Source of the DNA: Paraspadella gotoi
Taxonomy: Eukaryota > Animalia > Chaetognatha
DNA: 64,000 nucleotides
Assembly (NCBI GenBank): GCA_051294375.1
Contig: CM119263.1
Location: 24,780,688 to 24,844,687 of the forward strand
Direction: 5' to 3'
This document shows, piece after piece, positions 1 to 64,000 of this stretch. Each line of letters begins with the position of its first letter. Position 1 is the stretch's first letter. Under the pieces are notes generated by a model, which did not search any database, was not told the DNA's origin, and saw nothing but the letters and a program-made list of their open reading frames with translations. A program made the position numbers and the translations under genes.

Positions 1-651
1 TCAAACACTGGCAAGTCGCTACTAATTAATCTCATTGTTGACTGTCTTCAATGTGGCTCTCTCGTGACTGGTTCGTCATTCGCTTTTTCGGATTTAGCCG
101 TGCAGGGGTGAGATCATGTGACTGTTCAGTTGGACGTCGCCATATTGGGCCCATCTTTCCTTTCTCCTCTGTTGTTTTTTTTTTTTGCCGCAGCGTCGAA
201 TGTTTACGCCACGATGAACTTTCAACGGGATCCGGTTCAAAAATTAGCGTCAATGCCCTGAAACTACTCTTTGGTGGGGAGCGTCTTGGCGTCAATCGTA
301 AATTCAAATCTTCCCGATTCATTTCTGGCATTCCAGTTATCGTCTCTTCTAATCAATCTATCGACGAATTATGCGACAACCCAGTTGATATGCCGCGTTG
401 AGGTCACGTTCAGTCGAATTAAAATTTTCCGTTCCAATTTTAAACGAGAAGCACTCAAAGACATAGCCCGCGTGAGGCAAGCTTATGGACTGCCCGATCA
501 CATTAAAACTATCCCCGAGAATGACAATTATTTACACTCGGAGGCATTATTAATGTTATTTAAGTATTATTATAAAGATTCTTTCGGGCAACCACCCCCC
601 CTCGTCGACGATATATCAGTTACTGATTTTTTAAACCCCCGTTTTAAATAA
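1..651 (+). CDS. SF3 helicase, parvovirus NS1/Rep-like, C-terminal part (5' truncated; intron 108-193; frameshifts after ~390)
   Basis: Frame 1 from nt 1 reads SNTGKSLLINLIV (Walker A) ... SFAFSDL. Removing GTGAGA...TTGCCGCAG (108-193) joins in frame to VECLRHDEL (Walker B) and LKLLFGGERLGVNRKFKSSRFISGIPVIVSSN (B'/C motifs). An ALRSR arginine-finger-like segment follows in a shifted frame at ~392. Confidence 0.85.
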
Positions 652-814
652 AAAAAATATATGCGATGGGCTAGAACCCCAGACCTTTTGGTTATGAGAC
701 GAGACGAACTCTCCCTCTCTCTCTCTCCCTCTCTCTTCTGCATTTAATTTTTAAACTCGTTGTCCTCGATACCGAGGTGATTCGAATTGATTTGTTTACA
801 GAAATTTCAACGAC

Positions 815-1458
815 ATGATGTCCCAAGACGAGAGCTTTTCGAATAAACTGGAAGATCTCCTTCGCGACGAATGGAAAAATGCGATGAATGCCACTCCCAG
901 TCCGATAAAGGGCGATCTCATGCAATTGCCTACACCAAAACACGTCCCACGACATATAACACACAAAAGGAACGAGGATGACCTCGACAATACATTACCA
1001 GACAAGGACAAACGGCGCATGGCCCATAAAGGCGACAAAGACGACTTGGACAAAGATTCTTTCTCGGACGACGACAACATCTTCAAAGACGAAAAACTCA
1101 TTGCGGGCCTCGAGGATCGCACACCTAAATATGTATATGAAAAGAAAACCACCACCCCAAGAGGCCACAAAACTACAAAAAAAATTTTATCTCGGGGGAA
1201 CTTTAACTTCGATGCTGACAATTTTCCAAGCCAATCGAAGCAATCGTGCTTAGACTTTTTTTGGGGAAAAAAAAACCAAATCATGGCTATGAGACACGGA
1301 GGATAAAAATAAAAGTGTCCTTAGCAACGCGAGAAGCTCGTTCGTGTGGAAGAACGCCCAATCTCCAATTCGAACGCCCACGCCAACCCCTAAAAGATTT
1401 CACGACGCCTCGGTTCAAACCGAGGACGATATCCAAAAAAAAAAAAGCAAAACAGTGA
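815..1458 (+). CDS. Hypothetical viral protein (acidic then basic, disordered; frameshift near 1270)
   Basis: ORF 815-1306 is clearly homologous to ORF 32382-33029 (MNATPSPIKGDLM, DDDNIFKDEKLIAGLEDR, NFPSQSKQSCLDF). Nucleotide similarity continues to ~1490. A TTTACAG acceptor lies just upstream. Confidence 0.65.
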
Positions 1459-2198
1459 CTATCACTACTACAGAAGTCAGTTATTTCGAATACTAACTAC
1501 ATCGTGTCAACTCTCAGCCATTGTCTCATCTTGTAATAAACACAACGCCTCTCTCTCTGTTTCTGTTTTTCTCTTCTCTCTCCATCTTCTCTTTTCTTCA
1601 TTTCTTCCTTTTTTTTAAACCCAGTTCCATCTAATGTGTACATTTTTTACGTTTTTATTCAATGATACTGTTTTAACCCCGCAATATATTTTAATGTATA
1701 TGTTTAAGGTTTGTCGTGTACTAACTAATTCGAATTTTTATTCCCATTTCAGATGAAAATTTTATCGTTTCCTTCGAGTTGACGCTTGTCCAGTCGTGTG
1801 AATCACCCGTTGCAACTTTAGTTTTCGACTAAACCAATTGGGAAAAGGTTAGTTTTTATTTTCTTTGTTTTTTTTTTCCGAGAAGTTTTATATAAGTTGT
1901 TATCCGCCCTTACCAGCTATCGCCGAAACAAACACGTCGGTGATGACATTTCCACGGTTGTCGTCGAGATGATCCAAGAGTCTTTCCCCGCCCGCCCATT
2001 GTCTACCCGAATGACTTTAAAACTTCTTTGCCGCTCATCGCGCTGCTAAAACAAGGTAATTTATTTTTTTTTGTTAATTGTTTAAAAATTTGAATTAATA
2101 TATTTTAATCTTTTTACAATAAGGCGCCAGAGTGAAGCGCCGCGAGTTGGACAACGGTTGTCTCTTGTGAGTCAACGCGCGCGGCGTTTTTCGTCACC

Positions 2199-5100
2199 AT
2201 GAACGCCGTGCACGCCGCCATTCAAACAGACGCCACGCGACCGACCACTTGCTACAAACAGACTATTCAGTGGATTGTGGTCAAATCGTCCATGATTATT
2301 GGCCAGAAATTAAATGCGATTACAGTGTCCCACCCAACGTATTATGTGCAATGTTTGTGTATAGATTGGCAAAAAATAGACCGAATCCAAATGATAAAAA
2401 TTCGGCCCCAGACCGCTTAGCAGAGCACCCAGCTTTGATACAATATATCGACAGTATATTGGCAAATTTTTTTACGGGACAAAGTTACTTTTTCAATTTT
2501 AATTTTTCGACCATCATATTCACAGAGAATACCAGCCGCTTCTCGTATAGTTCGCGAAATAATCTAACTTGTCTTGAAAATGCAAAATTAGTACACAACG
2601 AGAGGACGAGGTCACAATTGATCACCTCGTTGTGTGAATTTAGTATACGACAATATGAAAACTACAGTACAGAAATAATTAAAGAGAAATATATACCAAC
2701 AAAAATTGTTTATCTATCATTTTATGGGTATATAACTATGGTTCCACATGTTTTGTTGGCTGTGATTTAACAGTAAGCCCACCAGGTTTCAAACTCCCCC
2801 AGGAACCGTCAATGTTAGTAGAAATGCCGAACGGGGTGGCGATACCGACAATATGTGCGTATTTCAATCTTTTTCTGTCTTTCTCCAAGTAAAAAAGGCG
2901 CAGGGTAAAACCATCATCGAACACTTGTCGATACAAAGAAAAAAATTAATAATGCGACAGCTCTTAAACTCAAGAAATATTTCAAGCTTTTCGTTCAGCA
3001 CAATTACGCATCTTTAATCGGTGACATTTTTCCAAATTCCACTTCTTGTCTCAGAGTTACGCCCAAAGTATGGGATATGCTAGAAGAGGCATTCCAAAAT
3101 ACTATCAATATCTATGTGAAGGAATTCCCATTGGTGATCGACAGGAGAGGCAACTCCTTAAAAATTTCAAATAAAATTAATGCCAACAGATATTTCCTCA
3201 TTAGAAATTCCAATTCAAATGCTTATCGGGTTAACCTTTTGCAAATCGACAACGACTCGACTCTAATTAAACACGTAATCCCTATTCGAAATTTGCATTT
3301 ATTTGGTCGGAAGCACTTTTGTCCGCTGTGCAATCAGAAGTACAACGAATTCAAGGGGTTGGTTAAACATAAATGTTACAATGATAACTCTGTCAATAAT
3401 TTTGTTAGTGAGCAAATGGTTCAATTCCAGTCGTCAGCAGACTCTCTAATTAAAAAACTTTATCCTGATTTTTTACCAGATTTGTCGGCAGTCGAAACGC
3501 CACCTTTTTTAATGTTATTTTTGAAGTCGGTCTGCGATTCGGAAACTCGATACAGTTTAATATTTAATTCTGCCTCATTGGGCAAATTTTCAGAAACAAG
3601 AACGTTTAACGATGTAAATTTAGCAACTGTTTACTTATTGCGGCTTTTTGGAAAAAATTTGCAACTTTTTTAAAGAAAGAAAAAAGATTCATTTTAAAAA
3701 TATTCTACTCCAACTCGAAAAAGACAGAAACCAAGCGGAAGAGTCGGGGAATGTCAATTTAGGTAATGCCCACCGCAAACCGATGGCATTACTTAATCAT
3801 TTAAGCAACCAAATTGACGATTTTGTTTCCAAGACTTTGTGTTATGTTATTGACGAGGATGACAACTCCACCAAGAATAGTACATTTTTAAGTTCGGTTC
3901 TCTATCTCCTACAATTAACAGATAAAAAAACTTTAAATTACAGTTTTTACAAAGGTAAAATCCACAAAGTATGGGCAACCCATGGTTGTGTTCGCTTTGT
4001 CAATTTAAGCCTCACAGACGACGCCTTCGCTTATTCTCAGCTGAAGTTGGAAGCGGGGCCACCAACGCTACCGTCGTCGCCAAATTCGTCATCGCTGTCA
4101 TCCCTCGTCGACTGGAACGAACATGAGGCTGTGTACGGTCAATACAAAAAACTGTTAGAAAGTCTGGCTTACATCACCGGAAAAAACTTACTGGGTTATC
4201 GTGGTGAGACTGTCTCTGGTGTTGCCACGCACTACTTCGCCAGCTTTTTAAAGAGAAGCACCCTCGTGTCCCTTATCAGCCCACCCAGCGAATTGGCGAG
4301 ACTCATATTTCTCGAGAGTAGGTATGGCTATCTCATGGCCCAGACTGAAAACAATATTATTCATAGAGATGCCAAATTTAAATCAGTGGTTGAAGTGGAC
4401 GCAACCAAATATTACTGTAATCTACTAAAAGAAAGTCAATTTTTCGTTGGGTATCCATTGACTTTCGAATTATGCAATGATAACTATGAATTAGTAAATC
4501 GTCGACTATCAAAGAATTCATTCGCGAATATACTTTTAATGACACTCTCAATATACTTAAGGTTAGACATTTCACACCAAGCCCAATCCTTTGAACTCTG
4601 TATGCCAAATCGTAGAATCCACATCGACGGCTTCGTAGATAATACCACGTTAGGGGAACCCGATCAAATTCTGCAAATTCAAGGCTGCTACTGGCACTCA
4701 TGCTCACAACCATCCACTACATGACCGAACATCTTAGCACTAATACCACCGCCACTACCACAGTCGGAAAGGCGTTGTCACCAGACCCGAGAACTCCAAT
4801 TAAGAGGCCCGACCCACTTCGACCCCAGACATGGAGAGCAAATTGTAAAATGTCTGAATAGAAACCAAATTCATCAACAAAAAAAATTACACACAGAGAA
4901 GTTCGGATTGAGACTCTTAGAATAGAAGAATATATATTAAACGCAATTCGTGGACAAACCATTAACTATACGCCTATTTGGGAATGTGAGGTTGTGAGAC
5001 TTTGGGACGAACCACTTGAAAACGTGGTTAAGTTTTTTAAACTTCCAGTTAACCACAACGACGCTTCAATCAATACCAAGATTTCTTGGGCGAAGCTTTT

Positions 5101-6246
5101 AAATGCTAGCCCGAGGCCCAATTCCCATCACTAAAAAAGAAAATAAATGTTAATAACTTCGTCTCGTGCATTAAGAACCGAGTAGTTCAAGGCTATGTAA
5201 TCGTTTCGGCCGAATTGGGAGAGGAGTCTCAAAAGGTTTTAGGTGACTTCAAACCCTTTTCCCAAATTGTAAACGGTCGGGTCAGAAATAGATTTAATTT
5301 GATTAAACAATTAGTCACAACCACCTTTTTAGAATTTTTTATCAGAAAAAGAGAAGATGGGACTTTTCCCGACTTCGAAATAACGACCGTCCATAAAATT
5401 TTCTGTTATCGGACAACTGACGAACAACCATTTAAATATCCTTGCGACAAATTGTTGACCCTCATGAAGTCGGAGATTCCCAAAGGCAGTTCGTTGATGA
5501 CACTTACAAAAAAATTAAGCAATTCCTTAATTGGGCGATTTTCATTTAATAAAAATAAATATTGCACCAGCTTAGTAATCGATAAAAATGATTTTTCAAA
5601 TTTAAACTCATTAAAAAGTTTTAAAAATGCAAATCTAGTACATGGAAATTCATACATCGCCTTTTTTAACGACTGGAGTAAAATTCACAACTTGTGCCAT
5701 CTGCAATACAACCTAATATTAGATGGAAAGGTCGGGCTCTTGGATTTCTATCTAAAACTGCGGACANNNNNNNNNNCAGAATTATTTTTCACAAACTGTG
5801 ACTCTCTTGTGTTGTCGAGTGAATATGCACTCCCAGGCGATTGCTTTTACATGCTGCACCCCGTACTAGTACTNNNNNNNNNNCTAAAAACTAACGAATT
5901 AAACGAGAAAGATTACGAAAACTATGCGAATTTAAAGATTAGCGCGTTTCAAAAGCCTCATGTCTGCCCAAATCACTTGACGGATTATATTTTCTGTTTG
6001 AAGTATGGTCAGTTATTCCAGCCTAGAGATTGCTGTGTAGCTTTTATCAACGCATCGAACGCCCTGGTATTCAAATTGGAACAAGTTGGTAATTTGGCAC
6101 TCGTCGGCAAGAGTAATAGACTGCTATTAATAAACACACACACAAATGAAAAAAAGGTTCGTTGCCCGGGTATCTATGATAAGCGTTTGGATAATTTGAC
6201 TAACCTAACCCTTGAAGAAATTGGGAGAACTTTTAGTGATTATTAG
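2199..6246 (+). pseudogene. Protein-primed family B DNA polymerase (Polinton/adintovirus type), split by frameshifts
   Basis: N-terminal HVIPIRNL..FCPLCNQKY..HKC zinc module; motif A VEVDATKYY; embedded nuclease-like IDGF...QIQGCYWHSC; motif B KKLSNSLIGRF; motif C FTNCDSL. The fragments are collinear. Frameshifts could be sequencing errors. Confidence 0.85.
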
Positions 6247-6613
6247 TTTATTTCGCGTCAATTCGCAAAACAGAACCACGATCATATTAAAAAAAAAGGA
6301 CACTTTTATTTTTATTCTGTCGGCAATTCTTTTCTTAGTTGTTTATTAAATCCAATGACAATGTTTTTTCTCATCACGTAATTTTTTTTTTAAATTGATT
6401 TTAATTTGTTTTGCTGTTTGTTATTCCCCCGTAGCATCCCTCCAGAGTCCCGCACTGTTATGTCGCCTTTTAATAAATTAAATTTGCATTTAATTTCCCG
6501 CGTTCAATGTCTTTTCTTAATTTTGGGAACATGTCGATGCCAAAAGATAACCGACCATCCATTTTTTGTTCCCTAGAAAAAACGTACGTGATTATCGATG
6601 ATCAAGCTAGTTA

Positions 6614-6832
6614 TCAGGAATCCAGAATGTGTTGCAAGGCGCATTTCCCTTTGGACCTTTGCTTGCGGCGTCGTCCTCTGGTTTTCTTCGAGGCAGCACT
6701 TTTACCCCGGCGACGAGACCGTCTCTTGTTCTTTCGGGACTTCGACAACATACCAAAGAAACGCTTTTTCCAATCAGTCTTTGACGATTTGTTGGCCGCC
6801 GCTTTGCGTTTAGTTTTGCGTCGTCTTGCCAT
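6614..6832 (-). CDS. Small Arg/Lys-rich protamine-like protein (putative DNA-condensing core protein)
   Basis: MARRRKTKRK...RRSRRRGK...RGRRRKQR directly downstream of the capsid gene. Paralog at 48229-48377. May extend to ~6420 through a frameshift. Confidence 0.65.
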   Translation of the reverse strand: MARRRKTKRKAAANKSSKTDWKKRFFGMLSKSRKNKRRSRRRGKSAASKKTRGRRRKQRSKGKCALQHILDS

Positions 6833-6889
6833 TTTTAATAAATCTACTTAAGATATAAAGAAAAACATATCATCGATTGTCAGTAAAAT

Positions 6890-8474
6890 CTACTCGTCTT
6901 CATCGACAATAATTCCATTGACATCGATTTTAATCTCTTGATCAAAATATGAAATAACATTTAAAATTAAGTTTTCCGTTAACGCGTCGTCAAAACGTAG
7001 CTCCAAATCTAAACTACCACCGAATGCAGTCTTCAACGACGGCGCCAGAGCGGTCTCCGTCGTCGCCCACTCGTCCGTCAGTACTGGGCTTAGGTTAAAC
7101 GTTAGAAGAAAGAAATCATTCGCGTAAACTTTTTCAGTAATTGACCGAGCTTTCGCGCCGTAACAACGAAGGAAATTTTGGTACAACAATTTCATGTCCA
7201 TCGAATGATTCGATAGGTTTAGAGACCCATACAATTCGCACAGGGGGTGGCGGGTTCCATTCACATACAAACGAGCACTCCTCAGGCCATGGTGTTGGTA
7301 ACTAAAAAGTGCTGTCTGTGTGTTACCTAATTCGGCTTTCTCTTTGGTAAAAAATATTGATATAAAACGCGATAGCTTTGACCAATTAAAAATACTGTTA
7401 AGTCTAAAAATCTGAGAGTTGGCCAATATCTGAAAGCTGACAAATTTAAATGAAGGCGTCGTTCTGACGATCGAATTTTGTTCTATTTTTGACAGATACA
7501 TATCCCTCAGCTGGGAACTCATGCTGGCTTGGTTTACGATTAGAAACATCTTAATTATGACTATCTTGTAGCTTTTGTCACCCCCTTTGTCATCATATAT
7601 CAAGACTTTGTTTGGATTCTCCAGTTCGAAGTCAATGGTAAATGTGTCTCGCACGGGGAGAATGCAGTTAGTGGAAAAAAATTTACACAACATGCCGATC
7701 GGGAAGAGATAGTTAAGCGGCCTTTTTATGCATTTTTTTAAAACAATGCTTCGAAGCCAAAGCCCTTCGTTTATGCTGGCCCTTTCCTTGTTCAATTGCA
7801 GTATTTCTTCTCTCGTTCTGTCAAGAGCCGCTGCCTTTTCTGTTGTGGTGGCAATCTGGCGACCGGTTCCAAGCTTTTTGGTTACACAGTCACATTTTTG
7901 ACATAAGCATGTCACTATGGGATCCCTTAGACTGACATCGGAGCTCAAACCAGGCGTGTCTGGTTGGTAGCCAACGCCTGAGAGTAGTTGCTCTTTCTCT
8001 TCGTTTGAATAGTGGGTCATCAAACGAATGTAGGTTTCGTGTCTATTGAATGGAAAAAATCGCCCCTTTTCCATCCCCTGTTGACTTATTTTTACATGGC
8101 GAAACATATTGATTGGAAAATATTGATTTACTGATAGCTCGTCGGTTGCATCAATTAAATTGTTGTCTCCTCGATAGATTCTAACCCGAAGCCCAATTTT
8201 GCAAAATCGAAGAATCATCTGTGCGACAAACAAAAATATATTTACGTGATTTGGTGGATAAAAGTAAAAAGCATTTAAATTGATAAATGATTACCTCATT
8301 CGACAAATTTGCGGGGATTAAGAATCTAATCGTCTGGCTTTCCGGGGTGATCGGAGTAGTGGGATGCACCATTATTTCACTAAAGCGCTCGAATGTCGCG
8401 TCTGTCGCCTGTACATCCGCCAACTTGGAATCGTCAAACACCACAAGTTTACTCTTCGTGGAAACCGTCTCCAT
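6890..8474 (-). CDS. Major capsid protein (Polinton/adintovirus hexon-like, double jelly-roll), 2 exons: 8474-8295 and 8218-6890, ~502 aa
   Basis: Typical Polinton MCP segments: KSKLVVF N-terminus, GYQPDTPG, NEGLWLR, FSYQHHGLRSARLYVNG, FLLTFNLSP, GSLDLELRFDDAL..YFDQEIKID. Phase-0 GT-AG intron at 8294-8219. Confidence 0.88.
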
Positions 8475-8547
8475 TTTTATTGTTATTGTGTTTATTGAAA
8501 TTAAACTAATACATAGAAAAATATAAATTTAATTATTATTAATTTAT

Positions 8548-8855
8548 TTAAAAACAGCAACAGTGACGGGTTTTTGGTTTTGTCAAGTTTTTCTTAATTT
8601 TATCGGAATTTTTTTCGACATTAGAAATAAAAACGTTATCTAAAAATTCAACCTCGATCTGAATGTCACGGATTTTGAGCTGAAGCTTTTTTTTTTTTGC
8701 CCGCAGCATTCGAATTTCGCGATCTCTCCATTCCATTTCAGGCTTAACTTTTCGGTCCAACGATTCATCCATCATCTCATAGCCCAGTTGATCAACCGAA
8801 TAGAGACTCGTCCTAACCCCATCCCCCACCTCTCCAACATCGCAGTTTCGGTCAT
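8548..8855 (-). CDS. Small coiled-coil protein with polybasic-CCCF C-terminus
   Basis: Intact 102-aa version at 42735-43043; a 1-nt frameshift occurs here near the start. The diverged paralog at 50102-50409 also ends RHCCCF. Confidence 0.65.
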
Positions 8856-8913
8856 GGTGAATTAATACAAAATCGTTTATAAAATTAATATTTCAAATTT
8901 AACTAAACGAGAA

Positions 8914-9252
8914 TTACAGTTGCGTCGACAACAATGGCGTAGAAGATCGCAATGGTGGGCCTATCGGTAGGGTCTCTCGACTGAGGCGCAATTCTCTTTT
9001 ATTTTTCAACGATTCCACCAGGTGCCTGTCGTGACTGTCCATAACTCCGCGATACTCTTGATAGAGTTCCACGAGAACTGACTCGACTTCCTCTTTCCGT
9101 CTATTGGCGTAGTTCAGGTTTGCGACAAGAGAATTCAATTCGTTTCTAAGTTTCTCAATTTCATTCCTACGACTTTGTAGTTCGTACAACACGTGACTAG
9201 GTAACTCCTTTTTGAAAGCTAGTTCGAACATTTGCAATCGGACAGATTCCAT
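8914..9252 (-). CDS. Small coiled-coil hypothetical protein (112 aa)
   Basis: Intact ORF. The diverged but intact paralog at 50465-50800 keeps the frame and most residues. Confidence 0.75.
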   Translation of the reverse strand: MESVRLQMFELAFKKELPSHVLYELQSRRNEIEKLRNELNSLVANLNYANRRKEEVESVLVELYQEYRGVMDSHDRHLVESLKNKRELRLSRETLPIGPPLRSSTPLLSTQL

Positions 9253-9615
9253 TTCAAAACGGAAAATTGAAAAAAGAAAACTTTAATATAATAAAAACGA
9301 AGATAATATTTTTCAACTATGCTTTACAGCGATAACAACGACAAATCGACTAAATCTGTGTAAATGGATTATAAGTAAAAGTAAATTAAAAAAAATTCAC
9401 AGCCATGATGACGATAAACAGATTTGCATGAGTATTATTCTTATTGCAAAGAAAAAAAAAGAACAAGGAAAGAAAACAAACTATCTGACAACGAAGCACG
9501 ACTATCAAGCGGTATAAAAAAAAATTAAAATGTTCCAGAAATTGAACCTTAACTGCGATATAAAAAAATTTAATTAATAAAATTTAAAATTTCTAATACA
9601 AACGAAAAATTGTAT

Positions 9616-11522
9616 CTAAGGAAAGAAGTATTTGCACTTCTTCCTATTTTCGCAGTCCTTATGTTTTTCCGCGTCAACTAGACTGTCTATGGAGTGGGAA
9701 ACAGTTTCAGCCTCGACGACGAACGCCTTACACGCGTCGTAGGCGCTCTCATCGTGACTCCCGCGCTCCATCCGCCACAACAACGGCCAAACGTACGACA
9801 GCACTTTTCGCGCATCTACTACCAGCTTGTCGACCCTTTTCTTTAGACCGTAGCAACGCAGAATGTACGGGCCACGGCGCACGTTTTCCTTGATGAAGTT
9901 TATCCGGTCGTACACCACCGACGCCCGCCTCCGCAATTCACTCACACAGATTAGGAATATCGCACCCATGGTCGGCTTTACTTCTCCCAAGATCACGAGA
10001 TCCTCATTCGTGCCGTCCTCATCCTCATTGAATGTCCCATCGAGCAAACTACCCCCATCGGTGTCCATGGAACCTTCACCACCATCGATCTCTTCGTGCC
10101 CCAACTCGACCAAGCGGCGAAGCTCGTCAACCACCAAAGGACCCATCTCCTCCTCCAATTCTGTTCTTCCCATCGAAGCGACTTGGGACTGGATGGCCAT
10201 CGTCGCCGTGTTCGCCCCTACCATCTCCGCCTCCGCCTCTGCACCCACCGTCTCCGCCTCTGCACCCATCGTCTCCACCTCCGCTTCTACACCCGGCATC
10301 TGCGCCTCTGCCTCTGCCAACTCCGCGCCCATCCCATCTCCCATCTCACCTCCTGCCTCCAGCCCTGACATGTCTGTCGCCTCCTCTGCCGCCTCCTCTG
10401 CCATCTCCGCCGCCTCCAACTCTGCCATCTCTGCCGCCTCCAACTCTGCCATCTCTGCCGCCTCCTCTGCCATCTCCGCCGCCTCCACCTCTGCAATCTC
10501 CGCCTCCATCCTTGTCATCTCCGCCTCCTCTTCCGCCATCATCTCCGACTCCGTCATCAGCTCCTCCAACCCAGATTCATTTGTCGACTCTGGGTAGCCC
10601 ACCGAGCCCGACACAGTCGTTTCCCTAACGGAAACCTGATCACCCACGGACAGGGGGACCTCCAAAACTGCCACGGGTAGTTGTGGCAGCGTCTCCTGGA
10701 TCTCGGTTAAGATTTGAGCCGCCTCTTCCTGACTCAAATCCCCCAATGTGTCGGTCGACGCGACTTCGACAAATCTCGGTGCGACAACTTGGAGTGTTCC
10801 ATTGTCGTCGGTGGCCACCGAGATATCCATGCCAAGCTCGGACATTGACCGAGTGGCATGGATAGATGGCAAGTGGGATTGATTGTCGTATTGATGTTGG
10901 ACTCCGGGCTGTTGGGCTTGCCATTGTGGAGCCAAAATGGGCAAACGAGAAGACGCTTGCTGTTGCTGCTGTTGGTACTGCTGCTGTTGCTGGTACTGCT
11001 GGTACTGCTGCTGCTGCTGCTGGTACTGCTGCTGCTGCTGGTACTGCTGCTGTTGGTACTGCTGCTGTTGTTGTGGCTGCTGATACTGCTGCTGCTGTTG
11101 TGGCTGCTGATACTGCTGCTGCTGTTGTGGCTGCTGATGTTGAAGCTGCTGCTGCTGATGTTGATGCTGCTGCTGCTGTGTGGCTGCTGCTGCTGTTGTT
11201 GTTGTTGCTGCTGCAAAACGTTTTGCTGAGTGGCGATGACATGCGGCCGCCAAGGAACAACGATGGCCATTGCACATCACGTGTTCCATTGGTTGACTCG
11301 TGTTGCCAATTGTGGGTGGATTTGCATTGGCAAACCAGAAAAAGTCGGTCGTGGACCTTGGTTCACGTTGAAAGGCGGTCCATGGGATGATGAACCGCCG
11401 CGCGAGAAGTGGCCATCGTTGAAGCCATTCAAGCTGTTTAGAATTCGGTCCAACTTGACCTCCAGACGATCCAGAAGTTGCACCGTGGCGTTGTCCATCG
11501 TCGGAAATTGATTGGCCATCAT
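9616..11522 (-). CDS. PolyQ / acidic-repeat protein with helical C-terminal domain (frameshifted near 11280)
   Basis: ORFs 11277-11522 and 9616-11289 are joined in the copy starting at 40089. It has CAG-rich Q tracts and AEMAEEA repeats. The C-terminus KKCKYFFP is conserved in lineage B (51066-51176). Confidence 0.7.
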
Positions 11523-11877
11523 ACCAGAGATAATCTGAAGAAAAAAATGAAAAAAAAATATTAAAATCTTTTACTTGTACATATATATATATATAATTCT
11601 ATCGGACAACAACTAAAACGCCAAGCAATTTTTTGGTGAAATAAAAAAAAAATTCCAACGAAATATATAATAATCGTTTAAGCTAATTACAAACAAGGAA
11701 AAAAAAAGAAAGCGACAAAAATTTTTTTTTGTGAATAAAAAAAAAATTCCAAAGAAATGTATAATAAGTAATACATTTAATCGTATAAGCTAATTACAAA
11801 CAAAGAAAAAAAAGAAAGCGACAAAAAAATTTTTTATTTAAAATTGAAGATAAATGGCAAAAAGTCAGAGTTTGTTT

Positions 11878-12527
11878 TTAATTCGACGACTCCATTGGCA
11901 AATCCGTTGGATTATTCTCCGTTGATGGCAGTAGATACAAGCCCGTCAGCTGATTGAGGCTGACAGAGCCCTCCTCGACGAGCCCAGACAAAATGCCATT
12001 GATTTTTTTTTTTGCATAGAGACCCCTGACGAAGCCAACCTCGGCGGAAACATATTCCTGGACAAACTTCCGCGAGACACCAACACTGCGGGCGCCCATC
12101 TTCAGCGAAGCCAATATGGCCGAAACAACCTCCGGTTGTGTGACATTTTGGCGACGCGTCGATTTGCCGTTGTCGACAACAAAAGCTGAGCGCTTGATGC
12201 GAGAAACGCGGTCTTCGAGCGCCACGATCTTTTTGTGTAACATCGAGATGGAGCACTCATTGGCGACCACCCTGTCGCTAAGCGGAGCATAAGGCGTCGA
12301 AGCCTCGGAAAATGTGGCTAGGGAGGACCCCGGCGATGACGGCGGACTCTGTGTAGCAACGCCTGAAGGCACGGCCTCGTCGTTTGAAGAAAAATCAACT
12401 CCCGTTTAACAGGAAGTGAAATGTCAGGCGTTTTAGACGTTGATGCCTCCAACGGTTCTATCGAGTTGAACAATGGGCGATGCGAATTCATCTCCGGTCG
12501 CAGATTGGCCGATGTAAAATGGGCCAT
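11878..12527 (-). CDS. Protein with linker histone H1/H5 globular (H15 winged-helix)-like domain
   Basis: PEVVSAILASLKMGARSVGVSRKFVQEYVSAE...KKKINGILSGLVEEGSVSLNQLTGLYLL follows the H15 pattern (I..AI....GSSR..I.KYI...L..LV..G.L....G.F.L). The probable start ATG at 12527 needs one extra base in the homopolymer at ~12390. Confidence 0.6.
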
Positions 12528-12548
12528 TTCAAAGTTTACAAAGAATGG

Positions 12549-12589
<41 letters not shown>

Positions 12590-12909
12590 AAGATACAGAA
12601 AAAAAAGTTTTTTTTATGTTGGGGGGCCTTGAGAAACGAAAGTTTTTTTATATTGTGCGCTGTGAGATTCGAAAGTTTTTTTTCTTATGTGACGCTGGGA
12701 AAAAAAATTCGACAGAGATGTTAACGCGAGAGAATCACAAAACAAAATGAGAAAAAAATTTAAACCGGATCAAGCTATATACGAACAAGAGACGTTTCTC
12801 CAAATTTTCATGGTCTCCGATTTGACGTAAGAATTTTGAAATTCTCACAGCCTGCAAATGGACTCAGAGTTTCTGCGTACATTCGCGGGCCCTGAGAATT
12901 TCGAAATTC

Positions 12910-13440
12910 TCAGTGTTTTGATTGGAGGAAAATTTTGAGCGTCACCGCCACCCCCCCCCAAAAAAAAAAGCAAATGGGCCCGGGCGCAGCTGTCGTTCGA
13001 ATCATTTCCCTTGGGTCGTCTCTCTGCGAGACGAAGAGTGATCGTGAGCTTCGCCGCGTCCGAAAAGAAAACGAAGATGAGGAATCGGCCTCGTCATCCG
13101 TACCGCTTTCCCCTGGCCCGGGTTCACCAGACTCGCACCCCTCGCTGCCTTCGTCGACGTCATCGTCTTCTTCGTCCTCAGAGGAATCTGTTCTCTTTTC
13201 CTTCTTTTTGCCTTTTTTTTCCTTTTCACTGGGTTCCATCTTTTTAGATTTAGACGTTTTAGACGATTTTGTCTTATTTGTTTTTTTTGTGTTTTCTTTG
13301 TTTTGGTTGCGTTTTGGTTTTTTGTTGTTGGTTTTTTTTTAGATTTTTTGCTGTCTTTTTTCTGGTCGGTCGTTTTCTTTTTTTATTTGACGAGGATGTC
13401 GCTGTAGATTTCCCTCGAAGTACTTTCAAAACGATCCTAT
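12910..13440 (-). CDS. Lys-rich then acidic low-complexity protein, partial (5' end in gap)
   Basis: ORF 12910-13239 (KEKKGKKKEK..DSSEDEEDDDVDE) preceded by in-frame Lys/Thr-rich sequence; same strand as the neighbouring viral genes. Confidence 0.4.
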
Positions 13441-14166
13441 ATCAGATGCTGTGATAGTTTTGCAACTCNNNNNNNNNNNNNNNNNNNNNNNNNNNNNNNN
13501 NNNNNNNNNNNNNNNNNNNNNNNNNNNNNNNNNNNNNNNNNNNNNNNNNNNNNNNNNNNNNNNNNNNNCCGAAATAATTGTCCGAGAGTAATTTACATTG
13601 TTAATCAACGCAAATGTAGAAGCAATTGAGATACAAACGGCATTGAACGGCAAATTGAAAGGCATTGAAACGGCAATTGAACGAAATAGAAACGCATGAA
13701 CGGCAATAGAAGCTGGACTATAAAAAGAATAATATAACGAATTAATAAAAACGCTTAATATAAAAATTAAAATCATAAAGAAACATTAAAACAAAACCTG
13801 CTTCACGCCACGTAAAGCTAGAGAAACTATAATACATTCTTACTTTCTCTCACAAAGGTAAGTTTGCTTCACTTAGATTATATAGAAAACGTTTTAGGCA
13901 AAAAGAGCAACGATTTTTGGGAAACTTGAAACACGGAAATAATTTAACAGGGTTCTTGTAGAGCTTAAGAAGTTAAAATGAAAGTTAGTAGCTGATAATT
14001 TTTTCAAATTTTGACAATAAATTGGTTAAAAATAGAAAAAACCTTAAAAAATTATATCATCATCATTATTGGCCCATTTTTTAATTTTTTCATAAATAAA
14101 ACAAAAAAAAAGTTGTATAATAACTTTATCTTAACTTTTTAAGGCTCTATCATCAGAATCTATAAA

Positions 14167-17033
14167 AAACAAGTTTGAGCAACAATGTGGATCTGCCTAC
14201 ATAATAATTAATAATTAATAGATTAATTAATTAATTATTAATAGATTAATTAATTAATAATTAATTAATTATTAAGTAACTAGATTAATTATAATTTATA
14301 TTCAGCTTGTCATCATCGATGTCTTAAAATTGAAGTCAGGACAGTTATTAAATGTTTTGTTTACAATTTTATCAAAACAAACAAATATCCTCTAATTATC
14401 GAGCGCAGGCGGGCAAAGCCCGTCCTGTCTAGATTTTGATTCGGTTTAGCTTTCGGTCTCGTTTTTTGCAATCATGGCTTCTGAAAATGTGATTATATAG
14501 GGAGTTGAAATTTTCCATCTATGGCCTTCTAATCATCAGATCTTTAATTCTTCTCATGTTTCATATCAATATTCGTATTTGTTTAATGTTTTATTTACAA
14601 AAACAAAACGTTTTAATTATATGATCCTCTCTCTCTCTTCTCTTTTTCTCGTCACTGCTTCTTCTGATTTGTCTAAAAACGAAGTTCCGCTCTGCAGCGT
14701 CTGTCCAGCTTCTTTCCTCTCTCTCTCTCTCTCTCTTTCTCTCACTTTTCCTCTGCTTCTCTTTCCTCTCTTCCTTTTTTTTTTTATAATTATTTTTTAG
14801 ATATAATGTGGGTTCACTAATGTAAAAAACGATACCGCGAAACAGGGCGCGAAACCCGGTCCTTTGGGTAGATGAATAGCCCACGCTACGTGGCGGCGCA
14901 TAAAAGTACTGCTGATTCTTTAACGAGTAAAGGGCTGTAGAGCTTCTCGTCCTCTCTCTCTCTTTTAATTATTATATATGCGGCTCTTTCTCTTCTCTTT
15001 TTCTCTGCAGCGGCTGTTCTCTCTCTCTCTCCTCATTTTTCTCTCTGCTCTCCTCTTGTCTCTCTGTCTCTCTGTGAGTGGTCTGTCCTATCTGTCCGAT
15101 CTCTTTGCGTGAATCGTTTGTTTTTTTGAAAAATTCTGAATTATTTTTTTCCTTCTAAAAACTTTTTTATTATTGCCATTTAATTCGCGCTTTTTCAATA
15201 CAAAATCCCATATTTTCCTCCGAGATTTTCGTGGATTTATTCTCTTTCTTTTCTCTTCTCTCTCTCTCCTCTCTCTTTCTTTCTCTCTCCTCTCTCCTCC
15301 TCGTCTTATCTTTCTCTCTCCTGCTCTTTTTCTCTCTCTCTCTCTCTCTTCTCTTTCACTCAATAGCACGCATTTGTGTTTGTTTTAATTGACTAATCAA
15401 TGCCGCATCAATGAATGATCAATCATCGCATCAAAATCGAATGACAATCATCGCATCACTGAATGAATATCATCACAGCAGTGAATGACTATCATCGCAT
15501 CAAAATTGATTTATCATCGAATCAATAATCAATTCCTAATTACATCAATAAATTACTAATTACATCAATCAATTAGCTATTACCTCAATCAATTAACTAG
15601 TCATCAACTAATTCGTTATCGCAATGATTCATTCGTTTTTTCCCGTTTTTTTCATTAATTTTCTATGATAGTGGCTATGGCTCGATCTTGAGTCTTTTAA
15701 TGAATTTTTTTAATTTTATGTCTCCTTTCTCTCTCTCTGCTCTCTCTCTCACTCTCTCTCTTTCTCTCGTTCACTCTCTCTCCTCTCTCCCACTCTCCTC
15801 TTTCTCTCTCTCTTCTCTCTTTTTCTTTTATGCAATAGCGACGAATCCTTAATGCTTTTAAGATTTTTTTAACTTGCATCATTTTTTCAAACTTGCATAA
15901 TTTTTTCAAACTTGCTATTCCGTCAAAACTTTATATATCTAGATTCTTCACTCACTTTCCTACCGGCTCACAAATTTCATTCAATCTATCATCGGTTTAA
16001 AATACAATAAAAAATATTCAAGTAAAATGTGGACTCATATTTTTTTCATTTAAACTCATTTCCACTCGTACGTTTCCACTGAAACTTTATATCAAGCTTC
16101 GTCATACGTTTTCTACCCACACACAAAAGTTAAACTCAATCTATCCATCCAATTCATGATTAATTGGAGTATTTATTGGTTAAAATAAGTAAAAAGATTT
16201 TTAGTAAATGCGACTTATGTTTTTTCCATTTAAACTAATTTCCACTCACACGATTCCATTCGAAATTTTATATCCAGCTTTATCACACACTTTCCTACCC
16301 ACACACAAAATTTAATTCCAATCCAACCAGCCAATCACGAGTTATTGGAGCTTTTTGCTAAGATGGGACGGATGGAACGGATTGATTGACTAATAATTAA
16401 TTATTGATTAATTATTTACTAATGATTAATTAACTGACTAATTATTTTGATTTATTAATACATCCTGCAATACATTTAATATAAAAGGAAAAAGAAGCAT
16501 AAATCAATTAGTAAAACAGGTTTTTTTGTTTTTTTCCCATTTAAACTCATTTCCACTCAAAACTACTTCCATCGAAACTTGATTTCCTGTCAATAACACA
16601 CTTTCCTACCCACATACAAAATTCTCAGGTTCAATCAGGCCCCATCCACTCGATGAAAGTCAACTTGGCTGTTTCAAATTAGTGAATACAGGTTTTTTTT
16701 TTTTTTTCCATTTAAACTCATTTCCACTCGACGATTTCCAATCCGAAACTTCATATCCAGCTCAATCACACACTTACCTACTCCACACCAAAATCATTAA
16801 ATCATCAATCCAATCACGATTAATTGGTGTTTTTGCTAAGGCTGGGACGGACGGACGGACGGACGGACGGAACGGACGACGGACGGACATCATTTTTTTT
16901 GCATAATTTATCATAGATTCGATGTTCTGACATGACTATAAGTGTGTCCCCGACAATATTGAGGGGGCGGACCGACGGACCGAAAAAGTGAAGTTATATG
17001 ATGTCGGGATCTGTGATAAGCAGATCCGACTAA
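14167..17033 (-). mobile_element. Helentron-associated non-autonomous element (HINE / DINE-1-like), full length
   Basis: On the - strand: 5' palindrome GTCGGATCTG..CAGATCCCGAC, (GTCC)n microsatellite, four ~170-bp internal repeats, 3' subterminal inverted repeat GCAGATCC and CTTGTTT terminus, flanked by T runs. Same element as 35086-37835. Confidence 0.8.
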
Positions 17034-17354
17034 AAATTGATAGCAAAATTTTAAATTATTTTCATTTTCATATATTTAATTCAGCGATAACCATAACCAT
17101 AACCATTTCGAGAGAACTTCAAAGTTTTTCAACCTGATCTCGGCCCTATAATCTAGTCAAGGCGGCGCCCAAAATTGAAAAAACACTTTTCTACACTCCT
17201 AGTTCTCTTTAAATTTTTTTTTCCTTTTTACTACTAAATCCGATTTTCAAATGTAAACTTTTTGATTTAGTTCATTGGGTTTGTTGCACTGAAGCTTTTA
17301 AATATTTATTAATATATTATAATTATATAAAGTTTTTTACGGATATTATTGTGC

Positions 17355-17811
17355 CAGTGGGAAATGAGTTTAGATGGAAAAAACATAAGTCACATATACT
17401 TGAATCTTTAATATTAAATGATTAACTAATAAATTGTTTTAATTAATTAATTAGTTAAATTAATTAATTAATTAATGTTGGAAAAAATGATGCAAAGTTA
17501 AAAAAATCTTAAAAGCATTAAAGATCGTCGCAAGTCATAAAAGAGAGGAGAGAGAGGAGAGTGAGAGAGAGACAGAGACATAAAATAAAATAAAGGATAT
17601 TTGTTTGTTTTGATAAAATGTAAACAAAAACATATTTAATAACTGTTCCTAACCCAATTTTAAGGACATCGATGCATGATAAGTTGAATATAAATGTTTA
17701 AATTAATTATTTACATATTAAAATAATTAATTAAATTAATAATTAATCGTTATTAATTAATATAAATTATCGTGGCCAGATCCGACATTGTTTTGCCTCA
17801 AAACTTGTTTT
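17355..17811 (+). mobile_element. Internally deleted HINE fragment with 3' end, opposite orientation
   Basis: Reverse complement of parts of the HINE, ending CAGATCCGACATTGTTTTGCCTCAAAACTTGTTT. Confidence 0.6.
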
Positions 17812-18134
17812 TCCCGATGAATCAGCACTGGCGGAAAAGAGTAGAGAGATATGCTACATATAAATAAAAGGAAAAATCAGTTAATTAATGCAATAATTAA
17901 TTAAATCAGTCAATTTATCAATCAATTAATTATTCAATCAATCAATTTATTATCTAATAATTAATTATTTAATCAATCAATTTATTTATCTATTATTTAA
18001 TTATTCAATCAATCAATCAAGTCAATCATTATCGGCAATATTCTCATCGTCGTCAATTATTTTCTCATGGTTAGTGACGAAAATACCTAAAACAAACATT
18101 TCGAGTCAAATTAATTAACTAATTGCCTGATTAA

Positions 18135-18320
18135 TTGCTCATGAGTGGATGGGGCAATTGACCTGTAATTTTGTATGTGGGTAGGAAAGTGTGTGATTGA
18201 ACAGGAAACCAAGTTTCGATGGAATCGTTTGAGTGGAAATGAGTTTAAATGGAAAAAACAAAAAACCTGTTTCACTAATTGATTATGCTTCTTTTTCTTT
18301 TTATATTAAATGTATATGCA
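18135..18320 (+). repeat. Fragment of the HINE internal repeat unit
   Basis: Reverse complement of ~16465-16655 (GTGGGTAGGAAAGTGTG...GTGGAAATGAGTTTAAATGG). Confidence 0.6.
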
Positions 18321-18644
18321 GTAGAGTTGCCCAGCCTCAAAAAACCCCATACTAAATTCTCACTCGGTCCGGTTTTCCATTTTTTCTTAACTTAAATTCA
18401 TTTTAAAATCCTGTTTAAGCAAAAAATGTTGTTGCTAATAAACCCAATCTAGCGTCAAAGTAAACAGTAGTATATACTGGACAGTGAGATAGACATAACT
18501 TTATTAAGGCGATTTTTGACCACAGTACTGGGTATTAGTGGCCGGAGCGAGGGGGTGGGGGGTGTGGGTGGGGGGTGTGGGTATAGTAGTAAGTATTAGT
18601 GTCCGGAGAGCAAGGGGTGTGTGTAGCGGCGTGGAGTGAGGATT

Positions 18645-19105
18645 TGGAAATTCTCCTTGACCGAGTTGCGAATTTCGGGGTAAAAACTTCGCGCTAGACT
18701 CCGCTGGCAACAAAAAATTCGTGGAGAAAAGTGGGAGAAAAAATTCGTAGAAGAGAGTAAAGTTATACAAGTTATACAAGTTATTTCTTTAGTTTCTTTA
18801 GTTTCTTTAGTTTATGTGGTCCGAGAATGAGAGAAAAAAAATAATATAAGTTTTATCTTTATTTGTTATATGAAATTCTCCTTGACCACTTTGTAAATTC
18901 GTCGGCCAAACCTTCACTCTTCACTCCGCTGGCAACGAAAAATTCGTGGAAAGAAGTGTGCGAAAAAATTCATGGAAGGAGTTACTTTTCCTTTACTTTC
19001 TTTATGTGGTCCGAGAGTGAGAGGACTTGAAACTCCTTGACCGAGTTGTAAATTCGTCGGCCAAAACTTCACTCTTCACTCCGCTGGCAACGAAAAATTC
19101 GTCGA
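18645..19105. repeat. Three imperfect direct repeats (core CTCCTTGACC...ACTCCGCTGGCAAC.AAAAATTCGT)
   Basis: The core recurs at ~18653, ~18877 and ~19033, and again in the duplicate at 26550-27025. Confidence 0.65.
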
Positions 19106-20178
19106 AAACCCGATGAGGCTAAATTACAAATTTTCCTCTGACCAGAAATATATTCAACGCTAACTGCCCAGAGTCTATGAGAATTATTTCTAAAAAAAAC
19201 ATCCTAATACTTTTTATTAGTGGTCTTGCTGACCATCAAAATTACAAATTTTCCGTTAATTTTATAAATTTTCCTGTGAAAAATTAGAATTTCTGTCCTC
19301 CATTTCTACCATTCCTACCTTATCATTTTCTACATTTTTTTTCTCGGATCGACACTTTTTTTTTCAGAAAAATCTGCCGGGGTCGTACCTAAGATCGAAC
19401 CTCAAGCGTGGACTGCCTTAAAAATTGACCAATGATAGCCCTTGCCTCCTCTGGCTTTAACCAATCAGGTGCGTAGTTCAGACAAAAGAACGATATGCCT
19501 CCAAAAATGTACATTTGACAATGAATAGTAATAATTTTGCAATAATTTAGTTTGATCTTGTAAAAATATACTATATATCAACTAATTTGGTACAATAAGA
19601 CACAGCATTATCAAGAAAAGTATACTATGGCCATTCTTATTTGGATTGACTAATCGTTGTTCAGTGTTGAGGCCTATCTCCAATTTTCTCGTTTCTTATT
19701 GGTTTAATTTTACAGCACCTCACCGATAAGGTCCGATAAGTCTGCCATCGTAAGTATAAAGCAAAAAAAAAATTTCGCGTCCATATCTCCACAACATTCC
19801 AAGTGCGACAAGTGAGACGAAGGGCCGGCGTAGAAAGTACCACATTCGAAGAAGCGTTTATGGTGAAAGCGACGTGAGCTGACCGAAGTTGATCACCTTC
19901 TCAACCACTGCCATTAGTGGCATCATTTAATTTCTAAAAAGATTGTCATATATATATCGGGTTTTTTATTAGTAGCTATTATTTCCATCTGGATAGTCTT
20001 AGCTAGATTATTGTTCATTCTGTCGAAGGAGGCATGTAAATAAAAACCAAGTATAACTAAACATAATTTTTATTTCGCAATTTTTTTTACAATTAAAACT
20101 ACATCCAATACAAATAACTGCACGGTATTTCTGGCTGTCAAATCGGCCTCTAATTTTTAACAATTTCGGCTGTTTGTT

Positions 20179-21048
20179 TTATCTGCCAGCAGCGAAAAAA
20201 TTGCCTTCGCTTCGTGCAACTGGACGCTGGGCTAAATTCAAAGTCGTCAGAGAAACGATGGTTTGTCGATGTGTCGCATGTCACTACGCTGTCCTTAAAT
20301 GTCAACGCTGCATGTTTAGGTAAAATGTTGGCCCGGCCTCGGGTGATCCGATGCGATAATGATGGTAGTACTCCATAGGTTGAAACTCACAAGAGCAAGG
20401 TGGTCATGTATGGAGCAGTACCTAATATGTGGTTATTACAAATTATTAATCTCACATATACACGTATACAAAATCTAACGTACGTAAAAAATTAATATAC
20501 ATACCTTTAGTCTAAGTCTTCCGTCCTACAGAGCCGTGTCGTCTAAGGCTCGCCTATTTTCGCCGACGCGGTCTGTCGGGTACACCGTGAGTGTCTCCAT
20601 ACTTAATATCGTGTCTGGGTTTTGCCAATTGGAGCTGTAAAAATCTGGTTGGCCAGCGACTTAAGAACGATCTCAAGTCATCCAAGTTCGGAAGACGAGC
20701 CCAGGAAAAGATGGAAATTCTCTGGAAACATGTCCATTGCTAATCGCCGGTAAGAGTATCGATCTTCGAACCTTCGATCAAAATTTAACATCAATTAACA
20801 TTTTAAAAATGTAGATATATAAAAAAAACGAATTTCTAATTCAAAGAAATAAACTTACATTTGACGCTCGTCGTCGTCCAGGAACGCCGACCTGTGCACC
20901 ACGTAAATGTGGAATCGTTGGAACTGTGGTACTATTCGTTTGCGTCCTCCTCGGCAAATAGTCGCCCTCGCACTTCAATGTATTGAGTCATACGGCGAAT
21001 TTTATCGTAACTGCCGTAAAGAAGTGCATTTTCTCTAAAATGACTCAT
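20179..21048 (-). CDS. Spliced hypothetical gene (3 exons; introns ~20858-20772 and ~20504-20422), indel-damaged
   Basis: AAAAATG start (MSHFRENA), GTAAGT and GTATGT donors, AT-rich 83-87 nt introns between GC-richer exons. Duplicate at 28136-29002. Confidence 0.45.
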
Positions 21049-21265
21049 TTTATTTTTTTTGAGTGTTTTTTTTGTGTTGTTAACGCTAAAACCTAAACCA
21101 AAAACTAAATGCAATGAAACGAAAGACAAACACGTAATCATGAAATCAGTTAATGTTACAGGGCTATGTATTTATGTATATAGGTCTACTCGGTTGTACA
21201 TGGATCTATTTAATAAAAAACGAAGCCAAGATAGTCTCACAGTGGTGGTCTTTAACGTTTCTAAC

Positions 21266-22190
21266 CTACCAGGATAGGGCCTCTTCTTGGGCGGCTGCAG
21301 CCGAATCCACCAAGAAAAACGTATATAGTTTTTTTTGAAAAATCGCCATTTTCCTTTGTGACGTATTCTGCGTCAGTCTTAAATGTCCCACCACCAGAAT
21401 AAATTTCGATGGCTTCGTGGCAACTGGACGTCTATTAGCGCAAGGGAGTGCATGCTGACACCAGTGGACGTCAGCAAATCGCCCGCCCACTGACTATGCA
21501 AGTTGTCTTTCGCAAAGGTTTGCAGCCTTGCCTTCGTCAATGAAAAATGTTGGCGTTTGAAAGCTCTGTGGAAAGGCCACATGAATGCCCTCGAAGACCG
21601 AAAAGCGTCTGTTTTCGTGCCTGAGAAAAATATATGTAAATATTACTAAAGCTAACCATAGAAAAATAATCGCCTCACCGATGACTTAAGGAAGGGGGTC
21701 GACAATGGCACTATCGTCCCATATCCAGTTTCTCTGATTCTCCAATCGTCCGCTTGCAACACCAAAGCGATCTTATTTGCCGGAAGCAAAATACTTCGCC
21801 CTACTGCGAATCGACAACAGGTTGCGTGGGGAATCTGCCAGCGAATATCCTGCGGAATTCTTTTTCCTCTGGGAGGTTGACCCAGAGACGATCCCAATAT
21901 TCAGGACGTGGTCCCCCCATTCGCGCCCAATTTTTAGATTTCTCCTCAAACCTACGATAAAGTCATCGACAATGAAACATTTGTCAATAAAAAAATAAAA
22001 CAAGTAAAAAATTAAAAATTATAATGAGGCTAACCTTTCCCTGACCCACTTGTCCCTGAACAACGTTCGCTGCGCCCTATGGATTTTAAACCCAGGTCAA
22101 GGCTCTTGATCTTCTTTTCTCAACCCCCAAATGAAACGTTCCACTTTCGTGACCTCATGGATCGTTTGATCTTATTCCAGCATGCGTAGT
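21266..22190 (-). CDS. Spliced hypothetical gene, indel-damaged; boundaries approximate
   Basis: GC-richer exon-like blocks separated by a GTTAGC...TAG intron (22034-21952) and a possible second short intron near 21621-21656. Duplicate at ~29220-30160. Confidence 0.35.
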
Positions 22191-22916
22191 AGTACAGCCC
22201 TTGTTTTTGTTAATTTTTTTTTTTAAAAGTGAATATATTTAGGAAATGAAATTAAACTATAAGTAAATTTTAATTTTGTGACTGATTTCACAGACTAGAC
22301 CTTATATGCCAATGAGATTCAGAATGAGACACTTTTAAACAAGCAAGCAATCTGGGCAAGCCAAGTCGTAAAATGTAAATTTTAAACTTTTTTTTTGATT
22401 AACTTTTTTTGTGCTGTTAAAGGCCTAACCTCGATTTTTACTTAACAGAATCGCAATTGCAACAATCCAATTTGTCTGCGAATGATCAGATGATAGTCCC
22501 AATTTCAATGACAGCATTAGGCGGGGTGATTCCATTCAAGGCCCTCGCGGCGGTCTTGAACAACGTCGCATCTCCTAAAACGATCAAAGGTCCGGGTAAA
22601 CCTAACACAAAAAGGAAAAAGAAATACAAAACTGTGGCCAATTTGGTTTCGGCTTCGACCCTGAGAAAACTGACTTTGGCCATGCCAACTAATAAAAAGA
22701 ATATGTTTGCGCCATGTGCCTTAGAATCACAACATAACCTGGGAATTCATCTGGCAAATACTTGTTTCGTGGCCAAAAAACTAATCCCTGTATTAAGTTC
22801 ACTCATAAACGACACTGTCGATGACACAAAATTCAGTGCATTTATTTGCAATTACAACTACTGCCAGGATACAATCGTTACACTCAATACAGATTTCGAA
22901 GAAAGTTCATTCGTCA

Positions 22917-23134
22917 CTGTCCCTATCTGTCCGATCTCTTGCGTGAATCGTTTGTTTTTTTGAAAAATTCTGATTATTTTTTTCCTTCTAAAACTTTTTA
23001 TTATTGCCATTTATTCCGCGCTTTTTTTCAATACAAAATCCCATATTTCATCCGAGGATTTTCAGTGGATTAATTCCTTTCTTTCTCTCTCTCTCTCTCT
23101 CTCGTCTCTTTCCTTCCCTCTCTCTCTCTTTCTT

Positions 23135-23172
<38 letters not shown>

Positions 23173-26100
23173 CTCTCTTCCACTCATACACCGATTTGCT
23201 TTGTTTTATTGAACTTATCAATCGCAATCAATGAATTGACAATCATCGCATCAATGCAATGACAATCATCGCATCACTGAATGACTATCATCACAGCAGT
23301 GAATGAACCTAATCATCGCATCAATAATTGATTATCTATCGAATCAATAATCAAATTTTCCTTTATTAATCCAATAAATTACTATTACATCAATCAATTA
23401 TATTACCTCAATCAATTACTAGCTACATCAACAATTCGTTATCGCACATTGATTCATTCGTTTTTTTCCGTTTTTTTCATTAATTTTCTATGATAGTGGG
23501 CTCTGGCTCGATCTGAGTCTTTTAAGATTTTTTTATTTATGTCTCCTGTCTCTCTCTCTCTCCTCTCTCTCACTTCCTCTCTTTTCTCTCTCACTCTCTC
23601 TCTCTCTCCCACTCTCTCTTTCTCTCTCTCTCTATCTCTTTTTATGCAATAGCGACGATCCTTATGCTTTTAAGATTTTTAACTGCATCATTTTTTTCAA
23701 CAATTGCCTAATTTTCTCAACTTGCCATTCGCTCAAACTTTACTATCTAAGATTCTTCACTCCTTCTCTACTCGGTGGCTCCACAAAATTTCATTCTCAA
23801 TCTATCATCCGCGTTTAAAATATATTTTAAAGTAAAAAAAGATTTCAAGTTAAAATAGTGACTCATATTTTTTTCATTAAACTCATTTCTCCACATGGTA
23901 CGTTCCACTGAAACTTTATATCAAGCTTCGTCATACGTTTTCCTACCCACACCACAAAATTTCAACTCAATCTATCCATCCAATTATGCATTAATTGGAG
24001 ATTTATGGTATAAAATAAGTTAAAAAGATCTTTAGTAATATTCGACTTATGTTTTTTCCATTTAAACTTAATTTCCACTCACACGATTCCATCGACAATT
24101 TATATCCAGCTTTATCACACACTTTCCTACCCACACACAAAATTTAATCCAATCCAACCAAGCCAATCAGAGTATTGGAGCTTTTTTGCTAAGATGGGAC
24201 GGTATGGACGGATTGATTGACTAATTAATTATATATTGATTAATTTATTTACTAATTGATTACATTAACTGACTAATTATTGATTATAATACATCCTGCA
24301 GATACATTTAATATAAAGGAAAAAAGCATAATCAATTAGCCTAAAAAGGGTTTTTCTTTTTCTTTTCAATTTTAAACTTATTTCCACTCAAACTTATTCC
24401 ATCGAAACTTTGATTTCCTGTTCAATAACACACACTTTTCCTACCCACATAACAAAACTTCCAGGTCAATCAGCCCATCCACTCCATGAGCCAATTGGTG
24501 TTGTTAAATAGTGAATATATTTTTTCTTTTTTTTTTCCATTTAAACTCATTTCCACCGGACGATTCCATCGAAACTTCATTATCCAGCTCAATACCACAC
24601 ATTACCTATACCACACACAAAAATTATTCATTTAAATCCACCATCCAATCAGATTAATGTGGTGTTTTTTTAGCTAAGGTGGGACGTGACGGACGACGGT
24701 ACGGGACGGACGGCGACACGCTCAATTTTTTTGACAATAATTTATTTCATAATTCGATGTTCTGACATATATAAGTGTGTTCCCGACAATATTGAGGGTC
24801 GGCGGAACCGACGGACCGAAAAAGTGAGCGTTATAGCAGTCGGGATCTGCCTGATAAGCAGATCCGACTCTAAAAATCTGATAAGCAAAATTTCTTAAAA
24901 ATTATTTTCATTTTCATATTATATTTAACAGTGCGATTACACCATAACCACTTATACCATTTGCAGAGAACTTCAATGTTTTCAACCTGTTCCGCCAACT
25001 AATATCATAACGCGGGCATCATGCGCCAAAATGAACACTTTTCTAACTCCTAGTTCTCTTTAAATTTTTTTTTCCTTTACTACTTAAATCGATTTTCAAT
25101 GTAAAAACTTTTTTGATTTAGGTTTATTCATTGGTTGTTGCACTGCAAGCTTTTAAATATTTATTAATATATATAATTATATAAGTTTTACGGAATTGTG
25201 CCACGTGAAATGAGTTTAGACTGGAAAAAAACATTAAGTCACATATAACCTTGAATCTTAATATATGATTACAATAATGTTTTTAATTAATTAATTACGT
25301 TAATTAATTAATTAATTAATGTGAAAAAATGATGCAACTGTTTAAAAAACATCTTAAAAGCATAAAGATCGTCGCAGACTTGCATAAAAAGAGAGAGAGA
25401 GTGCATGAGTGGAGAGGAGACAAGGAAGACATAAAATAAAATAAAGGATATTTGTTTGTTGTTGACTAAAATGTTAAACCAAAAACATATTTTAATAACT
25501 TGTCCTACCCAATTTTAAGGGACATCGCATAATATGATAAGTTGAATATAAATTTAAAATTAATTCATTACATATTAAAATTAATTAATTACATTTAATT
25601 AATCGATAATTACATTAATTATCCGTGAGGAGATCCGACATTGTTTGCCTTCAAACTTGTTTTCCCGATGAATCAGCACTGGGGAAAGAGAGAGAGAGAT
25701 TTTAGCTACATATAAAATAAAAGAGAAACAATCAGTTAATTAATCGAATAATTAATTAACAGTCAATTTATCAATCAAATTAATTATTCAATCAATCCAT
25801 ATTTATTATCTAATAATTAATTATTTAATCAATCAATTTATTTACTATTATTTAATTTATTCAATCAATCAATCCAGTCACATCATTAATCGGCAATATT
25901 CTCAATCGTCGTCAATTATTTTCTCATGGTTAGTGAACGAAAATACCCTAAAACAAACATTTCGAGGTCTAAATTAATTAACTACTATTCGCCTGATTAA
26001 TTGCTCATGAGTGGAATGGGCAATTGACCTGTAATTTTGTATGTGGGTAGGAAAGTGTGTTGATTGAACTGGAAAAACCAAGTTGTGATGGAATCGTTGA

Positions 26101-29100
26101 GTGGAAATGAGTTTTAAATGGAAAAAAACAAAAAAAAAAACCTTTTCACTAATTGATTATGCCCTTCTTTTTCTTTTCTATATTAAATGTATATGCAGTA
26201 GAGTTGCCCAGCACTCAAAAAACCCCAATACTCAAATTCTCACTCGGTCCGTTTTCCATTTTTTCTGTAACTTAAATTCATTTTTAAAATCCTGTTTAAG
26301 CAAAAAAATGTTGTTGCTAATAAACCCAATCTAAGCTCAAGAAGTATAACAGAAGTATTATACTGCGACAGTGACCGATAGACATAACTTTATTAAGCGC
26401 GATTTCTTGACCACAGTACTGGGCTATTAGTGGCCGGAGCGAGCGCGGTGGGGGGTGCCTGATAGGTGGGGGGTGGTGGTATAGTAGAAGCTATTAGTGT
26501 CCGGAGAGCAAGGGGTGTGTTTGTAGCGGCTGCGACGTGAGGATTTGGAAATTCTCCTTGACCTGAGTTGCGAATTCGGCGGTAATAAACTTCGCGCTAG
26601 ACTCGCTAGGCAACAAAAAATATCGTGGAGAAAAGTGGGCAGAAAAAATTCGTAGAAGAGAGTAAAGTTATACAAGTTATTACAATGTTTATTTCTTTAG
26701 TTTCTTTAGTTTCTTTAGTTTATGCTTGGTCCGAGAATGAGAGAAAAAAATAATATAAGTTTATCTTTATTTGTTATATGAAATTTCTCCTTGTGACCAC
26801 TTTGTAAATTCGTTCGCGCCAAAACCTTCACTCTTCACTCCGCTGGCAACGAAAAACTTTCGTGGAAAGAAGTGTGCGAAAAAATTCATGGAAGGAGCTT
26901 ACTTTTCCTTTCTACTTTCTTTATGTGGTCTGAGAGTGAGAGACTTGACAACTCCTTGACCGAGTTGTAAATCGTCGGCCCAAAAACTTCACTCTTCACT
27001 ACCGCTGGCAACGAAAAATTCGTCGAAAAACCCGATGAGGCTAAATTACAAATTTCCTCTGACCAGAAATATATTCAACACTAACTGCCAGAGTCTATGA
27101 GAATTATTTCTAAAAAAAACACTCCTAATACTTATTTATTAGTGTCTTGCTGACCATCAAAATTACAAATTTTCCGTGTAAATTATAAATTTTCCTGTGC
27201 AAAAATTAGAATTTCTGTCCTCCATTTCTACCATTCCTACCTTATCATTTTCTACATTTTTTTTCTCGGATCGAACTTTTTTTTTCAGAAAAAATCTGCC
27301 GAGTCGGTCGTACCTAAGATCGAACCTCAAGCGTTGGAGCTGCTTAAAAATTGACCAATGATAGCCCCCTTGCCTCCTCTGGCTTTAAACCAATCAGGTG
27401 CGTAGTTTCAGACAAAAGAACGATATGCCTCCAAAAATGTACAGTTTGACAATGAAATAGTAAATAATTTTGCAATAATTTAGTTTGATCTTGTAAAACA
27501 TATACTATATATCAACTAACTTTGGTTACAATAAGACACAAGCCGGCATTATCCAAGAAAAGTCTATACTATGCCATTCTTATTTTGGATTGACTAAATC
27601 GTTGTTTCAGGTGTAGAGGCCTATCTTCCAAAATTTCTCGTTTCTTATTGCGTTTAATTTACACACCTCACCGATAAGGTCCGATAAGTCTGCCATCGTA
27701 AGTATAAAAGCAAAAAAAAAAATTTCGCGGCTCCATAATCTCCACAACATTCCAAGTGCGAACAAGTGAGACGAAGGGCCGGCGGTAGAAAGTACCACTT
27801 CGAAGAAGCAGTTTATGGTGAAAGCGACGTGAGCTGACCGAAGTTGATCACCCTTCTCAACCACTGCCATTAGTGGCATCATTTAATTCTAAAAAGGATT
27901 GTCATATATATATCGGGTTTTTATTTAGTAGCTATTATTTCCATCTGGATAGTCTGTAGCTAGATTATTGTATTCTTGTCGAAGGAGGCATGTAAATAAA
28001 AACCAAGTATAACTAAACATAATTTTTATTTCGCAATTTTTTTTACAATTAAAACTACATCCAATACAAATAACTGCCGGTATTTCGGCTGTCAAATCCG
28101 GCCTCTATTTTTAAACAATTTCGGCTGTTTTGTTTTTATCTGCCAGCAGCGAAAAATTGCCTTCGCTTCGTGCAACTGGACGCTGGGCTAAATTCAAAGT
28201 CGTCAGAGAAACGATGTTTGTCGATGTGGTCGATGTCACCGCTGTCCTTAAATGTCAACGCTGCGATGTTTAGGTAAAATGTTGGCGCCGCCTCGGGTGA
28301 TCCGATGCCGATAATCGATGTAGTACTCCATAGGTTGAAACTCACAAGAGCAAAGGTGGTCATGTATGAGCAGTACCTAATATGTGGTTATTTACAAATT
28401 ATTAATCTCACATATACACGTATACAAAAATCTAACGTACGTAAAAAATTAAGTATACATACCTTAGTCTAAGTCTTCCGTCCTACAGCAGCCCGTGTCG
28501 TCTAGGCTCGCCTATTTTCGCGACGCGGTCGTCGGTACACCGCTGAGTCGTCTCCATACTAATATCGCTGTCTGTGGTTTTGCCATATTGGAGCTGTAAA
28601 AATCTGGTTGGCCAGCGACTTAAGCAACGATCTCAAGTCATCCAAGTTCGGAAGACGAGCCCAGAAAAGATGGAATTCTCTGGAAACATGATCCATTGCT
28701 AATCGCCGGTAAGAGTATTCGATCTTCGAACCTTCGATCAAAAATTTACACATCAATTAACATTTTAAAATGTAGATATAAAAAAAACGAATTCTAATCA
28801 AAGAATCAAACTTACATTTGACGCTCGTCGTCGTCAGAACGCCGACCTGTGCACCACGTAAATGTGGAATCGTTGGAACTGTGGTACTATCGTTGGTCCT
28901 CCTCTTGGCAAATAGTCGCCCTCGCACTTCAATGTATTGAGTCATACGGCGAATTTTATCGTAACTGCCGTAAGAAGTGGCATTTTCTCTAAAATGACTC
29001 ATTTTTATTTTTTTTTTGAGTGTTTTTTTTTGTGTTGTTAACGCTAAAACCTAAACAAAACTAAATGCAATGAAACGAAAGCACAAACACGTAATCATGA

Positions 29101-30904
29101 AATCAGTTAAGTTACAGGGCTGTATTTTATGTATATAGGTCTACTCGGTTTACATGGATCTATTTAATAAAAACGAAGCCAAGATAGTCTCACAGTTGCG
29201 TGGTCTTTAACGTTTCAACCTACCAGGATAGGGCCTCTTCTTGGGCGGCTGCAGCCGAATCCACCAAGAAAACGTTATAGTTTTTTTTGAAAAATCGCCA
29301 TTTTCCTTCTGTGACGTATTCTGCGTCAGTCTTAAATGTCTCCACCACCAGCATAATTTCGATGGCTTCGTGGAAACTGGACGTCTATTAGCGCAAGGCG
29401 AGTGCATGCTGGACACCAGTGGACGTCAGCAAATCGCCCGCCCACTGACTATGCAAGTTGTCTTTCGCAAAGGTTTGCAGCCTTGCTTCGTCAATGAAAA
29501 ATGTTGGCGTTGTGAAGCTCTGTGGGAAAGGCCACATGAATGCCCTCCGAAGACCGAAAAGCGTCTGTTTTCTGCCTGAGAAAAATATATGTAAATATTA
29601 CTAAGCTAACCATAGAAAAATAATCGCCTCACGATGACTAAGGAAGCGGGTCGACAATGGCACTATCGTCCCCATATCCCAGTTTCTCTGATTTCTCCAA
29701 TCGTCCGCTTGCAAACCAAAGCGATTCTTATTTGCCGGAAGCAAAATACTTCGCCCCTACTGGAATCGGACAACAGGTTTGCCGTGGGAATCTGCCCAGC
29801 GAATATCCTGCGGAATTCTTTTTCCTCTGGCGAGGCTTGACCCAGAGACGATCCCAATATTCAGGGCACGTCGGTCCCCCCATTCGCGCCCAATTTTTTA
29901 GATTTCTCCTCAAACTACGATAAAGTCATCGACAAATGAAACATTGTCAATAAAAAATAAAACAAGTAAAAAATTAAAAATATAATGAGGCTAACCTTTC
30001 CCTGACCCACTTGTCCCTGAACAACGTTCGCTGCGCCCTATTGGATTCTTAAACCCAGTGTCAAGGCTTTGTGATCCTTCTTTTCGTCAACCCCAAATGA
30101 AACGTTCCCACTTTCGGTGACCTCATGGATCGTTTGATTCTTTATTCCAGCATGCGTAGTTAGTACAGCCCTTGTTTTTGTTAATTTTTTTTTAAAAGTG
30201 AATATATTTAGGAAATGCAAATTAAACTATAAGTAAATTTTAATTTTGTGACTTGATTTCACAGACTAGACCTTATATGCCCAAATGAGATTCAGAATGA
30301 GACACTTTTAAACAAGCAAGCAATCTGGGCAAGCCAAGTCGTAAAATGTAAATTTTAAACTTTTTTGATTAACTTTTTTTTGCTGTTAAAAGGCCTAACC
30401 TCGATTTTTTACTAACAGAATCGCAATTGCAACAATCCAATTTGTCTGCGACATGGATCAGATGATAGTCCCAATCTTCAATTGACAGCATTAGGCGGGG
30501 TGATTTCCATTCAAGGCCCTCGCGGCCTCTTGAAACAACGTCGCACTCTAAAACGATCAAAGCGTCCGTGGTACAACCTAACACAAAAAGGAAAAGAAAA
30601 CAAACTGTGGCCAATTTGGTTTCGGCGATTCGACCCTGAGAAAACTGACTTTGCCATGCCAACTAATAAAAAGAATATGTTGCCATGTGCCTTAGAATCA
30701 CAACTAAAATGAAGCGTACATAACCTGGGAATTCATCTGGCAAATACTTGTTTCGTGGCCAAAAAAAACTAATCCCTGTATTAAGTTCACTCATTAACGA
30801 CACTGTCGATGACACAAATTCAGTCATTTATTTGCAATTACAACTACTGCCAGGATACAATTCGTTACACTTCAATACAGATTTCGAAGAAAGTTCATTC
30901 GTCA
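22917..30904 (+). repeat. Tandem duplicate of 15083-22916 (partial HINE 22917-24871 plus the same downstream genes)
   Basis: Collinear throughout and differing mainly by scattered 1-nt indels. The junction at 22916/22917 cuts an ORF and restarts inside the HINE. Confidence 0.85.
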
Positions 30905-31427
30905 GACACTTTCAAAAAATTCACAATGGCACATATTTTCGAAAAAAATTCAAATCAAACATGATGGCGCCATCTCACTCAAAGAGAGGCGGGCACTCCA
31001 ATTTTTATGCCTTGTCCGTTTTGTCGGTCTGATTTTCCCGTGATNNNNNNNNNNNNNNNNNNNNNNNNNCGATAACTGCAGAAGCAGCATCATGTGCCAC
31101 ATTTTTGAAAATCACCCAGGGGCACAAATTCCCTGTGTCATTTGCTCCAACTTAATGGATGCAAAAGACCTCAGAACTCATATTCTCATCCATTTGAGGG
31201 AGGACGACCTCATGCAAATGACAAACGAACGACTGGTCTGCAGGGGGTGCAAAATGGAACTATTTTCCATTAACGACGTTAAGACACATTCGCCCAATTG
31301 TGTCAAAGGCATCCCAAAGTATACGATGGAAAACTACGGAAAGGTTTTCCTATATGACTGCAGTGATATTGTCAAAACCCAAATCTGCTGTCTTTTCACA
31401 GAGTTGCCGGAGGTAAATTCTGGCTAA
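30420..31427 (+). CDS. C2H2-type zinc-finger protein (frameshifted, gap; truncated copy at 22457-22916)
   Basis: CVICSNLMDAKDLRTHILIH and CRGCKMELFSINDVKTHSPNC in ORF 31092-31427. Combining the two copies gives CNYNYC...FVRHFQKIH upstream. Confidence 0.55.
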
Positions 31428-32055
31428 GACACTCGGATTTGTTTTTAAATCATGCTTGGAATTCGTTGTGCTAATTTAAGTTAGTCATTTTACCCATCAT
31501 TAATTTCTGGTTTGTTTTTAATTCAACGTTTTAAATTCATTACTTAATCTAAGTTAGTCATTTTTACCATCGTTATTTTTTTTTTGTAACTATTCGGTGA
31601 TTCTTTTTCTAAGACACTCTGGTTTGTTTTTAATTCAATTTTTAAATTCATCGCGTGAATCTAAGTCAGTCATTTTTACCTTTCGTCAATTTTCCCTGGT
31701 ACCTAGCTGGTGATTCTCTTTTTTTACTTCTTTTTGAAATTATGAGGTATCAATGGTAAATAATGTTAAATATGCCATTATTTGATACGTTAAATATCAA
31801 ACAATATTATTTTTTTAGAAAACAGAGGGACACGCTGAATCAGTTTATGATGTTTAAATAGTTTTGTTTTATCTATGTCTTTTGTTTTTGTCTACATTCG
31901 TTGCGATCATTTTGCGTTTATAGTTAGTTTCTAGTTGTTTTTTCAATTGTTATTTTGTTAAAATGATTCGATTTCTTATGTCAAAGATAATACAAATTAG
32001 TTGCATTTTTATGGAAGATGCGCTCTTTTAAAGAATCTGTAAATTTTAATCTAAG

Positions 32056-32385
32056 ATGGAACAAGACAATGAGCAATATATGCTTAACATTAAGCAAGGC
32101 GACATTAGTTTTTTTAAAAAACCTCTCCAAGAGTCTTTGTGCTTAAGAGACATTTACGAAAAAATTTCAATGGATAAAACTTGCTTAATAATATTGCACC
32201 AGGATAAAAATAACCCGGACATGGTAACTTGTGTGCATATTTTATTCAAAGCCCTTTATAAATCTAAAAAGAGATCGATAATTTCGGGAATATTTACTAG
32301 GGGTGGGATGTCTTTCCCTAAGAACGGAGACAACCAGGATTTTGACGAATATTTTCAAGAAAACTGCATAACCATATCACGATGA
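32056..32385 (+). CDS. Hypothetical protein (109 aa)
   Basis: ATG-initiated ORF with ordinary composition whose stop overlaps the next start (ATGA). No motif recognised. Confidence 0.35.
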   Translation: MEQDNEQYMLNIKQGDISFFKKPLQESLCLRDIYEKISMDKTCLIILHQDKNNPDMVTCVHILFKALYKSKKRSIISGIFTRGGMSFPKNGDNQDFDEYFQENCITISR

Positions 32386-33029
32386 ACGCCACTCCGAGTC
32401 CGATAAAAGGAGATCTAATGCCATTGCCTCGACCTACTCATGCCCCGCGACGCGTAGCTGACAAAGGCAACAAAGAAACCAATAATGTGTTCTCGTGTGG
32501 TGACAAGCAATGCATGGCTAACAAAAGGAACAAAGATGACATGGACAATGCTTTCTCCGATGACGACGACAACATTTTTAAAGACGAAAAACTCATTGCC
32601 GGCCTCGAGGATCGCAGACCTAAATATGTCTACAAAAAGAAAACCACCACACCAACAGGTCACAAAAATATCAAAAAAACTATAACCCAAGGAAACTTTA
32701 ACTTCAACAATGACAATTTTCCCAGTCAGTCCAAGCAATCGTGCTTGGACTTTTATTGGGGTAAGGAAAAACCAAATTGTGGTCGTAGAGACATCGAGAA
32801 TAAAAATAAAACTGTTCTTAGCAATGCGAGTAGCTCGCTCACATGGAAAAATGCACAATCTCAAGTTCGCACGCCTTCGCCAACTCCAAAAACATTCCAC
32901 GACGCCTCGGTCCAAACAGACGGCGATATACCAAAAAAAAAACCAAAATGGTCACCGTTACTACTACAGAAGTCACTTATTCCGAATTTTAATAACATTG
33001 CGCCCGAGTCCCACTCTGAGTCTTCTTGA
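32382..33029 (+). CDS. Hypothetical viral protein, paralog of 815-1458
   Basis: Intact 215-aa ORF sharing conserved blocks with the lineage A ORF. Confidence 0.65.
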   Translation: MNATPSPIKGDLMPLPRPTHAPRRVADKGNKETNNVFSCGDKQCMANKRNKDDMDNAFSDDDDNIFKDEKLIAGLEDRRPKYVYKKKTTTPTGHKNIKKTITQGNFNFNNDNFPSQSKQSCLDFYWGKEKPNCGRRDIENKNKTVLSNASSSLTWKNAQSQVRTPSPTPKTFHDASVQTDGDIPKKKPKWSPLLLQKSLIPNFNNIAPESHSESS

Positions 33030-33827
33030 CTATAAAACTCTCTATCTCTCTCTCTCTATCTCTCTCTTTCTCTCTCTCTCTCTCCCTCCCCTCCCTCTCT
33101 CTCTCTCTCTCTCTTCGTCGTCGTCGTTTTTTAATCTAATTTTAATCATACGTGTACATTTTCTGTATTTTTGAATATATGATGGCGTTTCAATACCAAA
33201 GTATCTTTTAATGCATTTATTAGAGATTTTTTGTATACTAATTGTAGTTTTTTTTCCAATTTCAGATGATATTTCACATTTTCCTTCGAGTTGACGATTG
33301 TCCGAGTCATTTTACCCATCATTAGAAACGGTGTTTCCCATCCAACAAAGACGAAAAGAAAGGTTTGTTTTATTTTTCTATGTATGTTTATTTCTCTAAA
33401 ATTATGTTTTAAAAATTATTTATCCTCGTATCAGTTATCGTCCACAACAACATGTCTGGTAGGCGCCGATAGTTCACAAAAGACAACAGTGCGATTCTCT
33501 ATCCTGGCGACATTAGATCTCCTTCGTTGCTGCTTACCATATTATTGAAAACCGGTAGGTTACTTTTAGTTTAATTATCGAAAAGAAATGAAAATATAAT
33601 TTTATTTGCCTTTTTTAACAGGACTTCAGGGTAAAGCGTCGCGACAGGGAGAAGAGAGGGAGAGAAAGAGAGAGAGGCGTGGGCGTTTTTAGTCGAGCAA
33701 CGAGTAAGTAATTCAAATTCGCTGCTTATATTTTTCTTGGCGTTGTAATTCGAAAGCAAACTTTAAGAAAACATTTTTTTTTCTATTGCAGTAACATCGA
33801 CTCTTCGTCACGGCTTTTCTTGCCAAC

Positions 33828-35610
33828 ATGAACGCCGTGCACACCGCTATTCAAATGGACGCCGTCGCGACAGACCAACTGCTGAAAGCCGACTATTCGG
33901 CGGAATGCGTTCAAATCGTTGATCATTATTGGCCAGAAATTAAATGCGATTATAGTATCTTGCCCAATGTGTTATGTGGGATGTTTGTGTACAGATTAGC
34001 CAAAAATAGACCAAATCCAAATGAAAAAAAATTCGGCGTCTGACCGCTTAGCAAATCATCCCGCCTTGTTACAGTACATCGACAGTATATTGACAAATTC
34101 TTTTCATGGACAAAGTTATTTTTTTAATTTTAATTTTTCGGCCATCATATTCACAGAGAGTAACAGTAGTTTCTCGTACAGCTCACGCAATAATTTAACC
34201 TGCTTAGACAACGCAAAATTGGTACACAACAAAAAGACGAGGGCGCAGTTAATGGTCGCTTTGCGGGACTTTAGTCTACAAACTTACGAAAATTATAGCA
34301 CCCAAATAATTAAAGAAAAATATATACAAAGCAAAATTGTTTATCTGTCACTCTATGGTTATATAACTAGGGTTCCTCATGTTTTGTTCGGTTGTGATTT
34401 AAAATTGAACCCCACTGGTTTCAAGCTACCCTCGGGCACCGTTAAAGTCGACAACAATACTGACCAGAATGGCTATTCTAGAAACATGTGTGTATTTCAG
34501 TCTTTTTCTATTTTTCTTCAAATAAAAAAGGTACGGAGTAAGACCGTAATCGAACCCCTGTCGAATGCAAAGAAAAAAATTAGTAATTTGGCAGCTCTTA
34601 AGCTTAAAAAATATTTCAAGCATTTTGTTCAGAACAATTACGCGTCTTCATTCGGCGATATTTTCCCAAAGTCCACTTCTTGTCTCGGAGTTTCGCCAGA
34701 AGTATGGGATATGTTAGAAGAGGCATTTCATGTAGCTATCGATATCTACGTGAAAGAATTCCCAATCGTCATCGAAAGGAAAAGAAACTCTTTAAAGATT
34801 TCGAATAAATTTAATGCTAACAGATATTATCTAATTAGGAAGTCCAAATCTAATGGTCACCGCGTCAACCTCTTGCAAATTGACTGCGAGTCAACTCAAA
34901 TTAAACATGTAATTCCCATTCGGAATTTACATCTCTTTGGCCGAAAACACTTTTGTCCGTTGTGCAATCAAAAGTACAACGAATCGAGGCGATTAGTTAA
35001 CCATAAATGTTACCAGGATAATTCAGCCAACAATTTTGTCGGTGAGCGACTGGTTCAATTCCAGTCGTCAGCAGACTCTCTAATTAAACAAGTTTGAGCA
35101 AAACAATGTCGGATCTGCCTACGATAATTAATTAATTAATTGATTAATTAATTAATTAATAGATTAATTAATTAATTAATAGATTAATTAATAGATTAAT
35201 TATAATTTATATTCAGCTTGTCATCATCGATGTCCTTAAAATTGAGTCAGGACAGTTTATTAAAATGTTTTGTTTCATTTTATCAAAACAAACAAATATC
35301 CTCTATTATCGAGCCAGGCGGGCAAGCCCGTCCTGTCTAGATTTTTTTTCGGTTTTAGCTTTCGGTCTCGCTTTTTTGCAATCATGGCTTCTGAAAGTGT
35401 GATATCATAGGGAGTTGAATTTTCATATATGGCTTCTAATCAATCAAGATCTTTAAAATTCTCATGTTTCATGTCAATATTGGTATTTGTTTATGTTTTA
35501 TTTACAAAACAAAAACGTTTTTAATTATATGTCGCTCTCTCTCTCTCTCTTTTTCTCCGTCACTGCTTCTTCTAAAAACGAGTTCCGGCTCTGCAGCGTC
35601 TGTCCAGCTT

Positions 35611-35650
<40 letters not shown>

Positions 35651-38600
35651 CAAAAAAATTTTTTAGATATAATGTGGGTTCACTAATGTAAAAAACGATG
35701 CCACGAACAGGGCGCGAACCCGGGTCCTTTGGGTAGAGAATAGCTCACGCTACGTGCGGCGCCATAAGTACTGCTGATTTCTTTAACGAGTAAAGGGGCT
35801 GTAGAGCTTCTCTCTCTCTCTTTTAATTATTATATATCGCTCTTCTCTTTCTCTTTTTCTCTGCAGCGGCTGTCTCTCTCTCTCTCTCTTTTTCTCTCTC
35901 TCTCTCTGTCTCTCTGTCTCTCTGTGTGTCTGTCCCTATCTGTCCGATCTTTGCGTGAATCGTTTGTTTTTTGAAAAATTCTGATTATTTTTTTCCTTCT
36001 AAAAACTTTTTATTATTGCCATTTATTCCGCGCTTTTTTTCCAATACAAAAATCCCATATTTTCATCGAGATTTTCGTGGATTTATTCTCTTTCTTTCTC
36101 TCTTCTCCTTCTCTCTCTCTCTTTCTCTCTCTCTTCTCTTCTTTCTTTTCTCTTCTCTCTCTTCTCTTCTCTCTCTCTCTCTCTCTCTCTTTCACTCATA
36201 CACGCATTTGTTTGTTTTATTGACTATCATCGAATCAATGAATGACAATCATCGCATCAATGCAATGACAATCATCGCATCACTGAATGAACTATCATCA
36301 CAGCAGTGAATGACTAATCATCGCATCAATAATTGATTATCATCGAATCAATAATCAATTCCTATTACAATCCAATAAAATTACTATTACATCAATCAAT
36401 TACTATTACCTCAATCAATTACTAGTACATCAACAATTCGTTATCGCATGATTCATTCGTTTTTTTCCGGTTTTTTTCATTAATTTCTATGATAGTGGGG
36501 CTCTGGCTCGATCTGAGTCTTTTAAGATTTTTTTATTTTATGTCTCCTTCTCTCTCTCTCTCTCTCACTCATCTCTCTTTCTCTCTCACTCTCTCTCTCT
36601 CTCTCACTCTCTCTTTCTCTCTCTCTCTCTCTCTTTTTAGCAATAGCGACGATCCTTATGCTTTTAAGATTTTTTAACTTGCATCATTTTTTCAACTGCA
36701 TAATTTTTTCAACTTGCATTCGTCAAAACTTTATATCTAGATTCTTCACTCACTTTCTACGGCTCACAAAATTTCATCTCAATCTATCATGCGTTAAAAT
36801 AAATAAAAAGATTCAAGTAAATGTGACTCATATTTTTTTCATTTAAACTCATTTCCACTGGTACGTTTCCACTGAAACTTTATATCAAGCTTCGTCATAC
36901 GTTTTTCCTACCCACACACAAAATTTCAACTCAATCTATCCATCAATTATGATTAATTGGAGTATTTATTGGTTAAAATAAGTAAAAAGATTTTAGTAAA
37001 TTCGACTTATGTTTTTTCCATTTAAACTAATTTCCACCTCCACGATTCATCGAAATTTTATATCCAGCTTTATCACACACTTTCCTACCACACACACAAA
37101 ATTTAATTCCAATCCAACCAGCCAATCACGAGTTATTGGAGCTTTTTGCTAAGATGGACGGATGGACGGATTGATTGACTAATTAATTAATTATTGATTA
37201 ATTTATTTACTAATTGATTATATTAACTGATTAATTATTTGATTTATAATACATCCTGCAGATACATTTAATATAAAAGGAAAAAGAAGCATAATCAATT
37301 AGTAAAACAGGTTTTTTGTTTTTTTTCCATTTAAACTCATTTCCACTCAAACTATTCCATCGAAACTTGATTTCCTGTTCAATCACACACTTTCCTACCA
37401 CATACAAAATTCCAGGTCAATCAGCCCATCCACTCATGAGCAATTGGTGTTCAAATAGTGAATATATTTTTTTATGTTTTTTCGCATTTAAACTCATTTC
37501 CACTCGGACGATCCATCGAAACTTAATATCCAGCTCAATCACACACTTACCTATCCACACACAAAATTTCATTTAAATCCATCCATCCAATCACGAGTAA
37601 TTGGTGTTTTTTTGCTAAGGTGGGACGGACGGACGGACGGACGGACGGACGGACGGACGGACAGACGGAGGACGGACATCATTTTTTTTTGCATAATTTA
37701 TCATAATTCGATGTCTGACATGATATAAGTGTGTGCCCGACAATATTGAGGGGGCGGAGAACCGACGGACCGAAAAAGTGAGTTATAAAAAAGTGAGTAT
37801 AGAGTCGGGATCTGCCTGATAAGCAGATCCACTAAAAAACTTTATCCTGATTTTTTACCAGATTTGTCGGCAGTCGAAACGCCACCTTTTTTAATGTTAT
37901 TTTTGAAGTCGGTCTGCGATTCGGAAACTCGATACAGTTTAATATTTAATTCTGCCTCATTGGGCAAATTTTCAGAAACGAGGACATTCAATGATGTAAA
38001 TGTAGCGGCTGTTTACTATTGTGGCTTTTTGAAAAAATTATGTTGCTTTTTTAAAGAAAGAAAAAAAGAATATTTTAAAAATATTCTGCTCCAGCTTGAG
38101 AAAGACAGGAACCAAGCGGAAGAGTCGGGCAACGTGAATTTGACAAACGCCCACCGCAAACCAGCGGCTCTCATTAATCATCTCAGTTACCAAATTAATG
38201 ATTTTATTTCCAAAACTATATGTTACGTTATTGGTAAGGATGATAATTCAATCACGACTGGTACATTTTTAAGTTCAGTTCTTTATCTCTTACAACTAAC
38301 CAATAAAAAAAACGTAAATTACAATTTTTATAAAGGAAAAATTCACAAAGTCTGGGTAACTCATGGCTGCGTTCATTTCGTCGATTTGAGCCTCACAGAC
38401 GACGCCTTTGCCTATTCCAAACTGAAGCTGGAAGCAGCGCCACCACCGTCGTCTACATCGTCACTGATGCCTTGTATCGATTGGAATGAAGACAAGGCTG
38501 TCTATCGCCAATATCAAAAATTGATGGAAAGTCTGGCTTACATAACAGGAAAAAACTTGCTCGGGTATCTTGGGGAGACTGTTTCCAGTGTCGCCACACA

Positions 38601-39755
38601 TTACTTCACCAGCTTTTTAAAAAGAAGCACCATCGCCTCTTTTATAAGCCCACCCAGCGAACTTGCGAGACTCATATTTCTTGAGAGTAGATATGGTTAT
38701 CTCATGGCCCAAACTGAAAACAATATTATCCACAAAGATGCAAAATTTAAATCTGTGGTTGAAATGGACGCCACCAAATACTACTGCAACTTGCTCAAAA
38801 AAAGTTCAGTTTTCGTTGGATATCCATTAACTTTCCAGTTATGCAATGATAGTTATGAATTGGTAAATCGTCGATTGTCAAAGAATTCTTTCGCGAATAT
38901 ACTTTTAACGACACTGTCGGTGTACCTAAGGTTGGATATTTCGCACCAAGCCCAATCATTTGAGCTCTGTATGCCTAATCGTAGAATTCGCATTGATGGC
39001 TTCGTAGATAATGCTTTGTTATGCGAACCCGATCAAATTCTACAGATTCAGGGCTGCTATTGGCTCTTGCTCGCAACCCATCCACTACTTACCCGAAAAC
39101 CCCAGCACCACCACCACCCAACAGCCAGTTTCCGGGGATCCTTTTCGACCCCAAGTTTGGAGAGCAAATTGCAAAATGTCAGAAATTGAAACCACGATTC
39201 ACCCTACAAAAAAAATTACCCACAAGGAGGTTCGAGCGGAAACTCAGAGAATAGAAGAGTATATATTAGACGCAATTAGCGGACAAAACAAACTGCACAC
39301 CGATTTGTGAATGTGAGGTAGCAAAGCTGTGGGACGAACCACTGGCAAACGCGGTTAAGTTTTTTAGACTTCCAATTAAGTGCGACGACCCATCCATCTA
39401 TACCAAAATTTCTTCAGGCGAAGCCTTTAAATGTACCTCCGAGGCCCAATTTCCATCGCTAAAATGAAAAATAAATGTTAATAATCTTATCTCGTGCATC
39501 AAGGACCGCGTGATCCAGGGTTACGTAATAGCTTCGCCGAGCTGGGAGAGAAGTCTCAAAAGGTTTTGGGTGAGTTTAGGCCATTTTCCCAAATTGTCAA
39601 TGGTCGACTGACAAATAGCTTTAATTTGGTTAAACAATTAGTCACCACTACCTTTCTGGATTTTTTTATCAGGAAAAAAGAAGACGGGACTTTTCCCGAC
39701 TTTGAAATAACGGCCGTCCATAAAATTTTCTGTTATCAGACAGCCGACGAACAAC
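33828..39755 (+). pseudogene. Protein-primed DNA polymerase B, lineage B, interrupted by a HINE and frameshifts; 3' end in gap
   Basis: ORFs 33828-34043, 34021-35097, 37864-39189, 39011-39310 and 39494 onward align with lineage A polymerase; motif A reads VEMDATKYY. Confidence 0.85.
35086..37835 (-). mobile_element. HINE / DINE-1-like element inserted in the lineage B polymerase
   Basis: The empty site in lineage A is CTAATTAAAAAACTTTATCC (~3446-3465). Here the element sits inside that A run. It shows the subterminal inverted repeat GTCGGATCTGC, a terminal palindrome and (GGAC)n at ~37622-37677. Confidence 0.88.
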
Positions 39756-40088
39756 NNNNNNNNNNNNNNNNNNNNNNNNNTAAATTTTTTTGTCGCTTTC
39801 TTTTTTTTTCTTTGTTTGTAATTAGCTTATACGATTAAATGTATTACTTATTATACATTTCTTTGGAATTTTTTTTTATTCACAAAAAAAAAATTTTGTC
39901 GCTTTCTTTTTTTTCCTTGTTTGTAATTAGCTTAAACGATTATTATATATTTCGTTGGAATTTTTTTTATTTCACCAAAAAATTGCTTGGCGTTTTAGTT
40001 GTTGTCCGATAGAATTATATATATATATATGTACAAGTAAAAGATTTTAATATTTTTTTTTCATTTTTTTCTTCAGATTATCTCTGGT

Positions 40089-41974
40089 ATGATGGCCAAT
40101 CAATTTCCGACGATGGACAACGCCACGGTGCAACTTCTGGATCGTCTGGAGGTCAAGTTGGACCGAATTCTAAACAGCTTGAATGGCTTCAACGATGGCC
40201 ACTTCTCGCGCGGCGGTTCATCATCCCATGGACCGCCTTTCAACGTGAACCAAGGTCCACGACCGACTTTTTCTGGTTTGCCAATGCAAATCCACCCACA
40301 ATTGGCAAACACGAGTCAACCAATGGAACACGTCGATGTGCAATGGCCATCGTTGGCTTCGCTGTGGCGGCCGCATGTCATCGCCACTCAGCAAAACGTT
40401 TTGCAGCAGCAACAACAACAACAGCAGCAGCAGCCACAACAGCAGCAGCAGCATCAACATCAGCAGCAGCAGCCACATCAGCAGCCACAACAGCAGCAGC
40501 AGTATCAGCAGCCACAACAACAGCAGCAGTACCAACAGCAGCAGTACCAGCAGCAGCAGCAGACCAGCAGCAGCAGCAGCAGTACCAGCAGTACCAGCAA
40601 CAGCAGCAGTACCAACAGCAGCAACAGCAAGCGTCTTCTCGTTTGCCCATTTTGGCTCCACAATGGCAAGCCCAACAGCCCGGAGTCCAACATCAATACG
40701 ACACTCTCCCACTCGAACTTGCCATCTATCCATGCCACTCGGTCAATGTCCGAGCTTGGCATGGATATCTCGGTGGCCACCGACGACAATGGAACACTCC
40801 AAGTTGTCGCACCGAGATTTGTCGAAGTCGCGTCGACCGACACATTGGGGGATTTGAGTCAGGAAGAGGCGGCTCAAATCTTAACCGAGATCCAGGAGAC
40901 GCTGCCACAACTACCCGTGGCAGTTTTGGAGGTCCCCCTGTCCGTGGGTGATCAGGTTTCCGTTAGGGAAACGACTGTGTCGGGCTCGGTGGGCTACCCA
41001 GAGTCGACAAATGAATCTGGGTTGGAGGAGCTGATGACGGAGTCGGAGATGATGGCGGAAGAGGAGGCGGAGATGACAAGGATGGAGGCGGAGATTGCAG
41101 AGGTGGAGCGGCGGAGATGGCAGAGGAGGCGGCAGAGATGGCAGAGTTGGAGGCGGCAGAGATGGCAGAGTTGGAGGCGGCGGAGATGGCAGAGGAGGCG
41201 GCAGAGGAGGCGACAGACATGTCAGGGCTGGAGGCAGGAGGTGAGATGGGAGATGGGATGGGCGCGGAGTTGGCAGAGGCAGAGGCGCAGATGCCGGGTG
41301 TAGAAGCGGAGGTGGAGACGATGGGTGCAGAGGCGGAGACGGTGGGTGCAGAGGCGGAGGCGGAGATGGTAGGGGCGAACACGGCGACGATGGCCATCCA
41401 GTCCCAGTCGCTTCGATGGGAAGAACAGAATTGGAGGAGGAGATGGGTCCTTTGGTGGTTGACGAGCTTCGCCGCTTGGTCGAGTTGGGGCACGAAGAGA
41501 TCGATGGTGGTGAAGGTTCCATGGACACCGATGGGGGTAGTTTGCTCGATGGGACATTCAATGAGGATGAGGACGGCACGAATGAGGATCTCGTGATCTT
41601 GGGAGAAGTAAAGCCGACCATGGGTGCGATATTCCTAATCTGTGTGAGTGAATTGCGGAGGCGGGCGTCGGTGGTGTACGACCGGATAAACTTCATCAAG
41701 GAAAACGTGCGCCGTGGCCCGTACATTCTGCGTTGCTACGGTCTAAAGAAAAGGGTCGACAAGCTGGTAGTAGATGCGCGAAAAGTGCTGTCGTACGTTT
41801 GGCCGTTGTTGTGGCGGATGGAGCGCGGGAGTCACGATGAGAGCGCCTACGACGCGTGTAAGGCGTTCGTCGTCGAGGCTGAAACTCGTTTCCCACTCCA
41901 TAGACAGTCTAGTTGACGCGGAAAAACATAAGGACTGCGAAAATAGGAAGAAGTGCAAATACTTCTTTCCTTAG
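40089..41974 (+). CDS. PolyQ / acidic-repeat protein, duplicate copy (frameshifted)
   Basis: Same protein as 9616-11522 with different indels. Confidence 0.65.
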
Positions 41975-42337
41975 ATACAATTTTTCGTTTGTATTAGAAA
42001 TTTTAAATTTTATTAATTAAATTTTTTTATATCGCAGTTAAGGTTCAATTTCTGGAACATTTTAATTTTTTTTTATACCGCTTGATAGTCGTGCTTCGTT
42101 GTCAGATAGTTTGTTTTCTTTCCTTGTTCTTTTTTTTTCTTTGCAATAAGAATAATACTCATGCAAATCTGTTTATCGTCATCATGGCTGTGAATTTTTT
42201 TTAATTTACTTTTACTTATAATCCATTTACACAGATTTAGTCGATTTGTCGTTGTTATCGCTGTAAAGCATAATTGAAAAATATTATCTTCGTTTTTATT
42301 ATATTAAAGTTTTCTTTTTTCAATTTTCCGTTTTGAA

Positions 42338-42676
42338 ATGGAATCTGTCCGATTGCAAATGTTCGAACTAGCTTTCAAAAAGGAGTTACCTAGTCACGTG
42401 TTGTACGAACTACAAAGTCGTAGGAATGAAATTGAGAAACTTAGAAACGAATTGAATTCTCTTGTCGCAAACCTGAACTACGCCAATAGACGGAAAGAGG
42501 AAGTCGAGTCAGTTCTCGTGGAACTCTATCAAGAGTATCGCGGAGTTATGGACAGTCACGACAGGCACCTGGTGGAATCGTTGAAAAATAAAAGAGAATT
42601 GCGCCTCAGTCGAGAGACCCTACCGATAGGCCCACCATTGCGATCTTCTACGCCATTGTTGTCGACGCAACTGTAA
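42338..42676 (+). CDS. Small coiled-coil protein, duplicate copy
   Basis: Translation identical to 8914-9252. Confidence 0.75.
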   Translation: MESVRLQMFELAFKKELPSHVLYELQSRRNEIEKLRNELNSLVANLNYANRRKEEVESVLVELYQEYRGVMDSHDRHLVESLKNKRELRLSRETLPIGPPLRSSTPLLSTQL

Positions 42677-42734
42677 TTCTCGTTTAGTTAAATTTGAAAT
42701 ATTAATTTTATAAACGATTTTGTATTAATTCACC

Positions 42735-43043
42735 ATGACCGAAACTGCGATGTTGGAGAGGTGGGGGGATGGGGTTAGGACGAGTCTCTATTCGGTTGAT
42801 CAACTGGGCTATGAGATGATGGATGAATCGTTGGACCGAAAAGTTAAGCCTGAAATGGAATGGAGAGATCGCGAAATTCGAATGCTGCGGGCAAAAAAAA
42901 AAAAGCTTCAGCTCAAAATCCGTGACATTCAGATCGAGGTTGAATTTTTAGATAACGTTTTTATTTCTAATGTCGAAAAAAATTCCGATAAAATTAAGAA
43001 AAACTTGACAAAACCAAAAACCCGTCACTGTTGCTGTTTTTAA
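42735..43043 (+). CDS. Coiled-coil protein with CCCF C-terminus, intact copy (102 aa)
   Basis: CACCATG start context; ends KPKTRHCCCF followed by TAAATAAA. Confidence 0.7.
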   Translation: MTETAMLERWGDGVRTSLYSVDQLGYEMMDESLDRKVKPEMEWRDREIRMLRAKKKKLQLKIRDIQIEVEFLDNVFISNVEKNSDKIKKNLTKPKTRHCCCF

Positions 43044-43116
43044 ATAAATTAATAATAATTAAATTTATATTTTTCTATGTATTAGTTTAATTTCAATAAA
43101 CACAATAACAATAAAA

Positions 43117-44699
43117 ATGGAGACGGTTTCCACGAAGAGTAAACTTGTGGTGTTTGACGATTCCAAGTTGGCGGATGTACAGGCGACAGACGCGACATTC
43201 GAGCGCTTTAGTGAAATAATGGTGCATCCCACTACTCCGATCACCCCGGAAAGCCAGACGATTAGATTCTTAATCCCCGCAAATTTGTCGAATGAGGTAA
43301 TCATTTATCAATTTAAATGCTTTTTACTTTTATCCACCAAATCACGTAAATATATTTTTGTTTGTCGCACAGATGATTCTTCGATTTTGCAAAATTGGGC
43401 TTCGGGTTAGAATCTATCGAGGAGACAACAATTTAATTGATGCAACCGACGAGCTATCAGTAAATCAATATTTTCCAATCAATATGTTTCGCCATGTAAA
43501 AATAAGTCAACAGGGGATGGAAAAGGGGCGATTTTTTCCATTCAATAGACACGAAACCTACATTCGTTTGATGACCCACTATTCAAACGAAGAGAAAGAG
43601 CAACTACTCTCAGGCGTTGGCTACCAACCAGACACGCCTGGTTTGAGCTCCGATGTCAGTCTAAGGGATCCCATAGTGACATGCTTATGTCAAAAATGTG
43701 ACTGTGTAACCAAAAAGCTTGGAACCGGTCGCCAGATTGCCACCACAACAGAAAAGGCAGCGGCTCTTGACAGAACGAGAGAAGAAATACTGCAATTGAA
43801 CAAGGAAAGGGCCAGCATAAACGAAGGGCTTTGGCTTCGAAGCATTGTTTTAAAAAAATGCATAAAAAGGCCGCTTAACTATCTCTTCCGATCGGCATGT
43901 TGTGTAAATTTTTTTCCACTAACTGCATTCTCCCCGTGCGAGACACATTTACCATCGACTTCGAACTGGAGAATCCAAACAAAGTCTTGATATATGATGA
44001 CAAAGGGGGTGACAAAAGCTACAAGATAGTCATAATTAAGATGTTTCTAATCGTAAACCAAGCCAGCATGAGTTCCCAGCTGAGGGATATGTATCTGTCA
44101 AAAATAGAACAAAATTCGATCGTCAGAACGACGCCTTCATTTAAATTTGTCAGCTTTCAGATATTGGCCAACTCTCAGATTTTTAGACTTAACAGTATTT
44201 TTAATTGGTCAAAGCTATCGCGTTTTATATCAATATTTTTTACCAAAGAGAAAGCCGAATTAGGTAACACACAGACAGCACTTTTTAGTTACCAACACCA
44301 TGGCCTGAGGAGTGCTCGTTTGTATGTGAATGGAACCCGCCACCCCTGTGCGAATTGTATGGGTCTCTAAACCTATCGAATCATTCGATGGACATGAAAT
44401 TGTTGTACCAAAATTTCCTTCGTTGTTACGGCGCGAAAGCTCGGTCAATTACTGAAAAAGTTTACGCGAATGATTTCTTTCTTCTAACGTTTAACCTAAG
44501 CCCAGTACTGACGGACGAGTGGGCGACGACGGAGACCGCTCTGGCGCCGTCGTTGAAGACTGCATTCGGTGGTAGTTTAGATTTGGAGCTACGTTTTGAC
44601 GACGCGTTAACGGAAAACTTAATTTTAAATGTTATTTCATATTTTGATCAAGAGATTAAAATCGATGTCAATGGAATTATTGTCGATGAAGACGAGTAG
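43117..44699 (+). CDS. Major capsid protein, duplicate copy (intron 43297-43372; two 1-nt frameshifts)
   Basis: Same sequence as 6890-8474 apart from homopolymer indels near 43888 and 44345. Confidence 0.85.
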
Positions 44700-44756
44700 A
44701 TTTTACTGACAATCGATGATATGTTTTTCTTTATATCTTAAGTAGATTTATTAAAA

Positions 44757-44975
44757 ATGGCAAGACGACGCAAAACTAAACGCAAAGCGGCGGCCAACAA
44801 ATCGTCAAAGACTGATTGGAAAAAGCGTTTCTTTGGTATGTTGTCGAAGTCCCGAAAGAACAAGAGACGGTCTCGTCGCCGGGGTAAAAGTGCTGCCTCG
44901 AAGAAAACCAGAGGACGACGCCGCAAGCAAAGGTCCAAAGGGAAATGCGCCTTGCAACACATTCTGGATTCCTGA
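44757..44975 (+). CDS. Protamine-like basic protein, duplicate copy
   Basis: Translation identical to 6614-6832. Confidence 0.65.
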   Translation: MARRRKTKRKAAANKSSKTDWKKRFFGMLSKSRKNKRRSRRRGKSAASKKTRGRRRKQRSKGKCALQHILDS

Positions 44976-45341
44976 TAACTAGCTTGATCATCGATAATCA
45001 CGTACGTTTTTTCTAGGGAACAAAAAATGGATGGTCGGTTATCTTTTGGCATCGACATGTTCCCAAAATTAAGAAAAGACATTGAACGCGGGAAATTAAA
45101 TGCAAATTTAATTTATTAAAAGGCGACATAACAGTGCGGGACTCTGGAGGGATGCTACGGGGGAATAACAAACAGCAAAACAAATTAAAATCAATTTAAA
45201 AAAAAATTACGTGATGAGAAAAAACATTGTCATTGGATTTAATAAACAACTAAGAAAAGAATTGCCGACAGAATAAAAATAAAAGTGTCCTTTTTTTTTA
45301 ATATGATCGTGGTTCTGTTTTGCGAATTGACGCGAAATAAA

Positions 45342-46158
45342 CTAATAATCACTAAAAGTTCTCCCAATTTCTTCAAGGGTTAGGTTAGTCAAATTATCCA
45401 AACGCTTATCATAGATACCCGGGCAACGAACCTTTTTTTCATTTGTGTGTGTGTTTATTAATAGCAGTCTATTACTCTTGCCGACGAGTGCCAAATTACC
45501 AACTTGTTCCAATTTGAATACCAGGGCGTTCGATGCGTTGATAAAAGCTACACAGCAATCTCTAGGCTGGAATAACTGACCATACTTCAAACAGAAAATA
45601 TAATCCGTCAAGTGATTTGGGCAGACATGAGGCTTTTGAAACGCGCTAATCTTTAAATTCGCATAGTTTTCGTAATCTTTCTCGTTTAATTCGTTAGTTT
45701 TTAGCCAAAGATCAAGTACTAGTACGGGGTGCAGCATGTAAAAGCAATCGCCTGGGAGTGCATATTCACTCGACAACACAAGAGAGTCACAGTTTGTGAA
45801 AAATAATTCTGTGGTCAAATATGTCCGCAGTTTTAGATAGAAATCCAAGAGCCCGACCTTTCCATCTAATATTAGGTTGTATTGCAGATGGCACAAGTTG
45901 TGAATTTTACTCCAGTCGTTAAAAAAGGCGATGTATGAATTTCCATGTACTAGATTTGCATTTTTAAAACTTTTTAATGAGTTTAAATTTGAAAAATCAT
46001 TTTTATCGATTACTAAGCTGGTGCAATATTTATTTTTATTAAATGAAAATCGCCCAATTAAGGAATTGCTTAATTTTTTTGTAAGTGTCATCAACGAACT
46101 GCCTTTGGGAATCTCCGACTTCATGAGGGTCAACAATTTGTCGCAAGGATATTTAAAT
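45342..46158 (-). pseudogene. C-terminal part of pPolB, duplicate copy
   Basis: Contains KKLSNSLIGRF and FTNCDSL, and fills the N gaps of the first copy. Confidence 0.8.
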
Positions 46159-46545
46159 GAACGCTTTTTCCAATCAGTCTGTGACGATTTCTTGGCGGCT
46201 TTGCATTTGGTTTTGCGTCTTTTTGCCATTTTAAATAAATCTACTTAATATATAAAGTAAAACTGTTATCATTGAATGCCATTAAAAACTACTCGTCTTC
46301 ATCAACAATAATTCCATTTACATCTATTTTAATCTCTTGGTCGAAATATGAAATAACATTTAAAATTAAGTTTTCTGATAGTGCGTTATCAAAACGTAGC
46401 TCCAAATCTAAACTTCCACCGAATNNNNNNNNNNATAACTATATTATTCTTGAGGCTCTGTTGTTGTGTTAGTTTTATAAATGGTTTAACTCGTTTCACT
46501 GTTTGTTATTCACCCATTGCGTCCCTCCAGAGTCCCCGTGAGAGA

Positions 46546-48201
46546 GATAAACGTGGTTAAGTTTTTAAACTTCCAGTAACCACAACGACGCTTCAATCAA
46601 TACAAGATTTCTTTGGGCGAAGCTTTTAAATGTACCGCACGAGGCCCAATTCCCATCACTAAAAAAGAAATAAATGTTAATAACTTCGTCTCGTGCATAA
46701 AGACCGAGTAGTTCAAGGCTATGTAATCGTTTCGGCCGAATTGGGAAGAGGAGTCTCAAAAGGTTTTAGGTGACTTCAAACCCTTTCCCAAATTGTAAAC
46801 GGTCGGGTCAGAAATAGATTTAATTTGATTAAACAATTGTCACAACCACCTTTTTAGAAATTTTTATCAGAAAAGAGACAGATGGACTTTCCCCGACTTC
46901 GAATAACGACCGTCCATAAAATTTTCTGTTATCGGACAACTGACGAACAACCATTTAAATATCCTTGCGACAAATTGTTGACCCTCATGAAGTCGGAGAT
47001 TCCCAAAGGCAGTTCGTTGATGACACTTACAAAAAATTAAGGCAATTCCTAATTGGGCCGATTTTCATTTTATAAAAATAAATATTGCACCAGCTTAGTT
47101 AATCGATAAAAATGATTTTTCAAATTTAAAAACTCATTAAAAAGTTTTAAAAATGCAAATCTAGTACATGGAAATTCATACATCGCCTTTTTTAACGACT
47201 GAGTAAAATTCACAACTGTGCCATCTGCAATACAACCTAATATTAGATGGAAAGGTCGGGCTCTTGGATTTCTATCTAAAACTGCGGACATATTTGACCA
47301 CAGAATTATTTTTCACAAACTGTGACTCTCTTGTGTTGTCGAGTGAATATGCACTCCCAGGCGATTGCTTTTACATGCTGCACCCCGTACTAGTACTTGA
47401 TCTTTGGCTAAAAACTAACGAATTAAACGAGAAAGATTACGAAAACTATGCGAATTTTAAAGATTAGCGGCGTTTCAAAAGCCTCATGTCTGCCCAAATC
47501 ACTTGACGGATTATATTTTCTGTTTGAAGTATGGCCAGTTATTCCAGCCTAGAGATTGCTGTGTAGCTTTTATCAACGCATCGAACGCCCTGGTATTCAA
47601 ATTGGAACAAGTTGGTAATTTGGCACTCGTCGGCAAGAGTAATAGACTGCTATTAATAAACACACACACAAATGAAAAAAAGGTTCGTTGCCCGGGTATC
47701 TATGATAAGCGTTTGGATAATTTGACTAACCTAACCCCTTGAAGAAATTGGGAGAACTTTTAGTGATTATTAGTTTATTTCGCGTCAATTCGCAAAACAG
47801 AACCACGATCATATTAAAAAAAAGGACACTTTTATTTTTATTCTGTCGGCAATTCTTTTCTTAATTGTTTATTAATCCAATGACAATGTTTTTTCTCATC
47901 ACGTAATTTTTTTTTTAAATTGATTTTAATTTGTTTTTGCTGTTTGTTTATCCCCGTAGCACCCTCGAGTCCGCACTGTTAGTCGCCTTTTAATAATTAA
48001 ATTTGCATTTAATTTCCCGCGTTCAATGTCTTTTCTTAATTTTGGGGAACATGTCGATGCCAAAAGATAACGACCATCCATTTTTTGTTCCCTAGAAAAA
48101 ACGTACGTGTTATCGATGATCAAGCTAGTTTATCAGGAATCCAGAATGTGTTGCAAGGCGCATTTCCCTTTGGACTCTGCTTGCGGCGTCGTCCTCTGGT
48201 T
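46546..48201 (+). repeat. Third, indel-rich copy of lineage A ~5018-6682 (pPolB C-terminus and downstream)
   Basis: Collinear direct repeat with many single-base indels. Confidence 0.85.
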
Positions 48202-48228
48202 NNNNNNNNNNNNNNNNNNNNNNNNNGG

Positions 48229-48377
48229 GCTTTCTTCGAAGCTGCGCTTTTACCCCGACGACGAGACCGTCTTTTGTTTTTTTTTTACTTCGACAAGAGG
48301 CCAAAGAAACGCTTTTTCCAATCAGTCTGTGACGATTTCTTGGCGGCTTTGCATTTGGTTTTGCGTCTTTTTGCCAT
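48229..48377 (-). pseudogene. Protamine-like basic protein, lineage B (in-frame TAA; 3' end in gap)
   Basis: MAKRRKTKCKAAKKSSQTDWKKRFFGLLSK*KKNKRRSRRRGKSAASKK. Confidence 0.6.
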
Positions 48378-48436
48378 TTTAAATAAATCTACTTAATATA
48401 TAAAGTAAAACTGTTATCATTGAATGCCATTAAAAA

Positions 48437-50031
48437 CTACTCGTCTTCATCAACAATAATTCCATTTACATCTATTTTAATCTCTTGGTCGAAATATGAA
48501 ATAACATTTAAAATTAAGTTTTCTGATAGTGCGTTATCAAAACGTAGCTCCAAATCTAAACTTCCACCGAATGCAGTCTTCAAAGACGGTGTCAGGGTGG
48601 TCTCCGTCATCGCCCATTCGTCCGTCAGTACTGGGCTTAGATTGAACGTCAGAATAAAGAAATCGTTGGCATAAACTTTTTCGGTAATTGATCGAGCCTT
48701 CGCGCCGTAGCATCAAAGGAAATTCTGATACAACAATTTCATGTCCATCAAATGCGTCGACAAGTTTAGAGACCCATACAATTCGCACAGGGGATGGCGG
48801 GTTCCATTCACGTACAAACGAGCGCTTCGCAAGTCATGCTGTTGGTAACTAAAAAGCGCTGTCTGCGTGTTACCTAATTCGGCTTTCTCTCTAGTGAAAA
48901 ATATTGCTATAAAACGCGATAGCTTGGACCAATTAAAAATACTGTTAAGTCTAAAAATCTGAGAGTTGGCCAAGATCTGAAAGCTAACAAATTTAAACAA
49001 AGGTGTAGTTCTGATGATCGAATTCTGTTCTATTTTTGACAAATACATGTCTCTCAGTTGTGCACTCATGCTGGCCTGGTTGACGATTAGAAACATCTTA
49101 ATTATAACTATCTTGTAACTTTTCGTAGCTGCCTTGTCGTCATATATCAAAACCTTATTTGGATTTTCAAGTTCGAAGTCGAGGGTAAATGTATCCCTCA
49201 CTGGGAGAATGCAGTTCGTGGAGAAAAATTTGCACAACAGGCCGATGGGAAAGAGATAATTAAGTGGCCTTCTTATGCATTTTTTTAAAATGATGCTTCG
49301 AAGCCAAAGCCCTTCGTTTATGCTGGCTCTTTTTTCGTTTAATTTCACTATTTCCGCCTTTGTTCTACTGGGGGCCGCTTCTTTCTCGGCTGTGTCCACA
49401 ATCTGGCGGCCCGTTCCAAGCTGTTTGGTCACACAGTCACATTTCTGACATAAGCAGGTTACTATAGGGTCGATTAGACTGACATCAGAGCTCAAACCCG
49501 GTGTATCTGGTTGGTAGCCAACGCCAGAGAGTAATTGCTCTTTCTCTTCGGTGGAATAGCTAGTCATTAAACGGATGTAAGTTTTGTGCCTATTGAACGG
49601 AAAAAATCTCCCCTTTTCCATCCCCTATTGACTTATTTTTACTTGACGGAACATATTGATTGGGAAATATTGATTGACAGATAGTTCATCAGTCGCGTCG
49701 ATCACATTGCCATCTTCCCGATAGATTCTGATGCGAAGCCCGACTTTGCAAAACCGCAGAATCATCTATGCAACGCAAAATATAATATTTTGGCGAGATT
49801 GGTCAAATAAAGGAAAAAAATTAAACAGCGTGTAAATCAATAATTAATTACCTCGTTCGACAAATTTGCAGGGATTAAGAATCTGATAGTCTGGGTTTCC
49901 TGGGTAATGGGAGTAGTAGGGTGTACCATTATTTTGCTAAATCGTTCAAATGTCGCGTCTGTTGATTGCACGGCTGCCAACTTCGAATCGTCTAATACCA
50001 CAAGCTTACTCTTTGTAGAAACCGTCTCCAT
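48437..50031 (-). pseudogene. Major capsid protein, lineage B (intron 49851-49766; nonsense codons at 49625-49627 and 48713-48715)
   Basis: Frame is conserved against lineage A with many synonymous changes. TAG replaces Gln and TGA replaces Arg. Confidence 0.85.
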
Positions 50032-50101
50032 TTTACTGTTGTTATTTTAGTATGTTTAAACTAATATAAGAAATGTTAATATACAAGAATTACTAATTTA
50101 T

Positions 50102-50409
50102 TTAAAAACAGCAACAATGTCGAATTTTTCATTTGAATAATTTTTTTTTAATTTTATCAGAATTTTTTTCAACATTTTAAATAAAAACATTATCCAAAAA
50201 ATCAATTTCAATTTGAATTTCTTGCATTTTAAGTTGTAGCCCTTTCTTCTTGGCCAACAGCATTCAAATTTTGCGGTCTCTCCACTCCAACTCGGACTTG
50301 ACTTTTCCGTCAACCGATGTGTCAGAGCCACAACTCAATTGGTTGACCGAATAAAGACTTGTCCGAACCCCACGTCCCAATTCCCCCCCCTCCTTATGGT
50401 TTCCGCCAT
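50102..50409 (-). pseudogene. CCCF-tail protein, lineage B
   Basis: Homologous to 42735-43043 and ends RHCCCF-stop; internal frame disruption. Confidence 0.6.
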
Positions 50410-50464
50410 GGTGAATTAATAAATTATTTATAAATATAAGATTTTATATTTATCAAAATGATAA

Positions 50465-50800
50465 TTACAACTGCGTTGCCAGTGGCGTCGAAGATCGCAG
50501 TGGTGGGCCTATAAGTAGGGTCTCTCGGCTGAGGCGCAATTCTCGCTTATATATCAACGATTCCACCAAGTGCCTGTCGTGACTGTCCATAACTGCCCGG
50601 TACTCTTGATAGAGTTCCACAAGAACTGACTCGACTTCCTCCTTTCGTCTCTTCGCGTAGTTCAAATTCGCGACAAGAGAGACCAATTCTTTTCTCAGTT
50701 TCTCTATTTCACCCCTCCAACTTTGTAGTTCGTGTAACACATGAATGGGTAACTCATTTTTGAAAGCTAGTTCGAACATTTGCAATCGCACAGATTCCAT
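50465..50800 (-). CDS. Small coiled-coil protein, lineage B (111 aa)
   Basis: Intact paralog of 8914-9252. Confidence 0.75.
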   Translation of the reverse strand: MESVRLQMFELAFKNELPIHVLHELQSWRGEIEKLRKELVSLVANLNYAKRRKEEVESVLVELYQEYRAVMDSHDRHLVESLIYKRELRLSRETLLIGPPLRSSTPLATQL

Positions 50801-51065
50801 TTCAATTGGGTATTTCAAAAGAAAAAAACTTTAACACAACAATAAATATATATAATAATTTTGATCAAACATTAAAACGATAACAACGACAAACCGACTA
50901 AAATCTACAAAAAAAAAAAAAAATCACAGCCACAATGATGACAGAAAGAATTACTTAAGTATTATTCCAATTGATAACGAAAAAAATAGAAAAGCAAACA
51001 ATCTATCTGACAACGAAGCACGAATAACAAATGAAAAATAAACAAAAAAAAAAACTGAACAGTGT

Positions 51066-51176
51066 CTAAGGAAAAAAATATTTACATTTTTTTCTGCTTT
51101 TGCAGTGTTTGTGTTTTTCGTCGTCAATGAGATTGTCAATGGCCCTGGAAGCCATTTTGGCATCGACGACAAAGGC
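51066..51176 (-). pseudogene. C-terminal remnant of the polyQ/acidic protein, lineage B
   Basis: AFVVDAKMASRAIDNLIDDEKHKHCKSRKKCKYFFP. Homology stops abruptly at 51176. Confidence 0.7.
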
Positions 51177-51274
51177 TGAAGAGAAAAGGCCGAGACCGAC
51201 GGAGACGGCCAGATCTGACCCATTCGACCGATTGACCGATCGACCGGACAGGGACTGACCTGACTCTTTCTCCA

Positions 51275-51305
<31 letters not shown>

Positions 51306-52142
51306 CAAACTTTACTTGGACGAGACCAAACAAGACAGATTTAGATTCACTGGATCACATTTTAGAGAGACCGTCAACTACTTTCTTACAAAGTTTTCTA
51401 CTACGTTTTTACTGAAGATTCTACTACGATTTTATTGGATTCCTCTACAATTTATTGATTCATCTCGATTTGATCTCGATTTTCTCTACGGATTTTGTCT
51501 ACATTTTATTACATTTATTCACATTTATTCCCGCATTTCTTATTTTTCGACTTTTGAGCTTCAGTTTACAGAAACGTTTTGGGATACTTTCCGTCAGATA
51601 AGTTGCGACCAAGTGGACCATCCTCACCTCAAGAGGCGTAAAGAGCCAAGCTTCTCTACAGTAAGAAAGTATACATCGCCTCGGAAAGGTGAGTTGGTTT
51701 TGTGATTGTTTTTTGGATTGAACTAAATTTGTTTTCCAAGCTTGACAACGGAACCCTTTGAACCGGAAAACATCAATCCAAAAGGTGAGTCTGATCGATG
51801 ATTGATTGATTGATTGATTAATTGATTGATTGATTAGCTAATTGACCGATTGATTTTATTGATTAATGTATTGATTTATTGATTCGATTAGCTGATTTAG
51901 TGATTGATTATTCGATGAATTTATGATTGATTAATTGTTATTTTGTTTGCTTTGGTGCCGTCCCTCTCTGTTCAAAGTCTAATTTTTGTGATTCAAATTT
52001 GTTCAAAGGAATTTTTTAATTTTACGAATTAAATTTTCCGTCTAAGTGACTTTGCAATTTGATTATATACTGATTGATTGATTGATTGGAACTTCCCCTT
52101 GCTCTCTTTAATTGAAATTTTTTCTTTATTTCATATTGAACG

Positions 52143-53895
52143 ATGTCTTTCGCTGAACTCGAGGAGGAATACGCGCGCATCAACATGAATGATTTAACTC
52201 CCGAAGGATTGCATGACACCGTTGGCACCCTTTGCGGATTGATTGACAGCTATCTTCAAGCCAAAACTCCTGAAGCCATCACTGCCATCGAAGAAATGAA
52301 GTTTCTAGTCAATCAAAAGATTGGTCAAATCAGGATGATTCAAGGTAGTTATCCCCCGGGATCCATCCAACACGGGATGCTTAATAAGAGCGTCAACATG
52401 GCTAATATCACAGTCCGTAAGCGTCGTAATGTGCCACCTCCCAAGAGAACCGAAGTGAATGAAGAGCAAGGAAAGAATGATGATACTGAGACGGCACCGA
52501 AAGAAACGCATGATGCCACTGAGGAAGCTGAGGCGTTGATTGATGGGTATTTTGACGCCATGAATGATGTTCAACAGAATGATGTTTCTGAGGATGAAGA
52601 CTCCGGCCCTGAGTACGAGATACAAGGCCCATCTAGGACAAGAGAGATGTCGTGGGATGATCAAACGTTCCGTAACTTTGAGCAAGGACAACAAGAACTG
52701 ACTCTGATCAAAGAAGAAAAGAAGAAACAAGAAGAAAGATATAACCAGGAAATCGAAAAAAGAAAAGTAGAAATGGAAAAAGAGATGGAAAAAGAGATGC
52801 TCCAGATGAATGAAATTAAGAACAAGGCTATGAAAGATATCAACGAAGAAATTGAAAGAAAAGCTCAATTGTATAATGAGGCTTGTACCGTGCTTGGGAC
52901 CAACGCAACTACAAGCACCATAAAAAGGGAACGCCGGACTTCCTCTGCTGAGAATGGTGATTTGAAGAATGAAATGGATGAATTAAGAAGAGCAATAAGG
53001 AGTATCAACGAACGTCTATCGATAACGGAAACGGTCAAAGATAAGGCTATGGTCGAAGTAGAAGATTGCTGCGTCAAACACGAAGAAGATCTAAGAAGGC
53101 AGGAAAGAAGAATACGTCGACTGGAAAATTCAGTTCAAGAACTTACTCAACAATTGAATAGAGAAAGAAACAGGCGAGTAAGCTTTGGAGGTACTACAAC
53201 TCGTGATGTCACTCCGAACCCGGTCCCTCCAACTCCCGAATCTGCTCCAATCGTCACTCCTGCTCCTGCCCCAACTCCGACTGTTGCAGCAACTTCTTTC
53301 GACGACTCCATTATGGGACAATGGGTCAAACAACAAAAGAAGGACTCCATGCTCAGAACGGTGGAACAGGGAAGGCCCAAAAAGCTTTTCTCTGGTGAGA
53401 ATGTACCTTCAGGACCTGTATTTGAAATGCATATGAGAGCGTATGAAAGAGTGATGGAACAGGCCGAGGCTACAGATAGGGTCAAATTACAAGAACTGAA
53501 CCACTGGTTTACCGGACTAGCTGAGATGAAACTCAACAAATTTATTGTAAAAAAAGATAATTACGATGAAAACATCAAGGATGCTCTGGAAACCCTCTGG
53601 AAGGAATACGGTAAGAAAAATGCAAGCATCCATGACATGTTGAAAGAGGTGTTGAGCAAACCGAAGATCAATTCCGGGAACCGAGTGGAACTGGACAAAC
53701 TGACAACCGAACTAGAGAACATCAAGGCCCTAGCTGAACAAAACGGCAAAGGCAAAGAATTGGACAGGGACACGGTGATTAACGAGATCTTGGAGACCTG
53801 CTGCGACTTCTTGAAGACCAACTTCGCGAAAAAGGACGCCGACCACCAATATGATCATGGAAAAAGGCTGAAATTCGACGACTTCATTGTTTATT
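52143..53895 (+). CDS. BEL/Pao gag, N-terminal coiled-coil and capsid-like (DUF1759-like) region; runs into gap
   Basis: Long ORF with FSGE...KLQELNHWFTGLAE...ALETLWKEYG, typical of the Pao gag core. Confidence 0.75.
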
Positions 53896-54628
53896 NNNNN
53901 NNNNNNNNNNNNNNNNNNNNNNNNNNNNNNNNNNNNNNNNNNNNNNNNNNNNNNNNNNNNNNNNNNNNNNNNNNNNNNNNNNNNNNNNNNNNNNNNNNNN
54001 NNNNNNNNNNNNNNNNNNNNNNNNNNNNNNNNNNNNNNNNNNNNNNNNNNNNNNNNNNNNNNNNNNNNNNNNNNNNNNNNNNNNNNNNNNNNNNNNNNNN
54101 NNNNNNNNNNNNNNNNNNNNNNNNNNNNNNNNNNNNNNNNNNNNNNNNNNNNNNNNNNNNNNNNNNNNNNNNNNNNNNNNNNNNNNNNNNNNNNNNNNNN
54201 NNNNNNNNNNNNCTGTCAAGTCTTCAAGGGCTTCTAAGGGATCACCACCTCCACCCTCTCGTCCATCTTGAAAGGTGAAAGTTGAAGAAACGAATGTTGC
54301 TTTGAATCATGTGAGTGATGTGATGGATAGATGCTNNNNNNNNNNNNNNNNNNNNNNNNNNNNNNNNNNNNNNNNNNNNNNNNNNNNNNNNNNNNNNNNN
54401 NNNNNNNNNNNNNNNNNNNNNNNNNNNNNNNNNNNNNNNNNNNNNNNNNNNNNNNNNNNNNNNNNNNNNNNNNNNNNNNNNNNNNNNNNNNNNNNNNNNN
54501 NNNNNNNNNNNNNNNNNNNNNNNNNNNNNNNNNNNNNNNNNNNNNNNNNNNTGTTTGGATAAAAATCATATGGCAAAACAATGCACTGAACTCCAAGACA
54601 GGACCCCATGACATATGNNNNNNNNNNA

Positions 54629-55689
54629 AGCTGAAGCAAATGACCAAGTCAAGTTACAAGAATTAAACCATTGGTTCACCGGATTGGCCGAGATGAAACT
54701 CAACAAATTTATTGTGAAAAAAGATAATTACGATGAAAACATCAAGGATGCTCTGGAAACCCTCTGGAAGGTATACGGTAAGAAAAATGCAAGCATCCAT
54801 GACATGTTGAAAGAGGTGTTGAGCAAACCGAAGATTAATTCCGGGAACCGAGTGGAACTGGACAAACTGAAAACCGAACTAGAGAACATCAAGGCCCTAG
54901 CTGAACAAAACGGCAAAGAATTGGACAGGGACACGGTGATCAACGAGATCTTGGAGACCCGCTGCGACTTCTTGAAGACCGACTTCGCGAAAAAGGACGC
55001 CGACCACCAATACGATCATGGAAAAAAGCTAAACTTCGACGACTTCATCGCTTACCTCAAGAAAAGAATCATTTACGAAAAGGGCGCCTACGCCAAACAA
55101 AAGAAGGTCACGGTCGACGTCGCCGCCATCAACGTCAACGAATCTCTTCCGAATTCCAACGGCGGGGGTAAAGCAACGACGATCAAGTCTTCAAGGGTTT
55201 CTCAGGGATCACCACCTCCACCCTCTCGTCCATCTCGAAAGGTGAAAGTTGAAGAAACGAACGTTGCTTTGAATCATGTGAGTGATGTGATGGATAGATG
55301 CTGCCCTTGCTGTAATGAATGGCACTACTTGGAAACATGTTCAACTTTTAAGAAACTTCCAAAGGATGGAAAGATTGATGTAATGAAACGAAATGGTTTG
55401 TGTTTTAGATGTTTGGATAAGAATCATATGGCAAAACAATGCACTGAACCTAAAGAGGCTTGTATGGTTTGTTACGGGTCTCATCATACTATTATGCATG
55501 ATGCTACATCCTTTACTCCAAGGCAGGACCCCACGACATACGCTAAAGTGGTAGCATCATCACCGGCTCGAACCCCGAATCGACCACCACCGAGAAACAC
55601 CAGCCTCAACATGACGCCACTCACTGCTGCTGCTGCAAGGACGCCACCATCGCCAAACACTTCGTCGACGCGACCGGCTACAGCGCCTC
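54629..55689 (+). CDS. BEL/Pao gag, C-terminal region with three zinc knuckles (partly duplicates 53462-53895)
   Basis: CPCCNEWHYLETC...GLCFRCLDKNHMAKQC...CMVCYGSHHTIMH. Confidence 0.85.
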
Positions 55690-58600
55690 NNNNNNNNNNN
55701 NNNNNNNNNNNNNNCGATGAGGAACTCCGACAAAAGTTCCAACGCCTCGTCATTCCATCTACCTCTTTCAATCGTGGAACGAATGATTTTCACAAGTTGC
55801 CTTTAGAGTGAATCTATCCGCGTTGGCCTCCGCGATGTTTTCTTCCGTCGGGGCGGCTTTGGCGCGATCGTACGAAATCGCTTGAGCCTCCACCACCTGT
55901 CGACGTTGAGGTTCTGAAGGAAGACGTTGCATTCCTGAGGGGCGGGCTCGTCGGGAATGAGCATGTCCGCCGTGAAGAAGGTTGTCGATATCTCGGATGG
56001 CTAAGTTTGGGAGAGGGTATCAGCCGGCCGTCTTGAAGTCGTCGATGTCTTCCTCTTTCGCCGCACTAGAGCGAGCTTGATCTCGTCTTACAAACGAGGG
56101 CGAAGTCCACAAAAGACGCCGAAGGGGAGTTCCTTGAAGGCTTCGGCACTCGAGCTTCTCGACGTATTTTTGATTGCTGGCGCGCTTATTCTTCCCGTTC
56201 CTATTCGTCCGCCGGGATGGCATAAAAGACGGCGTTGAAGTCGAAGGAAGGCTTCGCGAAGATCGGTGGCAGCCGACAAACGCAAAGACGAAGAAATAAA
56301 ACAAGTCGAAACCGGACTTCAATCTCACTGCCAGTTTCGAGAAGGAGCGGCGATGCACAATCCGTCGACGTGTCCAAAATTACGCCGACGGCGTCGTCGC
56401 TAGTCCGAGGATCCCTAATCGCAATGAAAGCAGTCCCGAAGGCGCCGCCGGATCCTTACGTCCGTCGAAGGCGTTGCAAGGGCCTTCGATTGATGGAAAC
56501 GTCGACTCGTTCGACACCTAGAGATCGACGCAGGTGGATCTTCTTCCGGGAGTCCGCAAACTCCGCCGAGGATTAAGAGAGCCTTCGACGAAGCACTTGA
56601 GCAGGTGTCCGCAAAGAAGAACTTCTAAATGTTATTGAACTAAGTTTCTGAAGCCATATTAAACAAAAAGAGATGCTTCTCTTCATAGAAAAGTCCACAA
56701 AACCAAGCGATCCAACGAAAAAATAAGATTCCGAGATATCTGATAAGAGTCTAAATGCTCTGAAAGAGAACTAAAAACCCAGTGAACACTTGAGATCTGA
56801 AGATGCCACGCTCGGCTAGATTCGATAAATCTTAATCGAAATCTATCGAAATCACGGGCACCAATCAGAATCAGCTGTACACTGCCTTCGGAATTCTGTA
56901 CTTAGGTATAAACAAAAGAGAAAGCCTAAAAGATGTCGTGTCGATCGCTAGAAGGTGGCATTTTCGATGTCAGTAATAAAGAGCAAAAGAGCAAACGGGG
57001 AAAAGGTAGAGAAGCGGATTTCCTCGAATATTAAAGATAGTTATTTCGTACACCCTTTATTTTCCCCTCGTCATAATGGTCATTGCCAATGCCACATTGC
57101 AGTCAGCAATGACGTTTCAACCAGCCAAAGCAACTTTGGTCTCGGGATCCGCGACATTGACTGTGAGGATCAAAAGTCAAGGTTCGTCGAACAAATCAGT
57201 GATGGTGGAGCGCAGTGTTCACATACCTGCTCGTCGTGAAGCTGCTCAAGAATCCTCACAACGAAAGGCGTTAGAATTATATATGTTTCTTTCACAACAT
57301 GATTAACATAATCCTTAGAAAGCGACCATTTCTTTTCCGTCTTTTTCATCTGCTTCTGAATGAGCAATCAGAGACGAGATTTTCTAAGGAAGAGCGGAGG
57401 CCAGAGAAAGAAGAGAAAGAGAGGTCTTAAACTTAACATCGAGAAATTATAATCCTACTTTCTATCAGATGGGTTTTCTTTTAAAACCCCAATTCTTTTA
57501 AAACCCCGATTCGTGAAAATCCTGCGTCAATCCCTCCCTTTTTCCTACCCCCTTAACCCACCCCTCCTACCCACCTTAAACCACTCTCACCTTACCGCAC
57601 CTCCACGCCACACCCTTACTACCCCGATTCTTGAAATGGTTTAAATCGAATTCCGCCTTTCAAAGATTTCGAGAGCGAGAAGGTTAAATTTCCCCCATTA
57701 TTTTGGAAGGTTTTTTTTAGGCGAAAAAAACATTTTCTTTTTCCATTGTTCTTTCTTTTTTTTTCTTTTTTTTTCTTTCCCTTCTTTTCTTTTTCCTTTG
57801 TTCTTTTCTTTTTTTATATTTTTTTTCGTTTCTTTTTACTTCAAAATATTTTTCCTTTTCGGTTATTTTTTTATTGCTCTTTTTTCTCTTTCTTTTTTTT
57901 TCCTTTCCTTTCCTTTTTTCCTTTGTCCCGTTTCACTCGTGATCAGGCGCTGATGGGTGAGATGAAGACAAAGTTTTAACCGATGCTTTCGCTACGTGAG
58001 TACGTGACTGAGAAAAAACATATAACACGGGTGATATTTAGTTTATAAAAGATTAGTTAAAAATACTCGACATAGCATGAACTGATAATTTTGGTAAAAC
58101 GTGTTTTAGCGGAATTTTATATTAAATTGGTTTTCTCTCTTTTTTCTCTCTCTCTCTTTCTCTCTTCTTTCTCTTCTCTCTCTCTCTCATCTCTCTCTTC
58201 TCTCTCTCTTCTTCTCTCTCTCTCGGTTTCGCTCTCCGCTGAAGGGGTAAAGGAAGAAAAATGAGTCCATACTATCTTTCAAAAATGACTCAGATTTGTC
58301 CATATATAATGTCGTTGAAATGTGATTAAGATTAAAAACCTGAAGAAATAAAAATATCACAAGCGATTCTTTTCTTTGTTATCTAATTTTTTTTTTAAAT
58401 TTCGTTCATTTATACTTTCGATTATATTATATAGTTTTTTCTTTCTTTGCTAAACTATAAACTTATCTTGTCTTGTCTTTCTTTCTTTCTCGCATAGCCT
58501 GTCTTTCCTGTTCTTGTCTTCTTCTTGTCTTTTCTTTCTTTCTGTGATCTCTTTCTTTCTTTTCTTTTCTTTTTCTTATCTTTTCTTTCTTTGCTCACTC

Positions 58601-61600
58601 TCTCTTGTCTATCTTTTCATATCTCATTCATTCATCTATTTCATATTTAGTATTCATCTAGAACATTGTTGTTGCTAATCGAAATCTTTTGTCTACATTT
58701 TTTTACGTAATTCGCGAGCTTAAAAATCTTAATCAATTAATGTTCATTTTTTCGTTAGTGGTCGTCTCAGCAACATCCTCGGGCATTGCCGTCAGCTCGA
58801 TTTGCGGGCTAATTCTATGTCGACATGTGTTTCATCGGTTGAAAGCATAGGATCGACAGGACGCTCCGTATCCGCCGCAGCACGGATGACGACGACGCAG
58901 AAGGAATCGGGATTTGACGCCCAACCTGTCCTTCAGCTGCAAACCATCCCGACGACGACTACGTTGCGTCCAACCCGACCATTATCGTCCCCTCCACCGG
59001 CTCTAGAAGATGACGTCGAATCAGCAACGTCCGTTATTTTCCTGTTTGACGCCGTTTCGGCATTGACGGATGATCAGCGCACAGAGAGAAATATCAACTT
59101 CACTCATGCAACTATCGACAACGAAGATGTGGATGCGTTAGCCCAGGAGTTGCCAGCCGGGTCTGGCGCTTTGCTCAGCATCGCAGCACGGCCTGCCGCG
59201 GCATCTCCAGGGACGACGTCGCCAATTACATCTGGATCGACGAGAGAACAGAGTCTTCAATCAAACATCAATCTTGTCGCCAACGAGAATTCAAATGGTA
59301 GCTCGATTATTGATGAAGCGTCTCGCGTCGGCGTCGATGGAAGTGCGCAGGATTTGTGTTTAGTTTCGACTCTTCATGGAGCATCAGATAGATTGAGAGA
59401 GTTGCGTGAATCAGCGCGAGAAAAGAACGATTGAATTCCCTCCGCTGCCGCCGCCGTAAGCAAAGTCGGACGAGAATGGAAAGAATTGAGAGAAGAAGTG
59501 AAGATTTGCATTAGCCACGCCTACAGCAGTGCGCACGGAAAGATGTCTACTAATCCATAGACTGACCGCAATTCCATCATGCAAACATCAACTGCGTCGC
59601 ACGTCGAGAGCTTAAGTGATCAGGCTCAGCTACTGCTCGCTTCGGCTACGTCATTGAATGCGTGACGAGACGTCTCAGCTCGTCAACTCACTACCTGACT
59701 CTACTCACTCCTATATACCGCTTCATCGGTACACTATCATCACACAATCCAGTATACATCCGTAGACATATCACTGCTCCCATGTGAGCAAATCGCCGGT
59801 CACGTCTCATCAAAGTCGGCCGTCAATGCGTTCGACAGCACCGTCGATCATCAATCGTTCGGAAACCGGGAACCTGGACTGCGAGATCGGACGGCGCGGG
59901 ACCGTTGACACCGCGGACCGATGCGCTTTCGCGGCCGTGCCGCTGCACGCCAAGTCCGCCAATCTCTATTGCCACATGGTAATTCTCTTGCGCACGGCAG
60001 ATAAAAGCGAGGGCGAACAACTCTTCAATCAGAAGCAATTCGTCCGTCCTACTGAGGCCGCTGCAAGAGACACGAGCCGGAGTGAAATCCTTCTTAACCC
60101 CCTCCAAGTTCCACGGCCCTCCTGCCTGCGAGCGTTCTTGCCGCTGCGGCGCTTGACCGCCGAAACACGCCGTCGGCATCATCCAATTCGAACGAGACCG
60201 TCATCTCAGCACGAACATTTTGCGCTTCAAACGGTTATCTGCTCGCCCGATCAAGCACGAATCCCAAACGGCTCATCCTTTCGATCGCGGCGCCACGTTC
60301 GGAGGTCAACGCCTGTCGCACTCTCGGCGCCCGCTCCCTGCCCAATGCGCGACGCAGGGCTTTCTCTTGGAGATTCCGATACGCTCAAACACGCTCGTCC
60401 TTACAAACTGTCTATCCAGTCAGCCACACGGCGCTCAAGATACCATGCCTGCGGCTCTCACGTGTCACCTCGGGTGAGACTCTTAGCTTACCTGGAGCAC
60501 GAACACTATAATATTTACGTCGCGTTGCCGCGTGGAGGGCGCTACGGATCCAATGAAGCGCGATATATATATAAGAGGAGATCGTTTCGACTCTCACGCT
60601 CAGCCTGCGGTGTCTCTGCCGTCTCGAAGCACCGATCTATCGCCAGCGCTATGATCCATCGAACGATTACTACACATTCGTGCTCAGTGATCGTACGACT
60701 GTACCTCCGACTACACTACGCCGGCTGTACATCTCCTCTGACGATACGACCTCCCATAAGCCGTTCTCAAGACGAATGGGGAATGAGCGCGACGACGGCC
60801 GGAGAAATGATGAACAGATATCCTCGCGCCCAAAGCTCGATCGAAAGGACTCAGCGGGTCATCATGGTCTTTGTCACTTTGCAGCAGGTGTACGACCTCG
60901 CGAAGGAGACGGACCGACTCGCAGACCTCGAACCGTGCGGCCGTCATGGTGGATCTGCTCGCCAAACGGATCCCACACTTCAGTAGGCTGGCGCAACAAA
61001 AAATGGTCTATTTTAAGCACTAGTAAGATCTGATATCGTCCATTCTACTTATGATCGATATTTACTCTCATCTATATGACTTCATATAACTCAAGTGATA
61101 AAGCTTTATATATACGACGGCCGAAAAAATGGGAAGCATCCCGCTGAATGCGCTACGAGCAAGAGCGAGGATCGGCGGCGAGTCAAACGCGTCGCATCAG
61201 CGTCAAATCATCGCTGAAGAAAGAAAATCGCTTCGGTGGCCCGCTCAGCCGTTCCTGCATCAAAACAGGACGACGCGTCTTCTAAAGTCGCGTCGGTCGT
61301 CCACGCCGGGCATCGAGAACTTTCTATTGCCATGCTCACATTTGCAAGAGAACGCCACTATTCTTGCATCAGTGCGAGAAACTAATTCAGACGTATAGTG
61401 GCCCGCACGGATCGTTCGGAAAACTGTTGCCGTCTCTCAAGCCCGCTGCTTCAAACTGCTTGGGGAAAGCGGTCATCGTGTCGAAAATGCCCTGACAAAG
61501 GAGCGTGCTGCTTTGCGACAAAAATCATCATCCGCTCCTCCATTCAGACGGTTTTGAGCCCCGTCGAAGATGCGGGGATTTTCAAAAGTATCTTCAGCAA

Positions 61601-62303
61601 TTCCACATCAAAGACACAGCGGAGAATCTACGAGTCTGCGCGCCGCCAGCCAAAGAATCTTCGGACCGGCGCGTGTGTTAAGCTACGTTGACTTTGCTGT
61701 TTTAGTCGCCGAGCGGGGGCGCGTTTCCGCCGCGGCGCGCCCCATCGCATCTCGGACGTCGTTCGAGCAACGACAGTTCACTTGTTTATTTGGATATAGG
61801 GAGATATTGCGTTTTTTTGTTTTAAAATATCCGTATTTACAAAGTGAGTAAAAATCAGCTTAGTCTCGTTAAAATATTTTTTCTCGGCTCTGAGTCTACA
61901 CTCCCTAGCCAAAGGTGGAAAAATTGAAGATTTCTTCAGTTGACGACGTTAAGTGCTCCACGGCAGGAGCTACGATAGTCTCGATGCTTGCGCTGTGCGC
62001 GACGTTCTGCAGTTTGGTACGACGCTCAATGCGCGAGAAAAGATTTCTCTTTTTTATTCATCTCGTGGAAGACGAGAATCGAATTTGCCGCGGTAGAAAG
62101 TTTCCTTCTCTACAAAGATGCCGGGACCGTCGACGATCAATCGGCACATGGGGTCGTCGAGCCCGCGGAAATTCATTGACAACCTGACTTCCGTATCGAT
62201 GTCGACAACGTGCAGCTCAGCCTGCCAACATCTCCTTGATCACAGGCGGTCGTGTGCTTCGATCGGTTATTCTTCTCTGACAGCTTTCCCATTAGACAGC
62301 TTC

Positions 62304-63773
62304 TTATAGTGAGTTTTCTGCAACTTTTTCCGCAACTTTTCCAGCAGCTTCCCCCTCAGCTTTTCCAGCAGCTTCTCTCACAATTTTTTCCGCAACTTTT
62401 CCAGCAGCTTTTTCCGTAACTTTTTCCGCGATATTTTCTGCTACTTCTTCTTCGACTTTTTCGCCAACTTCTTCAGCCACTTCTTTCTCAGAATCATCTT
62501 CAACTTTTTCAGCCACTTCATTTTCAGCAACTTCTCCTTCAGCAACTTTTTCTTCCGGATCTACTTTCTGTTCCAACAGCCTGGGCACGAGAGATGATCC
62601 AGTTCTGTAAATGGGTTCTGGCGGCGCACATGTCGGCACTGGCGCGGCGCGGCGCTCCTCTTGGCGGCGCTCCTCTCGGCGGCGCTCCTCCCGGCGGCTT
62701 TCCTCCCAGCGGCGCTCCTCCCGGCGGCGCTCTTTCAATTGGAACTCCTCAAGTCGGTACTCCTCCAAACGGCACTCATGGCGGCGCTCCTCTCGGCGGC
62801 GCTCTTTCAATCGGCACTCATCCATGTGGCACTCCTCCCGGCGGCGATCCTCTCGTTTACAAGAACAATTACAAGACTCACACGGCGGTGATAATCCGAT
62901 AAACGACGACGGTATTCTGATAACCGGTGTAACATGTGACTCAGCAGCTTTTTCTGGTGACTCAGGACGCGGCGGCGGCGGCGGCGGGCGAGCCGGCGGC
63001 TCACTCGGCTTTAACGGGATCGACGGGGGCACGAACGGCTGTACGGGCGGCGGAACTGGAATCGGTATGGGTTTCAGCGCGGATAACGGCATGTACGGCG
63101 GCGGTACCTCCGGCGGCGTTACTATCGGCGCGGCGGCGAGTAACTCGATCATTTTTCTCCCCATCTCTTGAAAACGTAAGAAAAAACTTCGACCTTGAAC
63201 TTCTCCCTCGTTATCCTTTTCTGTTCCCGACTCCCTTACCGCGGATATTATTGTCTTTGGTACAGTTGTCGACGCTGCATCTTCGTTAACCGGATCGCTG
63301 TGGTTCATCTCTTCGTTCCGACGGACCTCTCGGCGGCGCTCCTCGATGCGTCGTTGCTCAAGGCGGCGTGCTTCCAAGCGGCACTCCTCGCGGCGGCGCT
63401 CCTTCAGGCGCTCCTCGTAGCAACGCTCATCATGACGGCGCAGTTTTTCTTTCACTATTCTTTCCTCCTTTTCGATTCTTAGTTCCCTCGCCTCTAACTC
63501 TATCCTCCTTTCCTCCAATGCTATATTCGCTCTCTCATTCTCCACTTTATCCAGAACGAGTAGCAGCCTTTGACGAACTGTCTCACGAGATGATTTGGAC
63601 GACGTACGGGACGCTGGTTTCATCGACGGCGGAGCACTAATCTTTGACTTGACGGATTTCTCCGTGCGGATCGGCGATACGGGAATGTCGGGCGACGCTT
63701 CCAGCCCAACAATTATCTTCCTCTTTGGTTTTCTCTCTTTCTTTTTTGCTTTTTGTTCTCTCTTCTCCTTCAT
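62304..63773 (-). CDS. Low-complexity Glu/Arg/Pro-rich hypothetical protein (489 aa)
   Basis: Long uninterrupted ORF with 15-nt ERRRE-type repeats, a Pro-rich linker and 12-nt EKVA repeats. No family recognised. Confidence 0.45.
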   Translation of the reverse strand: MKEKREQKAKKKERKPKRKIIVGLEASPDIPVSPIRTEKSVKSKISAPPSMKPASRTSSKSSRETVRQRLLLVLDKVENERANIALEERRIELEARELRIEKEERIVKEKLRRHDERCYEERLKERRREECRLEARRLEQRRIEERRREVRRNEEMNHSDPVNEDAASTTVPKTIISAVRESGTEKDNEGEVQGRSFFLRFQEMGRKMIELLAAAPIVTPPEVPPPYMPLSALKPIPIPVPPPVQPFVPPSIPLKPSEPPARPPPPPPRPESPEKAAESHVTPVIRIPSSFIGLSPPCESCNCSCKREDRRREECHMDECRLKERRREERRHECRLEEYRLEEFQLKERRREERRWEESRREERRREERRQEERRAAPVPTCAPPEPIYRTGSSLVPRLLEQKVDPEEKVAEGEVAENEVAEKVEDDSEKEVAEEVGEKVEEEVAENIAEKVTEKAAGKVAEKIVREAAGKAEGEAAGKVAEKVAENSL

Positions 63774-64000
63774 ATTTCTCTTTCTCTATTTTCTCTATTT
63801 CCCTTTCCCTCCTCTTTTCCTTTCTCCTTTTCCTCCTCCTTCTCCTCTTCCTCCCTCCTCTTTTCATTTTCTATCCCAAACCGGGAGTTCGATCGAAGTT
63901 CCTCGACGATTTATAATTCAATTAAATGAGGAGTCGAGATGCCCAAACGCGGAATAGAAGAGCCACCCCATCGCCAACTAGATTCTCGATCGCTCTCTCT

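Follow-up and report, generated by a model that had tools for sequence, protein, structure and literature searches.

What kind of element occupies the left end of the window (the whole stretch of 64,000 nucleotides that was analysed), where a compact set of genes runs from the first letter to an N gap at position 13469? The first-pass annotation had read it as an intron-containing endogenous virus combining a parvovirus-like helicase, a family B DNA polymerase primed by protein (pPolB), a Polinton-type major capsid protein and chromatin proteins. According to the analysis presented here, this DNA probably represents the integrated copy of a Polinton-related DNA virus that is, it appears, undescribed. 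The fuller reading, a provirus that is integrated and partly duplicated and represents an apparently undescribed Polinton-related lineage, nuclear and with spliced genes, a divergent pPolB and a capsid of the double jelly-roll (DJR) type, is the one we favor, with somewhat better than even confidence. A literature search, mostly at the level of titles, found no published description of this gene combination.

The unit at the left end, denoted here lineage A, is cut at the window start and at the N gap, which leaves the element incomplete. The existence of two diverged lineages, claimed from the outset, was confirmed: in unmixed blocks of the window, lineages A and B share 73-81% nucleotide identity, and the genes common to both are under purifying selection (dN/dS 0.04-0.23 in 11 of 12 comparisons). 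The left part of lineage B, comprising an ORF, a leader and the polymerase, aligns to lineage A at 32380..39755 on the forward strand, and a 2.8-kb host repeat sits inside its polymerase. Self-comparison revealed, at 39782..46159 on the reverse strand, a second, inverted copy of lineage A 5429-11832, 98.7% identical, and further on there is a mosaic copy on the forward strand (46549..51200, truncated near 51200), A-like up to about 48000 and of lineage B after that, whose lineage B portion carries a basic ORF, a capsid-like gene and two small ORFs. The scaffold is error-prone and mosaic. A fraction of 0.93-0.96 of the words is present in nine sequencing runs from one organism and three studies (one of these runs may be the source of the assembly), and lineage A was seen in six samples from three studies with few differences. 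Short-read contigs extend about 1.5 and about 3.5 kb beyond the window start, contigs from three runs diverge from the window sequence just before the N gap, and no junction between lineage A and host DNA was seen. No terminal repeats were recognised within the window, beyond which the ends of the element lie, and among 477 inverted repeats the longest 25 pair one copy with another; Rfam gave no match. A BEL/Pao-like gag adjoins the element and points to an animal host. The region 18400-22916 was not assigned to the element; 90 short ORFs scanned there and in its duplicate (46 and 44) yielded no informative family, and the repeats at 18620-19130 fold no better than shuffled sequences (z -0.6).

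The polymerase gene (2199..6246, forward strand) encodes a C2H2 finger, a degenerate exonuclease region, motifs A and B, a Vsr-like insert and a motif C reading NCD. Its frame is broken at several points in the window, likely by assembly errors; indels were seen in short-read contigs, and of the substitutions listed for one run (X5) in the polymerase pieces, only 2 of 6 fall at third positions of the window's frames. Six lineage A pieces match, in order, positions 19-1293 of the 1297 in a profile of 16 relatives, and this comparison gave no intron in the coding region. The family is unnamed: 20 relatives of about 1300 aa were gathered at E<=0.001 and one more through word searches; a Pfam polymerase family was matched by none of the 19 relatives scanned, and the best window piece reached E 0.017 against Pfam DNA_pol_B_2. 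No relatives were found in IMG/VR, a first scan of metagenomes was empty and a second, covering 14 of 64 parts, found at least one locus. When the profile was compared with PDB sequences, every one of the 60 matches listed, out of 110, was a zinc finger. A structural model of the relative P0001, not of the window's own protein, was obtained with a pLDDT of 81.8 and finds its nearest match in phi29 polymerase (E 6e-8; Z 21.0, rmsd 4.7 over 470 residues, the next protein having Z 12.5); it also lies near viral protein-primed polymerases, with 7-14% identity in structural alignments among those listed. ESM Atlas scores of 0.95-0.96 were obtained to DNA_pol_B_2 clusters, the nearest named clusters being nematode-rich. 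In the family alignment, the Asp of motif A (16/16), the K-N-G of motif B (13/13) and the Asp of motif C (12/12) are invariant, and motif C reads NTD or NCD throughout; in the exonuclease-like region no acidic column exceeds 9 of 14 sequences, the conserved exonuclease acids being absent. The pPolB of the earlier annotation was borne out by the end-to-end match to this family and the phi29-like fold of its relative; the enzyme is predicted from the model to be a protein-primed family B polymerase, and we infer that it has lost proofreading. HelPol was set aside because PMC11071296 likens it to cellular PolB, whereas the family described here folds nearest phi29; a search with six short motifs in part of the supplements to that paper gave one unrelated match, and the family may still be in its data set.

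Downstream, the capsid-like gene (6890..8474, reverse strand) is under purifying selection (dN/dS 0.04 and 0.07) and interrupted by a predicted 76-nt GT-AG intron at 8219..8294 on the same strand, which emerged from the comparison of lineages; its counterpart in lineage B, also GT-AG, measures 86 nt and holds an in-frame stop, and neither length is a multiple of three. The distant relative L001, which keeps the order polymerase, basic ORF and capsid-like gene of lineages A and B, encodes a homolog of the C-terminus (E 2e-10), and its gene has an acceptor at a position other than that in A or B. The identity of the product was approached through a single weak embedding search: the ESM Atlas score was 0.97, with 8 of 30 matches in a DJR-like set and a recognition value of 2068, below the threshold of 2300. 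A single-sequence fold reached a pLDDT of only 31.8, at which Foldseek is meaningless; no match was found in PDB sequences, Pfam, NCBIfam, phage records or IMG/VR, nor any homolog by word search among 6834 candidates. Matches to a parvovirus-type single jelly-roll capsid were likewise lacking in Pfam and PDB for this incomplete element. What stands of the Polinton capsid originally claimed is thus the Atlas signal toward DJR proteins, with neither a sequence match, nor recognition above the threshold, nor support from a fold; the product is likely a double jelly-roll capsid.

Further introns are predicted upstream of the polymerase, where the likely spliced leader of its mRNA (1752..2198, forward strand) starts at an acceptor at 1752 and contains GT-AG introns at 1848-1916 and 2056-2123; both have counterparts in lineage B, and the frames of the exons are not conserved. 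Spliceosomal introns had been announced for this element, and it was the A/B comparison, with GT-AG boundaries in both lineages, that supported them. No RNA data set containing the element was listed; run X5, at first guessed to be RNA, extends across introns and spacers and lacks spliced junctions. It was accordingly taken to be DNA, which leaves it silent on expression. Judged by sequence, introns are predicted in the capsid-like gene, the leader and the helicase.

Between the polymerase and the capsid-like gene lies a 68-aa Arg/Lys-rich ORF (6629..6835, reverse strand; 49% K+R, dN/dS 0.14), which agrees with the protamine-like protein of the first-pass annotation and is a candidate virion core protein; its positional counterpart in L001 has 62 aa and 50% K+R. 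Upstream of the leader, an ORF of about 205 aa from its ATG, possibly longer upstream (882..1496, forward strand; dN/dS 0.15 and 0.23), gave no family match, and similarity to lineage B starts at that ATG. On the reverse strand follow a small conserved ORF (8548..8856; dN/dS 0.09), a small coiled-coil-like conserved ORF with weak coiled-coil family matches only (8914..9252; dN/dS 0.13), a long acidic ORF with poly-Gln whose Cys-containing C-terminus is common to lineage B (9616..11525), and an ORF at 11878..12527, whose C-terminal 80 aa we take, by eye, to resemble a winged helix or linker-histone globular domain. The H1-like protein once read here found no backing beyond that visual impression, since for this ORF no linker-histone match came from Pfam (Linker_histone, none at E<=10) or from PDB. 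Next to it, an imperfect inverted repeat with nested palindromes (12802..12935, unstranded) is a candidate origin or regulatory hairpin; it folds at -30.4 kcal/mol (z -6.1, with 0 of 200 shuffles as good), having been chosen for the folding test after the repeat was noticed. A Lys-rich low-complexity ORF (12910..13400, reverse strand; 36% K+R in one frame) is cut by the N gap.

The left edge of the window contains the 3' part of a helicase gene (1..651, forward strand), with Walker A at the very edge followed by Walker B, B' and C, and with its N-terminus preceding the window start. Walker A and Walker B are predicted to be separated by an 86-nt GT-AG intron (108..193, forward strand), judged from its ends and its 84% pyrimidine tract; without its removal, the frame runs into a stop. 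The frame is broken after about 398, the stop codon overlaps AATAAA, and the run X5 substitutions listed within 194-398 all fall at third codon positions (4/4). Identification as an NS1/Rep-like SF3 helicase proved sound: the piece matched Pfam Parvo_NS1 at 24.2 bits (cut-off 20), and AAV Rep and parvovirus NS1 account for every one of the 11 PDB matches with E<=1, the best reaching E 0.011. Its assignment to both lineages was not confirmed, as no helicase motif occurs elsewhere in the window; the gene is absent upstream of the left part of lineage B (31070-32380 examined) and from the 3.9 kb that lie upstream of the polymerase in L001, and is thus present at the matching position in one of three loci. 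We regard the helicase as probably specific to one lineage and infer that it is a swappable module, not a family hallmark. The proposed undescribed lineage of mid-size nuclear viruses is supported, more strongly than the first-pass annotation could tell, by the unnamed polymerase family and the layout kept in L001 (although there no helicase occupies the corresponding position), and less by the helicase as a defining gene.

Could the helicase instead belong to a separate parvovirus-like insertion, adjoining the element or wrongly joined to it at the CT microsatellite (702..750, unstranded) that separates it from the rest? Short-read contigs end at this microsatellite from both sides, none crossing it to join helicase and polymerase; similarity between A and B starts only at 882, the scaffold contains other mosaic joins, and both other loci lack the gene. 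Against this, no N gap occurs between 1 and 5766, breaks in short-read contigs are expected at a microsatellite, and the contig depths on its two sides are alike in three long-contig runs (33/34, 13.1/14.8 and 44.9/50.3, values that are not copy numbers); the helicase also shares its strand with the polymerase side, and its predicted intron resembles the others in size and style. We regard a separate insertion as quite unlikely. A still less probable explanation, which we hold to be very unlikely, is that lineage A is a non-integrated persistent virus or episome scaffolded beside host DNA, only the lineage B pieces being chromosomal. An episome would suit the facts that the window edge and the N gap enclose lineage A, that its genes seem intact if assembly errors are discounted, and that contigs of three runs depart from the window sequence shortly before the gap, but the recurrence of lineage A across six samples with few differences and the interruption of related copies by, or their joining to, host repeats would not.

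The integrated provirus, then, might still be an ordinary though fast-evolving Polinton or adintovirus, with its integrase, ATPase, protease and penton in unseen flanks and the helicase as a passenger. No rve integrase was found among the ORFs scanned, no Pfam match pointed to an FtsK-like packaging ATPase, a cysteine protease or a penton (split exons could hide them), and no convincing second Walker A appeared in six frames; since the element is incomplete, the absence of these genes from its gene set cannot be concluded, and they may lie beyond the window or be too divergent for recognition. The element is indeed cut at both ends, with contigs continuing past the window start, and among the named Atlas clusters nematode-rich DNA_pol_B_2 ones lie nearest; moreover, Vsr inserts are known from Polinton polymerases of molluscs and marine nematodes (PMC10748475), and the replication module of Group 2 Polintons varies (10.64898/2026.06.19.733378). 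Nevertheless, the lack of Pfam recognition in all scanned relatives, the low structural-alignment identity to the viral polymerases listed, the family-wide NTD/NCD motif and loss of exonuclease acids, and a capsid-like gene spliced in A and B, with its acceptor elsewhere in L001, make an ordinary Polinton unlikely in our view.

Under the favored provirus reading, the genome would be copied by the divergent, predicted protein-primed polymerase, proofreading having been lost; a role like that proposed in mavirus would fall, in lineage A, to an NS1-like SF3 helicase that unwinds DNA for this polymerase. Transcripts would be spliced by the host spliceosome, and the protamine-like protein may condense the DNA, to be packed into the likely double jelly-roll capsid. 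The conserved capsid-like gene with its predicted intron, together with the protamine-like gene, suggests a nuclear life style like that of adenoviruses, combined with a Polinton-like body. PMC11071308 ties exonuclease loss to helicase gain and describes active polymerases without the first motif C Asp; the helicase beside an exonuclease-degenerate polymerase could be an independent case of the proposed trade of proofreading for a helicase. A bolder version, which we consider doubtful, holds that this is a new family-level group of animal DNA viruses, nuclear and spliced, and lineage A a living parvovirus-polintovirus hybrid, in which a Polinton-type capsid and a proofreading-less pPolB are joined by a complete NS1-like initiator, which would act at the hairpin 12802-12935 and also integrate the genome without an rve integrase. 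Pfam-based surveys would miss this lineage, which has at least 21 unnamed polymerase representatives; with the polymerase family at hand, the trade and hybrid-origin ideas become testable.

Among known systems, it is the Polintons, Mavericks and adintoviruses (Polintoviricetes) that the element recalls in its large polymerase of the protein-primed type, extended at the N-terminus and bearing a Vsr-like insert, in a capsid gene that is likely of the double jelly-roll kind, and in its integration in a probably animal genome. It differs from them in a polymerase that Pfam DNA_pol_B_2 misses, with NTD/NCD at motif C and a degenerate exonuclease, in its spliced capsid-like gene, in the NS1-type helicase of one lineage, and in that integrase, ATPase, protease and penton are unrecognised in the part seen. 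As to an Alpha or Beta adintovirus type, the comparison covered Pfam, where none of the 19 relatives matched DNA_pol_B_2. Mavirus also couples an exonuclease-deficient pPolB lacking the first motif C Asp with a separate SF3 helicase (PMC11071308). Here, in contrast, the helicase belongs to the parvovirus NS1 type, genes carry predicted introns, the polymerase has about double the length, and nothing indicates dependence on a giant virus. Adenoviruses and adomaviruses are nuclear and have spliced transcripts and basic core proteins, traits that the element would share, but their polymerases show only 7-11% identity in structural alignments, and the adenoviral hexon-sized capsid, IVa2 and other genes were unrecognised in what are here integrated copies. 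Fowl adenovirus has captured a parvovirus NS1 gene as its ORF12, and histone-like genes are present in some adomaviruses (PMC11071296). Finally, the Bidnaviridae and bidnaparvoviruses likewise carry an NS1-like SF3 helicase (here in lineage A only) beside a protein-primed PolB, and the top structural matches of the P0001 model were densovirus-labelled polymerases; however, bidna-type polymerases are only 8-9% identical to P0001 in structural alignments, and the capsid candidate was not parvovirus-like in any search run. Bidnavirus PolB is close to that of Alpha adintoviruses (E<1e-80; PMC8502044), and a parvovirus-polintovirus hybrid was proposed as the bidnavirus ancestor (PMC4061559). Lineage A resembles that postulated hybrid and, if the hybrid reading were true, would be the mirror image of the bidnaviruses, which kept the parvovirus capsid.

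The element is real and is most likely a Polinton-related nuclear DNA virus. The first-pass annotation had seen in it two diverged lineages, and this holds: lineage A occupies 1-13468, with an inverted second copy of 5429-11832 at 39782-46159 (98.7% identical), and lineage B occupies 32380-39755 and 46549-51200, the two being 73-81% identical in unmixed blocks. Positions 46549-48000 are A-like but the remainder of 46549-51200 is B-like, and the window therefore contains mosaic joins, arising from recombination or mis-assembly. The scaffold is error-prone, with 11 runs of N, and a 265-bp inverted piece (46160-46424), 100% identical to 48308-48572 and joined at 46159 to the polymerase copy, is likely an assembly artefact. 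Words of 5900-9900 were present at 0.93-0.96 in nine of the 11 listed sequencing runs, the nine representing one organism, six samples and three studies, and one of them being possibly the source of the assembly. Contigs of four runs covered all 30 bins of 1-13468; these data are contigs throughout, free of any spliced joint, and one run, X5, behaves like DNA. Among the 12 of 67 indels relative to the window that were listed, each accounted for the bulk of the depth in three or all four of the runs, and several lie near frame breaks, so that these breaks are likely assembly errors and not decay. Comparisons between A and B yielded dN/dS values of 0.04-0.23 in 11 of 12 cases (the twelfth, 0.49, came from the mosaic block), dN being somewhat lowered by the filtering of codons in poorly aligned stretches.

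A search of 1.84 billion representatives with a piece of the lineage-B polymerase gave 20 proteins at E<=0.001. The ten looked up were all unnamed ENA proteins, and none of the 19 scanned matched any polymerase family. A profile of 16 relatives matched 16 of the 1905 six-frame window pieces, all within polymerase copies, and the lineage-A pieces fall in order along profile positions 19-1293 of 1297, parts outside the query included. Pairwise identity of the window polymerase to the family is 20-37%. The structure model of one relative, P0001 (33 alignment rows, pLDDT 81.8), was closest to phi29 polymerase (E 6e-8; Z 21.0, rmsd 4.7, 470 residues); among viral models it came nearest, with 8-9% identity, to polymerases labelled as densovirus and to those of adintoviruses. 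Together with the profile match, this model argues for the pPolB initially proposed, and another relative, P0009, maps to DNA_pol_B_2 clusters (0.95-0.96). The motif A Asp is present in 16/16 rows of the family, the K-N-G of motif B in 13/13, and NTD or NCD as motif C in 12/12; in the exonuclease-like region, no acidic column exceeds 9/14. In lineage B, the gene is interrupted by a 2.8-kb host repeat at 35088-37833, of which similar copies occur at 14150-17036 and at 22917-24875. This repeat contains GGAC, TAAT and CT microsatellites, has short hairpins close to each end and resembles DINE-1-like non-autonomous Helentrons. The polymerase also carries an insert that weakly matches Vsr (E 0.11) and in which Glu and Asp are invariant; Vsr inserts are already known (PMC10748475).

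Two exons make up the capsid candidate (8474-6890, minus strand), and both evolve under strong purifying selection (dN/dS 0.04 and 0.07). The GT-AG intron between them measures 76 nt in A and 86 nt in B, and neither length is divisible by three. Such a comparison is good evidence that the predicted splicing of this gene predates the A/B split. The introns first claimed for the element are thus supported by comparison for this gene, but not for the polymerase coding region, where the profile match of the lineage-A pieces leaves no room for one. Ahead of the polymerase ATG, two GT-AG introns keep their splice sites in A and B without keeping exon frames, which suggests a spliced leader. The capsid identity of the candidate is less firm than its splicing: Atlas placed it at 0.97 with unnamed clusters and a DJR-like cluster, which is compatible with the Polinton-type MCP of the first reading, but its recognition of 2068 is below the 2300 mark, sequence searches gave no match and fold prediction gave no usable model. 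By eye, we take it to fit the Polinton capsid pattern, as a lead only. The proposed protamine-like protein corresponds to a 68-aa basic ORF with 49% K+R, whereas searches lent the 'H1-like' ORF no support.

A distant relative, the 8.9-kb metagenome contig L001, carries a polymerase of the family with 24-36% identity to the window pieces. On the other strand there follow a 62-aa ORF (50% K+R) and a piece with homology to the capsid candidate's C-terminus (25% over 89 aa, E 2e-10; 0/2000 shuffles reach the score). Since L001 shares this order, the block of polymerase, basic ORF and capsid-like gene appears to characterise the family (3/3 loci). The L001 piece begins directly 3' of a pyrimidine tract and AG, and its gene likely has an intron where the window gene has none. 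Upstream of the polymerase, at 1-3900, L001 has a low-complexity ORF of 431 aa, two short-repeat arrays and short ORFs that show intron-like signals, with no informative Pfam match.

The NS1/Rep-like SF3 helicase was borne out in lineage A, where piece 195-398 exceeds the Pfam Parvo_NS1 cut-off (24.2 vs 20 bits) and AAV Rep or NS1 accounts for each of its 11 PDB matches with E<=1. The Walker A motif is at the very edge of the window, and the frame then meets a stop if a predicted 86-nt GT-AG intron (108-193; 84% pyrimidine tract) is not spliced out. The N-terminal part, which would hold any HUH domain, lies beyond the window start, where contigs reach about 1.5 and 3.5 kb further. All four X5 substitution places listed in 194-398 fall at third codon positions, against only 2/6 in the polymerase pieces (window's frames). 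No N gap separates helicase and polymerase, and depth on the two sides is similar, but the contigs all end at the CT repeat 702-750 between them. The helicase occupies this position at one of the three loci: no helicase motif was found in the 3.9 kb upstream of the L001 polymerase, and lineage B has instead a zinc-finger-like ORF and another ORF of no assigned function (31071-32385, with three short tandem repeats at 31424-31721, the second ORF being of 110 aa).

A duplicated compact region (18400-22916 and 26400-31044; 89% identical, probably error-laden) lies beyond an N gap on the upstream side of lineage B. It contains intron-like signals, ORFs without assigned function and three imperfect repeats at 18640-19110, and may represent the left arm that the element lacks. 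The motif GAAATTCTC, chosen after it was seen, occurs seven times in the window against 1.6 expected, only in this region and in the hairpin 12802-12935. The latter, a region chosen after inspection, folds much better than its shuffled versions (z -6.1). A BEL/Pao-like gag (52140-55811; two overlapping gap-broken copies; DUF1759, E 7.7e-4, below cut-off) follows the element and, because such elements are known from animals only, the host would be an animal. At 62304-63785 (minus strand) there is a 493-aa low-complexity ORF with Arg/Glu and Ala/Glu repeats and no Pfam match.

In the mechanism we propose, DNA synthesis would be protein-primed, by a polymerase devoid of proofreading; transcripts would be spliced by the host, judging from the conserved sites; and the basic protein would condense DNA within a double jelly-roll capsid. 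In lineage A, unwinding might be supplied by the SF3 helicase, as proposed for mavirus (PMC11071308). The element would work like a Polinton-type virus and is a candidate member of the Polintons. Apparently it is an undescribed lineage, as first suggested, the literature searches having listed no description of the combination, although supplementary data, chiefly those of PMC11071296, may hold it. Dinoflagellate Polinton-like elements are known to carry introner-derived introns (PMC11957031), and group I introns are reported in PMC12220804. The defining genes of Polintons are pPolB and rve integrase, usually accompanied by ATPase, protease, capsid and penton (PMC4028283, PMC8502044), and in group 2 helicases often replace pPolB (10.64898/2026.06.19.733378); no integrase was recognised in the part of this incomplete element within the window, nor an ATPase, protease, penton or terminal repeat. 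Bidnaviruses, whose proposed ancestor is a parvovirus-polintovirus hybrid, combine NS1, PolB and a parvovirus capsid (PMC4061559, PMC11071296). Lineage A likewise has an NS1-like helicase near pPolB, and yet its capsid would be a double jelly-roll one; that the element is a living hybrid of this kind seems to us improbable.
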